Assembly (NCBI GenBank): GCA_963681965.1
Contig: OY820579.1
Coordinates: 2,256,835 to 2,320,834 of the forward strand
DNA from: a bacterium
Lineage (GTDB): Bacteria > Electryoneota > JAOADG01
Length of the DNA stretch: 64,000 bases
Direction: 5' to 3'
Part shown: piece after piece, positions 1 to 64,000 of the stretch
How positions within the stretch are numbered: position 1 is the stretch's first letter
Layout of the letters: every line of letters starts with the position of its first letter
Program-made: the position numbers and the translations under genes
Notes under the pieces: model-generated
What the model was told of the DNA's origin: nothing
What the model saw: the letters and a program-made list of their open reading frames with translations, nothing else
Databases searched by the model: none

Positions 1-52
1 CCCAAGAAAACAAGGGCGTATGCCATACGCCCCTACGATAGAAAAAAGGCAC

Positions 53-880
53 ATGGCAAAAGTCACCATCGATGGACAGCAAATTGATGTAGCAGACGGA
101 ATCACGATCCTCTGGGCAGCACGCCAGTTGGGACGCGACATTCCGACGTTCTGTTACTATCCGTGGTTCCCCCCGCAGGGGAATTGTCGGATCTGTCAGG
201 TCGAAGTGAAGGGGATGCCGAAACTCCAGATCTCGTGCAACATCCCGGTGCGTGATGGCATGGAGATCTTCACCGACAACGAGCGGGTATTGCAGGCACG
301 ACGCGCAGTGATGGAATTCTTGTTGATCAATCACCCCCTCGATTGCCCGATTTGCGATCAAGCCGGTGAATGCGACTTGCAGGATCTCGCCTTCCGGCAT
401 GGTGCCGCCGTCGGACGCTTCCGCGAAGCGAAACGAACGTTCCCGAAAGTCGATTACGGAGTGAAAATATCTCGCGAGATGAATCGCTGTATCCATTGCC
501 GTCGCTGTGTGAAGCTTGCCGAAGATTATATGGGTGTGTCGGTGATTGGCGCATTGGAACGCGGCGACCGTACCGAAATTGGTGCCTATATTGAAACGAT
601 CATCGACAGCCCGTATGCCGGTAACGTGATCGACATTTGTCCGGTCGGTGCGCTGACCGACAAGAAATTCCGATTTACCGCACGGGTGTGGGATCTTGAA
701 AATGTGAATGCGCATCGTCCCGATTGCGACAAGGGATGCAAGTGCAAATTGGGAATCTATCGCGGCAAGATTCATCGGGTCACGGCGCGATTCAATCAAT
801 ACGGTGTGATGGATGCGATGATCTGCGACGAATGTCGGTACAATCATTTCGATTTATCCGATTGGGTACTTGAGTTGTAG
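53..880 (+). CDS. nuoG: NuoG-like iron-sulfur protein (2Fe-2S plus 4Fe-4S binding region only, no large C-terminal domain)
   Basis: Cys motifs CYYPWFPPQGNCRICQV, HPLDCPICDQAGECDLQD and CIHCRRCVKL; directly upstream of nuoH. Track ORF starts at 20 inside a palindromic repeat, so start moved to Met12. Confidence 0.7.
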   Translation: MAKVTIDGQQIDVADGITILWAARQLGRDIPTFCYYPWFPPQGNCRICQVEVKGMPKLQISCNIPVRDGMEIFTDNERVLQARRAVMEFLLINHPLDCPICDQAGECDLQDLAFRHGAAVGRFREAKRTFPKVDYGVKISREMNRCIHCRRCVKLAEDYMGVSVIGALERGDRTEIGAYIETIIDSPYAGNVIDICPVGALTDKKFRFTARVWDLENVNAHRPDCDKGCKCKLGIYRGKIHRVTARFNQYGVMDAMICDECRYNHFDLSDWVLEL

Positions 881-1603
881 GTCGGAATTTATTCCGACAT
901 CATTTGATCTTTTTCATCTGTCATTGCGAAGCCCCGCAGGGGCTGTGGCAATCTATCATGTGATCTTTATTATTTTTGTATCCTGATTTGTCGTTGCGAG
1001 GACTGCAGCGAAGGAACGTGCGTAGCACTTCCGAAGCGGAAGGACGAAGCAATCTATCTTGTGATCTTTGTTATTTCATCTTGAAGTAGGGGCGGATCCC
1101 CGCATCCGCCCGTATCTTGTTCTTTTTTATCTTTTGATTTTTATTTCCGTAGGGGCGTATGGCATACGCCCTAAGCGGCAGGTAGCACCTGACGCAGATC
1201 TTTATGTAAGACACGGGCGGTTCGCGAACCGCCCCTACCAAAAACAATTTGGGCGTTTGCCCTATGTTGGAGGTGGGGCTTCAGCCCCGCCACATTGAAA
1301 TCTTTTTCTGTCATGCGAAGCCCCGCAGGGGCTGTGGCAATCTATCTTGTGATCTTTATTATTTTTGTATCCTGATTTGTCGTTGCGAGGACTGCAGCGA
1401 AGGAACGTGCGTAGCACTTCCGAAGCGGAAGGACGAAGCAATCTATCTTGTGATCTTTTCGTAGGTACAGACACTCTTGTCTGTACACGTCTGCCGAAGT
1501 CAGACACAACAATATGGTCGACAGACAAAAGTGTCTGTCGCTACTGAAAAGACACGGGCAGTTCGCGAACCGCCCCTACCAAAAAAAATAGGAAGAATAA
1601 TTC
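881..1603. repeat. REP/BIME-like cluster of GC-rich palindromic hairpins between nuoG-like and nuoH
   Basis: Contains gtcggaatttattccgac, gtaggggcgtatggcatacgccc, gggcggttcgcgaaccgcccctacc and two copies of a ~70-nt element tgtcgttgcgaggactgcagcgaaggaacgtgcgtagcacttccgaagcggaaggacgaagcaatc; the same modules recur window-wide. Confidence 0.8.
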
Positions 1604-2656
1604 GTGACCGATTTTCTCTGGCTAATCGTCGAAAAAGCGATCTTCAGCGTCTGTTTGCTAGGCTTCATCATGGGCTTTGCATCCTATGCGACGCTGGCAG
1701 AGCGCCGAATCGCGAGCTGGATGCAGGATCGAATCGGACCGAATCGCGCTGGACCGTGGGGCTTGTTCCAACCGATCGCGGACGGCGTCAAGTTCTTCAC
1801 CAAAGAGGATATCATCCCGGCGAATGTGCACAAAGCGTTTTATCTGCTCGCTCCGGGGATCGCCGCAATCCCGCCGCTGATGCTGGCTGCCGCGATTCCG
1901 TGGGGATATCAATTCGAGCTGTACGGTCGCGTGATTCAATTGCAGATGATCAATCTCAACATCGGAATTCTCTATATTTTCGCCTTCGCCTCGATCGGCG
2001 TCTACGGCGTGATGTTGGGCGGTTGGGCATCGAATAATAAATTCTCGCTGATGGGCGGGCTGCGTGCCAGCAATCAGATGATCTCGTACGAATTGGCGCA
2101 GGGCACTGCTGTCGTCGGTGTCTTGATCCTTGCCGGAACACTGTCGCTGCAGGATATCGTGGTGCAACAGGACACCGTCACCCGCTGGTTTGTCTGGCGA
2201 CAACCGATAGGGTTCTTCCTGTTTTTTGTCACGTCGCTGGCAGAATGTGCGCGTGTTCCCTTTGATCTTCCGGAAGCGGAAAATGAATTGGTCGGCGGAT
2301 ATCACACGGAATACAGTTCGATGAAATTCGGTCTGTTCCAGGTGTCGGAATACATCCACATGACGGTGACCGGCGGTTTGATTTCGGTGTTGTACTTCGG
2401 CGGTTGGCAAATCCCGTTCGTGCACATGACCGATCAACCGACGATTCTGATGGCGCTGCTCGGTTTCGGTGCGATGGTTGCGAAGACTGCGTTCTTTGTG
2501 TTTGTGTTCATGTGGTTGCGCTGGACACTGCCGCGCTTCCGCTACGATCAGTTGTTGCGTCTCGGCTGGAAAGTCTTGCTGGAAGCCGCATTCATCTGGG
2601 TAATTATCACTGCGATTTTAGTTTTGGCGTGGCCATTCTATACCACGTGGTTTTAG
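1604..2656 (+). CDS. nuoH: NADH-quinone oxidoreductase subunit H
   Basis: 350-aa multi-TM protein with typical NuoH/ND1 sequence; operon position; GTG start as in track. Confidence 0.9.
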   Translation: MTDFLWLIVEKAIFSVCLLGFIMGFASYATLAERRIASWMQDRIGPNRAGPWGLFQPIADGVKFFTKEDIIPANVHKAFYLLAPGIAAIPPLMLAAAIPWGYQFELYGRVIQLQMINLNIGILYIFAFASIGVYGVMLGGWASNNKFSLMGGLRASNQMISYELAQGTAVVGVLILAGTLSLQDIVVQQDTVTRWFVWRQPIGFFLFFVTSLAECARVPFDLPEAENELVGGYHTEYSSMKFGLFQVSEYIHMTVTGGLISVLYFGGWQIPFVHMTDQPTILMALLGFGAMVAKTAFFVFVFMWLRWTLPRFRYDQLLRLGWKVLLEAAFIWVIITAILVLAWPFYTTWF

Positions 2657-2959
2657 TATGGTCGGCGGGAGACACGTGTCCCGAGTAGTTTTGGAGGTGG
2701 GGTTTTAACCCCGCCAGATTTGAAATCTTTTTTCTGTCATTGCGAAGCCCCGCAGGGGCTGTGGCAATTGATCTTTTTGATCTTGTAGTAGGGACGGATC
2801 CCCGTATCCGCCCGCTCTTTTGATCTTTTGTATTTTGTCATTTTTTCCGTAGGGGCGAATCGCATTCGCCCCAAGCGGCAGGCAGCGCCTGACGCAGTAT
2901 TGTGGACACGGGCGATTCGCGAACCGCACCTACCAAAATCGAAAGAATAAATATCGAAT
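2657..2959. repeat. REP-like hairpin cluster (nuoH-nuoI intercistronic)
   Basis: ggaggtggggttttaaccccgcc, cattgcgaagccccgcaggggctgtggcaat, gtagggacggatccccgtatccgcccg, ccgtaggggcgaatcgcattcgcccc, gggcgattcgcgaaccgcacctacc. Confidence 0.75.
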
Positions 2960-3460
2960 ATGGCGATCAAGGTTTCTGAAAATAAATGGAAAATGACGTG
3001 GGGAGAGCGTCTCTACATCGCGCCGATCTGGGCGGGGATGCGGGTCACGCTGCGCCATTTATTCATGAAGAAATCTACCATCCCGTATCCGGAAGTAAAG
3101 GCGCCTGTATCGCCGCGCTGGCGCGGTCGGCACGTGTTGAAGCGCAACGAATTGGGTCAGGAACGCTGTGTCGGTTGTCAGATGTGCGAGCTGGCATGTC
3201 CTGCCGATGCGATCTATATCGAAGCGGCGGAAGTACCGCCGGAGAAGCGGCACGAACATCCGACCGAACGCTACGCGAAAGTATATGATATCGATATGTT
3301 GCGTTGTATCTTCTGCGGAATGTGCGAAGAGGCATGCCCGGAAGCGGCAATTTTCCTGACACCATTCTATGAAATTTGTGACGACAGCCGCGAGAAACTG
3401 ATTTACCACAAGGAGATGCTGACCGAAAAAGTCGGCGGACCGATCTGGTATAAGTTATAG
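2960..3460 (+). CDS. nuoI: NADH-quinone oxidoreductase subunit I (2x 4Fe-4S ferredoxin)
   Basis: Two CxxCxxCxxxCP motifs (CVGCQMCELACP, CIFCGMCEEACP); 166 aa; operon context. Confidence 0.9.
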   Translation: MAIKVSENKWKMTWGERLYIAPIWAGMRVTLRHLFMKKSTIPYPEVKAPVSPRWRGRHVLKRNELGQERCVGCQMCELACPADAIYIEAAEVPPEKRHEHPTERYAKVYDIDMLRCIFCGMCEEACPEAAIFLTPFYEICDDSREKLIYHKEMLTEKVGGPIWYKL

Positions 3461-3960
3461 GTGTTGGGTGGTAGGTTGTGGGTGTTGGGCAGTAGGGGCA
3501 ACCCACTGCGATCGCCCACCTTTGAAATCTTTTTTCCGTAGGGGCGTATCGCATTCGCCCCAAGCGGCAGGCAGCACCTGACGCAGATGTATATACGGAA
3601 GATAGAAGCGATGCGTGATCGCCTCTATCATAAAGAACCGGGCGTATGTTCTTCACCCGGAGGTGGGGCTTCAGCCCCGCCACAGCTTGTTCTTTTTTTA
3701 TCTTGTATCCTGATTTGTCGTTGCGAGGACTGCAGCGAAGGAACGTGCGTAGCACTTCCGCAGCGGAAGGACGAAGCAATCTATTTTGTGATCTTTCCGT
3801 AGGTACAGACACTCTTGTCTGTACATGTCTGCCGAAGGCAGACACAACAAATGTGGTCGACCGACAGGAGTGTCTGTCGCTACGGAAAAAAAACGGGCAA
3901 TCAGTATTCGCCCACAGCGAACAAAATTCGCACTAATTATTGACGAGAACTATTGAAACA
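3461..3960. repeat. REP-like hairpin cluster (nuoI-nuoJ intercistronic)
   Basis: ccgtaggggcgtatcgcattcgcccc, ggaggtggggcttcagccccgcc, the ~70-nt cgttgcgagg...gaagcaatc element, gtaggtacagacactcttgtctgtac hairpin. Confidence 0.75.
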
Positions 3961-4515
3961 ATGAATATCGACTCAACCACCATCGTCTTTTCGATCTTAT
4001 CCATCGTCGCGATCTTTTCCGCGATCATGGTGATCTCGCGCGCGAATCCGGTCGCGAGCGTATTGTGGTTGGTGTTGAATTTCTTTGCGCTGGCAGGCTT
4101 GTATGTCCTGCTCGGTGCGCATTTCCTCGCGGCGGTACAGATTATCGTATATGCCGGTGCGATCATGGTGTTGTTCCTATTTGTGGTGATGATGCTGAAC
4201 CTGAATACGATCGGTTCATTCGAACGCAGCGGACTCGCACTGCGTGTCGTGGGTGCGTTGATTGCCGGACTGATGTTGGTGATGATCGCGTTCATGGTGC
4301 GGCAGGATGTCAATTTCACGACGCCGGTTTCGCACACGCAATTTGCGATGGGAAGCGCCAAAGCGATCGGACTCGTGCTCTTCGATCAGTGGACGTTGCC
4401 GTTCCAGATTGTCGGTGTCATGATGTTGGCAGCCATCATCGGTGTCGTGGCGTTGGTGAAGCGCGAGCATGTGTCGAAGCCGCTCAGCGATCCTAGCGGA
4501 GGATCGGAACAATGA
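3961..4515 (+). CDS. nuoJ: NADH-quinone oxidoreductase subunit J
   Basis: Hydrophobic NuoJ-like protein; start moved from TTG (track 3940) to ATG at Met8; stop overlaps nuoK start (ATGA). Confidence 0.85.
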
Positions 4516-4823
4516 CCGGACCCATCGGACTGGAACACTATCTGGTATTGTCTGCGGTGTTGTTCTTTATCGGCGTTGCCGGTGTGCTGACACGACGCAA
4601 TGCCATCATCATTTTTATGTCGGTCGAATTGATGCTCAATAGCGTCAATCTGACGCTGGTTGCGTTTTCATCGTATCTGAAAAGCCCGACCGGACAGGTC
4701 TTTGCCTTTTTCGTGATTGCAGTTGCCGCCGCGGAAGTCGCCATCGGACTCGCAATCATTATTACCGTCTATCGCAATCGCAAGTCGATTCATATCGACG
4801 ATGTGAATCTGTTGAAAGAATAA
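4512..4823 (+). CDS. nuoK: NADH-quinone oxidoreductase subunit K
   Basis: 103-aa three-TM NuoK-like protein; translationally coupled to nuoJ. Confidence 0.9.
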
Positions 4824-5059
4824 TTTTTGGTGTTTTCCGTAGGGGCGTATGGCATACGCCCTGAGCGGCAGGCAACGCCTGACGCAGGTCTTTAAAAAAT
4901 TGAAGATGCGGGCGGTTCGCGAACCGCCCCTACCATGAAAAATGATTTGGGCGTATGCCATACGCCCCTACGGAAAGATAGATTGCCACAGCCCCTACGG
5001 GGCTTCGCAATGACAAATAATTCATCAACAACTCGAAACCAGGAATCGTCTGTAACGTA
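4824..5059. repeat. REP-like hairpin cluster (nuoK-nuoL intercistronic)
   Basis: ccgtaggggcgtatggcatacgccc twice in opposite orientations, gcgggcggttcgcgaaccgcccctacc, cccctacggggcttcgcaatg. Confidence 0.8.
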
Positions 5060-7048
5060 ATGGAAACTGCCGTTAACACTGCCAACTGGAATTATTTGAT
5101 CCTCATCCCGCTGCTTCCGCTCGCGGGCGTGTTGATCAATCTCCTGTGCTACAAAGCGAAATTGCCCGAGAAAGCAGTCGGCTGGTTCGCTTCATTGACA
5201 GTACTTTCCAGTTTCGCATTGTCGCTGATGGCATTCATCCAACTTCGCGCATTGACACCCGAACATCGTTCGATCGAAGTCGTCTTCCTGAAATGGATCG
5301 AAGTCGGTTCGCTCCATCTCGATTGGGCAATCCTGCTCGATCCTCTCTCGTCGCTGATGATGCTGATCATCACCGGTGTCGGCGGTGTGATCCATATTTA
5401 CTCCATCGGCTATATGCACGGCGACAAGAGCTTCAGCCGCTTCTTCATCTATCTCAATCTATTCGTCTTCTTCATGCTCTGGTTGGTGATGGGTAACTCC
5501 TTCGCCACCATGTTCATCGGTTGGGAAGGGGTCGGGCTCTGTAGCTACCTGCTCATCGGTTTCTGGTTCACCGATATGGCGAAAGCGAGTGCCGGAAAGA
5601 AAGCATTCGTCGTCAATCGCATCGGCGACTGGGGCTTTTTGCTGGCAATGCTGCTGCTATTCACGACATTCGGTTCGCTGCAATTCACCAAAGTGTTACC
5701 CGCTGCATTCGAGCAATATCCCAATGGCGCTCCGGTTATCACCGCGATCGCGCTGTTGTTCTTTGTCGGTGCTTGCGGTAAGTCGGCTCAGATTCCGCTC
5801 TACATCTGGCTCCCCGACGCCATGGCAGGTCCCACGCCGGTTTCTGCCTTGATCCATGCCGCCACGATGGTTACCGCCGGTGTCTATATGGTAGCGCGTG
5901 CCAATATCCTCTTTTCGCTGTCGCCGATTGCGATGCAGACGGTTGCAACGATCGGAGCGCTGACTGCGCTGTTTGCCGCGACGATCGGTTTGCGGCAGTG
6001 GGATATCAAGAAAGTGCTCGCCTATTCCACCGTGTCCCAGCTCGGATTCATGTTCCTCGGTGCCGGCGTCGGTGCCTATGAGACCGGTATCGCGCATGTT
6101 ATGACGCATGCGTTCTTCAAAGCCTGTTTGTTCCTCGGTTCCGGTGCCGTCATTCACGCAATGGAGCATGCGTTCCATCACAGCAACGTGCACCTCGATC
6201 CGCAGGATATTCGCTATATGGGTGGGTTGCGCAAAAAGATTCCACTCACCTTCTGGACATTTTTGGTTGCGACGGTCGCAATTGCCGGTATCCCCGGATT
6301 CGCGGGCTTCTTCAGCAAGGACGAAATTCTTTGGAAGACCTATGCCAGCGGTCATGTGGTGCTCTGGATTATCGCCACAATCACTGCCGGACTGACCGCA
6401 TTTTACATGTTCCGGCTCGTCTTCCTGACTTTCTTCGGCACTTTCCGGGGTGGCGCCGACGTCGAACCGCACGTCAAGGAAGTATCGCCACTGATGACCG
6501 GTGTCCTGATCGTGTTGGCATTCTTCTCGGTCTTTGGTGGTCATTTGGCAATTCCCGAATCGCTTGGTGGTCATTTCGTTATCGGCGAGTGGTTGGAACC
6601 GGTCGTAGCGAATTCCCGCTCGCTGGCAACGCTCGCATTCTATAAAGAGCACCATCCATTATCGTTGGAACTCGGCTTGATGGCGCTTTCCGTCGTCGTC
6701 GCACTGATCGGTATCGGCATCGCCGCGCTGCTCTACTGGCGTAAGAAGCAGGATCGCGAAGTATTGCTCCGCCGCGCTACCGGCTATGCCAATGTGCTGG
6801 AAAATAAATATTGGGTCGATGAGATCTACGAAATGCTTATCGTCAAACCGCTCTACAATCTGTCGGTGTTCTTCTGGAAAGTTGCCGACGGGATGGCGAT
6901 CGACGGATTCATCAACGGTACCGGTCGCTTGGTCGATGCGATCGGCGGTAGTTTGCGCCGGCTTCAAACCGGATTTATTTCCAATTACGCTTTACTCATG
7001 TCGGTCGCGATCGCATTTGTCGTCGGCTGGATGTTGTTCGGACGCTAG
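5060..7048 (+). CDS. nuoL: NADH-quinone oxidoreductase subunit L
   Basis: 662-aa antiporter-like subunit with typical NuoL/ND5 sequence. Confidence 0.9.
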   Translation: METAVNTANWNYLILIPLLPLAGVLINLLCYKAKLPEKAVGWFASLTVLSSFALSLMAFIQLRALTPEHRSIEVVFLKWIEVGSLHLDWAILLDPLSSLMMLIITGVGGVIHIYSIGYMHGDKSFSRFFIYLNLFVFFMLWLVMGNSFATMFIGWEGVGLCSYLLIGFWFTDMAKASAGKKAFVVNRIGDWGFLLAMLLLFTTFGSLQFTKVLPAAFEQYPNGAPVITAIALLFFVGACGKSAQIPLYIWLPDAMAGPTPVSALIHAATMVTAGVYMVARANILFSLSPIAMQTVATIGALTALFAATIGLRQWDIKKVLAYSTVSQLGFMFLGAGVGAYETGIAHVMTHAFFKACLFLGSGAVIHAMEHAFHHSNVHLDPQDIRYMGGLRKKIPLTFWTFLVATVAIAGIPGFAGFFSKDEILWKTYASGHVVLWIIATITAGLTAFYMFRLVFLTFFGTFRGGADVEPHVKEVSPLMTGVLIVLAFFSVFGGHLAIPESLGGHFVIGEWLEPVVANSRSLATLAFYKEHHPLSLELGLMALSVVVALIGIGIAALLYWRKKQDREVLLRRATGYANVLENKYWVDEIYEMLIVKPLYNLSVFFWKVADGMAIDGFINGTGRLVDAIGGSLRRLQTGFISNYALLMSVAIAFVVGWMLFGR

Positions 7049-7062
7049 GGGTGTACTAAAGC

Positions 7063-8565
7063 ATGATGCCGTTACTCAGTACACTGATTATGATCCCGCT
7101 GATTGGCGCAGTAGCCATGCTGCTCCTGCCTCGACGCGCCGAAACACTCCAGCGCGGGGTTGCGTTCCTGACCACCGCAGTGACCTTTGCACTGAGTCTG
7201 GGTCTCTGGTTCGGTTTCGATCGGAATACGCCCGGCTATCAGTTTATGGAGCGCTTCGAGTGGATTCCGTCACTTGGTATCACTTACATCGTCGGTATCG
7301 ACGGTATCAGCCTCCTGCTGATCCTGCTAACCACGCTGCTGATGCCGATCTGCATCCTCGCGTCGTGGGATCCGATCAAGACCCGCATCAAAGAATATTA
7401 TTTCAGCTTCCTGCTGCTTGAAGCCGCCATGATCGGCGTGTTTGCCGCACTCGACCTGTTCCTGTTCTATGTCTTCTGGGAATCGGTATTGATCCCGATG
7501 TACTTCCTGATCGGTATCTGGGGTGGTAAAAATCGGCTTTATGCCGCCATCAAGTTCTTCTTGTACACGTTGGTCGGCAGTTTGCTGATGTTGATCGGAA
7601 TTCTGTATCTCTATTTCAATTACGGGCACACCTTCGATCTGATTCATCTGTCTGCGATGTTGAAGCAACACCCGATTGCGTCGAATGTACAAATCTGGTT
7701 GTTTGCCGCATTCTCACTCGCATTCGCAATCAAAGTCCCGATGTTCCCATTCCACACTTGGTTGCCGGATGCGCACACCGAAGCGCCGACAGCCGGTTCG
7801 ATCATTCTGGCTGGTGTCCTGTTGAAGATGGGTACTTACGGTTTCGTGCGATTCTCGATTCCGCTGTTTCCCGATGCCACTAGCGTACTATCGCCGATTG
7901 TGGTTATTCTAGCCATCATCGGAATTATCTACGGCGCGCTTGTCGCAATGGTGCAGACCGATATCAAACGTCTGGTCGCATATTCATCGGTGAGTCACCT
8001 CGGCTTCGTGATGCTCGGACTCTTTGCATTGAATCATCAGGGTCTTTCCGGTGCCGTGCTGCAGATGGTCAATCACGGACTTTCCACTGGCGCCCTGTTT
8101 TTATTGGTCGGTGTTATTTACGAACGGCGCCATACCCGCGATATCGAAGCCTACGGCGGTATTGCCGCATCGATACCGGTATTCTCGACGATCTTCTTGA
8201 TTGTCACCATGTCGAGTATCGGTTTGCCGACTCTGAACGGCTTTGTCGGCGAATTTCTAATCCTGAATGGTGCCATGCAGGCGAGTTGGCAGTGGACGGC
8301 ATGGGCTGCCACCGGCGTGATTCTCAGTGCGATTTACATGCTATGGATGGTCCAGCGAGTATTCTTCGGACCGATCAAGCATGAAGAAAATCGCAATCTG
8401 AAAGATATGAATTGGAAGGAATTGGCTGCGGTGATTCCGCTACTGATCTTCATTGTGTGGATCGGTATTTATCCCGATACCTTCTTAAAAGTGTTGGATC
8501 TCCCGGTCGCGGATTTACTCTCGAACCGCACCGGAATTCATTTACAAACTTTATTACTGAAATAG
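7063..8565 (+). CDS. nuoM: NADH-quinone oxidoreductase subunit M
   Basis: 500-aa antiporter-like subunit (NuoM/ND4). Confidence 0.9.
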   Translation: MMPLLSTLIMIPLIGAVAMLLLPRRAETLQRGVAFLTTAVTFALSLGLWFGFDRNTPGYQFMERFEWIPSLGITYIVGIDGISLLLILLTTLLMPICILASWDPIKTRIKEYYFSFLLLEAAMIGVFAALDLFLFYVFWESVLIPMYFLIGIWGGKNRLYAAIKFFLYTLVGSLLMLIGILYLYFNYGHTFDLIHLSAMLKQHPIASNVQIWLFAAFSLAFAIKVPMFPFHTWLPDAHTEAPTAGSIILAGVLLKMGTYGFVRFSIPLFPDATSVLSPIVVILAIIGIIYGALVAMVQTDIKRLVAYSSVSHLGFVMLGLFALNHQGLSGAVLQMVNHGLSTGALFLLVGVIYERRHTRDIEAYGGIAASIPVFSTIFLIVTMSSIGLPTLNGFVGEFLILNGAMQASWQWTAWAATGVILSAIYMLWMVQRVFFGPIKHEENRNLKDMNWKELAAVIPLLIFIVWIGIYPDTFLKVLDLPVADLLSNRTGIHLQTLLLK

Positions 8566-8588
8566 TGCAACATTAGCGAAACAGATCG

Positions 8589-10040
8589 ATGACTGAAACA
8601 CTACTCACGCAACTGACGACATTGGGTCCGACACTATGGATTGCGGCACTGGCTATGCTGGCGCTGGTGATCGATTTGATCGTTCCCAAACATGAGCGCG
8701 ATATTAAATCAGTCGTGTTAGTCGGTCTCGCTCTGATTTTCCTCTTTACATTCAAGCGGGTTGGCAGTACCGGCGCTGCTTTCTACGGGTCGATCGTCCA
8801 AACCGATTTCACGACTTTCTTCGACTTGTTGTTTACCGCGATTGCCTTTTTTGTGATCATTCTTTCCGGCCCATATTTTCAGCGCACTGGTATGAAGCTG
8901 CTGGAAACGATGGTGCTGATGCTGTTTGCGACCTCCGGCGCTATGCTGATGACGCTCGCGAACGACATGCTCATTCTCTTCCTCGGTCTCGAATTGATGT
9001 CGATCTGTCTCTATGTACTGGCAGGAATGTTGCGAAATCGCGAGAAATCGAATGAAGGAGCGTTGAAATATTTCCTGTTGGGAGCATTTGCTACCGGGTT
9101 CTTCCTCTACGGTATCGCGCTGCTCTACGGTATCTCCGGTTCGACGTTGTATGGCGATATTTCCGCGTGGGTGCTGGGTCGCAATTTCTCGGTCGGTGGA
9201 CTGTTCTGGGCAGGTATCGGATTATTGCTGATCGGATTTTTCTTCAAGACTGCGACAGTACCCTTCCATTTCTGGGCACCCGATGCCTACGAAGGGGCAC
9301 CGACGCCCGTCACAGCATTTTTCAGTGCTACCCCGAAAGCCGCGGCATTCGCCGCTTTGATTAAAGTATTTGGCGTGGCGCTGCCGTCGGTGAATAGTGA
9401 AATATCCGATCTACTCGCGCTGTTTGCCATTCTGACGATGATCATCGGGAACTTTGTCGCGCTGCAACAATCTTCGGTCAAACGCATGTTGGCATATTCG
9501 TCGATTGCCCATGCCGGTTATTTACTGGTTGCAGTGGTCTCGGCAAGCAGCGACGGCTATTCCGCACTGATGCTGTATCTCGCGGCGTATGCGGCTACCA
9601 ATCTGGGTGCCTTCACCATTGCCTATCTGGTGAATCGCAAGAACGAAGGAAATTATAGTTTCGATAATTTCAACGGTCTGGGTGCGAAACATCCCTATTA
9701 TGCCATGATGATGGCGATCTTTATGATCTCGCTGGCGGGTATTCCCCCGACTGGTGGATTCATGGGGAAATACTACATCTTCTTTGCCGCGGTTCGTAGC
9801 GGTCACCTCTATTTGGCGATCGCGATGGCGCTGATTTCGGTTGTGTCGGTGTATTATTATCTTCGTGTGATTGTCCACATGTACATGAAACCGGCAGCAG
9901 AGAATTACGAATCGATCGACACGAACAAGGTGGTGGGGATTGCGTTACTTGGATGTGTCGCAGTGATCCTGCTGATCGGTGTCATGCCAGAGCCGTGGTT
10001 CCAGTGGCTGCAGGCGAGTGTCTGCGCCATCGGCATGTAA
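8589..10040 (+). CDS. nuoN: NADH-quinone oxidoreductase subunit N
   Basis: 483-aa antiporter-like subunit (NuoN/ND2); last gene of the operon. Confidence 0.9.
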   Translation: MTETLLTQLTTLGPTLWIAALAMLALVIDLIVPKHERDIKSVVLVGLALIFLFTFKRVGSTGAAFYGSIVQTDFTTFFDLLFTAIAFFVIILSGPYFQRTGMKLLETMVLMLFATSGAMLMTLANDMLILFLGLELMSICLYVLAGMLRNREKSNEGALKYFLLGAFATGFFLYGIALLYGISGSTLYGDISAWVLGRNFSVGGLFWAGIGLLLIGFFFKTATVPFHFWAPDAYEGAPTPVTAFFSATPKAAAFAALIKVFGVALPSVNSEISDLLALFAILTMIIGNFVALQQSSVKRMLAYSSIAHAGYLLVAVVSASSDGYSALMLYLAAYAATNLGAFTIAYLVNRKNEGNYSFDNFNGLGAKHPYYAMMMAIFMISLAGIPPTGGFMGKYYIFFAAVRSGHLYLAIAMALISVVSVYYYLRVIVHMYMKPAAENYESIDTNKVVGIALLGCVAVILLIGVMPEPWFQWLQASVCAIGM

Positions 10041-10528
10041 TTCATCTTTCCCAACACCCATCTTTTCGGTGGCGCAGGCCTCCGAGCCTGCGATTCGCTT
10101 CTTTTAAGTATGTCGGAATTTATTCCGACTCTTTTTTTTCTTTTGGCGGTTCGCGAACCGCCCGTTTTTCTTTCTTTTCCCACCTCCCAATACCTACCAC
10201 CCACCACCCATCATTTCCGTAGGTCAGAACTTGTTCTGACCATCTCCGGTATCTTTTTCTGGTATCTAGACCTGTCATTGCATAGCCGACGTAGGCTGCT
10301 TTGGTAGCGGCGGACTTTAGTCCGCGTATTGATTTTTACAAGATTCTACAAGAATTGCGGACTAAAGTCCGCCACTACCAAAAGATGGGTGTTAGGGAAT
10401 AGGTGGTGGTAATCGGGAAAAGGTTAAAATAAGGGAGGGCGTATGCACCCACCCGTTCTTTTTATTTTTTATCCATAAATACACTTGATTTGTTTTGATC
10501 TTACCGGTAAATTACAACTGTTGTATAT
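10041..10528. repeat. REP/MITE-like cluster downstream of nuoN
   Basis: gtcggaatttattccgac, ggcggttcgcgaaccgccc, gtaggtcagaacttgttctgacc, and two inverted copies of ggtagcggcggactttagtccgc around a ~35-bp AT-rich core (MITE-like). Confidence 0.8.
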
Positions 10529-10558
10529 GTGATGTTATTCGACAATGATGAGGTGATT

Positions 10559-12295
10559 ATGAAAACCAGCTTTCGAACTTTCCTGCTTCTGTTTATTACC
10601 CTTTCCTTATTCACACTTGTGAATGCACTACCCCTTTCCGGGGTGAAAACCGTTGGTGGTACCAATCCTGACTTTCCCTCATTAACTGCTGCAATCGACT
10701 CGCTCAATGCGCTCGGCGTTGCCAACGGGGGTGTGACATTCATACTGCGTGGCGGAACCTATCGCGAGCATTCCCGTGTGATTGTTACACCGACGAATAT
10801 CAATCGTCCGATTCACTTCACAGTCGAAGATGGTGCTGAAGTCGCAATTGAAATCGATTCGCTGCCAGGCGATACAATCGGATTTCAACTGCAAAGTCGT
10901 CATGTCACGATCGATGGCAGTTGGACGAACGATACGCTCGGACAACACCTCGCGATCGTAGGAACCAACTTACGCATCGGTGTGTGGTTCGCTAACGGTT
11001 CCGACTCGTCGATTGTGAAGAATTGTCGCATCACGCTACCGCGATCCATTACTCACGATCAGACAGAGGGAATCTGGGTCGGAGCATATGACTATTCAAT
11101 AATTGATGGCATCCGAATTCGACAATGTGCTATCGAAGGGGGGCAGGATGGAATTCGAGTGATTGCGCATTCGTCATTCGCAATGAATGGTATTGAAATT
11201 TCGAATTGCGAAATTAGCAATTTTTATTGGAACGGAATTTGGTTATACGCTTACAGTTGCGCAAAGATCTTCAATAACCGAATCTACCAAACAGTGGTGA
11301 CTACCGAAGTTGGAATCGGCATCTATGGCGGCGACTCTTGTCAGATCGTTGCCAATAAAATTGGTCCATTGCTAAGCTCAGTACGCGTGATTGGAATTAT
11401 CGACGGGTCGCACAATACAATTACCAATAATTTCATCAGGCTTGGTGATATGTCGAATTGCGCTGTGTACGGGATTCTAAGTCAGGTTGGTGCCGGGAAT
11501 AAATACCTGTTTAATACGGTTGTAACGTTCGGAACTTCGCGGATCGATTCGATTTCTACCGGGAATAGTACTTGTTTTTGGTCGACGGGATTTAATGTTG
11601 ATTCGCTTTGGGGAAATATTTTCGTCAATACCCGCACGGGACCCGGTCAACACCACGATTGTCTCTATATCGATACGGGACATGATCCGCGTTTCAGTAA
11701 CTATAATCTCTTCTACACCGCTTACGATACGGTGCTCCGAAACTGCTTTCTCGAGCGGCACGATACGGCACACTTTACCGGTTTCATTCATTCTGCGCGC
11801 TGGTTTCCGCGCGATTCCAATTCGATCTTCGGTCTTCCGGATTTTTCCTCCAATAACGATTTACATCTTCGGCACGACACAACCTCAATCGTTCACCATC
11901 GTGCACCACGCCACTGGCTTGTACCGACCGATATCGACGGAGAACCACGTTCTGCGCCTTACTGCGATATTGGTGCCGATGAATGGGATTCGGTGATGAC
12001 TGCTATTTGGCAGAATACTACGACGTTGCCATTGCAGTTTTCTCTGCATCCGAATTATCCCAATCCGTTCAATTCATCGACCACGATCTCGTATGAATTG
12101 CCGCATGCAGCGAATGTCGAGATTAAATTGTTCGATCTGACGGGTCGCGAAGTATCAACGCTCGTGCAGCAATGGCAGGGAGCGGGGAGGTATCGCTTGC
12201 CATTCGCGGGTCGCAATTTATCGTCGGGAACCTATTTTGTCCGGATGCAAGCTGGTGAATTTGAGAAGACGCAGAAGATCGTGTTATTACGCTAA
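10559..12295 (+). CDS. Secreted right-handed beta-helix protein with T9SS C-terminal sorting domain
   Basis: Signal peptide MKTSFRTFLLLFITLSLFTLVNA; parallel beta-helix-like repeats; C-terminal LFDLTGREV...GTYFVRMQ...QKIVLLR. Confidence 0.7.
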   Translation: MKTSFRTFLLLFITLSLFTLVNALPLSGVKTVGGTNPDFPSLTAAIDSLNALGVANGGVTFILRGGTYREHSRVIVTPTNINRPIHFTVEDGAEVAIEIDSLPGDTIGFQLQSRHVTIDGSWTNDTLGQHLAIVGTNLRIGVWFANGSDSSIVKNCRITLPRSITHDQTEGIWVGAYDYSIIDGIRIRQCAIEGGQDGIRVIAHSSFAMNGIEISNCEISNFYWNGIWLYAYSCAKIFNNRIYQTVVTTEVGIGIYGGDSCQIVANKIGPLLSSVRVIGIIDGSHNTITNNFIRLGDMSNCAVYGILSQVGAGNKYLFNTVVTFGTSRIDSISTGNSTCFWSTGFNVDSLWGNIFVNTRTGPGQHHDCLYIDTGHDPRFSNYNLFYTAYDTVLRNCFLERHDTAHFTGFIHSARWFPRDSNSIFGLPDFSSNNDLHLRHDTTSIVHHRAPRHWLVPTDIDGEPRSAPYCDIGADEWDSVMTAIWQNTTTLPLQFSLHPNYPNPFNSSTTISYELPHAANVEIKLFDLTGREVSTLVQQWQGAGRYRLPFAGRNLSSGTYFVRMQAGEFEKTQKIVLLR

Positions 12296-12698
12296 TATTG
12301 TATTGTGGTGGCGCAAGCTTCCGAGCCTGCGAGCATCTTCTTTTTGTAGGTCAGAACTTGTTCTGACCACTTCCTGTGTCTGCCTTTGGTGGCGCAAGCT
12401 TCCGAGCCTGCGATTCCCTGTGTCCGATAAAAAAAAAAGGGCAACAACCCATTCTTGTATCCTGATTTGTCGTTGCGAGGAACGTAGCGAAGGAACGTGC
12501 GCAGCACTTCCGAAGCGAAGAGACGAAGCAATCTTCTTGTATCTTTTTATTTTGATTTGCTATTACGAGCGAAGCACATCATGTATCCTGTCGTACAGCC
12601 GAATTCCGATTCGGCATTTTTTGACTTGGCGATCCACTTGGGTCCGATAAAAAAAAGGGCGGTTCCACAACCGCCCTTGATAATGTCTCTATCCACTC
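12296..12698. repeat. REP-like hairpin cluster
   Basis: ggtggcgcaagcttccgagcctgcg (x2), gtaggtcagaacttgttctgacc, ~70-nt cgttgcgagg...gaagcaatc element, gggcggttccacaaccgccc. Confidence 0.75.
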
Positions 12699-14294
12699 CT
12701 AACACTTCAACCCAATTCCCTGATGTTCCGGTCGCAACAAATCGTTTACGGTCTTCACCGGTGCAAAGGTGGCAATCGGTACTTCCACGAAAAGCGTGAT
12801 CCAATGCGCCATCGCGCCATTCCACAACCCCGGTAACTCCAGCGCCTTGAGCAGTTTCCCGTCCTTCGATTTCTCGGAAATGAATGCCGTCTCCGAATCG
12901 ACAAATTTCGCAAGATCGAAGGGCTTGCCATGGAAATCGCGCACTGCACAGATCAAATCGACCGGATTGAAATGCGTCGATCGATTCCAGATCGCGAGTT
13001 GTTCCGGATTCTTTTTGTCGATCTGTGACGATTCGACAATCTGTCGCGACAGCGCACCGCTGGAAGCCCGCACCCAGAACGGTCCTCCGCCCGGTTCCCC
13101 CTCGTTTTTTACCATCCCGCAAATTCGCAACGGTCGATTCAATAAGTTGAACATGAGTTGTCGCTTGTGCGCAACGGTTGTCGACTGATCGATCTCACCC
13201 ACATCGAGTTGCAGGGTAGTTGTTGCGAAATCCAATGCTGCATTCAGCTCGGCTTCAGGTAGATCAGGTTGTTCAAGCGCTGTCAAATAGTGGCTGAGCG
13301 CTTCCTGAATCATTGCACAATATCCGATCAGGAATCGTTTCCACTGAAACACCAAAGCATTCGCCGGTGCCGGAACGACATTGTCGATATTCTTGATCGT
13401 CACAATATCGCCTTGCAGTGCATTCAAATTCTGCAGCAGCGCACCGTGTCCACCCGGGCGAAACACCAATGTGCCATCGGAATTGCGAAACGGTTGATTA
13501 TCAAGATCGACGGCAATCGTATCCGTCGAAGGCGATTGTATCGAATAATCGATCGAGAATTTCAGCGATGCATGTTCCAACTGCGATCGAATCTGTTCGA
13601 TATGATCTTGTACTTCCTGTTGAAAATCTTCCGGTACTGTGAAATGAATTCGGAGAACATTCGACGCATTACCAGCGAGTGCTGCCGCTTCGGCAAGCTG
13701 TTCGGCAAACGGTGTACGGGTATGATCGTCGTAGCGATGAAATGGAATCAGCCCTTTCGGTAAATTCGCCAGATTCAAACCGGATTGCGACAGAATGTAA
13801 CCGAGTAGCGTTTTTTCGTTGTGATTGGCGAGTAGTTGCGCAATCGTCGTATTGGTCTGATTGATCAATGCGACTAATTCAGCGTAAAACGGCAGATCTT
13901 CCAGCCGTGCGAGCAACTCTTGTACAGCTTTCACATCGGGATCATCGGACGAATCTGTCCACGCAATCTGTTCGCCATTCTGTAACCGGTCGTACACCAC
14001 ATTCAGCGAATGAAACATCCGCGATGCGGCACCGGACGCCGGTACAAATTTGCTGACCCGATTTTGCCGGATCGCATCGTGATGACGTTTCAGCAATTCC
14101 TCGAAATCGGTTGGATCGAGTTTCACAATCCCATCGCCAATTGTACACGGTCGATCAAGTTGCAACGGTTTTGTCCCGCGCTGAAATTGCGCGAGTTGTT
14201 CATGGATACGTTCCGGTGCGACACCATGCAGTTCGATTTGCCGCAGGATTTCGGAATCGAGAGAATTGTCGGGTAGATTGTTCGATTGGGTCAT
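12699..14294 (-). CDS. DUF4301-like family protein (function unknown)
   Basis: Conserved blocks KFVPASGAASRMF, RPGGHGALLQNL, NIDNVVP, GEPGGGPFWV, GLWNGAM, recalled from memory as DUF4301-type. Start uncertain (track 14399); Met36 chosen. Confidence 0.55.
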   Translation of the reverse strand: MTQSNNLPDNSLDSEILRQIELHGVAPERIHEQLAQFQRGTKPLQLDRPCTIGDGIVKLDPTDFEELLKRHHDAIRQNRVSKFVPASGAASRMFHSLNVVYDRLQNGEQIAWTDSSDDPDVKAVQELLARLEDLPFYAELVALINQTNTTIAQLLANHNEKTLLGYILSQSGLNLANLPKGLIPFHRYDDHTRTPFAEQLAEAAALAGNASNVLRIHFTVPEDFQQEVQDHIEQIRSQLEHASLKFSIDYSIQSPSTDTIAVDLDNQPFRNSDGTLVFRPGGHGALLQNLNALQGDIVTIKNIDNVVPAPANALVFQWKRFLIGYCAMIQEALSHYLTALEQPDLPEAELNAALDFATTTLQLDVGEIDQSTTVAHKRQLMFNLLNRPLRICGMVKNEGEPGGGPFWVRASSGALSRQIVESSQIDKKNPEQLAIWNRSTHFNPVDLICAVRDFHGKPFDLAKFVDSETAFISEKSKDGKLLKALELPGLWNGAMAHWITLFVEVPIATFAPVKTVNDLLRPEHQGIGLKC

Positions 14295-14436
14295 GAATAG
14301 TTGCTCGTGTAACGATAAATAATACCGGTAATCGGCGTCGAACTTGTTCGGATGATTCATTAACAGAGGAAAATACGGAGTGGTTCCAACCATCCGCAAA
14401 TCGGTACCTGAAGTGTTAAAGAAAGGATTTTGGCAG

Positions 14437-15252
14437 TTACGTCAGTTTCGGAAACGAACGCTTCCCGTAGATTTCGCCTAACTTGCGCAACTGTTCCGCT
14501 TCTTCGGTCTGAAACCCTTCGTGCCTGCGGACAATCGGTTCGCGATCCCACTTCGAACCGCGCTTCGTGAATGTCGAGATACAATCGACACAAATCGGTT
14601 TATCGAAGAAGCGCGCTCCGCCCCATGCGAACTGCTCTTGCGCAATCACATTCAGCCCGACTTTCTCACACAATCCGCGGAAAATCTGGGCATCCATTTC
14701 TGCCGATCGCCATCCCGGATTGACACTTTCCGCTTCCCAGATCTCCTTTGGTAATCCCGCTAGCCCGCGCCGGACGTATTCTGCGAGATTCGAGTGGTGG
14801 AAGAATCCGACTCCGTCCGATGTCAGCTTTTTCGAGACCTGAATCAAGTAGGAGATAATTACATCGCTCTCGCAATGTACCAGCGAATCGAAACTGATGA
14901 TGAAGTCGAAAGCAGCATCCGGTACCATTTCCAGTGATTTGCCATCATTCACAAAGTATTGTATATGCTTATCTTGGGTGAACTTTCCTTGGCAGACTTC
15001 GATACAATTCGGACTTAAATCCACCAGATACAATTCTTTACACATGTCTTTCAGGTATTGGGTGATTCTGCCATGTCCCGGAGCGATCTCGAGAATACGC
15101 GGTACCGGCAAAAAGTTATGGAGACGGGGCAATAACGAACCATACCAGAGCATTTCCGACCCACCCCAACACCCCGACCAACTCTCACCCTCGCGATATT
15201 TCGTCCAGTCCGCTTCGTCCCACACCCGCAAATTGTCTTGAATCGATGGCAT
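14437..15252 (-). CDS. Class I SAM-dependent methyltransferase
   Basis: Motif I LEIAPGHGRIT followed by acidic LVDLS. Confidence 0.7.
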   Translation of the reverse strand: MPSIQDNLRVWDEADWTKYREGESWSGCWGGSEMLWYGSLLPRLHNFLPVPRILEIAPGHGRITQYLKDMCKELYLVDLSPNCIEVCQGKFTQDKHIQYFVNDGKSLEMVPDAAFDFIISFDSLVHCESDVIISYLIQVSKKLTSDGVGFFHHSNLAEYVRRGLAGLPKEIWEAESVNPGWRSAEMDAQIFRGLCEKVGLNVIAQEQFAWGGARFFDKPICVDCISTFTKRGSKWDREPIVRRHEGFQTEEAEQLRKLGEIYGKRSFPKLT

Positions 15253-15909
15253 TTTACCGTTCCTCTCCCGGAGAATAATTGATTATTCGAACAATTATGG
15301 TGCATTGGATCAAGTTCTATGCCATTTCCATGGTTATTCATAGATATTGGTTCCCATGTCTAAGTGAACCTATTATCTATTGGTAGCGGCGGACTTTAGT
15401 CCGCTTTCAGTTATTTTATTCGTAGTAGCGTATAGTATACGCCGATGGATCAATCATGAACGCACCGTTGTTACAAGAATGGCGGACTAAAGTTCCCCGC
15501 TACCAATCTTTTCCCCCATCACCCAAAACCCACTACCTACCACCCATCCTGTCGGTGGCGCAAGAGTCCGAGCATCATCTTTTCCGTAGGTCAGAACTTG
15601 TTCTGACCACTTTTTGTTTTTTTTCTCTCTTTTCCTACCACCCACCACCTATTCCCTACCACCCATCATTTCCGTATGTCGGAATTTATTCCGACTCCTC
15701 TTGTGTCCCTCAAACACGGGCGGACGCGGGAATCCGTCCATACAGGATACAAGATTCAGGAAAAACGCAGGCTGAAGCCTGCGGCTACGCCCAAGACAGA
15801 AAAAAAAAGCGGACTAAAGTCCGCCGCTACCCTTCTTTTCCCCATCACCTACTACCCACCACCCACCACCCATCCTTATGGCACTGCCTTTGCTCCATTA
15901 CTGGTAAGA
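15253..15909. repeat. REP/MITE-like cluster
   Basis: ggtagcggcggactttagtccgc inverted pair, gtaggtcagaacttgttctgacc, gtcggaatttattccgac, cgcaggctgaagcctgcggctac. Confidence 0.8.
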
Positions 15910-18900
15910 ATGAAGGGGATCACTATGTCGGAACATCAGCCGGTCATCACCATCGGTATCACCAATTTCAACCGGGAAAAATATCTCGCGTTGGCAATCC
16001 AAAGCGCACTCGATCAGGAGACAACCGTCCCGTATGAAGTGCTGCTGGTCGACGACGGTTCTACCGACCGCTCGGTGGAAATTGCCCGAATGTTTGAGGA
16101 TCCTCGACTGCGGATCGTGGAAAAACCGCACACCAATGCTCCCGACACCCGCAATCGCTGTATTGCCGAGATGCGTGGCGAATGGTTGCTCTGGCTCGAT
16201 TCCGACGACCTGCTCCTGCCCGATGCCGTCACTCATTTGTGGGAAGTAGTTCAGCGCTATCCAGCCGTAGACGTCATATACGGCGATTTGGTCACTACCG
16301 ATGCCGATCTCAAAGAAACCGGGATCATCCACTACGAAAGTTGGCGCGGGCATAACGAAGAACTGCTGAAAACAATGCTGACCAAAAACGCGATCCCCAA
16401 TCCCGGAACAATGATTTCGAAACGGATGTTCGAGCAGCATGGCGGGTACGATCTGAATTTTAGTCGTGGTCACGATTACGAGTTTTGGTCGCGACTTGCT
16501 GGCGATGCCAATTTCGAGCATACTCCTCATGTCACCTATGCCTGGCGACTGCACGAGGGGAGTATGACGCCGCCATCGCAGGCAGGCGATAAATCGCGAC
16601 GGATCTCCGAAACACTGGTCGTACGATCGATGCTGGAACGTTATCCGATGCAACGGCTATTCCCCGAACTGCAATGGAGCAATCCCGATAAAGCGCTGCG
16701 ACGCGCATGGGAACTCGCATCGTGGTTGCCGATGATTTCCTGTAATGAAGAGGCAGTGGCGTGGTGCTATTCGAAAATTCAGGAACTCCCGACCATTACC
16801 AGTTCGAAAGCGGCACTGCGCATTCTTCATGTCGGCTGGGGGTATTACTCGAAGGATCTGAATAAATCCGGTCTGGTCGTTTACAATCACCGGTTGGCGC
16901 AGGCTCAACGCGCGCAGGGAAACGAAGTCGCTTGTTTTGTCGCCGGCGATCTGCGCAACAGTGCGACCAATGAACCGTTTGTTACACAGCGTCAAATCGA
17001 AGAAGTACGCTACTATATCGTCGGCAATCGCCCGGTCGTATACAACGATTTTTCCTTTCCGGAACGCGAGATCCACAATCCACCGATTGCGACACTATTC
17101 CGTCAGACGATCGATAATTGGCGACCGGATGTCGTCCATTTCCACAATCTCGTCGGTCTCGGGATGTCGCTCCCGGCTGTGGCAAAAGCGGCGGGTGTCA
17201 AAACCGTAATGACTGTGCACAATTTCTGGTTACCCTGCCCGCGCGGAAATTTAATCAGAGCCGATTTCACGCGCTGCGACGGTCCCGGTGACGGTCTGCA
17301 ATGCGCTGCTTGTGTCGGCGCGATCCCGCAAGCGGCACCGCGCTTTCAGCACCGATTGATGGTAGCGCAAAAAACCGTCGGTGAGCAGATCGACAAATTC
17401 CTCGCGGTATCGCAACGGGTTATCGATCTCTATCGCCAATTCGGTTTCGAACGCAATCAATACGATGTGGCAATCGCATCGGATTCTGCGACACAGTTGT
17501 GGGAAACGCAGGGCGAGTTGCGAACACGGTCGGCATTTCGGATTCCGTTGCGCTTTGCCTATTTCGGCACGATCCAGCCGATCAAAGGTCTCGATGTCCT
17601 CTTGCGGGCAATATTGAAGTTGCAGGAGCTGCGTCGCACCGAACGCAATTCCGGAGATGAGACCGCAAAACCGACATTCTTGAATGAAAAGATTGCGACC
17701 AAACCGACGAAGATCGAATTGTCGATCTTTGGTTTGATTACCGATCAGGAGTATGGGAAGATCGTGAACCGGATGATTCCGCAAATCGATCCGGAATTTG
17801 TTTCGGTGCATGTCCATGGCGAATATCAGCCTGATGAAGTTGGTGCACTGTTGGCAAAGGTCGATGTGGTGATCTCGCCGTCGACTTGCGAAGATTGTGC
17901 GCCACAAGGGGTGATGGAAGCGCTTGGTGCCGGTGTGCCGGTGATTGGATCGCGGATTGGCGGCATCCCCGGATTGATGAATGGGACGATGGGCGGGTGG
18001 TTGTTCGATGCCGGCGATGCCGAAGGATTGGCGAAAATCATTGCCGAATTGATCGACAATCCGCGCGAAGTAGAATTCAAACGTCGGGTGTTGTTGCCGC
18101 CGAAACCGTTTGCGGAGCATGTCGAGGAATTAGATCGTTGCTATCGTGAATTACTTGGCTACAATTTCGAAGAAATGAAACCGGTGACGATTCCGTTGAT
18201 GGGACAACACCGCGAGTTACCGCAGGAATTGAGCCGGAAAACGATTTTCGTCTATTCCTGGGATTCCCCGGAGAATGCCTGTGCCAAGCTGCGGATCTGG
18301 GATCCGATGCAACGCACGAAGCGGTGGGATATGGTAAATGCACACAAAATTCTCAATAACCGCCATTCCGAATTTATTCTCGACCCGAAACCGTCGATGG
18401 TGATTGTGCAGCGGCAATTCCCGATTGTGGTTTCGCGTGCCGGCGAACAATTGCGCAACCGACTTACCGATTGGCATCGCGAAGGGGTGCCGTTCACCTA
18501 CGATATCGACGACGACTTCTTCACGTTGTCGGCGAACAATCCGAATTTTGTGTTCTATCAGCGCTTCCCGCAAGCGTTTTTCCAGACGATACCGTGGTAT
18601 GTCAAGATGACGACATCCACTGAAGTATTGGCGGAACGGATGAAACGATTTGGTGTTCCGATCGAGGTACTCCCGAATCAATTGGATGAGACCTTGTGGC
18701 ATTTGGAAGCATCCGATCCAATACCGGAGCATGATGAAGATAGTCCGATCGTGATTGGGTGGATGGGTACACCGACCCACGAAGAGGATTTGAATCCGAT
18801 CCTGCCGATTTTGGAAAATGTGTTGCGCGATTATGCCGGTCGAATAATTCTCCAATTCCACGGTTGGTGTCCACCCGGTTGGCGCAAGCGCGAAGGAATT

Positions 18901-19332
18901 CGCTTTGTCGAAGGATTGAATCCACATTATGCCGATTTCGTGCGACGCTTTCGTGAACATCCACCGGAGATTGCATTGGCACCACTCTCGCCGATGGCAT
19001 TCAACTTATCGAAGAGCGATATCAAGTTCCTCGAATATGCTGCTGTCGGTGCCGTCGGGTTGTATGCCGATTTGCCGCCCTATTCCGGAACGGTGAAGCA
19101 TCGCGAGAACGGGTATCTGCTGCCGACGAACGACTTCACTCAGTGGGATGCTGCATTGCGAGAATTGATTGAGGATCGTGCGCAGCGACGTGAATTGGCT
19201 GCGAACGCGTATCGTTATGTGAAAGCCGAACGAACATTGGCAACGCAGGCGATTCGCTGGGAAAATATTTATCGCAGCGTCGAGAGTATGATTGCGAAAC
19301 CAATATCCGATACCGAGCGCATCGCAATTTAG
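15910..19332 (+). CDS. Multidomain glycosyltransferase (N-terminal GT2-like, central GT4-like, C-terminal GT-B-like)
   Basis: GT2 signature ITIGITNFNREKYL...LLVDDGSTD...DSDD; GT4-like EDCAPQGVMEALGAGVPVIGSRIGGIP. Track start 15676 reads through repeats; first ATG after repeats used (15925 is an alternative). Confidence 0.75.
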   Translation: MKGITMSEHQPVITIGITNFNREKYLALAIQSALDQETTVPYEVLLVDDGSTDRSVEIARMFEDPRLRIVEKPHTNAPDTRNRCIAEMRGEWLLWLDSDDLLLPDAVTHLWEVVQRYPAVDVIYGDLVTTDADLKETGIIHYESWRGHNEELLKTMLTKNAIPNPGTMISKRMFEQHGGYDLNFSRGHDYEFWSRLAGDANFEHTPHVTYAWRLHEGSMTPPSQAGDKSRRISETLVVRSMLERYPMQRLFPELQWSNPDKALRRAWELASWLPMISCNEEAVAWCYSKIQELPTITSSKAALRILHVGWGYYSKDLNKSGLVVYNHRLAQAQRAQGNEVACFVAGDLRNSATNEPFVTQRQIEEVRYYIVGNRPVVYNDFSFPEREIHNPPIATLFRQTIDNWRPDVVHFHNLVGLGMSLPAVAKAAGVKTVMTVHNFWLPCPRGNLIRADFTRCDGPGDGLQCAACVGAIPQAAPRFQHRLMVAQKTVGEQIDKFLAVSQRVIDLYRQFGFERNQYDVAIASDSATQLWETQGELRTRSAFRIPLRFAYFGTIQPIKGLDVLLRAILKLQELRRTERNSGDETAKPTFLNEKIATKPTKIELSIFGLITDQEYGKIVNRMIPQIDPEFVSVHVHGEYQPDEVGALLAKVDVVISPSTCEDCAPQGVMEALGAGVPVIGSRIGGIPGLMNGTMGGWLFDAGDAEGLAKIIAELIDNPREVEFKRRVLLPPKPFAEHVEELDRCYRELLGYNFEEMKPVTIPLMGQHRELPQELSRKTIFVYSWDSPENACAKLRIWDPMQRTKRWDMVNAHKILNNRHSEFILDPKPSMVIVQRQFPIVVSRAGEQLRNRLTDWHREGVPFTYDIDDDFFTLSANNPNFVFYQRFPQAFFQTIPWYVKMTTSTEVLAERMKRFGVPIEVLPNQLDETLWHLEASDPIPEHDEDSPIVIGWMGTPTHEEDLNPILPILENVLRDYAGRIILQFHGWCPPGWRKREGIRFVEGLNPHYADFVRRFREHPPEIALAPLSPMAFNLSKSDIKFLEYAAVGAVGLYADLPPYSGTVKHRENGYLLPTNDFTQWDAALRELIEDRAQRRELAANAYRYVKAERTLATQAIRWENIYRSVESMIAKPISDTERIAI

Positions 19333-19748
19333 TTTTAAGTAGGGGCGGGCTCCCATGCCCGCCCGTTTTTGTATTTTTTTTTTCTTGCAGTACTGCCGAT
19401 CTCCGAATCGGCATTCTTTCACAGTAGGGGCGACCCTCCGCGGTCGCCCATTTTTGTGTCTTTTTTTATCCTCTCCCACCACCCAATACCTATCACCCAC
19501 CACCTATCTTTTCCGTGGGTCGGAATTTATTCCGACTCCTCTTGCGTCCGAAAAAGATGCGGGCGACCGCGGAGGATCGCCCCTACTACAAGATACATGA
19601 TTCAAAAAACGCATGCTGAAGCCTGCGGCTACAAAGAAAACAGAAATAAAAAAAGCGGACTAAAGTCCGCCGCTACCAAAATCTGAATACACACAAAAAA
19701 AATCGCGGGGTCGTTACAACCCCGCGATCTTCGATGAGATGACTGAAC
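19333..19748. repeat. REP-like hairpin cluster
   Basis: gtaggggcgggctcccatgcccgcccg, gtaggggcgaccctccgcggtcgccc, gtcggaatttattccgac, gcaggcttcagcatgc-type hairpin, gcggactaaagtccgccgctacc. Confidence 0.8.
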
Positions 19749-22700
19749 TTAATTCTGAATCGTGCCGTGTGCGCTCAATTGATTCAGAACTTCCGATGCG
19801 GGCGTGCCCTGCGGAATATTCCGAATAATTCGATCGAACGTATCGCCGTCGCCTAACCATGCCTTCACCTGATAGTGCATCGACGGGCTGTGACGAACTA
19901 CGCCGAGATGCTGCGCAACTGTAGCCGACGTGGTAAAGGTCAAGAAGTAGTAGGAAGCTTCGTTATACGGATTCGATGCATTGAATAGCACCAGATAACG
20001 GGCGACCGATACCGGGAAATTGTTCACCGATTGCGTCACCGGGCTCCAGCTCAACGATGCATCATCCACGGCGGTATTCACAATCAGGTTAGCCGGTGCT
20101 TGCGGCGTCGTCTTGCCACTGCCGGTTACTTCGACTGTGAAGGTGTCGATATCGACGCCATTCGCAATGAACTTAAACGTAGCAGTCTTCGTTCCGGCAC
20201 CTTGCGGTTGGAAATTAATCGAAGCGCTGACGCTGCCATTCGCTGGAATAGTCGGATCGGCTGGCATCGTTACCGTGAAATCGGCATTCGCGCCAGTGGC
20301 AGTAACCGGAGTCAATGAGACATTACCGGTATTTGCCAACATGATGTTTTGACTGGTGCGGTTCCCTGCTTCGGTTAGGTCAAACGAAACTGTCGAAGTC
20401 GCTACCCGGAAGTATGCACCGTTACCGGTACCCGTCAACGGAATGGCAATTGCCGTGTACGGCGAGCTGAACGTGATGTTCAGCGTATCGTAAACAGATG
20501 CAATCGAGTCGGGGGTAAAGGCGATCCGGAACCGCAATGAGTCCGTACCGGTCGCAGTTGAATCGCTGTTCGACAACGTCACCGTGAACCGCGGATTGTT
20601 GTGAGTAAAGGTCAATGCCTTAATCGATAATTGACTGCGGCTGGCAACTGCCACCGTTTGATTCGAGGAAGTCGTACCTACCGGAATGCCACTGTAAGTC
20701 AACGTCGCCGGATTGTAGGATACACTTGGATTCGCCCGGATCGTGAAACTGGTCGAAGAGATGCGATAGATCCACGGATAGTTGACCGCACGGATACGAA
20801 TGCGGGCATTCGTCGTGACCGGTCCCGTGATATTCCACAACACTATCTGCTGCGACGAGGGGAATGTTCCAATCGTTTCCCAGGCACCCGACGAGAAGTT
20901 GCGATTCATTTCAATTAACACGTTACCCGGAACATTCGAAACCGACCACTTGATCGTATCGCCGGACAACACGTTGAATACTTCGCCGCCAATCGGCTTC
21001 GACATATTGATGGCACGCGAAGAGATGCGGAAGTTCGTATCGGAGATATCGGTCGCAATCGGATAACTGACACTTCGGATGCGGACGCGCGCAGTCGTTG
21101 TCGTCGATCCTGCCGGTACGGGATAGGACAGTTGTCCCGCCGAAGCTGCTACTGTACCGATCGTATTGAATGTGCCGGTCGGATAGCTGGTGTTCAATTC
21201 GACCACCACATTCCCCGTCACGTTCGCTGACGTCCACCGTACTGTGGTCGTATCGTAGATGTACCAGTATTCGACGGCGTTGGGACTCGTCACGGTAATC
21301 GTGCGTGCCGCTAACGTCAAGTTGCCGCTGGTGGAATCCATCAGGGTCGGATAGGCAATACTGGAAATACGATACCGGAAATTGGTTACCGGTGTGCCAG
21401 TCAATGTCCAGATAAAACGCTGGTTGGATGCTGCAGTCGAACCGATAATTTGCCACAATCCGGCAGGATAGTTGTTGTTGTATTCCACCCGAACGTTACC
21501 GGTTAAACCGACCTGACTCCAGCGAACGGTATCGGCATCGCCAATATACCGGGTCGCCCCTGCAGCCGGTTCAAGATAAGTCAGCGAGCGATCCAAAACA
21601 GCCGTGTTCGCCGCGGTTTCCGCTGTCTGCGGATACGTTAATGATCGGACGCGGAAACGGGTATTGGTCGAAGCCGGTCCGGTGATTTGCCACGGGAATT
21701 GCAGATCGCTGTAAGTCGCAGTTCCGACATATTCCCAGGTTCCCGATGGATAGTTGCGATTAATTTCAATTGTCACTGCGCCTAGCAAACGCGTGCCAGT
21801 CCAAGCGATCGTCAGCGAATCGCCGGTGAACAGGGTATCGTTGCCCGCAGGGGTCGTCATGGCAACACTACCCAACAAGTCGAAGGTCAACAAGTCGCGG
21901 TTCGTGCCGTCGGTGCGCATGGCATAGAGCACGTAATCGTTGCGATACATCGAAACGATTTGACCGGATGATTGATAAAAACTGTCAACTGGAGTAATGC
22001 TGTTGAGATTGGAAATATCGTAGGTAATAATCCGATTTTGGTTCGTTCCTACATTCACGCCGAGGTACATGTAGTTACCGTCAATGCAATAAGAAGTCGG
22101 ATATCGTGCCAATCGGGCAATCAATACCGGAGCGATTGGAACCGAAACATCCCATACCAAAATACCTTGATATGTTCCCGAATTGACCTGCATATACAGG
22201 CGATTGCCTTCCAAATGCAACTGAATCGGGATCACATTCAATGTGTCGATTGAGGCTGCCAATGCCGGTTGTGCGGGATTGGTCTTGGTAAATACTTTAA
22301 AACCGTTGTCGTGCGAGCAAACCACGAGGTTGTTATTGGCATCGATACTATTCCAGTTGCCGGTACCGTCGTTGTAAGTCGCAGTCACGGTCGGCGAATT
22401 CAACGTCGTTACGTTGACAGTTCGCATTCCGTAATATCCACCGGCTACATACAGGTAGTTGCCAAATTTCACCATGTTCTGCGCATCGTTCGCACCAGTC
22501 TGCGAGCCCGATTGCGTCGGCGACGGATAGTTCGTACCAGCCATATTGTAGGTGCGGATACCGGCGGTATTCACTGCGGAATAGCCGTTATTACCGTCGT
22601 TGATGAATTGGAAGTACGACAAAGTAGTACTGGTGTAGTACCGGTTGAAACTAATATTGTCCGGTGGGGTCGCATTGTAAATACTAATGCGGTTCCCATT

Positions 22701-22892
22701 ACAGACATATAGATAGTTGGTTGCTGTACGATTCGAAATCGAGAAGAATTGACCGTACCCGTAATTGGGCGAGCTGCTACCGGATAGATTCTCGACACCG
22801 ATGTAATAAAGGTGTTGTGAGAATGAAAGTGATGACAGGAGCAGGATGAATAAAATGGACAGGAAGAATGCACGCGTACGCAATAGGGACAT
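19749..22892 (-). CDS. Large secreted repeat protein (N-terminal propeller-like region plus about six tandem ~95-aa Ig-like repeats)
   Basis: Signal peptide MSLLRTRAFFLSILFILLLSSLSFSQ; internal repeats with recurring W..TG..VRVEYN.NYP.G.W motif; no T9SS CTD seen. Confidence 0.65.
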   Translation of the reverse strand: MSLLRTRAFFLSILFILLLSSLSFSQHLYYIGVENLSGSSSPNYGYGQFFSISNRTATNYLYVCNGNRISIYNATPPDNISFNRYYTSTTLSYFQFINDGNNGYSAVNTAGIRTYNMAGTNYPSPTQSGSQTGANDAQNMVKFGNYLYVAGGYYGMRTVNVTTLNSPTVTATYNDGTGNWNSIDANNNLVVCSHDNGFKVFTKTNPAQPALAASIDTLNVIPIQLHLEGNRLYMQVNSGTYQGILVWDVSVPIAPVLIARLARYPTSYCIDGNYMYLGVNVGTNQNRIITYDISNLNSITPVDSFYQSSGQIVSMYRNDYVLYAMRTDGTNRDLLTFDLLGSVAMTTPAGNDTLFTGDSLTIAWTGTRLLGAVTIEINRNYPSGTWEYVGTATYSDLQFPWQITGPASTNTRFRVRSLTYPQTAETAANTAVLDRSLTYLEPAAGATRYIGDADTVRWSQVGLTGNVRVEYNNNYPAGLWQIIGSTAASNQRFIWTLTGTPVTNFRYRISSIAYPTLMDSTSGNLTLAARTITVTSPNAVEYWYIYDTTTVRWTSANVTGNVVVELNTSYPTGTFNTIGTVAASAGQLSYPVPAGSTTTTARVRIRSVSYPIATDISDTNFRISSRAINMSKPIGGEVFNVLSGDTIKWSVSNVPGNVLIEMNRNFSSGAWETIGTFPSSQQIVLWNITGPVTTNARIRIRAVNYPWIYRISSTSFTIRANPSVSYNPATLTYSGIPVGTTSSNQTVAVASRSQLSIKALTFTHNNPRFTVTLSNSDSTATGTDSLRFRIAFTPDSIASVYDTLNITFSSPYTAIAIPLTGTGNGAYFRVATSTVSFDLTEAGNRTSQNIMLANTGNVSLTPVTATGANADFTVTMPADPTIPANGSVSASINFQPQGAGTKTATFKFIANGVDIDTFTVEVTGSGKTTPQAPANLIVNTAVDDASLSWSPVTQSVNNFPVSVARYLVLFNASNPYNEASYYFLTFTTSATVAQHLGVVRHSPSMHYQVKAWLGDGDTFDRIIRNIPQGTPASEVLNQLSAHGTIQN

Positions 22893-23235
22893 CAGTGCCT
22901 CCAGAACGAGATTTAGCGAGATAACAGAATTACTATCTCTAGACACACTATTGAAGATCGAGGTTTAAGTAACGATCCATTTGCAGTAACTTTACCGCTT
23001 ACCGCAGCCAATTCGCACTCAATGACCTCTTCGAGCGAGTTCGAACCCGCTCGGGTATGGTTAACAAATCACAAACTTCAATATACCGTGGAACCTGTCA
23101 TGTGACAATCGAATTCGAAAAAAATCGAATTTTCTAACTGAATCGGCAGGAATGATTGATTTCAACCCAAAAAAATAACGCCCGAATTGTACGATAGGCA
23201 TGATACAATCCGAGCGTTAAATATCTGAATTTATT

Positions 23236-24168
23236 CTATTTCTGCAATAACTGTTTAAAATAGGCTATCGTATTGTCAACACCTTCATTTAATTTGATCG
23301 ACGGTTCCCAATTCAAATAGCGATGTGCTTTCGAAATATCCGGACAACGTTGCCGTGGATCGTCGGTCGGGAGTGGTTCGAAGACGATCTTCGAGGGGCT
23401 GTGAATTTTCGAAATGACCAATTTGGCGAAATCGAGGATCGTAAATTCTTCGGGATTTCCAATATTGATCGGACCGTTGGTTTCAGTCTGATCCATCAAC
23501 TTGATCAGACCCGTGATCAAGTCGTCGACATAGCAGAAACTGCGGGTTTGGTTACCCTGTCCGTAAATCGTGATGGGTGCGCCATTTAACGCTTGTACGA
23601 TGAAATTGCTGACGACGCGACCGTCATTCACTGCCATCCGTGGTCCGTAAGTGTTGAAAATACGGGCAATCCGGATATCGACGTTGTTCTGACGTTTGTA
23701 GTCCATCATCAAACATTCTGCTGCGCGCTTCCCTTCGTCGTAACAACTACGCGGACCGATCGGATTGACGTGTCCCCAATACTCTTCGGTCTGGGGGTGG
23801 ATCTCCGGGTCGCCGTATACTTCGGATGTCGATGCAAGCAGGATTCTGGCGCGTACCCGCTTTGCCAATCCGAGCATATTGATCGTGCCGATCACATTGG
23901 TCTTGATCGTCTTGACCGGATTGTAGTTGTAATGGATCGGCGATGCGGGGCAGGCGAGGTGATAGATCTGATCGACTTCGAGCAAGATCGGTTCGACGAC
24001 GTCGTGCCGGATCAATTCGAAATGGTCGTTGTGCAACAGGTGGCGGATATTCGCTTTCGAACCGGTGAAGAAGTTGTCGAGACAGACGACATCGTCGCCT
24101 CGGGCAAGCAACTGGTCGCAAAGATTCGATCCGAGAAATCCGGCACCGCCGGTGACTAAGATGCGCAT
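23236..24168 (-). CDS. UDP-glucuronate decarboxylase (NAD-dependent epimerase/dehydratase family)
   Basis: [16 protein letters not shown]ossmann motif, YDEGKR active-site motif; 310 aa. Confidence 0.9.
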
Positions 24169-24745
24169 AGTTCGATCCTATTCTGATTGGACACGGATAA
24201 TATACTAAATTTCCAGCGAATGAAACCGGTTTCATTTTATAGCAATTGACGGGTATCCATGAATCTTTTATTCTCTTGTAGAGGAGTATCCCCGCAAGCC
24301 CCAGTTCTTCTTCACTTTTCGTTATCCTTTATCCTAGAGTAGGGGCGGGTCCCCGCGCCCGCCCGATCTTGTATCTTCTTTTCATCTTTCCCCTAACACC
24401 TACCACCCATTACCCAACACCCATTTTGTTGATTTGTCGTTGCGAGGAAAACCTTGCGGCAGCGAAGCGGCAAGGTTTAGCGAACACCTTTGAATCTTGT
24501 AAATGTCAGGTTCGCAACACAGCGAAGGAACGTGCGCAGCACTTCCGAAGCGAAGAGACGAAGCAATCTATCTTTTGTAGCCGCAGGCTTTAGACTGCGC
24601 TCTTGAATCTTTTTTATCATTTCCCAACACCCATCACCTTTTCCCTACTACCCATCCATTCCGTGGGTCGGAATTTATTCCGACTCCTCTTGTGGTAGGG
24701 ACGTTCTTACACGTCCGCCCGATGAGGCGATGCAGTCTCTTATTT
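24169..24745. repeat. REP-like hairpin cluster
   Basis: gtaggggcgggtccccgcgcccgcccg, ~70-nt cgttgcgagg element variant, gtagccgcaggctttagactgcg, gtcggaatttattccgac, gtagggacgttcttacacgtccgcccg. Confidence 0.75.
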
Positions 24746-25700
24746 TGTAGGTCAGAACTTGTTCTGACCACCTCTTGTGTCCAAAATTGATGCGGGCGGG
24801 CGCGGGGACCCGCCCTTACTGGAAAATTTGTACGATCGTATTGCTGTAGGTCAGAACTTGTTCTGACCACCTCTTGTGTCCAAAAATGATGCGGGCGGGC
24901 GCGGGGACCCGCCCCTATTGGAAAATTTGTACGATCTTATTGCTGTAGGTCAGAACTTGTTCTGACCACCTCTTGTGTCCAAAAATGATGCGGGCGGGCG
25001 CGGGCGCCCGCCCCTACTGGAAAATTTGTACGATCGTATTGCTGTAGGTCAGAACTTGTTCTGACCACCTCTTGTGTCCAAAATTGATGCGGGCGGGCGC
25101 GGGGACCCGTCCCTACTGGAAAATTTGTTCGATCTTATTGCTGTAGGTCAGAACTTGTTCTGACCACCTCTTGTGTCCAAAAATGATGCGGGCGGGCGCG
25201 GGGACCCGCCCCTACTGGAAAATTTGTACGATCATATTGCGGTAGGTCAGAACTTGTTCTGACCACCTCTTGTGTCCAAAAATGATGCGGGCGGGCGCGG
25301 GGACCCGCCCCTATTGGAAAATTTGTACGATCGTATTGCTGTAGGTCAGAACTTGTTCTGACCACCTCTTGTGTCCAAAAATGATGCGGGCGAGCGCGGG
25401 GACCCGCCCCTACTGGAAAATTTGTACGATCATATTGCGGTAGGTCAGAACTTGTTCTGACCACCTTTTGTGTCCAAAAATGATGCGGGCGGGCGCGGGG
25501 ACCCGCCCCTATTGGAAAATTTGTACGATCGTATTGCTGTAGGTCAGAACTTGTTCTGACCACCTCTTGTGTCCAAAAATGATGCGGGCGGGCGCGGGGA
25601 CCCGCCCCTATTGGAAAATTTGTACGATCGTATTGCTGTAGGTCAGAACTTGTTCTGACCACCTCTTGTGTCCAAAATTGATCGGGCGGGGCGGGGACAG
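24746..25700. repeat. Tandem array, ~10 copies of a 99-bp two-hairpin unit
   Basis: Unit gtaggtcagaacttgttctgacc...gatgcgggcgggcgcggggacccgcccctactggaaaatttgtacgatcgtattgct starts at 24746, 24846, 24945, 25044, 25143, 25242, 25341, 25440, 25539, 25638; only point differences between copies. Confidence 0.9.
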
Positions 25701-25828
25701 AGGATACAAGAAAGAAAAACACAGGCTGAAGCCTGCGGCTACGTTAGTCAAATACGCGGACATTAGTTCGCCGCTACGAAAAAACGGCACATCGGATGAT
25801 GTGCCGCTGAAAAATTCATCGGGAAGAA

Positions 25829-26356
25829 CTAGTTGCCGGACTTGTGTCCATCATGTTTTTCTTCTTTCAATTCCTTTTGCTCTTCCTTCATTTCCCGTTT
25901 CATTTCTTTCTTTTCGTCGCGCATTTCTTTGCGCTCACCCATACTGTCACGCATTTCTTTATGCATTTTGTCGAACTGCTCTTTCTGTTCCGGAGTCAGA
26001 ATCGCGCCGATCTCGCTATTCAATTTTTTCAACAGCTCGCGCTCATGCTGAATAAGCGCTTTCTGAGTGATCGTCGTATCCATCCGAAGCTGCATCGTTT
26101 TGGCGTGATGTGCTGCTACGATGTCGCGAATCGATGTTTGCTGTTTTTCGGTCAATTTCAATTGGTCGGTCAAGCGCTCGATAAATTTATCGCCTCGTTT
26201 GCCATCCATCATTGGATGACCGCGCATTTTTTCCGGTTTATCGGATTTTACCGCCTTCTCCGAAGCAGTCGGTTGATCGGTTTCGGCATACGCGCAAGTA
26301 CCCAATACAAAAACTGCAAGTAACATCAGTATGGTGATTGTTCTAGTTAATCTCAT
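25829..26356 (-). CDS. Periplasmic LTXXQ-motif protein (Spy/CpxP/ZraP-like)
   Basis: Signal peptide MRLTRTITILMLLAVFVLGTCAYA; LTEKQ and LTPEQ motifs; charged helical C-terminus. Confidence 0.6.
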   Translation of the reverse strand: MRLTRTITILMLLAVFVLGTCAYAETDQPTASEKAVKSDKPEKMRGHPMMDGKRGDKFIERLTDQLKLTEKQQTSIRDIVAAHHAKTMQLRMDTTITQKALIQHERELLKKLNSEIGAILTPEQKEQFDKMHKEMRDSMGERKEMRDEKKEMKREMKEEQKELKEEKHDGHKSGN

Positions 26357-26404
26357 TGTTCCTCCGAGATTGTGAAATCCTGTCCGCCAAGTAATACGAG
26401 AGTA

Positions 26405-27112
26405 TCAATCGGTCTGAGGGATTGCGTCGGTCTGACCAATCCGCCAGGAAAATGGGTTGTAATCGCGATGAGTATCGACCACATCGCACTGATCGATCCG
26501 TTTCAATGTATTACACGCGAGATAGGTCACTGGAGTTGCAAATACTTCCACACCTACTTTAAAGATGTAATTGGAGAGGATGATGGTCCACAATAGCTCG
26601 CTGCTGATCGTACCGGCGAACGCTATCATGCAGAATAGACCCGTGTCGAGTGCCTCGCCGACCACTGTCGATCCGATTGTCCGCATCCAGAGATGTTTTT
26701 TGGGTTGAAACCGTTTCATGATCGACATGATCGTGTCATTCGACCACGAGCCGAATAAATATGCCGCCACCGATGCCATTACAATGCGGGTGGTCGAGAG
26801 TAATATGCTCTCGTATGCGGCTTGATTGGTCCACTCCGATGCCGAGGGTAACATTCCGACGACGGCGAATAGCGACACTGCCATTAATTGCGCGGCGAGA
26901 CCGATCCAGATCGTGCGACGAGCAATACGGAAGCCGTATACTTCCGTCAGGATGTCGCCAAAGATATAGGAGATCGGAAACAGCAATGTGCCGCCATCGA
27001 ATGTGAAATGACCGAGATTCACCAATTTGGTCGATGCCACATTCGAAATTAGGAGTACTGCTACGAAAAATCCGGTGATTGCCGGTAGCGATTTGTAATT
27101 ACGGTATTCCAT
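26405..27112 (-). CDS. yhhQ: Queuosine-precursor transporter YhhQ family (DUF165)
   Basis: Multi-TM protein with FPISYIFGDILTEVYGF signature. Confidence 0.8.
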   Translation of the reverse strand: MEYRNYKSLPAITGFFVAVLLISNVASTKLVNLGHFTFDGGTLLFPISYIFGDILTEVYGFRIARRTIWIGLAAQLMAVSLFAVVGMLPSASEWTNQAAYESILLSTTRIVMASVAAYLFGSWSNDTIMSIMKRFQPKKHLWMRTIGSTVVGEALDTGLFCMIAFAGTISSELLWTIILSNYIFKVGVEVFATPVTYLACNTLKRIDQCDVVDTHRDYNPFSWRIGQTDAIPQTD

Positions 27113-27677
27113 TGTTCCATTCGATTGATGATTTAAGCGTCATAATATAACGCAAATTCACAGCAAAAGGTAGTCGATCCAGTTAAATATAAGTTTATGA
27201 TTATTAGTAAGAAATATCGAGTTAAGAATTGTCAGTTGGTTATCCATCGCGAAGCGGTGGACTAAAAGAGTCCGCGTATTATTTATCCCGAAAATCTACT
27301 TACACACTTTTTACGTAGCCGCAGGCTTCAGCCTGCGTATTTTTATTTCTTGAATCTTGTATCTTGACATACGTGCGGATCCCCTCGCCTGCCCGTCTAA
27401 TTCTGTTTGGTAGGGGCGTTCTTACGCGTCCGCCCGTGTCAGGTGCATTAGCCACGATAGGGGCTTTTGGCAACCCCGAAGCGCTCACCGAAGGTATTAC
27501 GTCATCATCTTTTTAATTCAATATTTCAATATTCGCATTCTGCCAATTCGACTGTTACGGGCGGACGCGTAAGAACGCCCCTACCAAAAAAAAAGAAGAT
27601 TCGGAGATACCCTCTAATAAAAAAACGGGCGGTTCGAAAACCACCCGTTAATTCTTCTAAGTATCTAGTACCACCCG
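27113..27677. repeat. REP-like hairpin cluster
   Basis: gcggtggactaaaagagtccgcg, cgtagccgcaggcttcagcctgcg, gtaggggcgttcttacgcgtccgcccg with its inverted partner gggcggacgcgtaagaacgcccctacc, cgggcggttcgaaaaccacccg. Confidence 0.75.
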
Positions 27678-30600
27678 TTACTTCATGAACACCACTTTAC
27701 GCGTGGTCTTGAAGTTGTCGGCGGTAATCATCACGTAATACACGCCGCTGGCGTTGCCGCTGGCATTCCAATGCAGAGTATAGGTTCCGGCATCGAGGTT
27801 CCCTTGCGATAATACTGCTACTTCGCGACCGGTTTGATCGAACACCTTCGCCGAAACAAAACCGCTCTTCGGAACACTCAGTTTCATCGTCATCGAGGGA
27901 TTGAACGGATTCGGATACGCTTCCGAAACCACGTAATCCTTCGGTAACATCTGGGTCGCCGGTTGATCGACACCAGTGAATCCATCGGGAGTTTGCGTAC
28001 TGAATCGGATGATGTGGTTGTTGTGCAACTCTTCCGCACCCGGAGATGCGACGTGTGCAAACAACAGATCCAAACCGTCGGTGTGTTCCCAATTCATGAT
28101 GCCCATCGTTGTGTAGTTGTTGGTCTGATCGACATCGGATGAAGTGTGATACTGGAAATCGATAATGTTGTCGCTCGATGGTCCACGACGATCGCCGTAA
28201 AGAATGATTTCGAATTTCTGTCGGATCGGATTCGTTTCAATACCGTACCGCGAATATGCTTCCGCCCATTCGATGATATATTTCCGATCGCCGGGGGTGT
28301 TGTCCATTCGATAGAACAATCGGACTCGACCGCTATCAGCCGGATTCGAACCCTTCAAGTCGTCCCAGTTCGCCGCAAGCAACGTGCGCGGTCCCTGAGA
28401 ATTCGGCAGCGTCCAGTTGTAGAAATCATACATCCAGGTGCTGTCGAAGCTGACCCAACCATTCGAACAAATCGACAAGAATTGATTGTAAGTCCGACCG
28501 TAGAATGTGAATGGGAACGGTATCGCTTGCACATACGTGGTATCGTCTTTCAGAATGAGCGAAGTCCCGTTACCGCCCAGTGCCGTATCCAATTCGATCC
28601 AGTTATAAGTCGGTGTCGGCCACGTTCCGGTCGACGGTACGTCGATCTCTTCGTAGGCGTAGTAGCCGTAATTGTCCGGTCCGGTCGGCATCGTGCTGGC
28701 ACGGGTTCCGCAAGTGATATTGAACCACGTGGTCAATGTATCCGAACCACCGATGATCCAATTCAACATCCGAATGGGAATGATGTGTCCGGGTAGAATG
28801 GATTGGGCGATTTCCGCATCGAATGCTACAAAACCGCTATCGCGAATCGCCATATAATACGCCGCCGGTGTCGTGATATTCATGCCATTCGAGAAGGTGA
28901 CAAACTGGTAGTTGCATGCCGGAATGGCAGCGTTACCCTCACTCTTGAGATGCACTTGAATTGTCGTCGAGCGGCTGACACCCGGTGTTAACGACCCACT
29001 CTCGACGACGATCCCGGAGATCCGCGGTAATGCCCAAGCGACTGGCATGGCGAAATCGACGGCACCCGAAGCGAACGTCAAGCGAAGCGATTCCGGTGTG
29101 CGATCTGCCAGGGATACGACTTTCACGCGATAAGTCAGGGATGTGGTAGCACCGGCATTCACCGTACCGGCATTGGAACTATTGTTGAGAATGACCAACC
29201 GGTTGCGCGTATTCGTTTGCGATAAAATCGCCTGCGAAGCGGCTGCGGTCGTTCCCACATTCTTGATTAAGATGTTGATATCGCCTTCGACACCCGGGCT
29301 GGGCAGTGTATTGGGAATATTGAAGAACACTGAATCGACCCGGAACTGACCAATCAAAGGATTATTAGTTTGAATGTAGTTGATAACTGGACGGTAGTTA
29401 CCGCCGCGAACCGCGATTCTAACGGTATCGTTTGCGACGATCCGCAATGGTAACGTGGCATATCCTTGAGCATCAGTAAGCGAGACTGCTGGATTAGCAC
29501 CAGCATTTCCGACGATCAGCGCTGCAACCATATTCGGCAAAGGATTACCTGTTCGCTGATCGACTGCGCGAATCGTCATCGAAGACGAAGCTGGATTCAA
29601 TGTCGTCGGGAATGTCACTTGCATCGTGTCAGGTGTTTTGTACCATAACGTCAATGACGGATCGCCAAGGATGTTGTAGAACCGGAAATATTGTTCGACT
29701 GCCGTCATCTCATTCGGGAAACCTTGATACACTTCCAATTTTCCGCGCAATGTTGCCGGACCCAGTTTATTGAGACCGTCATTCAGCCAGCCGTGCAGCA
29801 ATCCAGCCAGAATTGGGTTGTTATAGCGTGTGCTGGTATGCAAGTGGGCTGCACCGAAGAAAGCCGGACCGCATTTCGGTACACTTGGCGAACCGGTTTC
29901 AACCCATGCTTCGCCGAAGCATTGGTTGCCGTCGACTTGCGAATTTAATGCGGCATACCGACCATTCTGACAGACGATCGATAGCATTACTGCATCGTTT
30001 CTGGTGACATTAGCCAAGTCACCTCGCTGTAATCGAGGGTAGAGTGGACCTTGGCTATCGCCCCAGCCGCGATAAGTGATTAGCGAAACACCTTGATTGA
30101 TTAACGCAAGAATCGAATCAGTACCTGGTGCCGGTTGCATCGGATAAAGATAGGTACTGACATTGTAACCAAAGTCACGCAACATCTGTGCTGCCCAACG
30201 GGTATTTTCCGTGGGAGTGATCGGTGGGCTACCCGTGTCGGAATAGTTGCCGGCGAAGCAGAATGCTTTATTCATGTAATTCGTATTCGCTGGGTTTCCA
30301 GTTCCGGGGGAATTTTGATGTTGTTGTGTTTTGTTCACGATCGTAGCAAGTCCTGTAGTAGAACCATAGGAGATTCTACCCAGAAATGCTTCCGGCCAGA
30401 AGTCAGAACCATCCAGCAATACATAATTCAAGTCGGAAGGAACCGTTTCCGCTGCCGAAACGGTAAACGGAAACGTCGGGACATTGTCCAATCGGTCGGC
30501 ATCGCCGATAATCGCGACATATTCGACTGGAAGCGTATGTGCCAACGAATTGTAGACATCGGCTATCAACAATTTGATCTGGTCGCCATTGGCTCCGGAC

Positions 30601-31391
30601 GGAATCAAGATCGTAGCGACATTATATCCTTCCATTTTCTTCAAATTGGTAAACGTGAGAAGTTGCGAATTATAAGACGCTGAGGAAGGACGCACGATCA
30701 CGTAAGTACCCGGTCGCCACAACAGGGATCGTCCCATCGAGAATGGGTTATAACCCAAAAACATCGTTTCATAGATCCCGTGATAGGATGGTGTGATCGG
30801 ACCGGTTAATGTCGGTCCTGCTACAGTCGCAGTCAACGTGATCGTTAGTTCGCTGATCGCTTCGATGGTGCCGTCGGATAGTTGGCGCAACGGATACACG
30901 GTCACCGGAACGACGCCGAAATCCTTGAAGACACCCGGTTCGCCGACAGTCACGCGCGGCATCTCGCTGGATTTCGCCAACGGGGTGTTGGGGAATTCCG
31001 GATCGCTGGCGATCGCAACTGCGCCGCCGAGTCGGTCCGTCGTGATATGTTCCGTACGTCCGGCAACGACACTGGCAGTCGCTTTCACCGCAAAATTGAA
31101 GGGGACGAATACGGTCACGCCGGAAATATCGGGGGTACCTAATTTCGGAAACGCTTCGTGTTGTCCACCAACGCGAAGAGCAACGCCGTTGGTCGCTTTC
31201 TCAACCGCGAAGCCATTCAACTTCACTGTGAAAGTGACCGTGGTTGCGCTGCGATTGAGTTGATCGACGTTGGGGGATGGGGTGCCGACTGCCGCGGATG
31301 ACGCTGCATCGGACAGCCAGACGGTTTGCACGGGAGCAGCAAATGCGCCGAGTGCAACGATTAACAGGATCGAAAGAAGTAACCTTCTCAT
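27678..31391 (-). CDS. Peptidase C25 (gingipain-like) family secreted protein with T9SS C-terminal sorting domain
   Basis: Signal peptide; C25-like core around YVAIIGDADRL and the later region with conserved His and Cys; C-terminal KVFDQTGREV...GVYYVMITADNFKTTRKVVFMK. Confidence 0.6.
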   Translation of the reverse strand: MRRLLLSILLIVALGAFAAPVQTVWLSDAASSAAVGTPSPNVDQLNRSATTVTFTVKLNGFAVEKATNGVALRVGGQHEAFPKLGTPDISGVTVFVPFNFAVKATASVVAGRTEHITTDRLGGAVAIASDPEFPNTPLAKSSEMPRVTVGEPGVFKDFGVVPVTVYPLRQLSDGTIEAISELTITLTATVAGPTLTGPITPSYHGIYETMFLGYNPFSMGRSLLWRPGTYVIVRPSSASYNSQLLTFTNLKKMEGYNVATILIPSGANGDQIKLLIADVYNSLAHTLPVEYVAIIGDADRLDNVPTFPFTVSAAETVPSDLNYVLLDGSDFWPEAFLGRISYGSTTGLATIVNKTQQHQNSPGTGNPANTNYMNKAFCFAGNYSDTGSPPITPTENTRWAAQMLRDFGYNVSTYLYPMQPAPGTDSILALINQGVSLITYRGWGDSQGPLYPRLQRGDLANVTRNDAVMLSIVCQNGRYAALNSQVDGNQCFGEAWVETGSPSVPKCGPAFFGAAHLHTSTRYNNPILAGLLHGWLNDGLNKLGPATLRGKLEVYQGFPNEMTAVEQYFRFYNILGDPSLTLWYKTPDTMQVTFPTTLNPASSSMTIRAVDQRTGNPLPNMVAALIVGNAGANPAVSLTDAQGYATLPLRIVANDTVRIAVRGGNYRPVINYIQTNNPLIGQFRVDSVFFNIPNTLPSPGVEGDINILIKNVGTTAAASQAILSQTNTRNRLVILNNSSNAGTVNAGATTSLTYRVKVVSLADRTPESLRLTFASGAVDFAMPVAWALPRISGIVVESGSLTPGVSRSTTIQVHLKSEGNAAIPACNYQFVTFSNGMNITTPAAYYMAIRDSGFVAFDAEIAQSILPGHIIPIRMLNWIIGGSDTLTTWFNITCGTRASTMPTGPDNYGYYAYEEIDVPSTGTWPTPTYNWIELDTALGGNGTSLILKDDTTYVQAIPFPFTFYGRTYNQFLSICSNGWVSFDSTWMYDFYNWTLPNSQGPRTLLAANWDDLKGSNPADSGRVRLFYRMDNTPGDRKYIIEWAEAYSRYGIETNPIRQKFEIILYGDRRGPSSDNIIDFQYHTSSDVDQTNNYTTMGIMNWEHTDGLDLLFAHVASPGAEELHNNHIIRFSTQTPDGFTGVDQPATQMLPKDYVVSEAYPNPFNPSMTMKLSVPKSGFVSAKVFDQTGREVAVLSQGNLDAGTYTLHWNASGNASGVYYVMITADNFKTTRKVVFMK

Positions 31392-32217
31392 CGGTGTTTC
31401 CTCCTCTTGGTGAACAGTCCCGGTATGAAACGAAAACTTCCGACAAAAAAACGCAAGCCGAAAATCAATCCGCTCAGTCGATCCGGGGGCAGCGGTTGCA
31501 CCTGTTTATGATCTCGCCACTGTAGCCGCGAAAGTTTCGAGAGAATCTCAATACTACAGTTACAATATGCATTCAAAGCCGGATAAAAGCAATATGCAAC
31601 AACGATTGCGAATGAAAATCAATCTTGATAACACATTTGCACACAACTTCCCAGAAGTGATTACTATTTATACAGATATTAGCTACTTACCGGAGGTAAA
31701 GGATGCTCTCTGCAGATGATCGGTTGATTTGTCGTTGCGAGGACTGCAGCGAAGGAACATGCGAAGCATTTCCGAAGCGGAAGGACGAAGCAATCTATCT
31801 TGAATCCTGTTTTCTCTAGTAGGGGTGGGTCCCCGCGCCCGCCCGTTCTTGTATCTTTATTTCTCTTTTCCCAATCCCCAATGCCTATTTCTCCATCACC
31901 CATTCTATGCGTCAGGCGCTGCCTGCCGCTTGGGGCGAATGCGATTCGCCCCTACGGAAAAAACGCGGACTAAAGTCCGCCGCTACCATGATGAATTGTC
32001 AGGCTGAAGCCTAACTTCCGATTTCAAGAGACAGATACACCGAACCTGCGATTCGCTTCCTTTCCGTAGGTCAGAACTTGTTCTGACCATTTCTTGTATT
32101 TTTTTTCTCTTTTCCCACCACCTACAACCCACTACCCACCACCCGTTTGGTTGATTTGTCGTTGCGAGGACTGCAGCGAAGGAACATGCGAAGCATTACC
32201 TCAGTTTCTTCCCGACG
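31392..32217. repeat. REP-like hairpin cluster
   Basis: Two copies of the ~70-nt cgttgcgagg element, gtaggggtgggtccccgcgcccgcccg, ccgtaggggcgaatcgcattcgcccc (reverse), gcggactaaagtccgccgctacc, gtaggtcagaacttgttctgacc. Confidence 0.75.
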
Positions 32218-33017
32218 GTGCATCTCTCCTACAAATTGAGCAAACTAAATGAATTGCAATTGAGTTACAGTCGGCGCGTGCGGCGACCGGATGGTGAGGA
32301 TTTGAATCCATTCCCGGAATATCGCGATCCGTTGAATGTCTGGGCGGGAAATCCGAAACTGTTGCCGGAATATGTGAATGTGCTGGAACTCGGTTGTCAA
32401 TATCTGAATGGCGGATTGATGTTGGTACCGGCGCTGTTCTACCGCAACACGAATAATCGCTTTACCCGGGTCACGCAGACACTGCACGATTCGATCGTCT
32501 TGACGACCATGGAAAATCTGGCTTCCGATCAATCCGGCGGTATCGAATTGAATGTGTCGTGGAATCATCAGAAATCGTTTTCGCTTCACGGATACAGTAG
32601 TGTGTTTTTCGATCAGATCGATGCCACCAATCTTAACAATACAATGGAAAGAAGAATGTTACGACGTGGACCAGCAATATCACGATGGATGTCAATTTGA
32701 CCGAGACCAGCCGGTTTCAACTCAACTCGAATTACAATTCGGCACGATTGACGGCGCAAGGGAAAAACAAACCGTCGTATTCGCTCAATTCCGGTTTTCG
32801 ACAAGAATTGTTTGAAGGAAAATTGACGATCACTGCGACCGTCACGGATATCTTCAAGACGATGAAACGGGAATTCGAGTTGAATATCCCGACGCTGCAG
32901 CAAACATCGGTGAATAAGCGCGACTCGCGCGTAATGTACGTCGGATTGAATTATCGCTTCGGTTCGCAGAAGAAGAAAGCGAAAGAAGACCAGATTAAAT
33001 ACGATGACGGGTTGTAG
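32218..33017 (+). pseudogene. Remnant of an outer-membrane beta-barrel protein gene (C-terminal ~265 codons, frameshifted)
   Basis: No signal peptide or N-terminal domain; reading frame switches near 32650-32700 between track ORFs 32218-32700 and 32685-33017; ends with beta-barrel-like ...YVGLNYRFG; 5' side abuts the repeat cluster. Confidence 0.45.
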
Positions 33018-33040
33018 AATAGATCGCCGTAAAATGTATA

Positions 33041-33068
33041 CGGGCGCTTTGCAGCGCCCGTTTTTTTT
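33041..33068 (+). terminator. Rho-independent terminator
   Basis: cgggcgctttgcagcgcccg hairpin followed by an 8-T run. Confidence 0.6.
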
Positions 33069-33134
33069 GTGTTTCTTACACTCGTTCGAATTTCGTGGTG
33101 AAGTGCCGCAGGATCGGTGGTTCGTAGGTGGTCC
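33068..33134. repeat. Left direct repeat: diverged duplicate of the tnaA 3' end (putative att remnant)
   Basis: gtgtttcttacactcgttcgaatttcgtggtgaagtgccgcaggatcggtggttcgtaggtggtcc is ~92% identical to 36341-36405; on the minus strand it still encodes ...TYEPPILRHFTTKFERV-stop. Confidence 0.7.
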
Positions 33135-33201
33135 TTAAAAGCTAGTTCAACATTCGAACTTAGAATATCAATTAATTGATTGCTAGATAATCTGAATTGG
33201 A

Positions 33202-34011
33202 TTAAATGTAAGGATCGTCCAATTTGCAGTAACTAGCATCAAGAATATTGGCTTTACAACAATAATTCATTAACCAAGTTACATGTTCTTCATCGATGGG
33301 TGGGATATCCTTCTTGAACAAAACGGCTCGATCCAATCTTCCGATCCACTCTCGCGCTTTAGTTACTAATTGAACCTCGATGATACGCGATTCTTGGATC
33401 ATAATTAAAAAATGGATAGCACGATAATTAGTGTCGTGGGAGTACAATTTCGGATTGAAATAATAATTTCTGCATCGATAAATTTTTCGATAAAAGTCAC
33501 GCCATATTTTTACTCCTAATTGCGCAAGTTCGTTAGGAGTCTGGACGACTATTCGAAATCGAACCAAGTCCCAAATATCGTATAAATATTCAGGATAATA
33601 CCCTAACCGTTTTCGTTTCTCAATCGATTTTGCGATTGATTCATCTGATTTCAAGTTACCAAATAAATGTTCGAGCGGAACTTGCGATTTCTCGATATAA
33701 TCAAGTAACACGAGTCGGGAAAAGTCAAAGACTTTCTGTTTCTCATTTTTATCCATCACAAAATCAGACCAGTCAGCGATATTTTGACTAATTCGAAAGC
33801 CTGTTTCCGGGATAACTATTAACTTTCTAGATAATAGATCTACTGACTGATCGTGAAGCAATTGAAAATTGGGATCTGCTGAGTTTGTTCCATTCTCAAT
33901 TTTATTGCCTAACTCTAAAAATTCGGTTCGATCTTTGTCAGAAAGTGAGCACCAGAATTGTTTGAACCATTTGTCATGGCACTCGCAGTATTCGATATGT
34001 CTTTGTAACAT
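33202..34011 (-). CDS. RelA/SpoT-like (RSH/small alarmone synthetase-like) nucleotidyltransferase-fold protein
   Basis: Ordered motifs with RelQ-like spacing: SIAKSIEKRKR, DIWDLVRFRIVV, NYRAIHFLIMI, IEVQLVTKAREW...LFK. By-eye match, not HMM-verified. Confidence 0.5.
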   Translation of the reverse strand: MLQRHIEYCECHDKWFKQFWCSLSDKDRTEFLELGNKIENGTNSADPNFQLLHDQSVDLLSRKLIVIPETGFRISQNIADWSDFVMDKNEKQKVFDFSRLVLLDYIEKSQVPLEHLFGNLKSDESIAKSIEKRKRLGYYPEYLYDIWDLVRFRIVVQTPNELAQLGVKIWRDFYRKIYRCRNYYFNPKLYSHDTNYRAIHFLIMIQESRIIEVQLVTKAREWIGRLDRAVLFKKDIPPIDEEHVTWLMNYCCKANILDASYCKLDDPYI

Positions 34012-34031
34012 TGAGCACTCAAAATTATTAA

Positions 34032-34652
34032 TTACGAGAAATAGATATCATTCTTTGCAAATGTTGATCGAACAGAGTCCTTTCTCTCAACAACAGCAAT
34101 TTTTTTTCCTTTCTTATGAAGTAATAGAAATTCTTTGTTTACTAAATCTTTAATGCGATAATACATTTCACTCGGATTTTGAACTTTGTCAACTTGCCAT
34201 CTCTGAAAATTCGTAAATAAATCTTCAAGAGTGATCTGATCTAATGAATACTCGTATATAAATTCAATTATCTTTTTCTGAGTAAAAGATAATTTTCTAT
34301 AAGAATCCACTAATTTCAGTTCTTGATCTGCAACACTAGGAGCACTCTCGATGGGTATTTTAGATACTGATGTAACAGAATAAAGCGAATATTCGTTAGG
34401 TTTTTGTTTTAAATTAGATTTATGTGAAAGATATGTGAACAAAATCACGAAAAATAATCCAATTAATAATTCAAACACACCTATAAATACTATTAACCCA
34501 TTTGGGTGAGCACGATAAATTATATTATTTGTTTGATTATGCCATTCGAAAATTCCTAATAAAATCATAACTGTTCCACCAAGAACAAATATTGCATCGA
34601 TTCTTGCCTTAAAAAGACTTTTTAAAAGTTCGAACATAATGATCCCTTTCAA
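34032..34652 (-). CDS. Membrane protein: two N-terminal TM helices plus ~110-aa C-terminal winged-helix-like domain (paralog 1)
   Basis: Shares with the next gene the pattern ELLK..KA..D.I.VL.G..M.LLGIFEW..Q.NNII.R.HP and a C-terminal block ...YYRIKDL...G..IAV.E. Confidence 0.55.
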   Translation of the reverse strand: MKGIIMFELLKSLFKARIDAIFVLGGTVMILLGIFEWHNQTNNIIYRAHPNGLIVFIGVFELLIGLFFVILFTYLSHKSNLKQKPNEYSLYSVTSVSKIPIESAPSVADQELKLVDSYRKLSFTQKKIIEFIYEYSLDQITLEDLFTNFQRWQVDKVQNPSEMYYRIKDLVNKEFLLLHKKGKKIAVVERKDSVRSTFAKNDIYFS

Positions 34653-34703
34653 AATAATAAATTAGAGATTAATCGCTTTAAATTGAAATGAATTACCGGT
34701 TAA

Positions 34704-35249
34704 TTAAGAGCACAATATATTCTTTTTTTCCAAAGTTAACTGAACAAAACCAATTTTCTCAATGACAGCTATATTTCTTCCAATATTATGAAGATTAATG
34801 AAACCATTATATTTTAGATCTTTAATTCTATAATAAAATTCGTTTTTGTTTTGAATAATTCCAGGTCTCCAGGCTTGAAAACCATCGAAAAGCACTTCGA
34901 GAGAAATTTCATTTAATAAATGTTGGTAAATAAATTGTACAATCAGCATTTGTGTTAATGTTAAATTGTGATAAGATAAGACTAACTGTTCTTCATAGTC
35001 TCGTTTAGGACTTGCCATCTCCGAATGAACTCTCTGTTGAATATAGAAATTAATAATATAGAGTGAAATACCAATTAATGTTAACAGAATCCCAATAAAA
35101 ATGACAAAACTATGAGGATGTGTTCGAATAATAATGTTATTTAATTGACCATTCCATTCAAAAATACCAAGCAGCAACATCGAAGAACCAACAAGCACTA
35201 AGATGACATCAACTTTTGCTTTAAGAACGCCTTTAAGTAGTTCTAGCAT
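34704..35249 (-). CDS. Membrane protein: two N-terminal TM helices plus C-terminal winged-helix-like domain (paralog 2)
   Basis: Paralog of 34032-34652; start overlaps the stop of the upstream NTase gene (35243-35249). Confidence 0.55.
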   Translation of the reverse strand: MLELLKGVLKAKVDVILVLVGSSMLLLGIFEWNGQLNNIIIRTHPHSFVIFIGILLTLIGISLYIINFYIQQRVHSEMASPKRDYEEQLVLSYHNLTLTQMLIVQFIYQHLLNEISLEVLFDGFQAWRPGIIQNKNEFYYRIKDLKYNGFINLHNIGRNIAVIEKIGFVQLTLEKKNILCS

Positions 35250-36130
35250 GATAAAGCTCGTCTTGGAAGAGAAATATGATTTTTTTCGATAAGTACAATT
35301 TGAGTACTAAATTTTATCTTTACTCTTATAGCGCAATCGGCTGAAAAGCAATTTGGGTGGTTGCCCTTAGTCGACTCAAATAAAAGAATATTTTCTTTCA
35401 TATGAATTGGAAGCGATGATTGTAATGGCATTTGATAATAATTTTGGACGTACTCCTTCATACAACAAAAATAAAAATAGTATGCTGTGGCTTGTTGAAT
35501 CGGTAGAGTGCTGACTTGCAGTGAATCAATAATTTTGTGTTCTTTTAACCACCAATCACATAAAACAAGAAACTCGTAATCAACCAATCCCCCAGCACCG
35601 CTTTTAAAATCCCAATAATGTGGCGATTTTGGGTCGTCGTATTCATCGCTGCGATGTGGGTTTCCGAGGAAGAATCTGTGCAAATTATCGAATGAAGTAT
35701 TTTTCAACCAATACTTGAATTTACTAATAAATTCTTGGTAGATCGACTGGTTTCCTGCAAGAAATCGAAGGTGAGGAAAAGAGACAAGTAATGGAAAAGA
35801 GTAGGTGTCGATTGCTTTATCGAGAGAATTAATGATGAAATGCGTTGGATGATTTGGTGTGTATCGTTTAAGTAGCGATTTTATCAAATCGCGATCAATG
35901 TTTGGTGATCGATAAAGAACGAAGAAATCAATATCGGAAAACTGATTTGGATGACCGCGAGCGTAGCTTCCCCTTAAACAGATAGCAAAAGTTTGATTAT
36001 TCAAAAATGAAGAAATATGCTCTTCGGAAAGATAGGCGTGAAGTTGTTCAACTCGTTTTAAGAATTTCTCTTGATATGTCAGCGATAATTTTAAGAATGT
36101 TGTCGGGTTGTTTGTGATAAACATAAACAA
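35243..36130 (-). CDS. Nucleotidyltransferase with Pol-beta-type motif and GlnD/GlnE-like second motif
   Basis: GSYARGHPNQFSDIDFFVL (GS-x10-DxD) and ~120 aa later DFKSGAGGLVDYEF, resembling the GlnD/GlnE uridylyl/adenylyl-transferase signature. Confidence 0.55.
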   Translation of the reverse strand: MFMFITNNPTTFLKLSLTYQEKFLKRVEQLHAYLSEEHISSFLNNQTFAICLRGSYARGHPNQFSDIDFFVLYRSPNIDRDLIKSLLKRYTPNHPTHFIINSLDKAIDTYSFPLLVSFPHLRFLAGNQSIYQEFISKFKYWLKNTSFDNLHRFFLGNPHRSDEYDDPKSPHYWDFKSGAGGLVDYEFLVLCDWWLKEHKIIDSLQVSTLPIQQATAYYFYFCCMKEYVQNYYQMPLQSSLPIHMKENILLFESTKGNHPNCFSADCAIRVKIKFSTQIVLIEKNHISLPRRALSC

Positions 36131-36300
36131 TACCTATGCAAACTTCATTCGATCACAGTAGTAAAAAAATCCATAAATAGTTTCTTCATGAGGCAATTAG
36201 TATTCTTGTAAAGATAATAATAAACTAAACAAATTCAAAATGGTATTTGGTAAAATATAAACAATCAACTTACATGTTGACGAGATATCTAAAAAATAAT

Positions 36301-36320
36301 TCCGGTAAAACTATACCGGA
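36301..36320 (-). terminator. Candidate terminator for tnaA lying inside the island
   Basis: Hairpin ccggtaaaactataccgg immediately 3' of the tnaA stop, followed on the minus strand by a T-rich run. Confidence 0.4.
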
Positions 36321-36338
36321 ATTATCAATTAAGTTAAA

Positions 36339-36405
36339 TTGTGTTTCTTACACCCGTTCGAATTTTGTGGTGAAGTGCCGCAGGATCGGCGGTTCGTAAG
36401 TGATC
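36339..36405. repeat. Right direct repeat: functional 3' end of tnaA
   Basis: gtgtttcttacacccgttcgaattttgtggtgaagtgccgcaggatcggcggttcgtaagtgatcc; encodes ...ITYEPPILRHFTTKFERV-stop in frame with tnaA. Confidence 0.7.
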
Positions 36406-37715
36406 CGCAGACCTTTGATTTTGTGAGCGCGATCTTTCAACTTCTTCATCCCGTCGGCAACAAATTCGAGATGCGAATTCGTGTATGCGCGTCGCGGAAC
36501 GCAAAGCCTTAGCAATTCCAATTTCGGATAGCGGTTTTCGCGGGTTACCGGATCGCGATCCGCCAGTACCGTGCCAATTTCCACACCACGGACACCCGCC
36601 TCGATATAGGCTTCCACGCCCAGCACCTGCGCCGGGAACGCTTCGCGCGGAATATTCGGCAACAATTTCAAGGCATCGACGTAGATCGCATGTCCACCTG
36701 CCGGCTGTACGATCGGAATGCCGCGTTCCAACAAGAGATCGCCGAAATATTTCACCTGAGCCAACCGGAATTCGAGGTAATCTTCTTCAACACCTTCGCG
36801 TAGACCGACCGCCAATGCTTCCAAGTCGCGTCCCGATTGACCGCCGTACGTCACGAACCCTTCAAACAGAATTCCGAAAATCGAGCACTGACGATACAGC
36901 TCTTCGTCGCGACAGGCAATAAAGCCACCGATATTCACCAGCGCGTCCTTCTTCGAGGACATCGTGCAACCATCTGCCATGGAAAATAGTTCGAGGGCAA
37001 TTTCTTTGACCGATTTCTGTGAATATCCATTTTCGCGCTGTTGAATGAATTTGCAATTTTCGGCATAGCGCGCGGCATCGATGAATAATTTCACGTCATA
37101 CTTGTCGCACAAGGCTTTCACGGCACGGGCATTTTCCATCGAGACTGGTTGTCCGCCGGTGCTGTTACAGGTAACCGTGAGTAATACGAAGGGAATTAAT
37201 TTCTTCGGAGCATATTCCTGCAAAACCGATTCCAGTTTTTTCAGGCAGACATTCCCTTTGAACGGATGGATCAGCTCCGGATCGAAAGCGTTGTCGTCGG
37301 TGCAGTCGATCGCGTGCGCTTTGCGATATTCGATGTGTCCTTTGGTCGTATCGAAATGCGAATTGCCGGGAATGACTTCTCCTTCGTGAACCAATACACT
37401 ATGCAGTACGTTTTCGGCAGCACGCCCTTGGTGGGTGGGGAGGACGAAGGGAAAACCCATGATATCCTGAACCGCTTTTTGGAAATTGTAGAATGAGCGC
37501 GCACCGGCATACGATTCGTCGCCCATCATCAACGCTGCCCACTGCGCATTCGACATCGCGCCGGTACCACTGTCCGAGAGCATATCGATGAAGACATCTT
37601 CCGAATGCAAGCCAAATAGATTGTAGCCGGTTTCCTTGATTTTTTGTTCCCGCTCGTCGCGCGGCAGGAGCCGGATCGGCTCAATCATCTTGATTCGGTA
37701 GGGTTCTGGAAACAT
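36348..37715 (-). CDS. tnaA: Tryptophanase / beta-eliminating lyase family (PLP-dependent)
   Basis: PLP-lysine motif SSKKDALVNIGGF; overall TnaA/TPL-like sequence; start set to MFPEPYRIKMIEP. Confidence 0.85.
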   Translation of the reverse strand: MFPEPYRIKMIEPIRLLPRDEREQKIKETGYNLFGLHSEDVFIDMLSDSGTGAMSNAQWAALMMGDESYAGARSFYNFQKAVQDIMGFPFVLPTHQGRAAENVLHSVLVHEGEVIPGNSHFDTTKGHIEYRKAHAIDCTDDNAFDPELIHPFKGNVCLKKLESVLQEYAPKKLIPFVLLTVTCNSTGGQPVSMENARAVKALCDKYDVKLFIDAARYAENCKFIQQRENGYSQKSVKEIALELFSMADGCTMSSKKDALVNIGGFIACRDEELYRQCSIFGILFEGFVTYGGQSGRDLEALAVGLREGVEEDYLEFRLAQVKYFGDLLLERGIPIVQPAGGHAIYVDALKLLPNIPREAFPAQVLGVEAYIEAGVRGVEIGTVLADRDPVTRENRYPKLELLRLCVPRRAYTNSHLEFVADGMKKLKDRAHKIKGLRITYEPPILRHFTTKFERV

Positions 37716-37916
37716 CGTAACTCCGTTCAATAGTACTTCCCAGCGACACCTTCTTACCGAAAAATCCCGGAAGAAAGTGGTGAAACTTGGTTGATTCGCA
37801 GTATCCGGCAGCGAACTGACATTGTCCGGCAACCTGCCGGGTAAAATATAACCTCGAAAACCGCGATTCCGAAAAGTTTGTTTTTTATCGAAATACCTTT
37901 GAGTTTGCGATACCGA

Positions 37917-38852
37917 TCACGTTTTTTTCAGGGTCGTCGACCACTGCCGCAAAATCCACCCGATAGCCCCGTACACCAAGCTGATCAACGTATTTGCCCG
38001 AATTGCGAGTGGAAACAGCATCGCCTGAGCCGGTGAATATCCCAACATCACCCCGATTTCCGCCGCACCGATATCGGCAATCCCGATCCCGCCCGGAATA
38101 AAACTGCCGACGATCACGAATGTGGTCACACTCATCAACAGCATTGCATCGAACAGCGTCACAGGCGCGTTGAATGCCGCTGCCAGCGCCCACCACATCA
38201 CTGCGATCGAGATCCAGAGGATCAGCGTGAGCGCCAATACCGATTTCCGTTCTAACAGTAAATGCGATGCCGATCGCATCCCCTCGAAGAGACTGCGAAG
38301 TTTCGGCGACCACCGTACCGCCAGCACCAAACCCACGATACCGCAGGCAATCACTCCAATCACCACTCCCAGCACCAGCAGCAGCCGATCGGCGAGGTAG
38401 GTCCGCAGTTTCGCCTGCGTCAGGATGCCGATTGTAGAAAACAACAGCAGTGTCGCAACGTCGACGACACGTTCAACGGCAACGATACCATACTGCGAAC
38501 CACGCTGTTCTCCGAGAATCCGGTGCGATAATTCCGCTTTCAGAAATTCACCGGCATTCATCGGTGTGATCGATCCGAGTCCTTTTGCAATCATCGTGAC
38601 GATCGCGAGATCGCGCCACGGCAGCAGCCGTGGTGTTGCCGAGAGCAGAACACCCCAGCGGATCGTGGAGAACAAGAGGAACACACCGTAGAACAGAAAA
38701 CCAGTGATCAACCACCAGGGTGAGACCCGAAACCCTTCACGGAACAGGTCGGGCGGGGAGCGCCAGATAAAGTAGAGGACAGCGGCAACGATTCCGACCA
38801 GTGTCAGTAACCACTGCAGGATGATGCGACCGCGATGGCTGGATAGCGTCAT
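37917..38852 (-). CDS. Multi-TM flippase-like protein (lysylphosphatidylglycerol synthase TM region / UPF0104-like)
   Basis: About 8 predicted TM helices with the family-typical N-terminal pattern; start set to MTLSSHRG (track ORF runs upstream across coaD). Confidence 0.55.
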   Translation of the reverse strand: MTLSSHRGRIILQWLLTLVGIVAAVLYFIWRSPPDLFREGFRVSPWWLITGFLFYGVFLLFSTIRWGVLLSATPRLLPWRDLAIVTMIAKGLGSITPMNAGEFLKAELSHRILGEQRGSQYGIVAVERVVDVATLLLFSTIGILTQAKLRTYLADRLLLVLGVVIGVIACGIVGLVLAVRWSPKLRSLFEGMRSASHLLLERKSVLALTLILWISIAVMWWALAAAFNAPVTLFDAMLLMSVTTFVIVGSFIPGGIGIADIGAAEIGVMLGYSPAQAMLFPLAIRANTLISLVYGAIGWILRQWSTTLKKT

Positions 38853-39352
38853 TCGCTGGCTTTTCCGTACATCGGATATACTTCGCGCAATCGTCGTTGA
38901 ACGGCTGCCGGTACGTACCGGGCGACATCGCCACCGTGCGATGCGACGTTCCGGATCAGCGAGCTGTTGAGATAGGTATAGCGCGCATGCGGCATCATGA
39001 AGATCGTGACGATTTCCGGGGCGAGTCGGCGATTCATCAATGCCATTTGAAATTCGAATTCGAAATCGCTGGTGGCGCGAACGCCGCGGATCAGGGCGAT
39101 GGCACAATGTTCTTCGGCGAATCGAACCACCAGTCCTTCGTACGTATCGACGTCTACCGACGGCATTTCCGAAACACTCTCCTTGATCATCGCGACGCGC
39201 GTTTCCAAATCGAATAGCGGTTTCTTTTCGGGATTGGATGCGATGCAGACGATGATTTTATCGAACAATACCGAGGCACGACGGATTACATCGAGATGAC
39301 CATTCGTGATTGGATCGAATGTCCCCGGTACAACTGCCACACGTGGTGTCAC
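38849..39352 (-). CDS. coaD: Phosphopantetheine adenylyltransferase
   Basis: VAVVPGTFDPITNGHLDVIRRA motif; 167 aa; GTG start. Confidence 0.9.
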   Translation of the reverse strand: MTPRVAVVPGTFDPITNGHLDVIRRASVLFDKIIVCIASNPEKKPLFDLETRVAMIKESVSEMPSVDVDTYEGLVVRFAEEHCAIALIRGVRATSDFEFEFQMALMNRRLAPEIVTIFMMPHARYTYLNSSLIRNVASHGGDVARYVPAAVQRRLREVYPMYGKASE

Positions 39353-39767
39353 AACGTCTCTCCCTTGGAAAAATCAACATCAATAATGATTTGTCGGTCG
39401 TCTTCCGACGAAGCCGCAGGCATAAGGCTTATTATTAAATTGATTTTGATTTCTCTGGTAGGGGCGGTTCGCGAACCGCCCGTGTCCTATGATAACTCAC
39501 GATTATTTTCGAATTTGGGAATCAAGATGGTCTAATTTACAATCGTTATCCTCAATATTGATCATCCCAACTTTCAACGTTACGGGCGGTTCGCGAACCG
39601 CCCCTACCTCAAAATTCCCATTCAAACGCGAACGTTTTTCGCCGTTACCAAAAACATAATTAATATACACCAAAACGGGCGAACAATATCGCTCGCCCGT
39701 AACACAAGTTATTCTCAATACCGGTTCATTGCCGATAAATTATGCACTGACAAGAATCCGGAAAAAA
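39353..39767. repeat. REP-like hairpin cluster
   Basis: ggtaggggcggttcgcgaaccgcccg and inverted cgggcggttcgcgaaccgcccctacc flanking an AT-rich core; gggcgaacaatatcgctcgcccg hairpin. Confidence 0.75.
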
Positions 39768-40190
39768 CTACTCTTCGGTTTTCTCGTCGGTCTTTTCTTC
39801 TTTCGCTTCCTTGGCTGCTTTCTTCGCATTCTGGAACTTCGGAATGGCATCGGAAATCGAATTCACTAAGTCAGGCAATTTCGCCGTCAGATTATCCAAC
39901 ACGCTCGGTTTCGTTCCGAACAAGTGAATATTGTGTCCATCGATCACGATGAATGCCACCGGCGAGACCGACAATCCCGCGCCGCCACCGGAACCGCCCG
40001 GACCGTCGCCATCCGCTTTGCCCGGTCCCGCGCCGCTTCCGGCACCGACACCCAATGCAACTTTCACCACCGGGACAATGATCTTTTCACCGATCATTAC
40101 CGGTTCGCCGACAACTGTTTTGGTAGCAGCAATATTCTGTAACTTGTCTAACAGCGTTTCCAGAATTTCTTTGGTAGTTCCGCCTGCCAT
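39768..40190 (-). CDS. GerW/YtfJ-family-like protein
   Basis: VGEP..IGEKIIVPV.KV..G.G.G, a Gly-rich loop and ...VAFIVIDG pattern typical of that family. Confidence 0.5.
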   Translation of the reverse strand: MAGGTTKEILETLLDKLQNIAATKTVVGEPVMIGEKIIVPVVKVALGVGAGSGAGPGKADGDGPGGSGGGAGLSVSPVAFIVIDGHNIHLFGTKPSVLDNLTAKLPDLVNSISDAIPKFQNAKKAAKEAKEEKTDEKTEE

Positions 40191-40263
40191 ATTTCCTCCT
40201 TGGTTCTGAATTGGATTGATGACTCAACTCAGGCATCAATCTTTTTGTAAAAAAAATAGTCTC

Positions 40264-41532
40264 TTATTTCACGACTACGATGCGGTAGAGGTTCCCGTGT
40301 CGGACGATCGAAACCCGGAATGGGAGTTTCTGCCACTGCTTAAGCGCATTAGTCAGATCGCTGAGTTCGCCGGAAGCTTCCGATCCGTCGATCGTCAATT
40401 TCTCCGCAGTCGGGATCGCAAACGATTCGTCCGCTTTATAGCTTAAGAACGGTAGATAGAGGGTAAATCGATCCGTCGGTGCATCGTATTTTCCGTTCAG
40501 CGAATCGACCTTACCGCCTTGCATCTTCCAAGCAGCTTTCATCGCCTCGGTTGGATCGTGGTCGGCAATGATTTGAACCATCGCTTCGCCCGACGAGATC
40601 GAGACTAACTCCAGTTTTCCACCCGATTCGGCAATTTGAAGGATCTTTGCAATCAATCCGCCGGGGCTGTCCGAAGTTTCTACCGGTGTTATGTGAGTGA
40701 CGGTATCGGGTATCGAGGTTGCAGCACTTCCCTTCGCACTATCCGTCAGCGGTACTGTATGTGGTACGGCTTTCGGTCGATTGTGGTAGCGATTGCTGTA
40801 AATCATCGCAACTGCACTCAAAATTGCGACAATGGCGGTGATTATGATGACCCGTTTGATCAGGCGGGCACTCTTCGAAAAGTCGAAATTGTGCTGGACC
40901 GGTTCTTCGGTAATGGTCTCTTCCGGAGGAGTAGATCCGGGCTTTTCCGAAAGAGTGTATACCGGTTTTTCGGGAACTCCGGGGAATTGATGCGCCGTCG
41001 GTTGCGTGACCGATAGCGATTTGAAATCGAATGACAACACTTCGCTGATTGGTTGATCGGGCAGTGCAAACCGGATTGCCGAAAGATTGTATCCGTGTTC
41101 CAGCAGGACGCCTTTCCAGAACGCCACTACCGCCGGACGCATCAGTGCGACATCGTGCATGCCGTCGCCGCGATCGCGATAGAGATAGAGATAATAGTCG
41201 AGATCGGTTTGCAGTTGTTTCGATAGTTCCCACGTGATTTGTCGGGGAATTTCCTCTTCCGGCAACGACGGTGTCGGTATTTTCGTCGCCATTCCCCAGG
41301 ATGGCGGTAACCACACTTCGAGATCGGTCGAAGCGGGTGTCGCAGTCGTGAAGATGGTCGAGAGATAAGTTTTGAGTGCCTGAGTTGCAATCTCGGATTT
41401 GGTGATGATTGCTTCCAGCGGGAATGAGGCTTCGGTGGCTGCCGTTTCGACGAATTCGAGGGTCTGTTCCTCACCCTGCAATTCGCCTAATACAAATTCG
41501 TTTTCCCGGACCCAGAGCACGGCAGTATTCAT
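40264..41532 (-). CDS. Hypothetical protein with one central TM segment
   Basis: 422-aa ORF, TM helix ...RVIIITAIVAILSAVAMIY...; no motif recognised. Confidence 0.45.
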   Translation of the reverse strand: MNTAVLWVRENEFVLGELQGEEQTLEFVETAATEASFPLEAIITKSEIATQALKTYLSTIFTTATPASTDLEVWLPPSWGMATKIPTPSLPEEEIPRQITWELSKQLQTDLDYYLYLYRDRGDGMHDVALMRPAVVAFWKGVLLEHGYNLSAIRFALPDQPISEVLSFDFKSLSVTQPTAHQFPGVPEKPVYTLSEKPGSTPPEETITEEPVQHNFDFSKSARLIKRVIIITAIVAILSAVAMIYSNRYHNRPKAVPHTVPLTDSAKGSAATSIPDTVTHITPVETSDSPGGLIAKILQIAESGGKLELVSISSGEAMVQIIADHDPTEAMKAAWKMQGGKVDSLNGKYDAPTDRFTLYLPFLSYKADESFAIPTAEKLTIDGSEASGELSDLTNALKQWQKLPFRVSIVRHGNLYRIVVVK

Positions 41533-41903
41533 TTTGCTCCTCCGGGTTGGGTTGTTGCAATCTTCAAGTACGGGGCGATCCGTTCCCAGTTGCTAGGACC
41601 GATACCGCGCACCCGATCGACGAAATCGGCTGCCGAGTGAAACGGCGTGCGAGTACGTTCGCTAACGATGCGTGCTGCCATTTTCGGTCCAATTCCCGGT
41701 ACCAGTTGTAACATTTCCGGCGACGCCAGATTCGGGTCGAGCGGAAAACGAATGGTTGTATCGGTTAATAATATAATGCTTGAATCGGAGCTATTCGCCC
41801 TTTTTTCAACCGGTTTCGATTTTTCGAACCAAGCTTTCGGAAAACACGCGAATAGGAGCACGATTGTAATAATCAGGATGACACTCCGTTCATAGGGTGT
41901 CAT
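41529..41903 (-). CDS. ComEA-like helix-hairpin-helix DNA-binding protein
   Basis: N-terminal TM anchor plus LQLVPGIGPKMAARIV...FVDRVRGIGPSNWERI tandem HhH motifs; start set to MTPYERSV. Confidence 0.6.
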   Translation of the reverse strand: MTPYERSVILIITIVLLFACFPKAWFEKSKPVEKRANSSDSSIILLTDTTIRFPLDPNLASPEMLQLVPGIGPKMAARIVSERTRTPFHSAADFVDRVRGIGPSNWERIAPYLKIATTQPGGAK

Positions 41904-41937
41904 CCTGATTGAGAACGTTCGGTGGTGATGGGGTGTA

Positions 41938-43245
41938 TCAGACTTCTTTAAGTTTTCCGAATTCTGCGAAGACAATCGGCTTATCCTCTACGACAGCTTT
42001 ATCGCGGATCGCTTTCAGTGTCTTTTGCTGAGCGATTTCAATCTTGATCGATCGGCGACGGACCGGATCCTCGAATTTCTCGCGGATTTCCGCAACCGGA
42101 ACTTTATTGGTCTTGGCATAGACCTGAATTTCATGTTCGATTTCTTCATCGGTCGGTTCGATCGACAACTGCTGGGCAATCCGTTCCGCCAGCAATTCCC
42201 ACTTCGCTTCGTTCTCGGCGGCGGGTTTTACGATCTTCTCGATGAATTCCGGGGGAATTTCAATATCGCGACCTTCGGACAGACGTTCCTTGATCTTCTC
42301 TTCGGCATAGCTGACCAGCGCCGGCGGCAGATCAAGCGTATTGCCCGCAATCACGCTGTCGCGCAACCGGATCAACAACCCTTCTTCGGCACGACGGTCG
42401 GCATTCGCCTGCAATTCGCTCTTCAGCGCATCGCGCAAATCGGCGACAGTCTTGAATTTCGACGTGAACATCTGGGCGTATTCGTCGGTTACTTCCGGCA
42501 ATTCGCGTGTCAATACCCGTTCGACTTTGACCCGGAAGGTATACTTGTTTTCGTGGGTGTGGTCGCCGTGGGTGTGTGTTTCGGTCACTTCCACCTTGCG
42601 CGTTTCACCAGCTATCGCGCCGAGCAACTGGTCGCTGCTGGTCGCACCAAGCGGATCGCCGCTCACCGGGAGCGACTGGATCTGGCGGACAGATTCTTTC
42701 AGTACGAACCCTTCGTCGTCGAGTTGCGCAATTTCACAGGCGAGGAAATTGTCGGCGGTAGCCGCTAAATCGGTATCGAGGTACTTCGCATGTCGGACGC
42801 GCAACTCTTCGAGTGAGGCGTCGATATCGGCTTCGGTCACTTCCACCTGATATTTCCACGCTGCGACGCTATCGAAGCCAACTGCTTCGAATTCCGGTGC
42901 TACCGGGACTTTCGCGGTGAAATTGATATCCTGATTTTCGCCATAGACCACATCGTCGATTTCCGCGGTCGCAACCGGGTCGACTTTCGCTTCGGTCAAT
43001 GCGATCGGGAACGCTTCCTGAATAATTTCTTGTGCCAGTTCCTGCAGGATCGTTTCACCGAACCGCGATTTGATGATGTGCAACGGAATTCTACCGGGGC
43101 GAAAGCCGGGGAGTTTCAATTGGGTTGCGGTGTTATAGAGTTGTTCTTGATAGCGGGTCGACAGCTCTGCGGCTGGAACCGTTACACGGAGTTCGATTGT
43201 GGTCGAATCGATCCGATTGCTGTCGAACTTAATTGCTTCGATCAT
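41938..43245 (-). CDS. tig: Trigger factor
   Basis: N-terminal ribosome-binding signature GFRPGRIP and overall trigger-factor architecture; start set to MIEAIKFD. Confidence 0.85.
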   Translation of the reverse strand: MIEAIKFDSNRIDSTTIELRVTVPAAELSTRYQEQLYNTATQLKLPGFRPGRIPLHIIKSRFGETILQELAQEIIQEAFPIALTEAKVDPVATAEIDDVVYGENQDINFTAKVPVAPEFEAVGFDSVAAWKYQVEVTEADIDASLEELRVRHAKYLDTDLAATADNFLACEIAQLDDEGFVLKESVRQIQSLPVSGDPLGATSSDQLLGAIAGETRKVEVTETHTHGDHTHENKYTFRVKVERVLTRELPEVTDEYAQMFTSKFKTVADLRDALKSELQANADRRAEEGLLIRLRDSVIAGNTLDLPPALVSYAEEKIKERLSEGRDIEIPPEFIEKIVKPAAENEAKWELLAERIAQQLSIEPTDEEIEHEIQVYAKTNKVPVAEIREKFEDPVRRRSIKIEIAQQKTLKAIRDKAVVEDKPIVFAEFGKLKEV

Positions 43246-43314
43246 GAAATTTGTCCTAATGGGTGAATGATTCCGTTCGCATTTGGCAGTACGAACGAAG
43301 AAATAAAACGGGCG

Positions 43315-43396
<82 letters not shown>

Positions 43397-43438
43397 GGAG
43401 AACGCAAATATCCAATGTATCTCATTATTTCGGCTGGA

Positions 43439-44194
43439 TCAAGTTACCGGTTTTCGGTGTTGACGGTACGCAAGCCATAAAAGTAGTACGGTTATCCAAG
43501 GGAACCTTAATATTTCCAATAAGATCCAAATAATAATCCGGAGCGGGACCACTTTCATGATCAACGAAGACTCCCAGCGCCAGACACCTTCGACAAAATC
43601 ACCATCGAATGCCAAATCAAGTCGCTGCGGTTTTAATGGAAGTATTGCACAACCAATACCATAAAGAAAACCAATTTGAGCAGGATCCTCGCCTCCGAAT
43701 TGTATCCGGCAGCGGCACTCCTCGCAACTGGGTACTTTCAGCAGTCGACCGATCATCCGCAGGAATTGCTTTAGGATTTTTACAAATCGTTTCTGTTCTT
43801 CGACGATTAGTGCAAACCATGCGACTTCCGGTTCGGATTTGTCCGCGTTTTTTTTCTTCTGATCGGTGGATGGCGTCAGTTCATCTGATCCACCCGGTTG
43901 ATTTGGTTCCGATGGCGATGATTTTTTCTTGCCGAAACTGAAATTGATGTGAATACCCGTCGATTCCGGTTCCGGTTCGGATGGGGTGGTGATTGCTTTT
44001 CCATCGGATTCTACAGCCTTTGCTGGTTCAGTCGATTTTTTCGCGGGGAAGCTGCTGCGTGATTTGAACCAGAGCCATTGCAGTTCGAAGTAACCGGTTT
44101 TGTCGAGCAGAAAGAATCGAAAGCGCACCGGGAACGCCAAGATGATCGCGAGTACGATCACAATTCCCAGTAGAATTTCGAGGAGGAGCATCAT
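43439..44194 (-). CDS. Hypothetical membrane protein (possibly DUF2953-like)
   Basis: Start set to MMLLLEILLGIVIVLAIILAF after the tadA stop; low-complexity S/E/P/K-rich middle; family assignment tentative. Confidence 0.4.
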   Translation of the reverse strand: MMLLLEILLGIVIVLAIILAFPVRFRFFLLDKTGYFELQWLWFKSRSSFPAKKSTEPAKAVESDGKAITTPSEPEPESTGIHINFSFGKKKSSPSEPNQPGGSDELTPSTDQKKKNADKSEPEVAWFALIVEEQKRFVKILKQFLRMIGRLLKVPSCEECRCRIQFGGEDPAQIGFLYGIGCAILPLKPQRLDLAFDGDFVEGVWRWESSLIMKVVPLRIIIWILLEILRFPWITVLLLWLAYRQHRKPVT

Positions 44195-44700
44195 TCGAGT
44201 AGATCGTTTCCATTGTGAAGCGGTTTGGTGGCACCGGGAAGGCGTTTGCTGCGGAAAAAATTCTGCAACATTTCGGCACAGGCACCTTCGCGAATGCCGC
44301 CAATGACGGTGACTTTCCGCCCGAGCCTGCCGTCTTCGAGGAGATTGTAGAGACTGCCACAGGCACCCAGTTTCGGATCGGATGCACCAAATACGATCCG
44401 GTCGATATGGGCAAGCAGAATCGCGCCAGCGCACATCGGGCACGGTTCGAGAGTAGTATACAATGTACATCCCTCGAGCAACGGTTCGCCGAGCGCTTCG
44501 GCGGCGGCGGTGATCGCAATCATTTCGGCGTGCGCGGTCGGATCGCAGCCGGCGATGATCCGATTATAACCCGTTCCGAGCAGCCGTTCGCCGCGCATCA
44601 CGACGGCACCGACCGGCACTTCGTCGGCATCGAGGGCATATTGCGCCTGACGGAGGGCGCGCTCCATTCCGCGATCCAGTTCATTCATGTTGTGCAACAA
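44191..44700 (-). CDS. tadA: tRNA-specific adenosine deaminase
   Basis: Zinc-binding deaminase motifs HAEMIA and PCPMCAGA; 169 aa. Confidence 0.85.
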   Translation of the reverse strand: MLHNMNELDRGMERALRQAQYALDADEVPVGAVVMRGERLLGTGYNRIIAGCDPTAHAEMIAITAAAEALGEPLLEGCTLYTTLEPCPMCAGAILLAHIDRIVFGASDPKLGACGSLYNLLEDGRLGRKVTVIGGIREGACAEMLQNFFRSKRLPGATKPLHNGNDLLE

Positions 44701-46030
44701 CCCAATTCATTCATAGCGAGAATATAATCCGATGCAATCCGTTTTGGTAGCGGCGGAGTAAAAGAGGCCGTTTTTTTTTTGCGTAGGGGCGTATGGCATA
44801 CGCCCGAAGCGGCAGGCAGCGCCTGACGCCGAGTATGTCTCCTGATATGTAAACAAGAGGAGTCGGAATAAATTCCGACCTACCGAAAAGAAGATGCACG
44901 CAGGTTTGGAGGTCTGCATCACCAACAGGATGGGAGTTGGGGGTTAGGAGTTGGGAATTTGGGGAAAAGATCGGTAGCGGCGGACTTTAGTCCGCTCTAA
45001 GTTCTGCTTTCTTTGTAGCCGCAGGCTTCATCCTGCGTTCTTGTATCTTTTTTGATCCTGTATCCTGCAGTGGGGTGACCCTCCGCGAACGCCCGCTCTT
45101 GTATCTTTTTTACCCCAATACCCACAACCTACCACCCACCACCCATTTTTCGTAGGGGCGTATGGCATACGCCCGAAGCGGCAGGCAGTGCCTGACGCCG
45201 AGTATGTATCCTGATATGTGAACAAGAGGAGTCGGAATAAATTCCGACCTACGGAAAAGAAGATACTCGCAGGCTCGGAGGCCTGCGCCACCAAAGACAA
45301 GACACAGGAGGTGGTCAGAACAAGTTCTGACCTACGGAAAAGAAGATGCACGCAGGTTTGGAGGTCTGCGCCACCATCAGGATGGGAGTTGGGGGTTAGG
45401 AGTTGGGAATTTGGGGAAAAGAGGGGTAGCGGCGGACTTTAGTCCGCTCTAAGTTCTGCTTTCTTTGTAGCCGCAGACTTCAGCCTGCGTTTTTTTTCTG
45501 ATTATGACACAAGAGGAGTCGGAATAAATTCCGACCTACGGAAAAGAAGATACTCGCAGGCTCGGATGTATGCACCACCAACAGGATGGGAGTTGGGGGT
45601 TAGGAGTTGGGAATTTGGGGAAAAGAGGGGTAGCGGCGGACTTTAGTCCGCTCTAAGTTCTGCTTTCTTTGTAGCCGCAGGCTTCAGCCTGCTTTTTTTT
45701 TCTGATTATGACACAAGAGGAGTCGGAATAAATTCCGACATACTTCCTGACACAGGAGGTGGTCAGAACAAGTTCTGACCTACGGAAAAGAAGATGCACG
45801 CAGGCTCGGAGGCCTGCGCCGCCAAAGACAAGACACAGGAGGTGGTCAGAACAAGTTCTGACCTACCGCAACACGATCCTCCTATCACCCAATCTTTTTA
45901 GTAGGGGCGGACCCCCGTGTCCGCCCGCTCTCTTTTTTTTTATTCCCCAACGCCCACAACCTACCATCCACCACCCATCTTGTAGCCCCCGCTGGCGGGG
46001 GTTGGGGGTGGTCGCGCCGGTAGGCGCGTG
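44701..46030. repeat. Large BIME-like mosaic of REP hairpins with partly duplicated 200-300-bp blocks
   Basis: Repeated gtcggaataaattccgac, gtaggtcagaacaagttctgacc, gtagcggcggactttagtccgc, gtagccgcaggcttcagcctgcg, gtaggggcgtatggcatacgccc and G-rich gatgggagttgggggttaggagttggg tracts. Confidence 0.8.
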
Positions 46031-46079
46031 AGCGAAGCAAAAAAAACTCGCAATCAAGTTTTTCTTTAGAATCTTCTTT

Positions 46080-46220
46080 TTAGGACTCTAGAGTCCACTA
46101 AAAACTCTGGACTCGGAATCTTCTGTATCTTTCCTCGTTACCTCTAAAGATTCTTTATTTAGCTCGCAGTATGACTCTAGAGTAAAGACTCTAAAGAAGA
46201 CTCTAGAGATAAAGACTCGG
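46080..46220. other. AT-rich region with iterated gactctagag-type repeats (iteron-like)
   Basis: ggactctagagtcc palindrome, then a run of gactcta(g/a)ag units ~13-15 bp apart; unlike the GC-rich REP families. Confidence 0.4.
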
Positions 46221-46467
46221 TTGATATTTTCATGTTGTTGTGAATACATCGGTTAGACGCGTTTTCTGAGTGATAAATTGGCATCATCGGTGGATAACTC
46301 CGATAATTCAATATAAATAATACACTTATCTAGAATTGTAATGTAAATGCTTCCGAGAGTCCGATTCCGGTTAGGATAATGTGGAGATTTTCGAATTTAT
46401 ATGTTTTGAATAATTAATGGATGCTTAAAATTGTATCGAATTTATTTTGCCGAAACAAAAATAACTC

Positions 46468-46498
46468 TTGACTTTTGCCTAAAAATGTATTATATTAT
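46468..46498 (+). promoter_or_regulatory. Candidate sigma70-like promoter upstream of the OB-fold gene
   Basis: cttgact (-35-like), ~17-bp spacer, tattat (-10-like); by eye only. Confidence 0.3.
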
Positions 46499-46697
46499 AT
46501 ACAAGATGGGGAATAGGTGTTGGGTGATGGGGAGTGGGGAAAAGAAAAAAAACGATTAAAACTTCCATTGGCACTGTGCATTCACATCATCAAACATCAC
46601 CAACCATCCAACTCCGACGCTTACTGCTGCGATCTCTGACCAACAAAGACTCTTTTATAAAAAATCTCACCGTATCTTCCGCGAAAGGAATCCAACC

Positions 46698-47054
46698 ATG
46701 TCCGATATCAATGAATGGTGGCTGCAAGGGCGTATCGGCGCCATTTCACCGCTTATCCCCGATCGCAAAACCAGCTTCTGCAAAGTCACCCTCGTTACCT
46801 CCACCCGCATCGATCACCGCCAGAAAGACATCGAAGACTGGCATGAAATCATCATGGGTCATGATGTCGCGGAACAATTCCTTTCCGAAGCTGCTGTCGG
46901 GAAAAAAATACGCTGTAAGGGATATCTTCTTCGGCGTCGAATCAGACCTAAAAACTCCAACATATCTCCAGAGTCACAAATGATTGCGACTTGGTATTCT
47001 ATCGACTGTGTGAAAAGGTTCAACGAGGCAAATCATATCAGATTCGTTGCCTAA
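46698..47054 (+). CDS. Small OB-fold, SSB-like protein (putative)
   Basis: 118 aa; weak resemblance to SSB/PriB-type OB folds (...DWHEIIMGHDVAEQFL...GKKIRCKGYL). Confidence 0.3.
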   Translation: MSDINEWWLQGRIGAISPLIPDRKTSFCKVTLVTSTRIDHRQKDIEDWHEIIMGHDVAEQFLSEAAVGKKIRCKGYLLRRRIRPKNSNISPESQMIATWYSIDCVKRFNEANHIRFVA

Positions 47055-47204
47055 TCGATCTCCAGTGACGAACACAAAATTTCTCAATTCAGTCGGATTT
47101 TGAGTTTCAGAGTGTTAAAAATGTGGTTATTATATAACACTACATTCTGCACTGCATCTTCGCCAATCCCAACCGATCCATATTTGTTATTGATGAGGTT
47201 TATT

Positions 47205-48878
47205 ATGAAACTCAAGTTATATCTATTCGGAGCGATCGTTCTGCTCCTCTCCTTGGCGCTATTCGGTTGCAACAAGGAAGATTCGAAAACAACCGACAAT
47301 GGCATTGACACAACCGCTGCGGCGGCAAAAGTCAATGAAGCGAATCATCAGTTGGAATTGACGTTACAGTCGATTTTCTCCGGTCCGGAACCGGAACAGC
47401 CTTCCGACATCGATCTTTCGACACCATACGGTCTGTATATCCAAGCATTGGAAAAAGACCCGAACAATAAAACCGCAAACTTCGGCGCCGCGATTTTGGA
47501 GATCGTGATGATCTCGCGCGAAGCGCGCACCAACCAACTATTCACGGCATGGCGCGATTTCGGCGAACGCGACAGCATATTCGAAGTGGCTGCTCCGGCA
47601 CTGTTTATGCGTAAACCGACAACCGTACAACCGGCACTCAAATTCGATGCGCTCGCGATGCCGTTATTCCCATCGCTGCTGATGTTGAACAATCCAGCGC
47701 GAATTCAGGAACTTGCCGTCGTCGATCCGACTATCGCCGATCTGCAGAATTTCGCCGCCACATCGTTTTTACCGCGTATCAGCACTGCAATTTCGCGCTT
47801 GGAAGTCGTCACTCAGGATACCTCGTTCCGGTTTATCGTCACTGCGACTATGCAGAACGATACGCGCGCCGATCCAGTCATCCTCGATTTGACTGAAATC
47901 TATGCGACGCTTGCCGGACTGAATGCCATCAAGGCAATGTTCCTGATGTTCACCTCGTACAATCTGGATCCCGGTGGATTCACCGGCGCTGCCATGCAAT
48001 CGGCGATGACGCGCAGCTCCAATTTCTTCGCGCTGACCTCGACCGGTTCCTCCAATATGCCGGCGGCACGCACTGCGTGGCTCACCGCGCTCGATCGCCT
48101 CAATACGGCGATCTATCGCTTGGAACACGAAACCGGAAATCAGAGCCAACACTTGCTCAAGATCGCCGAACAGGATGGCGTCAAACGTAGCGAACTCGAC
48201 TCGATCAAACTCTATTTGCCGAAGGTTCGCACTACATTCGAAACTTCGCAATTGTGGAATGTGAAAGTCCACTCCGGCGAAACGCACCACTTCGAAGATG
48301 TCCGCTTTTCGCTGAATTCGGTCTTTACCAGCCCGATTCAGAACATAAAGACACTCTTCCCGATGTACGATGTCGTAATGGATACCGTCGAATATCATCG
48401 ATCGACTTGGATCGAGGATACGGTCGTCGCGACTGTCAGTTTCAACGGACAGCTCTATTGGAATCGCAGTGTAACGTATCGCAACGGCGTTGCCAGCAAC
48501 CAGAATTCCTATCAATCGATGGGTGTTCCCGCATTCGATACCTATTGGAACAACAAGATCGCATTGTACCGGAATAAACCGCAAGCGGAACTCCACATGT
48601 GGTGTAATGCTTACTTCAGTGCTTCCGGGTCGCACACGATCAAGGCACAATTCGAAGTCGATTATTACGATATCCACTATCGGACACAGCCGATCATCAC
48701 TTGGGCAGACACCTCGTTTGCAACGTGGCATATTCCCGATCCGACCATGGGCGGGCTATTGCCGGGTATGACCGACAGTGAAATGAAACGATTGATGGAT
48801 ATGCAGGCATCCGATTGGACGCGAACCATGACGATGCATTTCTGGGATGACGAAGCCGATTCGTCGTCTGCGCGGTAA
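47205..48878 (+). CDS. Hypothetical lipoprotein
   Basis: Signal peptide with lipobox LALFGC; start set to MKLKLYLFGAIVLLL; stop overlaps the next gene's start. Confidence 0.55.
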   Translation: MKLKLYLFGAIVLLLSLALFGCNKEDSKTTDNGIDTTAAAAKVNEANHQLELTLQSIFSGPEPEQPSDIDLSTPYGLYIQALEKDPNNKTANFGAAILEIVMISREARTNQLFTAWRDFGERDSIFEVAAPALFMRKPTTVQPALKFDALAMPLFPSLLMLNNPARIQELAVVDPTIADLQNFAATSFLPRISTAISRLEVVTQDTSFRFIVTATMQNDTRADPVILDLTEIYATLAGLNAIKAMFLMFTSYNLDPGGFTGAAMQSAMTRSSNFFALTSTGSSNMPAARTAWLTALDRLNTAIYRLEHETGNQSQHLLKIAEQDGVKRSELDSIKLYLPKVRTTFETSQLWNVKVHSGETHHFEDVRFSLNSVFTSPIQNIKTLFPMYDVVMDTVEYHRSTWIEDTVVATVSFNGQLYWNRSVTYRNGVASNQNSYQSMGVPAFDTYWNNKIALYRNKPQAELHMWCNAYFSASGSHTIKAQFEVDYYDIHYRTQPIITWADTSFATWHIPDPTMGGLLPGMTDSEMKRLMDMQASDWTRTMTMHFWDDEADSSSAR

Positions 48879-59071: not shown

Positions 59072-59830
59072 TTCATGATATGAAGTAGTAGGGGCGGTTC
59101 TCTGCGACCGCCCTTTTTTTATTTCGTAGGGGCGAACCACGAAGTGCTTGCCGAAGGCAAACGATAAAAAGATACAAGATCGGGGGCATGCGGGGATGCC
59201 CCCCTACTAAAAAAGAAAGAGTCGGAATAAATTCCGACTCACGGAAAAGATGGGTGATGGGGGATAGGTGTCGGGTGATGGGAAAAGATAAAAACAGATA
59301 CAAGAACGGGCGGTTCTCTGCGACCGCCATTTTTTTTATTTCGTAGGGGCGAACCACGAAGTGCTCGCCGAAGGCAACCGATAAAAAGATACAAGATCGG
59401 GGGCATGCGGGGATGCCCCCCTACTAAAAAAGAAAGAGTCGGAATAAATTCCGCCCCACGGAAAAGATGGGTGATGGGGGATAGGTGTCGGGTGATGGGA
59501 AAAGATAATAACAGATACAAGAACGGGCGGTTCTCTGCGACCGCCATTTTTTTTATTTCGTAGGGGCGAACCACGAAGTGCTCACCGAAGGCAAACGATA
59601 AAAAGATACAAGATCGGGGGCATGCGGGGATGCCCCCCTACTAAAAAAGAAAGAGTCGGAATAAATTCCGACCCACGGAAAAGATGGGTGATGGGGGATA
59701 GGTGTCGGGTGATGGGAAAAGATAAAAACAGATACAAGATCGGGCGGTTCGCGAACCGCCCCTACTAAAAAAATGAGTCGGAATAAATTCCGCCCCACGG
59801 AAAAGAAGATACTCGCCTCTGTGTGGTGCT
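59072..59830. repeat. BIME-like array: ~3 tandem copies of a ~216-bp unit
   Basis: gtaggggcggttctctgcgaccgcc at ~59088, 59308, 59524, each followed by gggggcatgcggggatgcccccctac, gtcggaataaattccgac and a gatgggtgatgggggataggtgtcgggtgatggg tract. Confidence 0.85.
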
Positions 59831-60037
59831 GTTATCGGTGACTTACTAATACTATCTATCTTACCGTCGTCAATATCGATGAAATAAAAACTTACCTGTA
59901 TTTTACCGGTTTATTCGAAATAATTGCCCCTAGTTAGGGTAATTGAACCTCCGACTTTTTTATAAAACGGATCATTTTGATTGCTGGTTATTCAATTCCG
60001 GTACATATTACCGCTAATCAGACTTGTCGGAGCTTCT

Positions 60038-62191
60038 ATGAACCCCTCGTTCACTCGCAATTGGTTTGTCATTATCCTGCTTTCCCTTTCCTTTTTTACT
60101 CTCTCATTTGCACAATCGTGGATTTGGCAGAATCCGCTACCAAGCGGCAATTGTCTGCATACGGTGAAGTTCTTTGCTTCCGGTCAGGGTTGGGTTGCCG
60201 GATTGTACGGCACGATCGCTCATACCACCGATGGCGGTTTGACTTGGACCATGCAAACGAGCGGAACCAGCCAAGGACTCAACTATCTGACCATGGTGAA
60301 TGAACGCCACGGTTGGATTGTCGGTGACTCGATTCTGTTGCATACCGCCGATGGTGGCAATCATTGGGAAACAGTCACAGTCGCACCCGGATTTACAGCG
60401 AAATCGGTCGCCTTTGCCGACAGCAGTTTCGGCTGGGTGGTGGGTAACAGCGGACAAATCTACTGCACTGCCGATGGTGGTTCGACCTGGAGTCTTCAAA
60501 CCAGCAATAGTACCGCGCAACTCTATTTTGTAAGATGTATCGATCGCTCGCACTGTTGGATCGCCGGCGGTACGGCACTACTTCGCACGGTAAATGGTGG
60601 TGAGACGTGGACAACAACAACCGGCACCCGCACCCCGAGTCGATTCACATTCCTGAATGCCGATACCGGTTGGGGCGTTGGCGCGGAAAATGAGGGTGGT
60701 TATATCTGTCTGCGCACCGTCAATGGCGGTGTTTCCTGGACGACCAACAACGGTGGTTGGTTTGCGCTCGCGAGTATCGATTTCACCGATGCGCACAACG
60801 GGTGGGTAGTCGGTGAAGCCGGTATCATCCATCATTCCACCGACGGTGGTCAATCCTGGCAGAGTCAGTCGAGTGGTGTTACGAACGGTGTCGGATTAAC
60901 CGATGTCAGTTTTGTCGATTCATTGCACGGCTGGGCAACCGGTCACTATGGAATTTTGTTGCACACTATCGATGGCGGAGCGACCTGGGGACCGATGGTT
61001 CCCAGTTTTACCGGTACACTGAACGATGTCTGTTTTGTCGATTCCAGTAACGGTTGGGCGGTCGGAACCAACAACTCAGGCACTGCGCAATGTGCAATTC
61101 TGCATACCGCGAATGGCGGCACCAGTTGGGAGCGACAGACCGGCGGCGGCACCATGACTGGAAAAGGGGTTGCATTCATCAATCCCGATACCGGATGGGT
61201 GGTCGGTGATCACGGCGTCTATAAAACAATCAACGGCGGCGGCGATTGGGTACTTCAGACCGATCTTCAGGCGCTCAACTACAACCACATTTTCTTTTTG
61301 AATGAGCGCCATGGCTGGATGGTGGGACTGAATGGTCGGATCATGCATACCAGCGACGGTGGTGCCTCATGGTTTCTCCAGACCAATAATTATACCGGGA
61401 GTATCGATCGGATTGAATTCGCCGATTCGGTCAATGGCTGGCTGGCAGGATATGACAGCGGGAGCCGGAATTATTATTTGTATCATACCACGACTGGAGG
61501 TACTAATTGGTCGCTGCAGCATACCGGTACCGGATTCGCCGTATACGATTTTGCGGTGATCAGTCCGAGTGAGTGTTGGGTTGCCGGCGGTTCGGTCAAT
61601 ACGACGCCGCAGCATCCATTGTTGTTACACACGCTCGATGGCGGTGCGAATTGGAACGATGTGTCACCCAATGTTTCTTACGAATTGCATGGCTTGGTCT
61701 GGTTCGACAGCAACCACGGCACGATCTGCGGCAGTAACGGCATGATCCTGACGACTACCGACGGTGGAACAATGTGGTCGAGAACTGTCGTGACAAATCA
61801 GAGCTTTACCACCATTTGCGCGACCGATCGCAATCATTCTTGGGTTGTTGGATTGAGCGGTACGATTCTCTTTTCCGGTCGCACGTCGATGTCGGATGTG
61901 ACGGAACCGGTGACCAGCAAATTGCCAAAGGAATTTGTGCTGCATCCGAATTACCCTAATCCATTTAATAGCTCGACGACGATTTCGTATTCATTGCCGA
62001 TTTCGGGAAATGTCGACTTGAAGATTTTCGATCTGCAGGGGCGGGAAGTCCAGTCGGTATATTCGGGATCTACCCATGCGGGAAGTTATCGTGCCAGTTT
62101 CGATGGGAAGGGGTTGGCATCGGGGACGTATTTTGTCCGGTTGCAGATGGGTGAGGCGGTTCGGATTCAGAAAATTGTTTTATTAAAGTAG
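60038..62191 (+). CDS. BNR/Ycf48-like repeat protein with T9SS C-terminal sorting domain
   Basis: Signal peptide; many TxDGGxxW / TxNGGxxW repeats; C-terminal YPNPFNSSTTISYSLP...GTYFVRLQ...QKIVLLK. Confidence 0.7.
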   Translation: MNPSFTRNWFVIILLSLSFFTLSFAQSWIWQNPLPSGNCLHTVKFFASGQGWVAGLYGTIAHTTDGGLTWTMQTSGTSQGLNYLTMVNERHGWIVGDSILLHTADGGNHWETVTVAPGFTAKSVAFADSSFGWVVGNSGQIYCTADGGSTWSLQTSNSTAQLYFVRCIDRSHCWIAGGTALLRTVNGGETWTTTTGTRTPSRFTFLNADTGWGVGAENEGGYICLRTVNGGVSWTTNNGGWFALASIDFTDAHNGWVVGEAGIIHHSTDGGQSWQSQSSGVTNGVGLTDVSFVDSLHGWATGHYGILLHTIDGGATWGPMVPSFTGTLNDVCFVDSSNGWAVGTNNSGTAQCAILHTANGGTSWERQTGGGTMTGKGVAFINPDTGWVVGDHGVYKTINGGGDWVLQTDLQALNYNHIFFLNERHGWMVGLNGRIMHTSDGGASWFLQTNNYTGSIDRIEFADSVNGWLAGYDSGSRNYYLYHTTTGGTNWSLQHTGTGFAVYDFAVISPSECWVAGGSVNTTPQHPLLLHTLDGGANWNDVSPNVSYELHGLVWFDSNHGTICGSNGMILTTTDGGTMWSRTVVTNQSFTTICATDRNHSWVVGLSGTILFSGRTSMSDVTEPVTSKLPKEFVLHPNYPNPFNSSTTISYSLPISGNVDLKIFDLQGREVQSVYSGSTHAGSYRASFDGKGLASGTYFVRLQMGEAVRIQKIVLLK

Positions 62192-62300
62192 GCGCGACCC
62201 TCCGCGGTCGCCCGCATCTTTTTTGGACACAAGAGGAGTCGGAATAAATTCCGACCTACGGAAAAGATGGGTGATGGGTTGTAGATGACGGGATTAGTAG
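62192..62300. repeat. REP-like hairpins
   Basis: ggcgcgaccctccgcggtcgccc, gtcggaataaattccgac, gatgggtgatgggttgtagatgacggg. Confidence 0.7.
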
Positions 62301-62327
62301 GATTGCAATGACGAAGGAGGATCGATT

Positions 62328-63734
62328 ATGAACACAGGCAACAGCAGTTACTTTCGAAACATAGTGACGATTGTGGGTATTCTTGTTTTTGCGACAATCG
62401 GCTTTGCGCAATCGACGTATATTCACACCATACCCCACAATGATTTTTCCGAATGTTCCGATGTGGTTGAAACACCGGACGGCGGCTACTTCTTGCTCTG
62501 CATCATGCAGAATGGAATTGAGAACAATCTGATTTTGCACCGGATCAATTCAGATGGTGAATTGGTATCGACCCACAATTACGGAATCACCGCAGTTGGA
62601 GAATTGTACCGGCAGCGGATTATCTCCGCGAATGATGGGAATTATCTCATAGCCTCGACCTATCGTGGTGAGAGTGGTTGGCTGTTGAAAATCGATTCCT
62701 CGGGGGATACGCTTTGGACCTATCGACCAACTGACAACAACTGGAGCTTTAGCGATCTCTATCAGACGTCCGATGGATCCATTTATATCGTCGGTGGCGG
62801 AAACGGGCGACTGCAACTGCTCAAATTCAGTGCCGCCGGTACACAGCTTTGGTTCCAGACTTATCCCGGAATCAGTCACGGCGGAGGTAGTATTATTCCA
62901 GCAGTCGACAGCGGTTTTGTCATTTCCTCGTGTGTCGAGACTTCCAACTATTACGACATTAGTGTCAAGAAGGTCGATACGGCGGGAATCCAGCAATGGA
63001 CAACGATCTTTGGCGATGGAAACGATCAGATCCCAACTTTTATCAAATCCGATGCGGGGTATGTGGTTGGCGGGTATAATGGTGGCGAATCGTGGAGCGG
63101 CGATAATTTTCGACTGCGTTTAAATTCCGCCGGGGATACTGTATCCTGCCAGCATTGGCAAAATTCGTTTTATCCGGCTTGCACTACACCGCTAAGCGAC
63201 GGCGGTTATATCTATGGCGTTTCCGGTACCGGATCGTTTGGACTAAGTAAATTCGGAGCCAATCAGAATATTCTTTGGGAACGAACCTTTTCGATCGGTA
63301 CCAACAATTATTATTTTCCGCAATTCATCGAAGAGGCATCCGATCATAGTTTGATCGTCACCGGTGTGGTGGTGTATCCCGGTGGAGATCGACACGATAT
63401 ACTGATTGCCCGGACCGACTCGCTCGGTTTGATCGGACAGGCTGTTGTTGGCAAAGACATTTCACTTCCGGTTTCGGTTGCGATGCTGTCAAGTTATCCC
63501 AATCCATTCAATAATGTGACCACAATTTCGTATTCGCTGCCGTCATCCGGGAATGTCGAACTCAAGATTCTCGATCTGCAGGGGCGGGAAGTGCAGTTGG
63601 TATATTCGGGATCTACGCATGCGGGAAGTTATCGTGCCCGTTTCGATGGGAAAGGATTGGCATCGGGAACGTATTTTGTCCGGTTGCAGATTGGTGAGGC
63701 GGTTCGGATGCAGAAAATTGTTCTGTTAAAGTAG
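62328..63734 (+). CDS. Secreted protein (possible beta-propeller) with T9SS C-terminal sorting domain
   Basis: Signal peptide; C-terminal YPNPFNNVTTISYSLPSSGNVELKILDLQGREV...GTYFVRLQIGEAVRMQKIVLLK, nearly identical to the CTD of 60038-62191. Confidence 0.6.
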   Translation: MNTGNSSYFRNIVTIVGILVFATIGFAQSTYIHTIPHNDFSECSDVVETPDGGYFLLCIMQNGIENNLILHRINSDGELVSTHNYGITAVGELYRQRIISANDGNYLIASTYRGESGWLLKIDSSGDTLWTYRPTDNNWSFSDLYQTSDGSIYIVGGGNGRLQLLKFSAAGTQLWFQTYPGISHGGGSIIPAVDSGFVISSCVETSNYYDISVKKVDTAGIQQWTTIFGDGNDQIPTFIKSDAGYVVGGYNGGESWSGDNFRLRLNSAGDTVSCQHWQNSFYPACTTPLSDGGYIYGVSGTGSFGLSKFGANQNILWERTFSIGTNNYYFPQFIEEASDHSLIVTGVVVYPGGDRHDILIARTDSLGLIGQAVVGKDISLPVSVAMLSSYPNPFNNVTTISYSLPSSGNVELKILDLQGREVQLVYSGSTHAGSYRARFDGKGLASGTYFVRLQIGEAVRMQKIVLLK

Positions 63735-64000
63735 GGACGAACTTCAGCGGTCACCCGCTCTTACTAATAAAGAAGGAGTCGGAATAAATTCCGACCTACG
63801 GAAAAGATGGGTGATGGGGGGTAGGTGTTGGGTGGTGGGAGAAGATAAAAAAGACACAAGAACGGGGGCATGCGGGGATGCCCCCCTACTAAAAAACAGG
63901 ATGCAAGATAAATAAAGATGTAAGAATGGGTGAATGCGTTGGAATGCCTGTACCCCTTCTTTTCACCATGAACTATGCACCAGCAACCAAGCACCCATTT
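63735..64000. repeat. REP-like hairpin cluster
   Basis: gtcggaataaattccgac, gatgggtgatggggggtaggtgttgggtggtggg, gggggcatgcggggatgcccccctac. Confidence 0.7.

Follow-up and report, generated by a model that had tools for sequence, protein, structure and literature searches.

The 64,000-nucleotide stretch of bacterial DNA analysed here (the window, to whose first letter all positions refer) carries a cluster of four genes on the minus strand. The question it raises is whether this combination of a nucleotidyltransferase (NTase), two membrane proteins and a RelA/SpoT homologue (RSH) is a unit and, if so, of what kind. An initial annotation, made from the letters alone, had proposed an undescribed four-gene module on a mobile island.

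The gene cluster and its insertion site

The four ORFs, transcribed in the order A, B, C and D, are present where they had been annotated, and the database gene calls agree (Table 1). With a TTG start, the ORF of gene A reaches position 36130 (35243-36130), and an alternative TTG start of gene C at 34652 would yield a protein of 206 aa (34032-34652). The stop codon of A and the start codon of B lie in an overlap of 7 nt (tcATGcTAG), C and D are separated by 20 nt, and the gap between B and C amounts to 66 nt when counted from the ATG start of C or 51 nt from the TTG start, in line with the proposed single operon. The cluster is not a product of chance, since the ORFs are long, the DNA has a GC content of 32%, the homologues are independently conserved and the same order of genes is seen on unrelated contigs.

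The genes lie in an insert of 3.2 kb behind a tryptophanase-like gene. Because of its foreign GC content (32% vs. 50%) and a 68-nt direct repeat, this island is horizontally acquired DNA. The right copy of the repeat is part of the intact gene, and the left copy repeats, in diverged form, the final 18 codons of that gene with the stop codon and 9 nt beyond. In the left copy, the frame TTYEPPILRHFTTKFERV up to the stop codon is kept, and four of the five differences are synonymous. No integrase was found among the ORFs and Pfam matches of the 3.2-kb insert. Thus, the term mobile island is substantiated in part only: base composition and repeat agree with it, but the insert has no integrase of its own. 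Elsewhere, orthologous triads (see below) are found on DNA bearing an integrase, a relaxase or an IS element.

A hairpin scored as a terminator on both strands marks the outer (left) edge of the island, where its neighbour is the displaced 3'-end copy of the tryptophanase-like gene. Another one, immediately 3' of the stop codon of the intact gene, would insulate the operon against read-through from that gene. Promoter-like sites, including the one upstream of gene A, are no more numerous in the region than expected from shuffled sequence. An Rfam scan of the island revealed no RNA element; a match to the L20 leader at 32971-33075 was discarded as a chance match, given its E of 0.08, its score of 24.8 bits vs. 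a gathering score of 58.7, and its overlap with the terminator hairpin.

Table 1. Positions of genes and sequence elements of the island and its junctions within the window.
Feature	Position	Strand	Description
Gene A	35243-36124	-	293-aa GlnE/GlnD/DrrA-type nucleotidyltransferase (predicted); database start ATG 36124
Gene B	34704-35249	-	181-aa 2TM + winged-helix (CTD) putative effector
Gene C	34032-34637	-	201-aa 2TM + winged-helix (CTD) putative effector paralogue; database start ATG 34637
Gene D	33202-34011	-	269-aa small-alarmone-synthetase-like RelA/SpoT homologue, pyrophosphokinase fold
Tryptophanase-like gene	36348-37832	-	Pfam Beta_elim_lyase
Right copy of 68-nt direct repeat	36339-36406	-	Functional 3' end of tryptophanase-like (Beta_elim_lyase) gene
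Left copy of 68-nt direct repeat	33067-33134	-	93% identity to 36339-36406; att-like junction
Bidirectional terminator-like hairpin	33040-33061		Stem of 9 bp, 7 of them GC; scored on both strands
Terminator-like hairpin	36295-36326	-	13-bp stem followed by T-run; inside insert
Promoter-like site	36254-36283	-	Upstream of gene A; TCGTCA-18-TATATT, 9/12 consensus matches only

Two proteins with transferase folds

Protein A had been described as a GlnD/GlnE-like NTase, and this description holds. Pfam NTP_transf_2 is matched at 28.3 bits (cutoff 21), and the motifs quoted earlier are found. With LRGSYARG (residues 52-59), FSDIDFF (64-70) and DFKSGAGGLVDYEF (174-187), A contains the NTase core G-S-x(9-11)-D-x-D followed by a helical domain bearing K-x-G-x-G-G-x-x-D-x-E-F, and the catalytic residues G-S...S-D-x-D and K-x-G-x-G-G are invariant in its family. 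Pfam GlnD_UR_UTase and GlnE gave no match to A at E <= 1, and A scored far below the NCBIfam cutoffs for GlnD (16.5 bits vs. 799) and GlnE (9.8 vs. 724); family member P0055 is barely at the GlnD_UR_UTase cutoff (21.1 vs. 21). Thus, A represents a sister family that is neither GlnD nor GlnE. It also differs from GlnE, GlnD and DrrA in being a stand-alone protein of ~290 aa that lacks HD, ACT and second NTase domains. The A-type NTases form their own family of ~45 clusters among 1.84 billion representatives, linked to the triad in every retrievable context. GlnE, GlnD, DrrA and MntA nucleotidylylate protein targets, and the nearest structural relatives of A all modify tyrosines in proteins. A is predicted to be a protein nucleotidylyltransferase of the GlnE/GlnD/DrrA type.

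Protein D, which has an N-terminal extension of ~80 aa, likewise answers to its description as a RelA/SpoT synthetase-like protein. It matches Pfam RelA_SpoT (PF04607) over residues 120-233 with 32.1 bits, i.e., above the gathering cutoff of 27, and a profile of the D family (15 relatives) retrieved RelP and RelQ from the PDB at 1.3e-5 to 4e-4. The motifs of D are DIWDLVRFRIVV, CRNYYFNPK, YRAIHF and IIEVQLVTK, and the residues invariant in the family are G118, K121, D145, D148, R151, R153, R181, Y183, Y184, Y196, R197, H200, E212 and Q214. Among these, D148, E212, Y183 and H200, invariant in 15/15 sequences, align with RelP residues and were matched, respectively, to the catalytic Asp of the D-x-x-G-x-R-I strand, the catalytic Glu of E-x-Q-I-R-T, the acceptor-stacking Tyr and the His of Y-x-S-x-H. 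However, the canonical ATP-binding arginines are both absent from D: the Arg of R-x-K-x-x-x-S is replaced by Gly or Asn at position 119, and that of Q-I-R-T by Val, Met or Asn at position 216. The canonical Gly is replaced by a further invariant arginine, R151. At position 228, the protein from the window has an Arg, and all 14 aligned relatives have a His. These comparisons indicate that D has retained the RSH fold with a remodelled substrate pocket, and because of this remodelling, its substrates may differ from the standard alarmone precursors.

The putative effector and the recurrence of the triad

Proteins B and C are tandem paralogs, as had been noted, with 41% identity over their full length (E = 7e-49). 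Each contains two hydrophobic helices (2TM) and a C-terminal domain (CTD) of ~95 aa, matched by the CTD HMM at 4.5e-37 in B and 3.4e-37 in C, and neither has a PADLOC, Pfam or NCBIfam match. The suggestion that the CTD is winged-helix-like was confirmed by the AF2 model of residues 81-181 of B (pLDDT 91.3), which is a canonical winged helix with topology H1-b1-H2-H3-b2-b3 (H18-30, E34-36, H37-47, H55-67, E71-76, E80-85). With Foldseek, it matched Fur, PerR, HlyU, MarR, F-93 and CodY-C with a probability of 1.0 and TM scores of 0.55-0.69, and the ArsR winged helix was also among the matches; with a best E of 3e-3, these matches denote a generic winged helix (wHTH) and no specific family. A death-effector or death-like fold was rejected, as the DED matches were sub-threshold (E 0.2-0.8) and the AF2 model is a winged helix containing β-strands. 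A domain matching the CTD was absent from A and D according to hhalign (probability <1%). The CTD profile had no significant match in a library of 5.8 billion sequences, a collection so large that a domain of this length is too short to reach significance. To our knowledge, the winged-helix fold is not known as a receptor of second messengers; since its best matches are DNA-binding regulators, it may bind DNA or protein instead. The CTDs are mostly mildly basic. They contain no strictly invariant Tyr, Ser or Thr, and a universal nucleotidylylation site in this domain is therefore not evident.

Conservation of the gene neighbourhood, which the initial annotation had named as a check, was found: the order NTase, effector with wHTH, RSH is kept in 18 distinct loci on unrelated environmental contigs. 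Loci L012, L013, L014, L017 and L024-L026 stood outside the building of the HMMs, and L038, L041 and L042 were retrieved with the NTase as the only starting point. The four-gene module thus requires amendment: the gene set does recur, but the conserved unit is a triad, and the tandem of B and C is specific to the window. The head of the effector is 2TM in 8 loci and a TIR domain in 10, joined to the constant ~95-aa wHTH, and the two types are intermingled on the tree of D. In P0019, NTase, TIR and wHTH form a natural fusion, and the RSH gene comes immediately after it. The glutamate column of the TIR motif C-x-x-E is invariant in the five TIR rows of alignment A4. The interchangeability of the 2TM head with a TIR domain sharpens the reading of these proteins as defence effectors.

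The triad is very rare, with 4 loci among 100,044 species genomes, and its distribution is extremely sparse and patchy, in MAGs of Bacteroidota and archaea. The family was found by an exhaustive HMMER search; a word-indexed homologue search returned the NTase itself only. No relative was present in IMG/VR, INPHARED or PLSDB, so that these searches yielded no carrier that is cultured or annotated. The neighbours of the triad include an integrase, Phage_CRI and a caspase (L003), a relaxase, T4CP and ParDE (L009), IS21 and HerA_C (L010), TraI and a Schlafen-like gene (L011) and a HerA-like ATPase (L013), and L014 has DUF4238 on one side and a type I R-M system on the other. In several cases, among them L017, L025 and the locus in the window, the flanking genes are housekeeping genes.

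A candidate conflict system and its alternatives

The recurrence of the triad, the exchange of heads, the fusion, the invariant catalytic residues, the mobile or defence-related contexts and the 32%-GC insert make a role in conflict most likely. With moderate confidence, we consider the locus a copy of a rare, mobile, three-component conflict system, most likely of the abortive-infection type and directed against phages or other MGEs, the mechanism of which we infer as follows. The A-type NTase, whose translation is presumably coupled to that of the effector and which is fused with it in one case, would act as a constitutive restraint, a role for which the NTases of Hailong and Clover provide precedent (PMC13434031). 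Restraint could be exerted by nucleotidylylation of a partner protein, either the effector or the RSH enzyme, in the manner of GlnE, GlnD, DrrA and MntA. On infection, the RSH would pyrophosphorylate an adenosine or guanosine moiety at its 3'-OH with ATP as the donor, and the resulting signal or modification would be received by the winged-helix domain. The effector, in which an exchangeable killing head (2TM in the window, a putative TIR NADase elsewhere) is joined to the constant cytoplasmic winged helix, would then assemble and depolarise the membrane (2TM) or deplete NAD+ (TIR), thereby stopping the infected cell. In the window, where the effector is duplicated as B and C, a hetero-oligomer may form.

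A bolder version, to which we give only a slim chance, places the two transferases in series: the GlnE-like enzyme would put AMP or another NMP on a protein hydroxyl of the effector or of itself, after which the remodelled RSH would pyrophosphorylate the free 3'-OH of the protein-linked nucleotide. In the reverse order, a (pp)pApp-type nucleotide made by the RSH would be transferred by the NTase. Either way, the winged helix would read a protein-tethered alarmone.

The initial annotation had not recognised the combination as a named system. Indeed, no PADLOC system model matches the triad, and the gene set is not described in the literature searched, the coverage of which excludes subscription journals. 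CBASS, Pycsar and Pucsar resemble it in having a nucleotide-handling enzyme, TIR and TM heads that alternate and a constant regulatory domain. However, the constant domain of the triad is a wHTH and not SAVED, STING, CARF or cNMP-binding, and two different transferases are present. An assignment of A as a CBASS CD-NTase or cyclase was rejected (Foldseek to CdnE 6wt9, E 0.3), as was a PADLOC match to 'Cyclase' in one orthologue, which covers only the 30-residue NTase motif.

Similar to D are the toxSAS enzymes FaRel, FaRel2, PhRel and CapRel (Jimmy et al., 2020, PMC7229694), which are also small RSH synthetases with the same catalytic Asp, Glu and Tyr core, encoded in tight, mobile two- or three-gene operons and likewise implicated in phage defence. 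The locus could accordingly be a toxin-antitoxin module, which we deem unlikely although well worth considering. D would then be a toxin that pyrophosphorylates tRNA-CCA or synthesizes (pp)pApp with depletion of ATP, the wHTH protein a transcriptional autoregulator or accessory, and the NTase an enzymatic antitoxin acting on D as MntA acts on HepT, by nucleotidylylation of a Tyr. Such a module would fit the intact catalytic core of D, the frequent toxicity of SAS enzymes encoded in compact operons of two or three genes (PMC7229694) and the occurrence of wHTH domains in typical autoregulators. Moreover, the invariant active-site residues Y183, Y184 and Y196 of D are possible acceptors for an NTase whose nearest structural relatives are all protein-Tyr modifiers, MntA being a weaker match. 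The likeness to type VII systems (HepT-MntA) lies in the pairing of an NTase gene with that of a toxic partner in one operon and in the proposed restraint by Tyr nucleotidylylation. However, A as a type VII MntA, i.e., a minimal NTase with a HEPN toxin, was rejected on the NCBIfam MntA score (18.3, far under the cutoff of 60) and the fold ranking. Also, GlnE-like NTases and 2TM- or TIR-wHTH partners are not among the described toxSAS antitoxins, and TIR, nucleotidyltransferase and transmembrane partners are not mentioned in that study (PMC7229694). In D, neither R-x-K nor Q-I-R-T has its canonical Arg, and the protein is nearer in the PDB profile search to RelP and RelQ than to solved toxSAS; CapRel, FaRel2 and Tas1 are absent from the matches. 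Most D proteins of the triad clade have a neutral or negative net charge (median ~-1), which is unsuited to tRNA binding. Finally, a toxin-antitoxin module leaves unexplained why the wHTH is constantly fused to a swapped, defence-like head and why it is the effector, and not D, to which the NTase is coupled or fused.

Hailong, in which an NTase (HalB), likely a negative regulator, is encoded beside a transmembrane effector (the channel HalA), suggests another arrangement, which we consider improbable. Here, a protein-primed oligonucleotide made constitutively by the NTase and bound by the winged helix would hold the channel or TIR in the closed state, the 3' end of the oligonucleotide would be capped or marked with pyrophosphate by the RSH, and removal of the ligand by phage nucleases or ssDNA-binding proteins would free the effector. 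The pairing of a restraining NTase with a TM effector is that of Hailong (PMC13434031), HalB primes on a tyrosine hydroxyl, a chemistry akin to the Tyr nucleotidylylation by GlnE-type enzymes, nucleic-acid binding is common among wHTH domains, most CTDs are mildly basic, and RSH toxins can pyrophosphorylate the 3'-OH of RNA ends (PMC11782079). However, the RSH enzyme and the TIR alternative of the triad are absent from Hailong. Furthermore, A as HalB was rejected, since the similarity is confined to a 25-residue NTase motif, and on cutoffs and fold ranking; with the CTD alone as query, none of the 50 Foldseek matches listed was a HalA structure. Very unlikely, in our opinion, is a regulator of stress or physiology outside defence, i.e., a membrane-anchored wHTH transcription factor set by nucleotidylylation and a local alarmone synthetase. 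GlnD and GlnE are metabolic regulators, the best PDB matches of D are RelP and RelQ, both SAS enzymes with housekeeping roles, the wHTH is similar to the regulators Fur, PerR, MarR and ArsR, and some loci have housekeeping neighbours. However, the sparse and patchy spread, the carriage on MGEs, with a copy in the window that is foreign in GC and has an att-like repeat, the replacement of the TM head by a TIR domain with intact catalytic residues, and the associated caspase- and TIR-like accessory genes are typical of a conflict system and not of a core regulator.

If functional as a conflict system, the triad would be the first known to us in which an enzyme with an alarmone-synthetase fold and a GlnE-type enzyme jointly control a TIR or membrane effector. 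Its winged helix would be a receiver unlike SAVED, CARF and STING, and thus a new effector-regulatory domain, and immune nucleotide chemistry would be extended towards 3'-pyrophosphorylated nucleotides or protein nucleotidylylation. The three-gene or fused two-gene architecture is compact and amenable to direct synthesis and testing. A tethered alarmone, if true, would constitute a new post-translational or signalling chemistry that ties stringent-response enzymology to TIR and membrane effectors. A functional triad would also provide a role for two orphan groups, the NTase family and the RSH subfamily.

Gene content and surroundings of the insert

The four ORFs that the initial annotation had placed on the minus strand at 33202-36130 are intact and match public gene calls. 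They encode a nucleotidyltransferase (NTase; A), two putative effectors (B and C) and a RelA/SpoT homologue (RSH; D). When 15 billion proteins are grouped at 90% identity, each of the four forms an unnamed singleton. The start of B overlaps the stop of A (tcATGcTAG), and 66 and 20 nt separate B from C and C from D, respectively.

The genes lie in an insert of 32.2% GC, a sharp trough compared with 50% in the 20 kb on each side, which is flanked exactly by a 68-nt direct repeat of 93% identity. The right copy of the repeat forms the true 3' terminus of a gene for a Beta_elim_lyase (tryptophanase-like) protein. Since the left copy is in the same frame (…TYEPPILRHFTTKFERV, stop) and four of the five differences are synonymous, both copies are genuine lyase gene ends that diverged separately. 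As judged from sequence, the pair is the footprint expected from site-specific integration of an element with a look-alike gene end. The insert brought a terminator-like hairpin, beyond which lies a promoter-like site. The proposed mobile island is only partly supported: the GC drop and the att-like repeat are present, but a search of the insert for an integrase, a tRNA or an Rfam RNA found none.

Left of the island, two consecutive ORFs match the β-barrel of TonB-dependent receptors (OMP_b-brl_3) and seem to be what a frameshift left of the C-terminal part of an outer-membrane receptor; the N-terminal part is absent, so that they are probably a pseudogene bordering the island. A 52-nt direct repeat (98% identity, exact 46-nt core), present in only two copies in the window, could be a small repeat element or the trace of a rearrangement; it lies in the gene-poor stretch 31400-32200, together with further short repeats and GC-rich motifs resembling hairpins. 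A gingipain-like protein with a T9SS sorting domain is encoded further left and points to a host in the Bacteroidota/FCB group.

Features of the window and of related loci (window positions unless a locus is named)
Feature	Position	Strand	Remarks
A, NTase	35243-36130	-	database call: ATG start 36124, 293 aa
B, effector	34704-35249	-	181 aa
C, effector	34032-34652	-	database call: ATG start 34637, 201 aa
D, RSH	33202-34011	-	269 aa
Insert	33135-36338		3,204 bp
68-nt repeat, left copy	33067-33134		
68-nt repeat, right copy	36339-36406		
Terminator-like hairpin	36326-36295	-	just past lyase stop codon
52-nt repeat	31722-31773, 32149-32200		
Receptor-like ORFs	32218-33017	+	160 aa, 110 aa
Gingipain-like protein	27678-31391	-	1,237 aa; Peptidase_C25, Por_Secre_tail (T9SS) sorting domain
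L003, extra upstream gene	L003:4770-6362		530 aa; caspase-like Peptidase_C14
L011, extra upstream gene	L011:3618-4469		283 aa; Nuc_deoxyrib_tr/TIR-like; overlaps NTase gene
L015, D-like fragment	L015:790-1305		171 aa; uncultured-archaeon MAG
L029, sister-clade RSH region	L029:4387-7936		
L033, D-like RSH and kinase genes	L033:1393-7059		
L041, split effector gene	L041:5864-6540		frameshift inside winged helix
L003, neighbours			integrase, Phage_CRI, caspase-like gene
L009, neighbours			relaxase, T4CP, ParDE
L010, neighbours			IS21, HerA_C, trypsin-like gene
L011, neighbours			TraI, Schlafen/AlbA-like gene, TIR/Ndt-like gene
L013, neighbour			HerA-like ATPase
L014, position			flanked by DUF4238 and type I R-M system

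A conserved triad with exchangeable heads

In an all-against-all BLAST comparison of the contexts of seven D relatives, a neighbouring gene for a protein of ~280-310 aa proved to be a homologue of A. The gene directly upstream of D always ends in a C-terminal domain (CTD) of ~95 aa shared with B and C, attached to a head of either two transmembrane helices (2TM) or a TIR domain (Pfam TIR_2). HMMs made from the initial loci were tested on loci outside the building set; L012-L014, from Bacteroidetes, Saprospiraceae and 'Nanoarchaeia' MAGs, all showed the order NTase, CTD protein, D (E-values of 1.6e-44, 1.3e-32 and 1.5e-14 for the NTase, and 4.7e-26, 3.5e-25 and 3.6e-15 for the CTD). The arrangement was found again in metagenome loci L017 and L024-L026, and also when starting from the NTase. 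P0018 (L041) and P0037 (L042, where the contig end interrupts D) lie within 2TM-type triads, a TIR-like gene begins after P0017 but is cut short by the contig end, and P0019 combines NTase, TIR and CTD in one 619-aa protein with a D gene directly after it (5.6e-105). The 18 distinct triads comprise 8 with 2TM and 10 with TIR heads. Neighbourhood conservation, one of the proposed checks, was borne out, but for a unit of three genes rather than four; two effector genes occur only in the window.

In a neighbour-joining tree of D, which carries no support values, triad-linked proteins are set apart from a sister clade without NTase and CTD partners; the D protein of the window groups with that of L022, a contig of 3.6 kb in which no triad was detected. 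TIR and 2TM types are interspersed, which implies that the head was exchanged more than once. The three genes are co-inherited, with NTase and effector translationally coupled or fused. NTase, RSH and TIR all retain their catalytic residues, and it is the killing head that changes whilst the winged helix stays constant. In the effector alignment, the five rows with TIR heads keep the glutamate at the 'C-x-x-E' position, so these heads look catalytically competent.

The D family is rare: a library of 5.8 billion clusters yielded 14 relatives, a set of 100,044 species genomes 4 loci and a set of 241 million metagenome records 22, and none was found in IMG/VR, PLSDB or INPHARED. Some triads have an extra gene upstream; those of L003 and L011, both without a winged helix, may encode additional effectors. 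In L041, the 2TM effector gene is split whilst the NTase and RSH genes are intact, reflecting either an assembly error or real effector decay. The fragment in L015 has neither an NTase nor a CTD gene beside it and is probably left over from a decayed copy. The full TIR-type triad in L013, labelled a Nanoarchaeia MAG, may mean that the system crosses domains or that the bins are contaminated. Sister-clade RSH genes at metagenome loci L029, L031 and L035 neighbour genes for a sigma-54 response regulator, a ~270-aa TIR/Nuc_deoxyrib_tr-like protein, and proteins with APH/TCAD9 or TPR-S/MAP3K_TRAF_bd domains; they may represent a second undescribed RSH-based system. In L033 and L034, a D-like RSH gene is divergent to a ~1,500-aa FIST-GAF-histidine-kinase gene.

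Properties of the encoded proteins

A passes the Pfam NTP_transf_2 cutoff (28.3 bits against 21) and is, as proposed, an NTase. A word-indexed search returned no homologues; when 1.84 billion representatives were scanned exhaustively with phmmer, just 47 matched at E ≤ 1e-3. The two weakest of these combine NTase, GlnD_UR_UTase, HD and ACT domains and are true GlnD proteins. A stays below the curated cutoffs for GlnD, GlnE, MntA and HalB, and it is therefore classified as a sister family of the GlnE/GlnD/DrrA clade outside every named family. GlnE, GlnD and DrrA all nucleotidylylate tyrosines on protein substrates.

D likewise deserves its RelA/SpoT-like label. It passes Pfam RelA_SpoT (32.1 bits, cutoff 27), and a profile of D with its 14 relatives matches the small alarmone synthetases RelP/RelQ (6fgk, 1.3e-5; 6ewz; 2be3), in an alignment that pairs the catalytic Asp and Glu. 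Family invariants include D148, R197, H200 and E212; all are intact in the window except at position 228, where D has Arg and 14/14 aligned relatives have His, part of an H-x-x-x-x-K motif corresponding to 'EH..YK' in RSH proteins. The family departs consistently from the canonical sequence at three positions: the Arg of R-x-K is changed to Gly or Asn, the Gly of D-x-x-G-x-R to an invariant Arg (R151), and the Arg of E-x-Q-I-R-T to Val or Met. Hence, fold and catalytic core are intact, but the substrate pocket differs from the textbook pocket of (p)ppGpp synthetases.

B and C were correctly described as tandem paralogs: aligned from end to end they share 41% identity (E = 7e-49). They have two N-terminal hydrophobic helices each and match nothing in Pfam, NCBIfam or PADLOC. 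The AF2 model of B residues 81-181, from an alignment of only B, C and one relative, reached a pLDDT of 91.3 and a pTM of 0.84. Its topology (H18-30, b34-36, H37-47, H55-67, b71-76, b80-85) is that of a predicted textbook winged helix (wHTH), in line with the original description. Foldseek matched Fur, PerR, HlyU/ArsR, MarR-family, F-93, CodY-C and kleisin winged-helix domains (TM 0.55-0.69), with no specific wHTH family.

Proposed function and alternatives

A putative abortive-infection-type system is the somewhat favoured reading of the triad, any single mechanistic step being much less certain. Analogy with CBASS, Pycsar and Thoeris suggests that the head is the effector, via membrane disruption (2TM) or NAD+ depletion (TIR); the wHTH would be its regulatory or receiver domain. 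The NTase could be a constitutive restraint acting through protein nucleotidylylation, given the enzymes to which its fold is related and the fact that it can be fused with the effector; Hailong and Clover are precedents for NTases restraining effectors (summarised in PMC13434031). The RSH enzyme would supply the infection-dependent step, either a 3'-pyrophosphorylated nucleotide or a modification. Since the wHTH lacks a strictly invariant residue with a hydroxyl group, the NTase may instead target D (invariant Y183, Y184 and Y196) or itself (Y220, near-invariant in its family).

A toxSAS/type VII-like toxin-antitoxin system seems unlikely. The mostly neutral or acidic net charge of triad-clade D proteins, versus the basic charge of most sister-clade ones, speaks weakly against tRNA as the acceptor in the triad clade. 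Less probable still is an oligonucleotide guard resembling Hailong, and a regulator with no role in defence is the least probable. Locus-by-locus inspection placed many triads on mobile or defence-rich DNA (see table), but others (L017, L025) have housekeeping neighbours.

The initial annotation did not recognise the combination as a named system, and this judgement stands. The logic of a nucleotide enzyme with swappable TIR or TM effectors resembles that of CBASS, Pycsar, Hailong and Clover, but membership tests set the triad apart by its NTase, which was rejected as a CD-NTase, HalB or MntA, and by its receiver, a wHTH rather than SAVED, STING or CARF. PADLOC v2 gave domain-level matches but no system. 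Neither the study of toxSAS neighbourhoods (PMC7229694) nor a systematic screen of TIR systems from 2025 (10.64898/2025.12.03.692087) mentions the combination, and it was not found in the other literature searched. On the abortive-infection reading, it is a putative modular system whose components had not been seen in combination before.

Follow-up and report, generated by a model that had tools for sequence, protein, structure and literature searches.

The gene at positions 33202..34011 (minus strand) of the window, the 64,000-nucleotide stretch of DNA analyzed here, encodes a divergent RelA/SpoT homologue (RSH) that is very probably one member of a conserved three-gene conflict module. This module is conserved and horizontally mobile, and it combines a Pol-beta nucleotidyltransferase (NTase; gene A), an effector that carries swappable TIR or two-transmembrane-helix (2TM) parts on a constant domain (gene B), and the RSH-like enzyme (gene C). 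It looks like a rare and undescribed mobile anti-phage system. RSH enzymes are known as regulators of the stringent response and, more recently, as toxins (toxSAS, CapRel, and PANGU).

Gene C is an ATG-initiated open reading frame of 269 amino acids that encodes a divergent, small alarmone synthetase (SAS)-like pyrophosphokinase, and the open reading frame (ORF) listing shows that it bears the peptides quoted in an earlier note on this DNA, in the order given there. The RelA/SpoT-like synthetase fold proposed in that note is confirmed by Pfam, where PF04607 (RelA_SpoT) matches residues 120 to 233 with 32.1 bits against a gathering threshold (GA) of 27 (E=1.5e-7), covering profile positions 3 to 109 of 113. 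The profile of long RSH proteins, TIGR00691, stays at 14.9 bits, far below its cutoff of 499, showing that gene C is not a long RSH. A single-sequence phmmer search of the PDB with the gene C protein returned no match, so a family profile was needed, and this was based on an alignment (A1) of the protein with its 14 closest relatives. The A1 profile matches RelP from Bacillus subtilis (6FGK, E=1.3e-5), RelP from Staphylococcus aureus, and RelQ (2BE3, 3L9D), with weaker matches to RelA and Rel. The predicted model of gene C presents the RSH synthetase fold, a five-stranded mixed sheet with flanking helices, with RelP and RelQ as the nearest solved structures. These two proteins (SAS2 and SAS1; PDB 6FGK, 5DEC, 6EWZ, and 2BE3) are among the closest known relatives of gene C.

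All synthetase motifs of the gene C family line up with those of RelP/RelQ in the A1 profile alignments, which bears out the claim that the four motifs occur in order. The corresponding pairs are giK..eSi..K and RVKS.ESI..K, DlVRFRI and DIAGVRI, RNYYFrP and KDYIQTPK, YRAiH and YRSLH, EvQlmT and EIQIRT, and LdHavlFK and LEHKIYYK, with the family motif given first in each. The Syn1 to Syn5 residues K121, S125, D148, R153, Y196, R197, H200, E212, Q214, D227, and K233 align with RelP/RelQ and are 85 to 99% conserved among 120 full-length representatives with no more than 50% mutual identity. In the same set, the positions conserved in at least 96% of the proteins (K121, D148, R151, R153, N182, Y196, H200, E212, and Q214) are exactly RSH Syn1 to Syn4 residues, and G118, R197, D227, Y184, and P187 follow with 91 to 95%. 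The earlier note had made its proposal depend on catalytic Asp and Glu positions, and these are present as D148 and E212. Because the catalytic and substrate-binding motifs of RSH enzymes are the most conserved part of the family, selection acts on the active site of gene C. The family departs from RelP/RelQ in the Arg of the Syn1 motif G-R-x-K, which is replaced by Gly or Asn (N119 in the window copy), and in the Arg of the Syn4 motif E-I-Q-I-R-T, which is replaced by Val or Met (V216 in the window copy). The window copy furthermore has R228 at a position that is His in 85% of the family. Given these deviations, GDP or GTP should not be assumed to be the acceptor. The alignments show a divergent predicted enzyme of the SAS type with an active site under purifying selection, and gene C very probably has the RSH fold and is predicted to be catalytically competent.

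The synthetase domain is preceded by a family-specific helical extension at the N terminus. This region had been described as an unusual Cys/His-containing segment of about 110 amino acids, a description that does not hold for the family. The segment HIEYCECHDKWFKQFWC occupies residues 5 to 21, and its residues C9, C11, H12, and C21 vary among the A1 sequences; only D13, F16, and W20 reach moderate conservation. A zinc finger at the N terminus of gene C was rejected on this basis. Homology of the family to RelP starts at about profile position 83, and the model places four helices ahead of the RelP-homologous part. This indicates that the N-terminal extension is all-helical and spans about 78 amino acids.

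An exhaustive search with the family profile among 1.84 billion cluster representatives retrieved 127 proteins with an E value below 1e-30 and 160 with an E value below 1e-10, most of them 260 to 300 amino acids long and aligned end to end. These profile matches show that gene C founds a distinct subfamily of predicted RSH enzymes, comprising about 130 to 160 clusters at 50% identity. The family is rare and has so far been seen solely in uncultured organisms. Its rarity and its restriction to uncultured environmental bacteria account for its absence from catalogues of defense systems. Relatives of gene C were not found in collections of plasmid and phage records, and public sources hold no name for the module proteins of the window. 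The subfamily includes a distant branch (loci L036 to L046; HMM E values of 1e-43 to 1e-56) that lacks genes A and B. Neighbors in that branch, for example at L038:1387-7150, L040:2611-4008, and L044:1426-3165, are NtrC-type REC-sigma54 AAA+ activators and TIR-like/Nuc_deoxyrib_tr, TPR-S/MAP3K_TRAF_bd, and TCAD9/APH-like proteins. This branch may represent a second type of conflict system that uses the gene C enzyme.

The module of the window lies on a low-GC, repeat-bounded island, with gene C as the last gene of the operon, in agreement with its earlier description as the terminal gene of an island. The GC content drops from about 0.50 to 0.28 to 0.38 between 33 and 36 kb of the window, and the 3.2-kb island itself (33135-36338) has a GC content of 0.322 versus 0.50 on either side. 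It is bounded by 68-nucleotide direct repeats (33067-33134 and 36339-36406) that are 93% identical. The second copy (36339..36406) is the functional 3' end, consisting of the last 17 codons and the stop, of a beta-eliminating lyase gene of the tryptophanase/tyrosine phenol-lyase family (36348-37832, minus strand; PF01212). The first copy (33067..33134), which forms one island boundary, repeats the lyase 3' end as an orphan, still reads TTYEPPILRHFTTKFERV followed by a stop, and is abutted by the original bidirectional terminator (33040-33061). Directly 3' of the lyase stop, at the island edge, an intrinsic-terminator-like hairpin (36295..36326, minus strand) with a 13-bp stem and a T-run would keep transcription of the lyase from running into the island operon. 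A weak promoter-like site with 9 of 12 consensus matches (36254..36283, minus strand) stands upstream of gene A as a candidate operon promoter, in a region where such sites are no more numerous than in shuffled sequences. The island is the footprint of an element that integrated site-specifically into the 3' end of a gene and brought a replacement for that end. Neither an integrase nor any other mobility gene is left within the 3.2 kb, and no tRNA or Rfam family was found in or beside the island. Its four genes are all on the minus strand and tightly packed, and this four-gene form measures about 2.9 kb.

The surroundings of the island present several further features. Two short overlapping ORFs of 160 and 110 amino acids (32218-33017, plus strand) match the beta-barrel of TonB-dependent receptors and OMP_b-brl_3, and look like a truncated and frameshifted receptor pseudogene beside the island. 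The segment at 31400-32200 is poor in ORFs, with no long ORF in the approximately 800 nucleotides upstream of this receptor remnant. The gene at 27678-31391 (minus strand) encodes a secreted protein of 1,237 amino acids of the Peptidase_C25 (gingipain-like) type, with a C-terminal sorting domain for type IX secretion, which points to a host from the Bacteroidota/FCB group. Milder GC dips, to 0.41 to 0.46 versus about 0.50, occur at 46001-47000, 51001-52000, 22001-23000, and 27001-28000 and might mark further acquired segments.

Gene A (35243..36130, minus strand) encodes an NTase of the Pol-beta superfamily with 295 amino acids, or 293 if translation starts at the ATG at 36124. It matches Pfam NTP_transf_2 with 28.3 bits against a GA of 21 (E=2.3e-6) and contains a GS...DxD active site followed by a helical C-terminal half with the motif K-x-G-x-GG-x-x-D-x-EF. 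All of 14 aligned orthologues have G54, S55, S65, D66, D68, K176, and G180, and the third catalytic carboxylate was not located in this alignment. The gene A profile matches minimal NTases such as MntA (5YEP), kanamycin/aminoglycoside NTases, and OAS2, and it matches GlnE and HalB weakly. In a few members, the helical half matches DUF294 and GlnD_UR_UTase below the curated thresholds, and PADLOC gives only weak PDC-S09 (minimal NTase) matches over about 40 residues.

Gene B is present in the window as a tandemly duplicated 2TM effector form. B1 (34704..35249, minus strand; 181 amino acids) shares its first 7 nucleotides with the end of gene A, and B2 (34032..34637, minus strand) has 201 amino acids, or 206 from the TTG at 34652. 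The two paralogues are 41% identical, and each has two hydrophobic segments, corresponding to two transmembrane helices that are N-terminal in B2, and a C-terminal domain, Bc. The other loci examined have a single B gene each. All-against-all BLAST showed that Bc, of about 95 amino acids, is common to the B proteins whatever their N terminus, and the Bc HMM matches B2 with an E value of 1.3e-37. TIR-type B proteins occur in 13 loci, where PF13676 scores 40 to 60 bits against a GA of 28 and all 13 proteins contain the catalytic-Glu motif S..C..E[YFW]. The TIR_2/TIR profile and catalytic Glu that characterize TIR NADase effectors are therefore found in the TIR-type homologues and not in the window. 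The 2TM type occurs in 7 loci as 8 proteins, every one of which has exactly two hydrophobic segments.

Bc is mildly basic (median pI of approximately 8.9) and, as judged from its model, is probably a winged helix. A search for homologues of the 2TM protein or of Bc in a word index of 5.8 billion proteins returned the query itself only, a limit of the word index; Bc was for this reason folded from a two-sequence alignment, and the model is of low confidence (pLDDT of 62). The domain could equally serve for protein docking or for nucleic acid binding. In the window protein at 34704-35249 (minus strand), the region (residues 85 to 181) has an ELYYRxKDL helix with nonsignificant matches to the death-effector domains of c-FLIP (E values of 0.1 to 0.7). 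The low-confidence model resembles winged-helix domains instead of death-effector domains.

The earlier note had treated gene C as a stand-alone RSH, which is contradicted by its genomic neighborhoods. A first homologue search found 15 relatives, with the same neighborhood on their contigs and with upstream proteins of 250 to 315 amino acids that all-against-all BLAST identified as homologous to gene A. Scans for gene C loci retrieved 9 loci from 185,579 species-representative genomes and 22 from metagenomes, and HMMs for A, Bc, and C were applied to the ORFs of these loci. All three HMMs match in 19 independent loci (the window, L003, L005, L008, L010, L011, L013, L014, L016, L018 to L023, L026, L033, L034, and L035), and a B-C pair is found on two short contigs. 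Across loci, gene C is accompanied by a 2TM or TIR effector of 181 to 315 amino acids and by an NTase of 250 to 315 amino acids. The gene order is A-B-C, except for 2 loci where B-C is followed by A in convergent orientation downstream, and the genes overlap or stand a few nucleotides apart. The pairwise distances of A, Bc, and C covary (r = 0.52 to 0.56, Mantel p of about 5e-4), which shows that the module is inherited as a unit. In the mirror-tree comparison, the pairs A-Bc, A-C, and Bc-C correlate equally (within the same range of r), and no pair is singled out as interacting. Thus, what stands from the earlier note is its observation and its fold call, and what falls is the reading as a stand-alone toxic RSH with a Cys/His N terminus.

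The hosts of the module are labeled Acidobacteriota, Gammaproteobacteria, Methylomagnum, Verrucomicrobiota, Myxococcota, and Bacteroidota, together with two archaeal metagenome-assembled genomes (MAGs). The loci of these archaeal MAGs, L022 (Nanoarchaeia, full A-B-C) and L024 (uncultured archaeon, C fragment only), could reflect cross-domain transfer or binning contamination. The neighbors of the module are typical of mobile and defense regions, with an integrase, an excisionase, Rep, and a caspase-like protease at L003; a relaxase, a coupling protein (T4CP), and ParDE at L013; a Schlafen-like gene and TraI at L010; and IS21 and HerA-like genes at L014. Directly upstream of A-B-C on the integrase/excisionase/Rep element, L003:3388-6362 encodes a caspase-like Peptidase_C14 protein of 530 amino acids and an unknown protein of 341 amino acids. 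At L010:3618-4469, also directly upstream of A-B-C, a Nuc_deoxyrib_tr-like protein of 283 amino acids is encoded.

A system made of an RSH, TIR or 2TM effectors, and an NTase was not found described in the literature searched, which covered papers readable without a subscription. In Kaur et al. (2020), RelA domains are mentioned solely as fusions found rarely in other conflict systems. Neither B nor C is represented by a model in PADLOC (2023), which hence gives no independent support for a defense role. Membership in CBASS, Pycsar, or Thoeris was rejected, as PADLOC gave no match for B and C and a weak PDC-S09 match for A only. Gene A resembles the type VII toxin-antitoxin MntA/HepT and GlnE/GlnD in its Pol-beta active site, GS-x(9-10)-DxD, but with about 250 to 315 amino acids it is larger than the MntA/HepT NTases of about 100 to 140 amino acids. 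Membership in the MntA-HepT family was likewise rejected, since the NCBIfam MntA score is 18.3 bits where the cutoff demands 60, and no locus contains a HEPN gene.

The best explanation of the whole, which we favor tentatively, is that the RSH-like enzyme works in a mobile module that provides abortive infection against phages by nucleotide signaling. Effectors of CBASS, Pycsar/Pucsar, Panoptes, and type III CRISPR receive a nucleotide messenger through their constant domain. Together with Hailong, these systems resemble the module in having a constant nucleotide-transferring enzyme, TIR/2TM effectors on a constant receptor domain, and compact mobile operons. The swapping of effector parts on a constant domain typifies CBASS, Pycsar, Panoptes, and type III CRISPR effectors (PMC12657218; bioRxiv 10.64898/2026.08.12.744502). 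It is this pattern that the exchange of TIR and 2TM parts beside constant nucleotide-transferring enzymes recalls, and that leads us to favor a signaling system. A constant RSH partner of swappable TIR/2TM effectors, combined with a second NTase, is the genomic signature of a signaling immune pathway. In contrast with CBASS, Pycsar, Panoptes, and type III CRISPR, the module has no CD-NTase, cyclase, mCpol, Cas10, SAVED, CARF, STING, or cNMP-binding domain, and it differs from nucleotide-messenger systems in having two different transferases, one RSH and one MNT/GlnD-like.

The messenger mechanism in itself, drawn by analogy, is a possible rather than a probable one. Upon infection, the gene C enzyme would move pyrophosphate from ATP onto the 3'-OH of a nucleotide or, alternatively, of a nucleotide or oligonucleotide that its partner, transferase A, has made or modified. 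The Bc domain of B would read the 3'-pyrophosphorylated product, and product-bound B would trigger destruction of NAD+ in the TIR forms or permeabilization of the membrane in the 2TM forms; in the window, the duplicated 2TM proteins would respond by damaging the membrane. The catalytic motifs are kept in both A and C, which argues for chemistry rather than scaffolding alone. With somewhat more doubt, gene C, alone or acting on the product of gene A, may make a dedicated immune messenger, a 3'-pyrophosphorylated nucleotide or short oligonucleotide, read by a winged-helix-type receptor on TIR or pore-forming effectors. Against the messenger reading speak that Bc is not a known nucleotide-sensor fold, that the module contains two different transferases, and that the distant branch of gene C occurs without A and B. 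A dedicated messenger hydrolase was not found conserved near the module.

It is rather unlikely that gene C is itself a toxin of the toxSAS type. It would then arrest growth by pyrophosphorylation of the tRNA 3'-CCA end or by (pp)pApp synthesis and ATP depletion, and would be checked by a partner, with the TIR/2TM proteins as a second effector arm. Control could lie in A, nucleotidylylating the gene C protein, or in the conserved domain of B, binding it, with the phage releasing the toxin. In type VII toxin-antitoxin systems, MntA nucleotidylylates HepT; the module lacks a HEPN partner. It also lacks a classical small antitoxin gene, and indeed any of the partners of bicistronic toxSAS, whether an adjacent small protein, an SAH hydrolase, or a fused antitoxin, and Pfam found no HD/SAH or Panacea domain in the module loci. 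CapRel has a C-terminal pseudo-zinc-finger domain that acts as antitoxin and sensor, whereas gene C has an N-terminal extension instead, and gene C is found without a secretion-system context and with an NTase and a TIR/2TM-winged-helix effector as partners. The alignment proposed in the earlier note succeeded with RelP/RelQ and not with toxSAS, for the gene C family profile has no significant sequence match to the solved ones (CapRel SJ46, 7ZTB; FaRel/FaRel2, 8PU1; Tas1, 6OX6; PhRel2). The structural similarity of gene C is likewise greater to the housekeeping RelP/RelQ than to Tas1 or FaRel. Furthermore, the strictly conserved partner has a killing domain of its own, and two toxins in a minimal module would be less parsimonious.

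The nucleotide signal could also work in the inverse direction, as in a guard. Here, a nucleotide or short oligonucleotide, produced constitutively by A and/or C, would hold B closed, and phage nucleases, sponges, or nucleotide depletion would free B, on the model of Hailong or Panoptes. We consider this improbable, although the architecture would be identical to that of the messenger reading and the winged-helix-like domain could hold an oligonucleotide. The pairing of an NTase with a TM effector recalls Hailong (HalB/HalA), and faint HalB matches to gene A are seen at the GS-DxD motif only (NCBIfam E=0.065; PDB 9DBH E=0.094). Outside the generic active-site motif, this similarity lacks significance, B has no detected similarity to HalA or to SAVED/CARF, and the direction of signaling is not indicated by the sequence. 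Hailong membership was rejected, with NCBIfam HalB at 12.8 bits against a cutoff of 190 and PDB HalB at E values of 0.09 to 0.12 over 25 residues, and PADLOC found no match for the TM proteins.

Of equally low probability is direct activation by protein-protein contact with no diffusible messenger, in which A and/or C would sense a phage component, bind Bc, and trigger B. PANGU offers a precedent for effectors that are exchanged on one constant docking domain: its toxSAS or TM effectors have a conserved DMK domain in common, to which the nucleoid-protein sensor binds (bioRxiv 10.64898/2026.04.06.716658). PANGU types I and II resemble the module in that an RSH enzyme takes part in an anti-phage system and alternative effectors, including TM proteins, share one C-terminal domain. 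Contacts between proteins often run through winged-helix domains, as in cullin/APC2 and NB-ARC, and the N-terminal extension of gene C, of about 78 amino acids, could dock or sense. PANGU has two genes, however, with the RSH (GRel) as an effector bearing the acidic DMK domain and a nucleoid-associated protein as its partner. In the module, by contrast, the RSH is constant and TIR/2TM are swappable; the domain common to the effectors is winged-helix-like and neutral to basic in character, and the third constant gene encodes a Pol-beta NTase. A nucleoid-associated-protein sensor with an acidic-DMK effector was not found in the module loci. Direct activation would, moreover, leave the near-absolute conservation of both catalytic centers, in A and in C, unexplained.

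That gene C is an ordinary housekeeping SAS in the stringent response is extremely improbable, even with RelP and RelQ as its closest solved structures, because those enzymes are core-genome, lineage-wide, and without fixed conflict partners, whereas gene C lies on a low-GC, repeat-flanked islet, occurs at 9 loci in 185,579 species genomes across unrelated phyla, and has fixed NTase and TIR/2TM partners, a distribution and context that speak against such a role.

Should the signaling reading be confirmed, pyrophosphokinase chemistry would join the repertoire of immune second messengers, and TIR and membrane effectors would gain a newly defined receptor domain, within a compact three-gene system. 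If true, alarmone-type (pyrophosphoryl-transfer) chemistry would for the first time be seen to serve as a private channel of anti-phage signaling, distinct from global (p)ppGpp physiology and from poisoning by toxSAS. If gene C instead proves to be a toxin, the module would still represent a new three-component layout for the control of toxSAS.

Follow-up and report, generated by a model that had tools for sequence, protein, structure and literature searches.

A conserved cassette linking a nucleotidyltransferase, winged-helix proteins with membrane or TIR modules and a RelA/SpoT homologue: a possible guard-type anti-phage system

In the Hailong system, as summarised in a review (Tan et al. 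2025, review PMC13434031), the HalB product is a tyrosine-primed oligo-dA that holds the HalA membrane channel closed. In type VII toxin–antitoxin (TA) modules, MntA polyadenylylates a tyrosine of HepT (PMC7641770), and proteins in which MNT and HEPN are fused are also known (PMC13000451). Modules of toxSAS and other RelA/SpoT homologues (RSH) have been linked to phage defence (10.1101/2021.04.30.441581, PMC11782079, PMC9712102). Here we describe a cassette that has likenesses to each of these, and that is apparently rare and undescribed so far; a search of the literature found no description of it. The cassette lies in the window, that is, the whole stretch of DNA analysed (64,000 nucleotides), and came to attention through a sequence-only reading that had pointed to a tandem pair of duplicated membrane-tethered proteins with a winged-helix-like C-terminal domain. 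That interpretation is supported by the present analysis.

The pair consists of two co-directional open reading frames on the minus strand, gene 2a (paralog A, 181 aa, 34704..35249) and gene 2b (paralog B, 201 aa, 34032..34637), whose products are 41% identical over 201 columns (BLASTP of A against B, E = 2e-50). The N-terminal motif M.ELLK..KA..D.I.VL.G..M.LLGIFEW..Q.NNII.R.HP and the C-terminal motifs F.Q..I..FIY ... YYRIKDL ... IAV.E, from which the pairing had been read, were recovered in both proteins by MAFFT alignment, and the two proposed transmembrane (TM) helices coincide with hydrophobic segments at residues ~13-31 and 48-66 of A and B alike (Kyte-Doolittle scan). Paralog A comprises an N-terminal 2-TM hairpin followed by the C-terminal winged helix (residues ~84-181); paralog B has the same hairpin, a linker 20 aa longer than that of paralog A, and the winged helix, and keeps every residue conserved across the family. 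The reading frame of paralog B spans 34032..34652 and offers two candidate starts, TTG 34652 and ATG 34637, of which the latter (201 aa) is most likely correct because it is preceded by the Shine-Dalgarno-like GAAAGGGA; an independent gene call on the source contig gives 201 aa as well. In line with the sequence-only reading, a Pol-beta nucleotidyltransferase (NTase) gene lies upstream of the pair and a gene for a RelA_SpoT-domain protein downstream. The genes are closely coupled: the NTase stop and the ATG of paralog A share a 7-nt overlap, a likely sign of translational coupling, and 20 nt separate paralog B from the RSH gene. No further copies of any of the four cassette genes were found in the 64-kb window.

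The winged-helix (wH) protein has no model in Pfam, NCBIfam or PADLOC, and no meaningful PDB sequence match was obtained with profiles built from the paralogs or from the wH domain (E<=10, chance hits aside). An AF2 model of the ~100-aa domain (m474fa3c45c27; 74-sequence alignment; pLDDT 95.1, pTM 0.86) predicts the winged-helix topology alpha1-beta1-alpha2-alpha3-beta2-beta3 with a beta-hairpin wing (H18-30, E34-36, H37-47, H55-67, E71-75, E81-85), plus one extra N-terminal and one extra C-terminal helix, and the model is structurally similar to solved winged-helix domains. Full-length paralog A was modelled poorly (AF2, 2-sequence alignment, pLDDT 59), its 2-TM part giving no usable model. 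Within the domain, R61 (paralog A residue 141) is invariant, and T19, Q20, Y28, E57 and L65 (paralog A residues 99, 100, 108, 137 and 145) are nearly so. The candidate acceptor tyrosines vary: Y28 is present in 68/74 wH sequences, and Y60 is Y in 60/74 and F in 11. With a median pI of 7.6 (paralog A 8.4, paralog B 8.8), the domain is close to neutral and hence gives no strong pointer towards nucleic-acid binding; no operator-like repeats were identified that could serve putative DNA binding by the wH domain. These homologues were gathered by an exhaustive HMMER search; in a word-indexed search, paralog A found only itself, and the 74-sequence wH alignment found 3 proteins.

Gene 1 (295 aa, 35243..36130, minus) encodes a Pol-beta-superfamily NTase (PF01909, 28.3 bits vs a cut-off of 21) with the motifs RGSYARG...SDIDFF and KSGAGGLVDYEF and the family-invariant residues G54, S55, S65, D66, D68 and G181. 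Of 15 family members compared with NCBIfam, 12 matched GlnD models (best 1.1e-10), 12 MntA and 7 HalB, all these matches falling well short of the family cut-offs and owing part of their score to the generic GS...DxD motif; 4/15 matched GlnE, and 7/15 matched DUF294. For the window NTase, PADLOC returned only PDC-S09, a minimal-NTase motif, and a PDB search with the NTase profile found the HalB entries 9dbh/9dbj. By these sequence comparisons, the nearest characterised relatives are GlnD/GlnE/DUF294, MntA and HalB.

Gene 3 (269 aa, 33202..34011, minus) encodes a divergent RSH protein of the synthetase fold, with a RelA_SpoT synthetase domain at residues 120-233 (PF04607, 32.1 bits vs a gathering score of 27, E=1.5e-7) behind a family-specific ~110-aa N-terminal extension. 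In a 59-sequence alignment, G118, K121, D148, R151, N182, Y196, R197, E212 and Q214 are invariant and H200 is conserved in at least 90% of sequences. The synthetase motifs needed for catalysis are intact, namely G.K...S, D..RFR with its Mg-binding D, Y...H and E.Q, and the Arg of the canonical EIQIRT is replaced (EVQLVT). The single RSH sequence found nothing meaningful in PDB; the family profile matched the small alarmone synthetases RelP/RelQ (E=7e-7 to 1e-4) and did not match any of the solved toxSAS structures. NTase and wH partners are absent from a sister clade of the family. A likeness that the N-terminal part of RSH bears to the first helices of the wH domain was set aside as apparent chance, the stretch aligning to the canonical RSH helix before G.K...S.

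The proposed co-occurrence of the paralogs with the NTase and RSH genes in other genomes was borne out: ~20 independent loci from metagenomes and MAGs share the order NTase, then a 2TM- or TIR-winged-helix gene, then RSH. The wH gene is the immediate upstream neighbour of RSH in every locus with an RSH score of 198 bits or more (seed HMM) and sequence upstream of it (the window, L003, L004, L005, L008, L009, L011, L013, L014, L020, L022, L024, L027/30, L035, L040-L043, L046, L049, L051, L052 and L053), and the NTase precedes it in those loci whenever the contig reaches far enough. Extra RSH loci were sought with a hand-made degenerate DNA pattern (WD..R[FY]R ... CRNYY), of whose ten matches in genomes three (L047, L048, L050) were chance. 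No RSH match was found by tblastn in sequenced phages (INPHARED) and plasmids (PLSDB), no cassette copy in viral contigs (IMG/VR), and no match in genome contigs searched with a 3-sequence RSH alignment.

Across these loci, the wH domain stays constant while the effector module joined to it changes between 2TM and TIR. The TIR module was confirmed by PF01582/PF13676 in P0019, P0073 and the middle genes of L009, L011 and L040, and carries the C..E(Y/W) glutamate motif (consensus ...tp.Yf.s..c..ey..f, 15 sequences). The NTase is fused to the effector-wH protein in four architectures, as NTase-TIR-wH in P0073 (619 aa) and NTase-2TM-wH in P0017, P0039 and L013. The effector gene is duplicated only in the window, and A and B are a lineage-specific tandem duplication of the cassette's middle gene. 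One homologue (P0051/L043) has two wH domains within one polypeptide, which supports pairing of wH domains and hence an A+B heteromer; a hetero-oligomer of A and B in which the wH domains pair is the most likely arrangement in this genome. The genes next to the cassette differ at every locus. Several of these surroundings are of the kind usual for defence and mobile elements. In L042, within a prophage that further carries RecT, HNH and integrase genes, the cassette comes immediately downstream of a cI-type repressor opposite Cro; in L003 it adjoins SIR2-HerA, and in L013 it lies near HipAB, Phd and GmrSD. The cassettes of L009, L011 and L041 lie amid housekeeping or metabolic genes, without a recognisable defence island. 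Cassette GC is lower than flank GC in 5/6 loci tested and the distribution is patchy, which together indicate horizontal acquisition.

In the window, the pair sits in a 3.27-kb islet of 31-33% GC in a genome of ~50% GC, the cassette occupying 33135-36338. Two direct copies, 68 bp each, of the 3' end of a tryptophanase-like gene (tryptophanase/beta-eliminating lyase, 36348..37832, minus) bound the islet; repeat search and alignment showed these copies (family D1) to be 93% identical. Copy 1 (36339..36406), the left islet boundary, is the true lyase 3' end and holds the lyase's last ~17 codons, the stop and 9 nt, its translation ending TYEPPILRHFTTKFERV*. Copy 2 (33067..33134), the right boundary, is an orphan duplicate in which 3 synonymous differences leave the 17 encoded residues unchanged. 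Directly after the lyase stop comes an islet-borne terminator-like hairpin (36295..36326, minus; 13-pair stem then T-run), followed by an AT-rich leader with the putative operon promoter region (36131-36294). Beyond copy 2 lies a GC-rich bidirectional terminator hairpin (33040..33061; terminator scan and sequence reading), which is probably the ancestral lyase terminator. Flanking direct repeats were rejected as a general trait of the cassette, being present in the window only.

On this evidence, we consider it about an even call that the conserved, horizontally mobile three-gene cassette is an abortive-infection type anti-phage system working under a guard mechanism. PADLOC v2 has no model that matches the wH or RSH proteins, and the defence label therefore rests on context and domain logic. 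In the proposed mechanism, the 2TM or TIR effector would be regulated through its cytoplasmic wH domain as the receiver, and the NTase would constitutively write a mark, a nucleotide or an oligonucleotide, to be carried or bound by that domain. The NTase is assigned this role because its nearest characterised relatives all put nucleotides on protein tyrosine. The mark would keep the effector off, as MntA does with HepT and as HalB oligo-dA does with the HalA channel. Phage infection would disturb the mark, upon which the released 2-TM hairpins may assemble and depolarise the membrane, and TIR versions may consume NAD+. RSH, as third obligate partner, could be an infection-responsive switch whose target is a 3'-OH, be it on a free nucleotide, on the product of the NTase or at an RNA end, or it could be a second toxic arm. 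A fuller version is offered only tentatively: the NTase and RSH chemistries would write and edit a single mark, the NTase by attaching a nucleotide or oligonucleotide to a tyrosine and RSH by pyrophosphorylating a 3'-OH, and the wH domain would read this mark and gate the membrane hairpin or TIR NADase.

A possible, if doubtful, alternative is second-messenger immunity in the manner of CBASS, Pycsar or Thoeris, in which the enzymes are sensors and writers, not guards, and infection prompts RSH, the NTase or the two in succession to make a diffusible nucleotide, e.g., a short linear oligonucleotide or an alarmone-like pppNpp, whose binding to the wH domain turns the effector on. The TM/TIR swap on a constant sensor domain is a hallmark of signalling systems, the RSH catalytic site is intact and closest to alarmone synthetases RelP/RelQ, and the polar cluster T19/Q20/K21/E57/R61/K63 in a neutral domain resembles a small-ligand site more than a DNA-backbone surface. 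However, the covalent fusion of the NTase to effector-wH proteins in several lineages is unusual for a trans-acting messenger synthase, and the nearest relatives of the NTase modify proteins and make no free messengers. Such signalling also leaves the presence of two different nucleotide enzymes unexplained, and we know of no winged helix that acts as an alarmone receptor in defence systems.

Less probable still is a TA module of the toxSAS type, in which RSH would be the toxin, by way of tRNA 3'-CCA pyrophosphorylation or (pp)pApp synthesis, and the upstream proteins would neutralise or regulate it: the NTase would modify RSH or what RSH makes, while the wH proteins would bind RSH or act as membrane-tethered winged-helix repressors of the operon. 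Winged-helix antitoxins and autorepressors such as AbiEi are common, and the gene order fits, with the regulator upstream and the toxin downstream. RSH toxins with an adjacent neutraliser are also well documented and serve in phage defence (10.1101/2021.04.30.441581; PMC11782079; PMC9712102). Yet an antitoxin with an interchangeable domain of the TIR NADase type or a conserved 2-TM hairpin is hard to rationalise, and the RSH profile matched RelP/RelQ and no solved toxSAS structure; moreover, the partnerless sister clade indicates that RSH is not obligatorily neutralised by NTase or wH proteins. Non-immune housekeeping or stress signalling, in which a membrane-anchored wH transcription factor relays an envelope signal while alarmone synthesis and protein nucleotidylylation tune metabolism in the manner of GlnD/GlnE, would suit the GlnD/GlnE-like NTase, the metabolic neighbours in L009, L011 and L041 and the position of the window islet directly after a tryptophanase-like gene, but is scarcely credible given the TIR-domain versions, the copies in a prophage immunity region and beside SIR2-HerA, the periplasmic loop of only ~15 aa, the neighbouring genes that differ at every locus and the signs of horizontal acquisition. 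A simple membrane-tethered transcription factor was rejected, since TIR versions and NTase fusions exist.

If the cassette is indeed anti-phage, it would be a new architecture among nucleotide-based bacterial immunity systems, in which a RelA/SpoT-type enzyme is joined with a GlnD/MntA/HalB-like NTase and a winged helix is the receiver of interchangeable TIR or membrane effectors. To our knowledge, RelA/SpoT-type enzymes in defence have so far been known only as stand-alone toxins. The three-component pathway, if true, would be the first in which a RelA/SpoT-family enzyme serves as a writer, for signalling or regulation, within a TIR/TM-effector defence system, and the first with a winged helix as such a receiver, while the second-messenger alternative, if true, would reveal a new second messenger. 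The cassette is small (~2.7-3.3 kb, three or four genes), and is therefore directly clonable and testable; its natural fusions and duplicated or doubled wH variants are handles for dissecting partner interactions.

Membership in Hailong, HepT/MntA, CBASS, Pycsar and Thoeris was rejected, their defining components having been searched for and found absent. Like CBASS, Pycsar and Thoeris, the cassette combines a nucleotide-processing enzyme with an effector that alternates TM and TIR modules on a constant sensor domain, but its sensor is a winged helix, its two nucleotide enzymes are unrelated and its NTase is often fused to the effector; no CD-NTase, cyclase, ThsB, SAVED, STING, SLOG or cNMP-binding domain was found by Pfam or PADLOC. 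With the RSH defence systems (FaRel2, PhRel/Phrann gp29-gp30, CapRelSJ46) it shares a small stand-alone synthetase-fold enzyme, occurrence in mobile elements and prophages, and partner genes. The partners are, however, an NTase and TM/TIR-wH proteins and not a small antitoxin, SAH, a Panacea protein or a fused pseudo-ZFD, and the RSH protein has a distinct ~110-aa N-terminal extension and is closest in sequence to RelP/RelQ (E~1e-6). GlnD, GlnE and DUF294 proteins are the best-scoring characterised relatives of the NTase and have the helical-domain motif GG..D.EF in common with it, whereas the NTase (~290 aa) has no HD, ACT, CBS or second NTase domain and no nitrogen-regulation context. All scores with these families fall far short of the cut-offs: the window protein reaches at best 16.5 bits vs 799, and the family best of 1.1e-10 is also below the cut-offs; on sequence grounds, it is related to the GlnD/GlnE clade and is not a member of it.

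The HepT/MntA modules likewise have an NTase next to or fused with a protein kept inactive by tyrosine nucleotidylylation. They differ from the cassette, which has an RSH gene and, by Pfam, no HEPN domain in any of the four proteins, and whose NTase is ~290 aa with a GlnD/GlnE-type helical domain (K.G.GG..D.EF), compared with ~100-140 aa for minimal MNT; it scored 18.3 bits against the MntA equivalog cut-off of 60. As for Hailong, the window NTase scored 12.8 bits with the HalB model NF051895 (cut-off 190, E=0.065, over 25 active-site residues only; family best E=2e-3), outside the HalB family. HalA was not among the matches of the wH fold search, and the paralogs and wH domain, with no PDB sequence match in a set in which the HalA chain itself was not confirmed, were not assigned to the HalA family. 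The cassette also differs in its third obligate gene (RSH), its TIR alternatives and its winged-helix receiver. What it has in common with Hailong is a Pol-beta NTase gene adjacent to that of a small membrane effector whose regulatory domain is cytoplasmic, and the same guard logic as proposed here. The guard mechanism would extend to a further architecture the principle of guarding by a constitutive nucleotide mark, as in Hailong and HepT/MntA.

Four closely packed minus-strand genes occupy positions 33202-36130 of the window: a Pol-beta nucleotidyltransferase (NTase; 35243..36130, 295 aa), paralog A (34704..35249, 181 aa), paralog B (listed as 34032..34652) and a RelA/SpoT-domain protein (RSH; 33202..34011, 269 aa). 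B most likely starts at the ATG at 34637, giving a predicted 201 aa, because a GAAAGGGA ribosome-binding motif precedes this codon and gene prediction made independently for the source contig agrees. This contig is 4.34 Mb long, belongs to an ENA assembly and also appears in a Logan run. The first 7 nt of A lie within the end of the NTase gene, and 20 nt separate B from RSH. The sequence-only reading had described A and B as tandem paralogs, each with two transmembrane helices. Alignment returned the same motifs, with full-length identity of about 41-44.6% (E=2e-50 at 41%), and hydropathy placed membrane segments at approximately residues 13-31 and 48-66 in both proteins. Its interpretation is supported, and is sharpened here. 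No further members of the four families were found elsewhere in the 64-kb window.

Homologous neighbourhoods were collected from winged-helix (wH) proteins, from RSH homologues and by two degenerate-DNA-pattern scans (metagenome and GTDB genome contigs), and were annotated with HMMs built here. The gene order common to all of them was NTase, a wH gene carrying a two-transmembrane (2TM) or TIR module, and RSH; the NTase and RSH genes, whose co-occurrence with the paralogs in other genomes had been proposed as a check, proved to be constant neighbours. RSH genes that scored at least 198 bits against a seed HMM of the family, and for which upstream sequence was available, had a wH gene directly upstream with the single exception of locus L034, and the NTase preceded wH wherever the contig extended far enough. 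At L034 (1779-2536), IS5-family transposase fragments lie directly upstream of an orthologous RSH gene (191 bits), at the expected wH/NTase site, and this locus is probably a disrupted cassette. RSH relatives below 165 bits (117-164) formed a sister clade lacking NTase and wH partners. Sister-clade loci (L015 1328-2131, L033 5390-6193 and L036 880-1683, as well as L017, L021, L028, L031, L032 and L038) may represent different RSH-based modules; at three of them the gene directly follows a 151-aa RsbW-like anti-sigma-factor/HATPase protein (an RsbW-like kinase), and at others it follows small unknown proteins.

Complete cassettes were found in MAGs assigned to Pyrinomonadaceae, Bryobacteraceae, Bacteroidetes and Myxococcota, and in one Nanoarchaeia bin. 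The last is a full NTase/TIR-wH/RSH cassette (L049 1150-3874); the bin that holds its 9.3-kb contig is labelled Candidatus Nanoarchaeia (DPANN archaea), and the cassette is either truly archaeal or there through misbinning. RSH orthologues were 31-38% identical to the window RSH, and one compared NTase was 25% identical to its window counterpart. Among the loci found, the wH-effector gene is present as two separate copies only in the window. A and B resemble each other (44.6%) more closely than any other relative (at most 35%), so the duplication is lineage-specific.

We surveyed 73 wH relatives and found five arrangements upstream of the wH domain. About half carry the window-type 2TM module, with a conserved short inter-helix loop motif ([FL]P.p.N.W.p.LR), and about 20 carry a TIR domain of ~190 aa (PF01582/PF13676 recorded for several) with a conserved C..E(Y/W) motif. 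NTase fusions also occur, as NTase-2TM-wH (P0017, P0039 and locus L013) and as NTase-TIR-wH (P0073, 619 aa). In the fifth arrangement (P0051; L043 842-1789), a 2TM module precedes two tandem wH domains in one 305-aa chain, with NTase and RSH genes on either side. To judge from these architectures, the N-terminal module is an interchangeable "business end". As a TIR domain can take its place, the membrane hairpin most plausibly serves as the effector, and wH as its regulatory part. P0051 is the nearest parallel to the window duplication, and together they suggest paired action of wH domains and an A-B heteromer.

The NTase contains the Pol-beta signature RGS.ARG....SDID and, in its helical domain, a second motif, K.G.GG..D.EF. 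When 15 family members were scanned one by one, 12 matched GlnD PII-uridylyltransferase models (best E=1.1e-10), 12 MntA, seven HalB and four GlnE; in Pfam, seven matched DUF294 and two GlnD_UR_UTase. Since every match falls under the curated cut-off, the NTase is classed by these profiles as a relative, not a member, of these families. GlnD and GlnE transfer a nucleotide onto protein tyrosine. The same chemistry has been reported for MntA (PMC7641770) and HalB (PMC13434031).

The window RSH exceeds the Pfam RelA_SpoT threshold. Nine residues are invariant in 59 family members (G118, K121, D148, R151, N182, Y196, R197, E212 and Q214), and H200 is retained in 90% or more. These are the established ATP-, Mg- and acceptor-binding motif positions of RSH synthetases, and we hence expect an active pyrophosphokinase. 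A PDB search with the family profile matched RelP/RelQ (E=7e-7 to 1e-4) and returned no solved toxSAS structure; the first ~110 residues form a family-specific extension. In every known case, RSH enzymes act on the 3'-hydroxyl of a nucleotide or of an RNA end (10.1101/2021.04.30.441581; PMC11782079).

The four-gene segment has a GC content of 31-33% in a genome of ~50% and is flanked by a 68-nt imperfect direct repeat (33067-33134 and 36339-36406, 93% identical). The copy at 36339-36406 belongs to a tryptophanase-like beta-eliminating lyase gene, of which it is the genuine end; the other is an orphan that, three synonymous differences apart, specifies the identical 17 C-terminal residues (TYEPPILRHFTTKFERV*), and a GC-rich terminator comes after it. 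An islet-borne terminator hairpin (36326-36295) lies just past the lyase stop. This arrangement is characteristic of elements that insert site-specifically at the 3' end of a gene, the repeats resembling attL/attR, yet no integrase is encoded within the 3.27-kb islet. Comparable repeats were absent around the cassette in five other loci checked. Adjacent short ORFs of 160 and 110 aa (32218-33017, plus strand, and 31450-32200) match the TonB-dependent receptor C-terminal barrel (PF00593/PF14905), have no long ORF in the ~750 bp upstream, and look like a truncated, frameshifted remnant; this decayed region adjoining the islet suggests a variable hotspot. A 1237-aa secreted protein (27678-31391, minus strand) combines Peptidase_C25 (gingipain-like) with a type IX secretion sorting domain (Por_Secre_tail), which suggests a host in a T9SS-bearing lineage (FCB group). 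The sole Rfam or ARAGORN match in the window is a tRNA-Leu (anticodon TAG; 43314-43396, minus strand).

Elsewhere, the genomic context points to defence. In a prophage region (L042 6043-9828), a TIR-type cassette directly follows a gene for a cI-type repressor (HTH_3 + Peptidase_S24) and runs in the same direction; the repressor gene faces a P22 Cro-like gene. DnaB, DNA methylase, RecT, DUF3799, HNH and integrase genes are also present. In lambda, rexAB holds the post-cI position, and the cassette is thus in the same rexAB-like "moron" place. A DUF2130 gene and a SIR2-HerA pair follow the cassette at L003, and HipAB, Phd antitoxin and GmrSD surround it at L013. Cassette GC was below flank GC in five of six loci, and neighbour genes differed at every locus. 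Counting against defence, however, several copies lie among metabolic genes, and searches of sequenced phages, plasmids and IMG/VR contigs turned up no copy.

Which parts make up the cassette, and that they are linked, is firm; from domain logic and context, we infer an abortive-infection type module, in which the 2TM hairpin (TIR elsewhere) would kill and wH would act as the switch. We favor a guard scheme, in which the NTase would constitutively mark wH, or make an oligonucleotide bound by it, to hold the effector off until infection removes or outcompetes the mark. RSH could act as an editor of this mark, as the source of a competing ligand or as a second toxic component. The guard scheme is favored because the nearest relatives of the NTase write protein-linked nucleotides, with which MntA and HalB keep a toxin or channel off, and because the NTase is translationally coupled to paralog A and, in several lineages, forms a single chain with the effector-wH protein. 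MNT-HEPN fusions set a precedent for this (PMC13000451). The leading alternative is that wH reads a conventional activating second messenger, which would switch the effector on. A toxSAS toxin-antitoxin and non-immune signalling are less likely, as neither accounts for the TIR/TM swap.

We conclude that this three-gene cassette is real, conserved and rare, and apparently undescribed. Neither the wH protein nor this RSH clade is represented by a model in PADLOC v2 (2023), NCBIfam 20 or Pfam, and full-text searches of open-access papers found no account of the combination; an earlier description elsewhere is possible. The cassette is small enough for direct testing, and should the two-enzyme mark exist, it could turn out to be a category of its own. 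By their membership tests it falls outside Hailong, HepT/MntA, CBASS/Pycsar and toxSAS. We rate it as belonging to a known kind, the nucleotide-enzyme plus TIR/TM-effector defence operons: it would be most alike in working to Hailong and HepT/MntA under the guard model and to CBASS/Pycsar under the messenger model, with an enzyme borrowed from the toxSAS world.

Follow-up and report, generated by a model that had tools for sequence, protein, structure and literature searches.

To our knowledge, all biochemically characterised nucleotidyltransferases (NTases) of the GlnE/GlnD/DrrA class place AMP or UMP on a tyrosine of a target protein. DrrA (SidM), an effector of Legionella, AMPylates Rab1 on tyrosine, and in the MntA-HepT (MNT-HEPN) module the toxin is AMPylated on a tyrosine by its partner, a minimal NTase. 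Because the Pol-beta fold also includes pure synthases of nucleotide signals, membership of this fold is no proof that the substrate is a protein. Among alarmone synthetases, toxSAS enzymes have been described with small antitoxins or SAH hydrolases as partners, or with an antitoxin domain fused to them (PMC7229694).

Here we analyse a locus within a window of 64,000 nucleotides of bacterial DNA, in which a GlnE-class NTase gene is followed by effector genes and a gene for a RelA/SpoT-like synthetase. We estimate at roughly 55% the probability that this NTase is a subunit of a previously undescribed mobile conflict cassette, most likely an abortive-infection or anti-phage module. We found no published account of a cassette that combines such an NTase with TIR or transmembrane-winged-helix (TM-WH) proteins and a RelA/SpoT enzyme; the 2015 article by Burroughs and Aravind in NAR on nucleotide-centric conflict systems could hold a prior in-silico mention.

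The nucleotidyltransferase and its relatives

The NTase gene and its two motifs are located as follows.

35243 to 36130, minus strand: NTase open reading frame (GlnE/GlnD/DrrA class), 295 aa from the TTG at 36130, probable start at the ATG at 36124
35921 to 35971, minus strand: motif 1, Pol-beta catalytic, G54-S55...S65-D66-x-D68, residues 54-70, GSYARGHPNQFSDIDFF, (near-)invariant in 45 family members
35570 to 35611, minus strand: motif 2, D-F-K176-S-G178-A-G180-G-L-V-D184-Y-E186-F, residues 174-187, DFKSGAGGLVDYEF, common to GlnD and GlnE

The public gene call (P0001) begins at the ATG at 36124 and yields a product of 293 aa. Motif 1 has the form GS..SDID and motif 2 the form K-x-G-x-GG-x-x-D-x-EF, with a spacing of 120 residues. 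An earlier note on this DNA had read SDID as a minimal Pol-beta NTase site, and the Pfam model NTP_transf_2 bears this out with 28.3 bits against a cut-off of 21; the protein also has the hG[GS]-x9-13-Dh[DE]h pattern of the Pol-beta superfamily. The family was recovered through an exhaustive HMMER search, and conservation was counted over 45 members. The two motifs are the most conserved parts of this family and are thus no accident of sequence: G54, S55, S65 and D66 are each present in 44 of the 45 sequences and D68 in all 45, while in motif 2 K176 and G180 are kept in 42 and G178 in 44, G181 is also conserved and position 184 is acidic in 41. The pattern at G54, S55, D66 and D68 indicates that the active site is under selection.

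The second motif, about 120 residues on, had also been proposed to be of the GlnD/GlnE type, and profile comparisons show that it is homologous. A phmmer search with the window NTase finds two full-length GlnD proteins (P0062 and P0063) in alignments spanning both motifs, and hhalign matches the family profile with the NTase domains of the same proteins (98.4%, E 5.8e-15, 184 columns), pairing GS..DxD, LRFxxG/SRFICG and K-G-GG-D. Motif 2 is aligned with KNGKGGLRDYH and KQGVGGLRDLQ of GlnD. The protein has a Pol-beta core and a following helical domain, GlnE and DrrA are overall the closest folds, and K-x-G-x-GG-(L/I)-x-(D/E) lies about 110-120 residues past DxD. The comparison with GlnD/GlnE NT domains that the earlier note had suggested therefore supports this class, and we have little doubt that the reading frame at 35243-36130 encodes a GlnE-class NTase within a conserved triad. 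From its closest relatives we infer that the enzyme may transfer AMP or UMP to a protein tyrosine.

The window protein is nevertheless distinct from both namesakes. Compared with GlnE and GlnD it is a single 295-aa domain that scores far below the curated HMM cut-offs, has no nitrogen-regulation context and is located on a foreign AT-rich insertion. As a GlnD orthologue it was rejected (TIGR01693 11.6 against 519.4, PRK00227 16.5 against 799): it consists of the NT domain only, whereas GlnD, of about 850-900 aa, combines NT, HD and two ACT domains. As a GlnE orthologue it was likewise rejected (PRK14108 9.8 bits against 724), GlnE being a protein of about 950 aa in which two NT domains follow each other. 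Sequence identity to the AMPylation domain of DrrA is about 10%. DrrA, a virulence factor with several domains (GEF, P4M), is secreted and has a eukaryotic GTPase as target, whereas the likely partners of the window NTase share its operon.

The earlier note had further proposed comparison with CD-NTases and MNT proteins, and both identities were rejected. The MntA HMM gives 18.3 against a threshold of 60; MNT proteins have about 100-140 aa, whereas this one has 295 and includes a GlnE-type helical domain. Nor is the locus a HEPN-MNT module: no HEPN gene is present, and the neighbours encode an alarmone-synthetase homologue and 2TM-WH proteins. Neither model matches nor the closest fold place the NTase with the CD-NTases of CBASS or with HalB of Hailong.

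The family is very rare, with 48 representatives among 1.84 billion proteins. Word-indexed homology searches recovered the query alone with the window NTase, and itself and P0047 alone with a 46-sequence family alignment; in GTDB genomes, a scan with the single protein yielded one weak match alone, to an unrelated NTase (L009). Because of this extreme rarity the ecological weight of the family is small, and its interest is mechanistic.

Effectors with exchanged N-terminal domains

Two effector genes are present downstream of the NTase.

34704 to 35249, minus strand: effector paralog A, 181 aa, two N-terminal TM helices (about 11-31 and 45-70) and a C-terminal winged helix
34032 to 34652, minus strand: effector paralog B, 206 aa from TTG, 2TM plus winged helix (BLASTP, effC HMM and gene call)

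For paralog B, the public gene call starts at the ATG at 34637 and gives 201 aa. The paralogs are 41% identical (BLASTP 2e-50), and the 2TM effector is thus duplicated in the window; the products previously described as membrane paralogs are now further resolved as 2TM-WH effectors. The TAG stop of the NTase gene (35245-35243) overlaps the ATG of paralog A (35249-35247) by 7 nt, in the string ATGCTAG, exactly as had been noticed. The coupled translation proposed from this overlap is confirmed: overlaps of 1-7 nt are conserved in relatives, and P0019 and P0051 are natural fusions of the NTase with a TIR effector.

Across loci the N-terminal domain of the effector is exchanged, being either TIR or 2TM, while one winged-helix (WH) domain is common to all. 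TIR_2 effectors are found in L005, L007, L014, L017, L020, L021 and P0019, and TM-helix effectors in the window, L003, L013, L022, L035 and L037. The structure of the effector was predicted from a 3-sequence alignment. The WH domain has invariant T, Q, Y, E, R and L residues that fit ordinary DNA binding equally well. The invariant tyrosine Y108 in WH helix 2 is one candidate NMP acceptor and equally fits an ordinary wHTH core. We know of no nucleotide-receptor role for a winged helix. The tyrosine of the E-L-x-Y-R helix of the effector was rejected as a universal NMP acceptor since it is not conserved (FFR in L017, YHR in L014).

The alarmone-synthetase homologue and the conserved gene order

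33202 to 34011, minus strand: RelA/SpoT-like small alarmone synthetase homologue, 269 aa, Pfam RelA_SpoT 32.1 bits against a cut-off of 27

Besides scoring above the RelA/SpoT cut-off, this product has all the synthetase motifs: K121, S125, D145, D148, R151, R153, YRxxH at 196-200, E212-x-Q214, H228 and K233 are (near-)invariant in 16 sequences. The family profile matches the RelP and RelQ structures (E 1e-5), and an N-terminal extension of about 110 aa is specific to the family. More distant synthetase homologues were found without the NTase or the effector. Neither this fourth island gene nor the conserved cassette was mentioned in the earlier note.

The gene order NTase, effector, RelA/SpoT-like synthetase is kept at no fewer than 12 independent loci. 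The triad was reached from the synthetase side in the window, L003, L005, L007, L010, L013, L014, L020, L021 and L022, and from the NTase side in L034 (partial), L035, L036 and L037. PADLOC-DB v2 gave no match to a catalogued defence system; the NTase has weak PDC-S09 matches to its P-loop region, and the effectors and synthetase have none. PHROGs gave weak matches alone for paralog B (holin, E 0.026) and none for the other products, namely the NTase, paralog A and the synthetase.

A low-GC insertion flanked by repeats

The borders of the insertion are marked by two repeats and two hairpins.

36339 to 36406, no strand assigned: direct-repeat copy 1, which forms the functional 3' end of the Beta_elim_lyase gene (36348-37832, minus strand), encoding ...LRITYEPPILRHFTTKFERV and the stop
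33067 to 33134, no strand assigned: direct-repeat copy 2 at the other island border, an orphaned duplicate of the lyase 3' end, encoding LRTTYEPPILRHFTTKFERV and the stop, with the native terminator after it
36295 to 36326, minus strand: island-borne terminator-like hairpin, directly past the lyase stop codon
33040 to 33061, no strand assigned: GC-rich bidirectional terminator-like hairpin past the orphaned lyase remnant, probably the original terminator

The four genes form an island at 33135-36338 (3.2 kb) with 32.2% GC against about 50% on either side, so that the term "island" used in the earlier note is well founded. Its flanking repeats are 68 nt long and 93% identical. No integrase is present in these 3.2 kb, and the L003 copy of the cassette is located in an element with an integrase and Phage_CRI. 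Flanking genes vary from locus to locus. Taken with the low-GC insertion and the 68-nt repeat, these observations indicate that the cassette is horizontally mobile. The NTase family was not found in IMG/VR viral contigs or PLSDB plasmids and the neighbouring genes are mostly housekeeping; the surroundings therefore give no support for a "defence island".

Proposed function and alternative explanations

The sequence evidence makes a function in conflict or defence probable. In the mechanism that we propose, the NTase would act on a protein hydroxyl and not on an antibiotic. Its likeliest target would be the WH domain of the effector, with Y108 as a possible acceptor, or possibly the synthetase. 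NMPylation would gate the TIR or TM effector, and a (p)ppNpp-type nucleotide from the synthetase would serve as a second regulatory input or a second toxic output. Infection would shift this balance, and the effector would then deplete NAD+ or permeabilise the membrane. As in MntA-HepT, a Pol-beta NTase gene immediately precedes that of a toxic partner (here predicted), to which it is coupled, and control by NMPylation is the logic that we favour; NMPylation of the effector protein is a tentative assignment for this NTase.

We also suggest, with comparable reserve, that a GlnE-type NTase and an alarmone-type pyrophosphokinase might jointly control swappable TIR or pore-forming effectors via a WH receiver, which would be a new kind of immune module. 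This could be a reversible switch or a two-enzyme messenger system. In the former, reversible tyrosine NMPylation would be an analogue in miniature of the GlnD-PII-GlnE cascade redeployed for cell suicide; in the latter, both enzymes would act in series to make a novel NMP- or pyrophosphate-decorated nucleotide.

A second-messenger system following the logic of CBASS, Pycsar and Panoptes is a possible, if somewhat doubtful, explanation. Here the NTase, the RelA/SpoT-like enzyme or both would make a diffusible nucleotide (e.g. pyrophosphorylated or NMP-extended) that is bound by the constant C-terminal domain of the effector, and that either activates the TIR or TM domain or inhibits it until a phage interferes, which is how Hailong and Panoptes work. 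One constant C-terminal domain joined to varying TIR or TM killing domains is the signature of effectors that a signal activates; moreover, the cassette has two nucleotide-handling enzymes with intact active sites, and HalB and CdnC are among the weak structural matches. The cassette shares with CBASS, Pycsar, Panoptes and Hailong the pairing of such enzymes with an exchanged killing domain and a constant C-terminal domain, yet this constant domain is a winged helix and not SAVED, STING, CARF or cNMP-binding, and the enzymes are of the GlnE and RelA/SpoT classes rather than a CD-NTase, cyclase, mCpol or HalB. It is unlikely that the locus is instead a toxSAS-type toxin-antitoxin or addiction module that stabilises a mobile element and is not anti-phage, with the RelA/SpoT-like protein, the TIR/TM protein or both as toxin and the NTase as an NMPylating antitoxin in the manner of MntA-HepT. 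The compact operon with overlapping genes on a small AT-rich insertion is consistent with this explanation, as is the finding of MNT antitoxins among the weak sequence and structure matches. The synthetase resembles small alarmone synthetases, some of which are toxins of toxin-antitoxin systems, including three-gene operons (PMC7229694). As in toxSAS and CapRel, the compact mobile operon encodes a small alarmone synthetase homologue that stands alone and keeps its synthetase motifs intact; in contrast to the window cassette, the described toxSAS partners include no GlnE-class NTase or TIR/TM-WH effector, and the N-terminal extension is peculiar to the synthetase family of the window.

By far the least probable reading is that the NTase confers antibiotic resistance, as do ANT(4'), LinB and AadA, or is a housekeeping paralogue of GlnD/GlnE that serves nitrogen control, and we regard these identities as effectively refuted. 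The best plain PDB sequence match is indeed ANT(4') (4ebj), restricted to a segment of 33-47 residues around GS..DxD, and one family member is annotated as a PII uridylyltransferase by JGI. However, the ANT(4')-II model, whose cut-off is 350 bits, gives 19.8, and in structure the protein matches GlnE and DrrA far better than ANT, LinB or AadA, in agreement with the earlier view that this is not an aminoglycoside NTase. Full-length similarity to ANT(4'), AadA or LinB, including their C-terminal substrate-binding domain, was not found. For a GlnD/GlnE paralogue, the HD, ACT and tandem NT domains are absent and there is no PII or glutamine synthetase neighbour. Both identities are further contradicted by the place of the gene on foreign, AT-rich inserted DNA and by its constant linkage to the alarmone-synthetase homologue and TIR or TM effectors.

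If the conflict cassette does serve defence, AMPylases/UMPylases of the GlnE/DrrA type would be an enzyme class new to phage defence, as would stand-alone alarmone synthetases that work with a separate effector, and TIR and TM effectors would gain a new type of receiver, the winged helix. The cassette would also be a small system, open to experiment, in which NADase or membrane effectors are controlled by nucleotidylylation of a protein or by a new nucleotide messenger. The GlnE/GlnD fold occurs here in a minimal stand-alone form of 280-300 aa, which could help to dissect that catalytic domain.

Classification of the NTase

We estimate a probability of about 0.9 that the NTase (35243-36130, minus strand) is a GlnE-class nucleotidyltransferase set in a conserved gene triad. 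The open reading frame is real and encodes 295 residues from the TTG at 36130; the public gene call for an identical protein, P0001, begins two codons later at the ATG at 36124 (293 residues). Two motifs had been described in the earlier note as lying about 120 residues apart, and their spacing proves to be exactly 120:

Residues 54-70: motif 1, GSYARGHPNQFSDIDFF
Residues 174-187: motif 2, DFKSGAGGLVDYEF

Among 5.8 billion proteins a word-indexed search matched the NTase to itself alone; scanned exhaustively with HMMER, 1.84 billion cluster representatives yielded 48 proteins at E <= 1e-3, family members being mostly 250-320 residues long. Both motifs are the most conserved regions of the 45-sequence alignment. 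In motif 1, D68 is present in all 45 sequences, and G54, S55, S65 and D66 in 44 each; motif 2 conserves K176 (42/45), G178 (44/45), G180 (42/45) and G181 (37/45), and has Asp or Glu at position 184 in 41 sequences and Glu, Gln or Asp at position 186 in 42. G126 is kept in 43 of 45, and the family consensus reads RGSYARGD..SDxD ... LRFxxG ... DPxSPH....KRGxGGxxDxEF ... PWFF. Such conservation marks both motifs as features under selection in a genuine, very rare family.

The NTase passes Pfam NTP_transf_2 (28.3 bits, cut-off 21). Plain sequence searches detect only its GS..DxD segment, the match to ANT(4') (4ebj) covering residues 47-79, with weak matches to MNT, HalB and PDC-S09. The two weakest phmmer matches, P0062 (860 aa) and P0063 (898 aa), are complete GlnD proteins that include HD and ACT regions and bear KNGKGGLRDYH and KQGVGGLRDLQ. 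The second motif had been proposed to be of GlnD/GlnE type, and hhalign indeed aligns it to the GlnD motif, pairing also motif 1, and LRFxxG with SRFICG (probability 98.4%, E 5.8e-15, 184 columns), in a comparison that is partly circular as these GlnD sequences were found with the query. Several family members give sub-threshold Pfam matches to DUF294, GlnD_UR_UTase and GlnE, and one is named PII uridylyltransferase by JGI.

The structural result is independent of that comparison. From the 45-sequence alignment AlphaFold2 gave a confident model (pLDDT 90.2, pTM 0.89), whose top matches, GlnE and DrrA, are followed after a wide gap by MNT (8.5), kanamycin NTase (8.0) and HalB (6.3). Foldseek gives the same ranking (E 3e-6, 1e-5 and 3e-4; TM 0.43-0.49), with ANT, LinB and AadA at TM ~0.27. 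Three independent lines, among them the GlnD sequence and profile matches and the predicted structure, thus place the whole NTase in the GlnE/GlnD/DrrA class; the best matches lie outside the aminoglycoside and lincosamide enzymes and motif 2 is present, as the earlier note had argued. It is not a GlnD or GlnE orthologue, being a single 295-aa domain that scores 10-17 bits against model cut-offs of 519-799.

A conserved three-gene cassette

Related loci were collected from the genomic context of synthetase relatives and from a JGI metagenome scan with their alignment, and all were annotated with HMMs of the three families. The order NTase, effector, RelA/SpoT-like synthetase is found in the window and in L003, L005 (equivalent to L006 and L012), L007, L010 (L011), L013, L014 (L015 and L036), L020, L021 and L022, and the effector-synthetase pair on the short contigs L004, L008, L016 and L017. 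A reciprocal test took four NTase family members as its starting point. It showed a TIR gene after P0017, where the contig ends, a truncated TM-WH (winged helix) gene and a 269-aa synthetase after P0018, and a TM-WH gene and the beginning of a synthetase after P0037; P0024 belongs to the L014 triad. The census, resting on about 15 metagenomic loci, yields at least 12 distinct complete triads and 3 partial ones. Their flanks are unrelated housekeeping genes (UvrB, a radical SAM enzyme, Usp, an M20 peptidase, a molybdopterin oxidoreductase), so the triad is a self-contained cassette.

The middle gene encodes the effector, present in the window as paralog A (181 aa) and paralog B (201-206 aa), which are 41% identical (E 2e-50). 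Its N-terminus takes two alternative forms. A TIR domain (Pfam TIR_2, E 1e-8 to 7e-15), keeping the glutamate of S..C..EY, is found in L005, L007, L014, L017, L020, L021 and the fusion P0019; two hydrophobic helices are found in both window paralogs, L003, L013, L022, L035 and L037. Common to all is a C-terminal WH domain of ~95 residues with T99, Q100, Y108, E137, R141 and L145 invariant (paralog A numbering). The effector structure model was built on a 3-sequence alignment. The cassette is horizontally mobile and strictly syntenic, with TIR and two-helix killing modules swapped around a constant WH, and the active site of its NTase is intact.

The NTase stop (TAG, 35245-35243) lies inside ATGCTAG, whose ATG starts the gene of paralog A (34704-35249), a 7-nt overlap that bears out the overlap described earlier. 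The coupling then proposed is conserved, with overlaps of 1-7 nt in the window, L003, L005, L007, L035 and L037, and at times absolute: P0019 (619 aa) is an NTase-TIR-WH fusion followed by a 269-aa synthetase gene (L010), and P0051 is a second NTase-TIR effector fusion. The TM-WH effector beside P0018 (L035, 5864-6325) ends at 153 aa, just past the L-P-x-T-Q start of the WH, which makes it a frameshifted pseudogene unless the assembly is in error.

The third protein family is represented by the island's fourth protein (269 aa), which passes Pfam RelA_SpoT (32.1 bits, cut-off 27) and has 15 relatives at 26-35% identity. All synthetase motifs are kept in the alignment (K121..S125, D145..D148.VR.RI, YRAIH 196-200, E212.Q214, H228....K233). 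The family profile matches the small alarmone synthetases RelP/YwaC and RelQ (E 1e-5 to 5e-5), and an N-terminal extension of ~110 residues is specific to the family. Neither NTase nor effector partner was found beside the distant homologues (L018, L023-L033). On two unrelated contigs (L025, 580-5936; L031, 961-5777) sigma-54-type response-regulator/AAA+ activator genes lie upstream of the distant synthetase, a hint that the family is also put to another use, under transcriptional control; IS-type transposase fragments lie immediately upstream of the L018 homologue.

In the forest-soil contig L003 (339-8474) the element that carries the cassette also encodes a tyrosine integrase, an excisionase-like HTH_17 protein and a Phage_CRI replication protein. 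A caspase-like Peptidase_C14 gene (530 aa), directly before the cassette with a 45-nt gap, could encode an additional effector.

Proposed mechanism and alternatives

Conflict systems of the abortive-infection type usually kill through interchangeable TIR and TM domains, so the cassette would be a module of this type; a defence or conflict role is moderately probable. The NTase may act as a protein nucleotidylyltransferase, the reading we favour: each of its close characterised relatives is known to transfer an NMP onto a protein tyrosine (GlnE onto GS Tyr397, GlnD onto PII Tyr51, DrrA onto Rab1 Tyr77). The constant WH would be the obvious common target, with the invariant Y108 as candidate acceptor; NMPylation of the effector specifically is a tentative proposal. 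The synthetase might supply further regulation in the form of a (p)ppNpp-type nucleotide, a second input, or instead provide a second toxic output, as toxSAS enzymes do.

In the main rival, which we regard as less likely, one or both enzymes would make a diffusible nucleotide that the WH senses; such a signal might activate, as in CBASS, or inhibit, as in Hailong and Panoptes. The stoichiometric coupling or fusion of NTase and effector fits an enzyme-substrate or antitoxin-toxin pair, like that of MntA-HepT, better than an amplifying signal synthase. A pure toxin-antitoxin or addiction role is improbable, and antibiotic resistance or nitrogen regulation hardly credible for an enzyme coupled to TIR or TM effectors.

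No model in PADLOC-DB v2 covers the effectors or synthetase, and the NTase gave only weak P-loop matches there. The NTase, paralog A and the synthetase are unmatched in PHROGs, where paralog B has weak matches only (holin, E 0.026), and no relatives were found in IMG/VR or PLSDB. Full-text literature searches did not find the combination described, though an earlier in-silico mention may exist; NTase and TIR partners are both absent from a survey of toxSAS modules (PMC7229694). We rate the cassette as a nucleotide-enzyme and TIR/TM effector conflict system of a kind already known, and its enzyme classes and receiver domain as not seen before in such a role.

Island and insertion site

The label of island given earlier is apt, since 33135-36338 has 32.2% GC against 49.6% and 50.9% on the flanks. 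It holds four co-directional genes (NTase, paralogs A and B, RelA/SpoT-like gene), bracketed by a 68-nt direct repeat (93% identical):

36339-36406: repeat copy 1, functional 3' end of the Beta_elim_lyase gene (...LRITYEPPILRHFTTKFERV*)
36295-36326: the island's own terminator-like hairpin, directly after the lyase stop
33067-33134: repeat copy 2, encoding LRTTYEPPILRHFTTKFERV*
33040-33061: strong GC-rich hairpin after repeat copy 2

Differences in the coding part of the repeat are synonymous in all but one case. Copy 2 and the hairpin at 33040-33061 are presumably the original lyase gene end and terminator, and the sequence arrangement points to the footprint of site-specific integration into a gene 3' end. 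No integrase or transposase was found in the 3.2-kb insert, which looks like a non-autonomous integrative islet supplying a replacement lyase terminator. A 4.34-Mb ENA assembly and a Logan contig show the same arrangement. The sole Rfam match in the whole window, a tRNA gene (43315-43396, minus strand), is not adjacent to the island, and therefore no tRNA attachment site was used.

Immediately beside the island, an OMP_b-brl_3/TonB-receptor-like gene is present as two overlapping frames (32218-32700 and 32685-33017, plus strand) without the N-terminal part. It adjoins a non-coding stretch that holds two repeats, a direct one of 52 nt (31722-31773 and 32149-32200; 98% identity, spacing 427 nt) and one of 18 nt (31856-31873 and 32100-32117). 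A small repeat element has probably disrupted the gene and left it a pseudogene. T9SS-type Por_Secre_tail proteins near the island suggest that the host belongs to the Bacteroidota or a related T9SS-bearing phylum. The window's best pointer to that lineage, some 2 kb away from the island, is a gingipain-like Peptidase_C25 of 1237 aa (27678-31391, minus strand) that carries a Por_Secre_tail (T9SS sorting) domain.

Follow-up and report, generated by a model that had tools for sequence, protein, structure and literature searches.

Plasmid iteron origins and parC centromeres, such as R1 parC with its 11-bp repeats, are built around short direct repeats in AT-rich DNA, and partial gene conversion between dispersed paralogues is known from pairs such as tufA/tufB and pilE/pilS. 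Among the small members of the SSB family, SsbB of Bacillus subtilis is a competence-specific, tail-less SSB paralogue (PMC3384303), and among dispersed bacterial repeats, a GTAG tetranucleotide tag defines the REP elements (PMC3733652). Here we describe a locus from the 4.34-Mb genome of a bacterium that belongs to the FCB group and encodes T9SS cargo proteins; the locus invites comparison with each of these systems. It lies in a 64-kb window (the whole stretch of DNA that was analysed), where an AT-rich stretch with GACTCTAGAG repeats precedes a small SSB-like gene. This stretch is most likely a long upstream control region that has been copied before a second SSB-like gene. We put at about one in two the probability that 46050–46700 serves the small gene as its own 5′ control region and is not a replicon element.

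The cassette fills a 2-kb divergent gap between tadA (44191–44688, minus strand) on one side and a 118-aa reading frame, ORF118 (46698–47054, plus strand), on the other. The strands of the genes part at this gap: those at 19.7–44.7 kb are on the minus strand and those at 46.7–64 kb on the plus strand. From the tadA side, it comprises a REP-like array (44777–46049) of GTAG/CTAC-headed GC-rich hairpin modules separated by G-rich or C-rich spacers, a GACTC/GANTC motif block (46059–46220), an AT-rich non-coding spacer (46221–46467; GC 0.30), a sigma-70-type promoter on the plus strand (46468–46496) with A/T-rich DNA upstream of it, and a predicted leader of ~200 nt on the same strand (46500–46697). 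The array, exemplified by the modules cGTAGGGGCGTATGGCATACGCCC, GTAGCGGCGGACTTTAGTCCGC and GTCGGAATAAATTCCGACCTAC, has the GTAG/CTAC heads, 20–40-bp GC-rich palindromes and high copy number by which GTAG-tagged REP/BIME elements are defined. Such REP-like modules are dispersed over 11 kb, or 17% of the window, in which no RAYT gene was found; the AT-rich block does not itself belong to the REP/BIME elements. ORF118 matches the 118-aa gene of the first-pass annotation. It is monocistronic behind its 2-kb intergenic region, begins at the first possible start codon and is preceded at about −13 by a Shine-Dalgarno-like AAAGGAA.

The product of ORF118 is a very divergent, tail-less SSB-family OB fold. 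Against Pfam PF00436 it scores 17.4 bits (E = 0.0046), below the cutoff of 26, whereas its paralogue P0002, encoded at the second locus discussed below, passes the threshold with 36.7 bits (E = 4.7e-9). The two proteins match each other at E ~ 1e-28, and ORF118 is thus assignable to the SSB family by transitive homology only, via P0002. Its nearest relatives among 1.84 billion representative proteins are all PF00436 proteins. No family members beyond ORF118 and P0002 emerged from 5.8 billion protein clusters or from two indexed protein searches, nor did protein-pattern scans of metagenome contigs and IMG/VR yield a relative of ORF118. P0002 also matches the phage family phrog_44, which is simply SSB; searches of PHROG gave nothing beyond generic SSB, and PADLOC gave no match. 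An AF2 model of ORF118, computed from a 28-sequence alignment that consists of SSBs (a 2-sequence alignment had given a pLDDT of 47), reached a pLDDT of 85.3 and the OB topology b1-b2-b3-alpha-b4-b5 (E7-16, E26-37, E44-54, H55-64, E70-79, E93-102). In Foldseek, the best 50 matches of this model are all SSB, SsbB or PriB (E to 4e-8, TM 0.63–0.76), with TM values of 0.70–0.76 to SSB, SsbB and PriB structures and of 0.63–0.64 among the PriB matches. The model topology, the Foldseek matches, the PF00436 relatives and the link to P0002 agree on the SSB-like OB fold that had been suggested from the letters.

The residues by which this fold classically contacts single-stranded DNA are degenerate. Aligned to the E. 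coli SSB sequence, ORF118 keeps one of the four contact aromatics (W40, W54, F60 and W88): W54, together with the adjacent H55, is kept in both paralogues, W40 in neither and F60 in P0002 only, and W88 is replaced by Y in P0002 and by I in ORF118. The acidic, DDDIPF-like C-terminal tip is absent from both proteins, which end in ...NHIRFVA (ORF118) and ...PPRAAA (P0002); their nearest relatives mostly end in DD-IPF. The GC3 of ORF118 is atypical and lower beyond the tract shared with the second locus (0.49 versus 0.62–0.68). Because three of the four aromatic contacts are lost and GC3 is atypical, ORF118 may be decaying.

The segment 44777–46790 of the window recurs ~1 Mb away in the genome with 95–100% identity (blastn, MAFFT). 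This second copy (L002 8322–10110, record ~1.78 Mb) heads the gene for P0002, the only other family member, and lies in the same orientation; housekeeping genes flank both copies. The shared tract spans the REP array, the AT-rich block, the promoter, the leader and codons 1–30 of ORF118, and identity outside it drops to 32–35% left of 44780 and to 40–55% right of 46790. Within the tract, two REP modules are affected by indels (~45255–45299 and ~45490–45695) and the AT-rich spacer differs in two patches (46225–46289 and 46373–46392), while the promoter is identical. Over codons 1–30 there are 3 nt differences, one of them synonymous, whereas past codon 30 ORF118 and P0002 retain only ~45% nucleotide and ~30% amino-acid identity. 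Hence, the near-identity of the first 30 codons speaks for recent common ancestry and not for selection at the protein level. Identity breaks off sharply at codon 30, and on its left the tract has its boundary at a REP head; these features indicate that the two paralogues underwent gene conversion or that the segment was duplicated. In such an event, the dispersed REP arrays would probably have supplied left-hand homology, with the coding sequence of the paralogue doing so on the right. Placed behind copies of one promoter and one set of upstream sites, the two tail-less SSB paralogues would be co-regulated.

The motif block contains the palindrome reported in the first-pass annotation, a perfect 14-bp GGACTCTAGAGTCC at 46083–46096, and a run of four head-to-tail GACTC units at 46173–46218, which read in order GACTCTAGAG, GACTCTAAAG, GACTCTAGAG and GACTCgg. 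The run had been placed at a spacing of ~13–15 bp; it exists, with a slightly tighter start-to-start distance of 14, 12 and 14 bp (starts 46173, 46187, 46199 and 46213). The units are 10–12 bp long, with inverted copies interspersed; TRF finds a 12-nt unit, AAGACTCTAAAG, at 2.1 copies. Further, degenerate units, some of them inverted, occupy 46062–46076, 46108–46120 and 46141–46155, and the left edge (46070–46120) resembles a module, CTTTTTAGGACacaAGAGGAGTCGGAAT, found at 50644–50680. The clustering of the repeat is highly non-random: GACTCTARAG with at most one mismatch has eight matches in the 64-kb window against 3.1 expected, and seven of these fall inside 46064–46208. The common core of the units is GANTC, and its 10 sites in 46069–46218 make this the densest 200-nt stretch of the window. 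Six of them are accounted for by the repeated GACTC unit, the core is kept even in degenerate units (as GAATC and GATTC), and GANTC is not depleted locally (310 observed versus 250–345 expected). While the unit cores are conserved, the spacers vary (TAAA, AA, ATAAA).

As to whether the motif is a common dispersed repeat, GACTCTARAG is confined to the two copies of the block within the 84 kb of genome examined (64 kb + 20 kb). Its positional conservation was assessed against this one paralogous copy, in which the block is 99% identical; since the REP DNA next to it matches just as closely, this identity carries no information. An orthologous locus was found in none of the collections searched, and evidence that the motif is under purifying selection is accordingly lacking. 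A two-unit motif had 47 matches in a genome-contig collection that does not include the source genome; these fall in unrelated taxa at about the estimated chance level, with a few perfect microsatellites among them. With a three-unit motif, the matches in the metagenome contigs and IMG/VR were confined to coding repeats of the DSKE type and to perfect microsatellites of 12 or 15 nt; none resembles the locus or carries an SSB-like gene.

The long AT-rich tract noted from the letters is apparent in a GC of 0.32 over 46050–46499 and 0.30 over 46221–46499, compared with 0.49 for the whole window. The promoter consists of TTGACT (46468–46473), 17 nt and TATATT (46491–46496), with 10 of 12 positions matching. 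Its presence had been correctly recognized, with the −10 element read as a TATTAT that is offset by 2–3 nt from the actual one. The position of the promoter would place the transcription start near 46503. TTGACT/TATATTAT-type sites are also present upstream of other genes in the window. The motif block lies 250–400 bp upstream of the promoter, unusually far from a −35 element. The leader opens with a G-rich REP-array spacer module (46500–46551) with G-quadruplex potential and contains a C/A-rich segment at 46584–46615. With this spacer module and the module-like left edge, the region is not entirely free of REP sequence, although the first-pass annotation had described it as lacking GC-rich REP hairpins. 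Nor is it unlike all other intergenic DNA: REP-free AT-rich stretches of 90–250 nt also separate the REP array from the start codon at other genes, and the one here, at ~450 nt, is longer and the same in kind. None of the small reading frames in the AT-rich block is conserved; the second copy has a frameshift in the 53-aa one on the minus strand.

We propose that the region works as a control region in the following manner. The strong sigma-70-type promoter would direct the synthesis of an mRNA with a ~200-nt leader of REP-array spacer remnants, and the 160-bp GACTC block would offer a multi-site array to a dimeric DNA-binding regulator, as a distal operator or upstream activating site. The occurrence of separated sub-clusters in both orientations argues that the block is not what simple slippage makes. 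A more far-reaching and distinctly speculative conjecture has the two SSB-like proteins as dedicated partners of the very abundant GTAG-REP and G-rich arrays of this genome: during transcription, or during ssDNA processing of the RAYT type, they might for instance coat REP hairpins or the G-rich strand. The upstream GACTC/GANTC array would then be a regulator- or methylation-dependent switch by which both genes are turned on jointly and which gene conversion keeps identical. Circumstantial for this conjecture are the confinement of the family to a REP-rich genome, the REP spacer module with which the leader begins and the sharing of the cassette.

Several other accounts of the non-coding DNA have to be set against the control-region reading. 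The block could be a neutral by-product, i.e., a slippage mini-repeat and decayed REP fragments in an ordinary AT-rich promoter spacer to which nothing binds; then the promoter and leader alone would matter, and the account of duplication or conversion would be unchanged. The low TRF copy number, the likeness of the left edge to the REP-module flank CTTTTTAGGAC...GAGTCGGAAT, the prolific repeats of this genome, the lack of cross-species conservation indicating selection in the collections searched and the nature of the three-unit matches elsewhere all fit such an origin. It is nonetheless rather doubtful, given units in three to four separate places and in both orientations, including the perfect palindrome, with cores better conserved than their spacers, in a REP-free stretch 2–5 times the length seen at other promoters of the window. 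By analogy with the GATC clusters at pap and agn43 and with GANTC sites in Caulobacter promoters, the 10 GANTC sites might instead form an epigenetic switch, methylated by a CcrM/HinfI-type enzyme and read by a methylation-sensitive regulator. Their density within 150 nt, their retention in degenerate units and the undepleted state of GANTC would suit it; but the window encodes no GANTC methyltransferase, the organism is no alphaproteobacterium, and the repeated unit by itself explains most of the sites, making such a switch very unlikely. Invertons are common in the FCB group, and an invertible promoter, flipped by a recombinase in trans as in Bacteroidota, could be seen in the 515-nt AT-rich segment 45985–46499. 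Inverted repeats bracket it (52-nt arms at 73%, with a perfect inner 11 nt, CCCATCTTGTA / TACAAGATGGG), they are the only C-rich...G-rich module pair of the window around an AT-rich segment, and the promoter sits at its right end, 4 nt inside the right arm. The arms, however, are ordinary REP-spacer module ends of a kind that occurs everywhere, eight of the 11 perfect nucleotides being a normal module terminus; as the 10-kb surroundings of both copies lack a recombinase gene and the copies share one orientation, inversion is hardly to be expected. It is highly improbable, too, that the AT-rich block or the leader encodes a small non-coding RNA or a structured cis-RNA (a riboswitch or an attenuator). 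No Rfam family is matched at the gathering score, and at E up to 5 there are only sub-threshold chance matches, of which AgvB (E = 0.27) might be counted in its favour. The fold z-scores (−1.3 for the motif block as ssDNA, +1.4 for the leader RNA and 0.0 for the AT-rich spacer) are not significant, and none of the 64 predicted pairs shows a compensatory change between the two copies. The length of the leader, a minus-strand terminator-like motif (46208–46189) and a weak promoter-like site (46278–46307) would be in keeping with an RNA, yet the −35 element of this internal promoter is not kept in the second copy.

The first-pass annotation had likened the region to an origin, a partition site or a regulatory site, possibly left by a plasmid or phage, and had proposed analyses of GC skew and of neighbouring rep and par genes. 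The regulatory option remains the most plausible, and nothing supports a replication origin, a partition site or a plasmid or phage relic. For a chromosomal oriC, in which an AT-rich unwinding region and DnaA boxes would sit at the divergent strand switch, one could adduce the divergence of the genes from the gap, the minimum of cumulative GC skew at ~41–49 kb within the window and three to four DnaA-box-like 9-mers at 46239–46503, with weak words at 46239, 46289 and 46405. These do not make up a DnaA-box cluster: a single box, TTATCCACC (46289–46297), is within one mismatch of TTATCCACA, the remaining hits match only the looser TTATNCACA, and words like the latter are fewer in the window than in shuffles (36 versus 46). 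With gene-strand effects separated, the plus-strand skew is positive on both sides (+0.019 left, +0.033 right), and there is no change of polarity across the site within the 64 kb + 20 kb examined. Moreover, the window lacks dnaA and dnaN, and a copy of the block, 94–100% identical, stands 1 Mb away at a second locus with no strand switch; an origin at this site is scarcely credible. Descent from a plasmid, phage or ICE would cast the repeats as former iterons, a centromere (parC/parS-like) or an oriT beside the ssb of the element. Mobile elements do often carry a tail-less or divergent ssb near par or oriT, as does the gonococcal genetic island with its SsbB (PMC3334931), and the AT-richness of the block relative to the genome, the atypical GC3 of ORF118 and the match of P0002 to a phage SSB family could be read in the same direction. 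However, no rep, par (parA/parB or parM/parR), integrase or relaxase gene is detected with Pfam within 10 kb of either copy, where the flanks are housekeeping genes. The block has no DNA similarity to any of 72,556 plasmids, its only matches in 50,697 phage records are two chance 45-nt AT-rich ones, and neither IMG/VR nor PADLOC connects the protein to such elements. Its 10–12-bp units at 12–14-bp spacing do not fit iterons of 17–22 bp, and the single-stranded motif block shows no Frpo- or ssi-type hairpin. A relic is hence improbable, and a partition site is left with no par genes beside it.

If the control-region reading holds, an origin- or relic-like pattern of repeats, AT-rich DNA and an ssb gene is here a gene-specific upstream region, which warns against over-calling origins from local sequence. 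In addition, two loci carry an almost unchanged 2-kb regulatory cassette before coding sequences that have drifted apart to ~30% identity, with REP arrays plausibly acting as portable homology for conversion. If the GACTC array is in fact an operator, a small regulon of accessory SSBs would thereby be defined in an uncultured FCB-group lineage.

Among the known systems, conversion of the tufA/tufB and pilE/pilS type shares with this locus the sharp identity break within the coding sequence and the near-identical 5′ DNA, though unlike in those cases the converted tract is mostly non-coding, a 2-kb regulatory cassette with 30 codons. Iteron origins and parC centromeres likewise have a short direct-repeat cluster in AT-rich DNA upstream of a promoter; the units here, in contrast, are 10–12 bp long with irregular 12–14-bp spacing and inverted copies, have no adjacent Rep, ParR or ParM, and lie twice in the chromosome between housekeeping genes. 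The ssb-parA-parB clusters of the gonococcal genetic island (PMC3334931) parallel the divergent extra SSB gene, whereas neither copy here has parA, parB, topB, a T4SS or an integrase nearby or a dif-like flank, a search for dif/Xer sites having given none. The flanking array, with its heads, GC-rich palindromes and copy number, is of a kind with the GTAG-tagged REP/BIME arrays (PMC3733652, PMC2817692). At the protein level, PriB (PDB 1woc, 3fhw, 4apv) is, like ORF118, an SSB-derived, tail-less OB fold of ~100 aa with degenerate aromatic contacts. PriB is, however, encoded in the rpsF-priB-rpsR operon of beta- and gamma-proteobacteria, while ORF118 is monocistronic in an FCB-group host and has better structural matches to true SSBs than to PriB. 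B. subtilis SsbB (YwpH; PMC3384303; PDB 3vdy) is 63% identical to the DNA-binding domain of SsbA, whereas ORF118 is ~16–25% identical to any solved SSB and below the Pfam threshold; a competence regulator box (ComK or cin-box) is not recognizable here. In other respects, the two proteins are much alike: both have ~113–118 aa and one SSB OB domain, both are without the acidic C-terminal interaction tail, and both coexist with other SSB-family genes under a dedicated promoter (predicted for ORF118), and the ORF118 model superposes on SsbB 3vdy with a TM of 0.71–0.73.

The AT-rich block at 46050-46499 is most likely the gene-specific upstream region of an accessory SSB paralogue, an object of an ordinary kind. 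It occupies part of a 2-kb divergent gap, where tadA (44191-44688, minus strand) is followed by a REP array (44777-46049), the block itself, a promoter, a leader of about 200 nt and ORF118 (46698-47054), whose 118-aa frame opens at the first possible start codon. Every feature listed in the first-pass annotation was found in the sequence: a perfect 14-bp palindrome, GGACTCTAGAGTCC (46083-46096), four head-to-tail GACTC-centred units (starts 46173, 46187, 46199 and 46213; start spacing 14, 12 and 14 bp), for which TRF reports a repeat unit of 12 nt, an AT-rich tract (GC 0.30 in 46221-46499 vs 0.49 window-wide) and a promoter, TTGACT-N17-TATATT (46468-46496). Degenerate or inverted units occupy 46062-46076, 46108-46120 and 46141-46155. 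Across the 64-kb window, GACTCTARAG with at most one mismatch has 8 matches against 3.1 expected, and all but one of these fall inside 145 nt.

The window corresponds to about 0.70-0.76 Mb of ENA ERZ21878129 contig_1 (4,339,467 bp), and its REP load is unusually high: dispersed, modular GC-rich hairpin arrays of up to 1.4 kb make up about 17% of it (about 11 kb). They have the GTAG/CTAC heads that characterise GTAG-tagged REPs (PMC3733652), and the window contains no RAYT gene. Several of these REP/BIME-like arrays sit between nuo (complex I) operon genes at 1-10 kb; the full set is at 902-1589, 2691-2938, 3460-3899, 4833-5018, 10050-10427, 12298-12552, 15372-15881, 19422-19681, 24330-25777, 31722-32197, 44767-45978, 50425-51342, 53671-54675, 56854-57706, 59092-59816, 61940-62284 and 63494-63913. 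The block had been described as unlike all other intergenic DNA here, which holds for its length and repeats but not for its kind, as REP-free AT-rich DNA (90-250 nt) with TTGACT/TATATTAT-like promoters also separates REP array from start codon at other genes of the window. A G-rich REP-spacer module (46500-46551) opens the ORF118 leader, and at its left edge the block looks like a REP-module flank.

Several arrays have features of their own. That at 50425-51342 holds three tandem copies of a composite unit of about 321 nt (matching points 50654, 50975 and 51296) upstream of the gene for a 736-aa BNR/T9SS protein. Telomere-like G-rich spacer modules with G-quadruplex potential (e.g., GGGAGTTGGGGGTTAGGAGTTGGGAATTTGGGG) occur at 44926-44974, 45378-45436, 46501-46546, 50694-50745, 57399-57441 and elsewhere; their G-rich strand mostly tracks the local direction of transcription, the plus strand being C-rich at 10-32 kb and G-rich at 45-64 kb. 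A minus-strand ORF wholly within an array (25135-25722) matches Pfam Cas_CXXC_CXXC (E = 1.5e-13) with no stretch passing alone, and is most likely a repeat-translation artefact rather than a cas gene.

P0002, a 114-aa protein encoded on the same contig at about 1.78 Mb, is the sole homologue of ORF118 among 5.8 billion protein clusters. In alignment, 44777-46790 is colinear with positions 8322-10110 of the P0002 locus (L002), from the REP array through the AT-rich block, promoter and leader into the gene as far as codon 30. Identity along this tract is 95-100% apart from two REP-module indels and two patches that have diverged, one at 46225-46289 (about 68-80% per 40-nt block) and the other at 46373-46392. 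To the left of 44777 the two flanks are unrelated, and homology begins exactly at a REP GTAG head; right of about 46787 identity falls abruptly to about 45% (nucleotide) and 30% (amino acid), after 28 of 29 identical residues. Synonymous positions are also conserved across the first 30 codons, which points to recent shared ancestry and not to selection on the peptide. Either segmental duplication or gene conversion would account for it, with dispersed REP arrays as the probable source of the left-hand homology and paralogous coding sequence as that of the right-hand. GC3 in the variable part of ORF118 is 0.49, vs 0.62-0.68 for its neighbours and P0002. The two loci have only the 5' cassette in common: an inverted REP array lies 3' of P0002 (L002 10350-10930), and the REP-free 150-nt promoter region of the next gene lies 3' of ORF118. 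Mildly unusual are the orphan status of the SSB-like pair and the homogenisation of a 2-kb regulatory cassette between loci with otherwise diverged coding regions.

A strong promoter and long leader precede the SSB-like gene, the whole cassette being shared with its sole paralogue, and transcription is predicted to start near 46503. The motif-bearing part of the block (46059-46220), 250-400 bp upstream, is a candidate multi-site array for a dimeric DNA-binding regulator because its cores are palindromic and better conserved than the spacers, and its separated sub-clusters run in both orientations; if so, ORF118 and P0002 would be co-regulated. The main rival is that these motifs are neutral remnants of repeats in a genome prone to generating them; the sole comparison, with a paralogous copy whose neighbouring REP DNA is no less identical, fits both readings. 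A methylation switch is a lesser contender: GANTC is the invariant core common to all unit variants, and its 10 sites in 46069-46218 are not exceeded in density by any 200-nt window of the sequence; GANTC shows no overall depletion. An invertible promoter, likewise minor, would draw on a perfect 11-nt inverted repeat, CCCATCTTGTA / TACAAGATGGG (45974-45984 and 46500-46510), within 52-nt arms (73% complementary) that flank a 515-nt AT-rich promoter-bearing segment in inverton-like geometry; these arms, however, are ordinary REP-spacer module ends. As for an sRNA, also a minor candidate, Rfam has no matching family, shuffled sequences fold as well as the leader and AT-rich spacer do, the two copies show no compensatory change at any of the 64 consensus pairs, and no conserved small ORF was found.

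The first-pass proposal of an origin or partition site, possibly a plasmid or phage relic, is not supported. Units of 10-12 bp spaced 12-14 bp are not iteron-like. An oriC is a minor alternative: only a single DnaA box lies within one mismatch of TTATCCACA, TTATNCACA-like words are rarer in the window than in shuffles, plus-strand GC skew in the window, with gene-strand effects separated out, stays positive from one side of the site to the other, and the second copy sits within a co-directional gene run. Neither the window nor the DNA up to 10 kb from the second copy contains a dnaA, dnaN, rep, par, relaxase or integrase gene, which tells against origin, partition site and the similarly minor mobile-element relic alike. 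For the relic, a 661-nt query gave zero matches to 72,556 plasmids and just two chance 45-nt AT-rich matches to 50,697 phage records; neither relatives of the protein in IMG/VR or metagenome contigs, nor a dif-like site, nor a defence-system match was found. The motif block folds as ssDNA no better than shuffles (z = -1.3), which argues against a Frpo- or ssi-type single-strand promoter.

Elsewhere in the window, a low-GC island (33100-36400; GC 0.28-0.35 vs 0.49) with four or five minus-strand ORFs, among them one for a RelA/SpoT-like and one for an NTP_transf_2 nucleotidyltransferase protein, probably represents a toxin-antitoxin or defence-type island gained by horizontal transfer. Six window proteins carry a Por_Secre_tail (T9SS sorting) domain at the C-terminus (10529-12295, 27678-31391, 51433-53643, 57761-59071, 59981-62191 and 62328-63734), among them a C25 gingipain-like peptidase and paralogous BNR/YCF48-like proteins; with its many T9SS C-terminal sorting domains and a peptidase of the gingipain-like type, the organism belongs to the FCB group.

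The ORF118 product is a very divergent SSB-family OB fold, as the first-pass description of an SSB-like protein had suggested. It scores 17.4 bits against Pfam SSB, below the 26-bit threshold, and P0002 passes at 36.7 bits; a profile of the two sequences matches only SSBs in the PDB. Exhaustive HMMER against 1.84 billion representatives returned only 39 proteins with E < 1e-3 (best 5.6e-8), PF00436 being present in 10/10 of those checked. An AlphaFold model (28-sequence alignment; pLDDT 85) has the b1-b2-b3-alpha-b4-b5 OB topology and superposes on SSB, SsbB and PriB structures with TM 0.63-0.76. Of the classic contact set ORF118 retains W54 and H55 only and P0002 three aromatic residues; both proteins lack an acidic DDDIPF-type tip. 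A ComEA-like HHH_3 protein (124 aa; 41529-41903, minus strand) is encoded 5 kb from ORF118, making a link to competence possible, though no evidence for one was found. The nearest functional counterparts would be tail-less accessory SSBs, with B. subtilis SsbB (PMC3384303) and PriB as examples.
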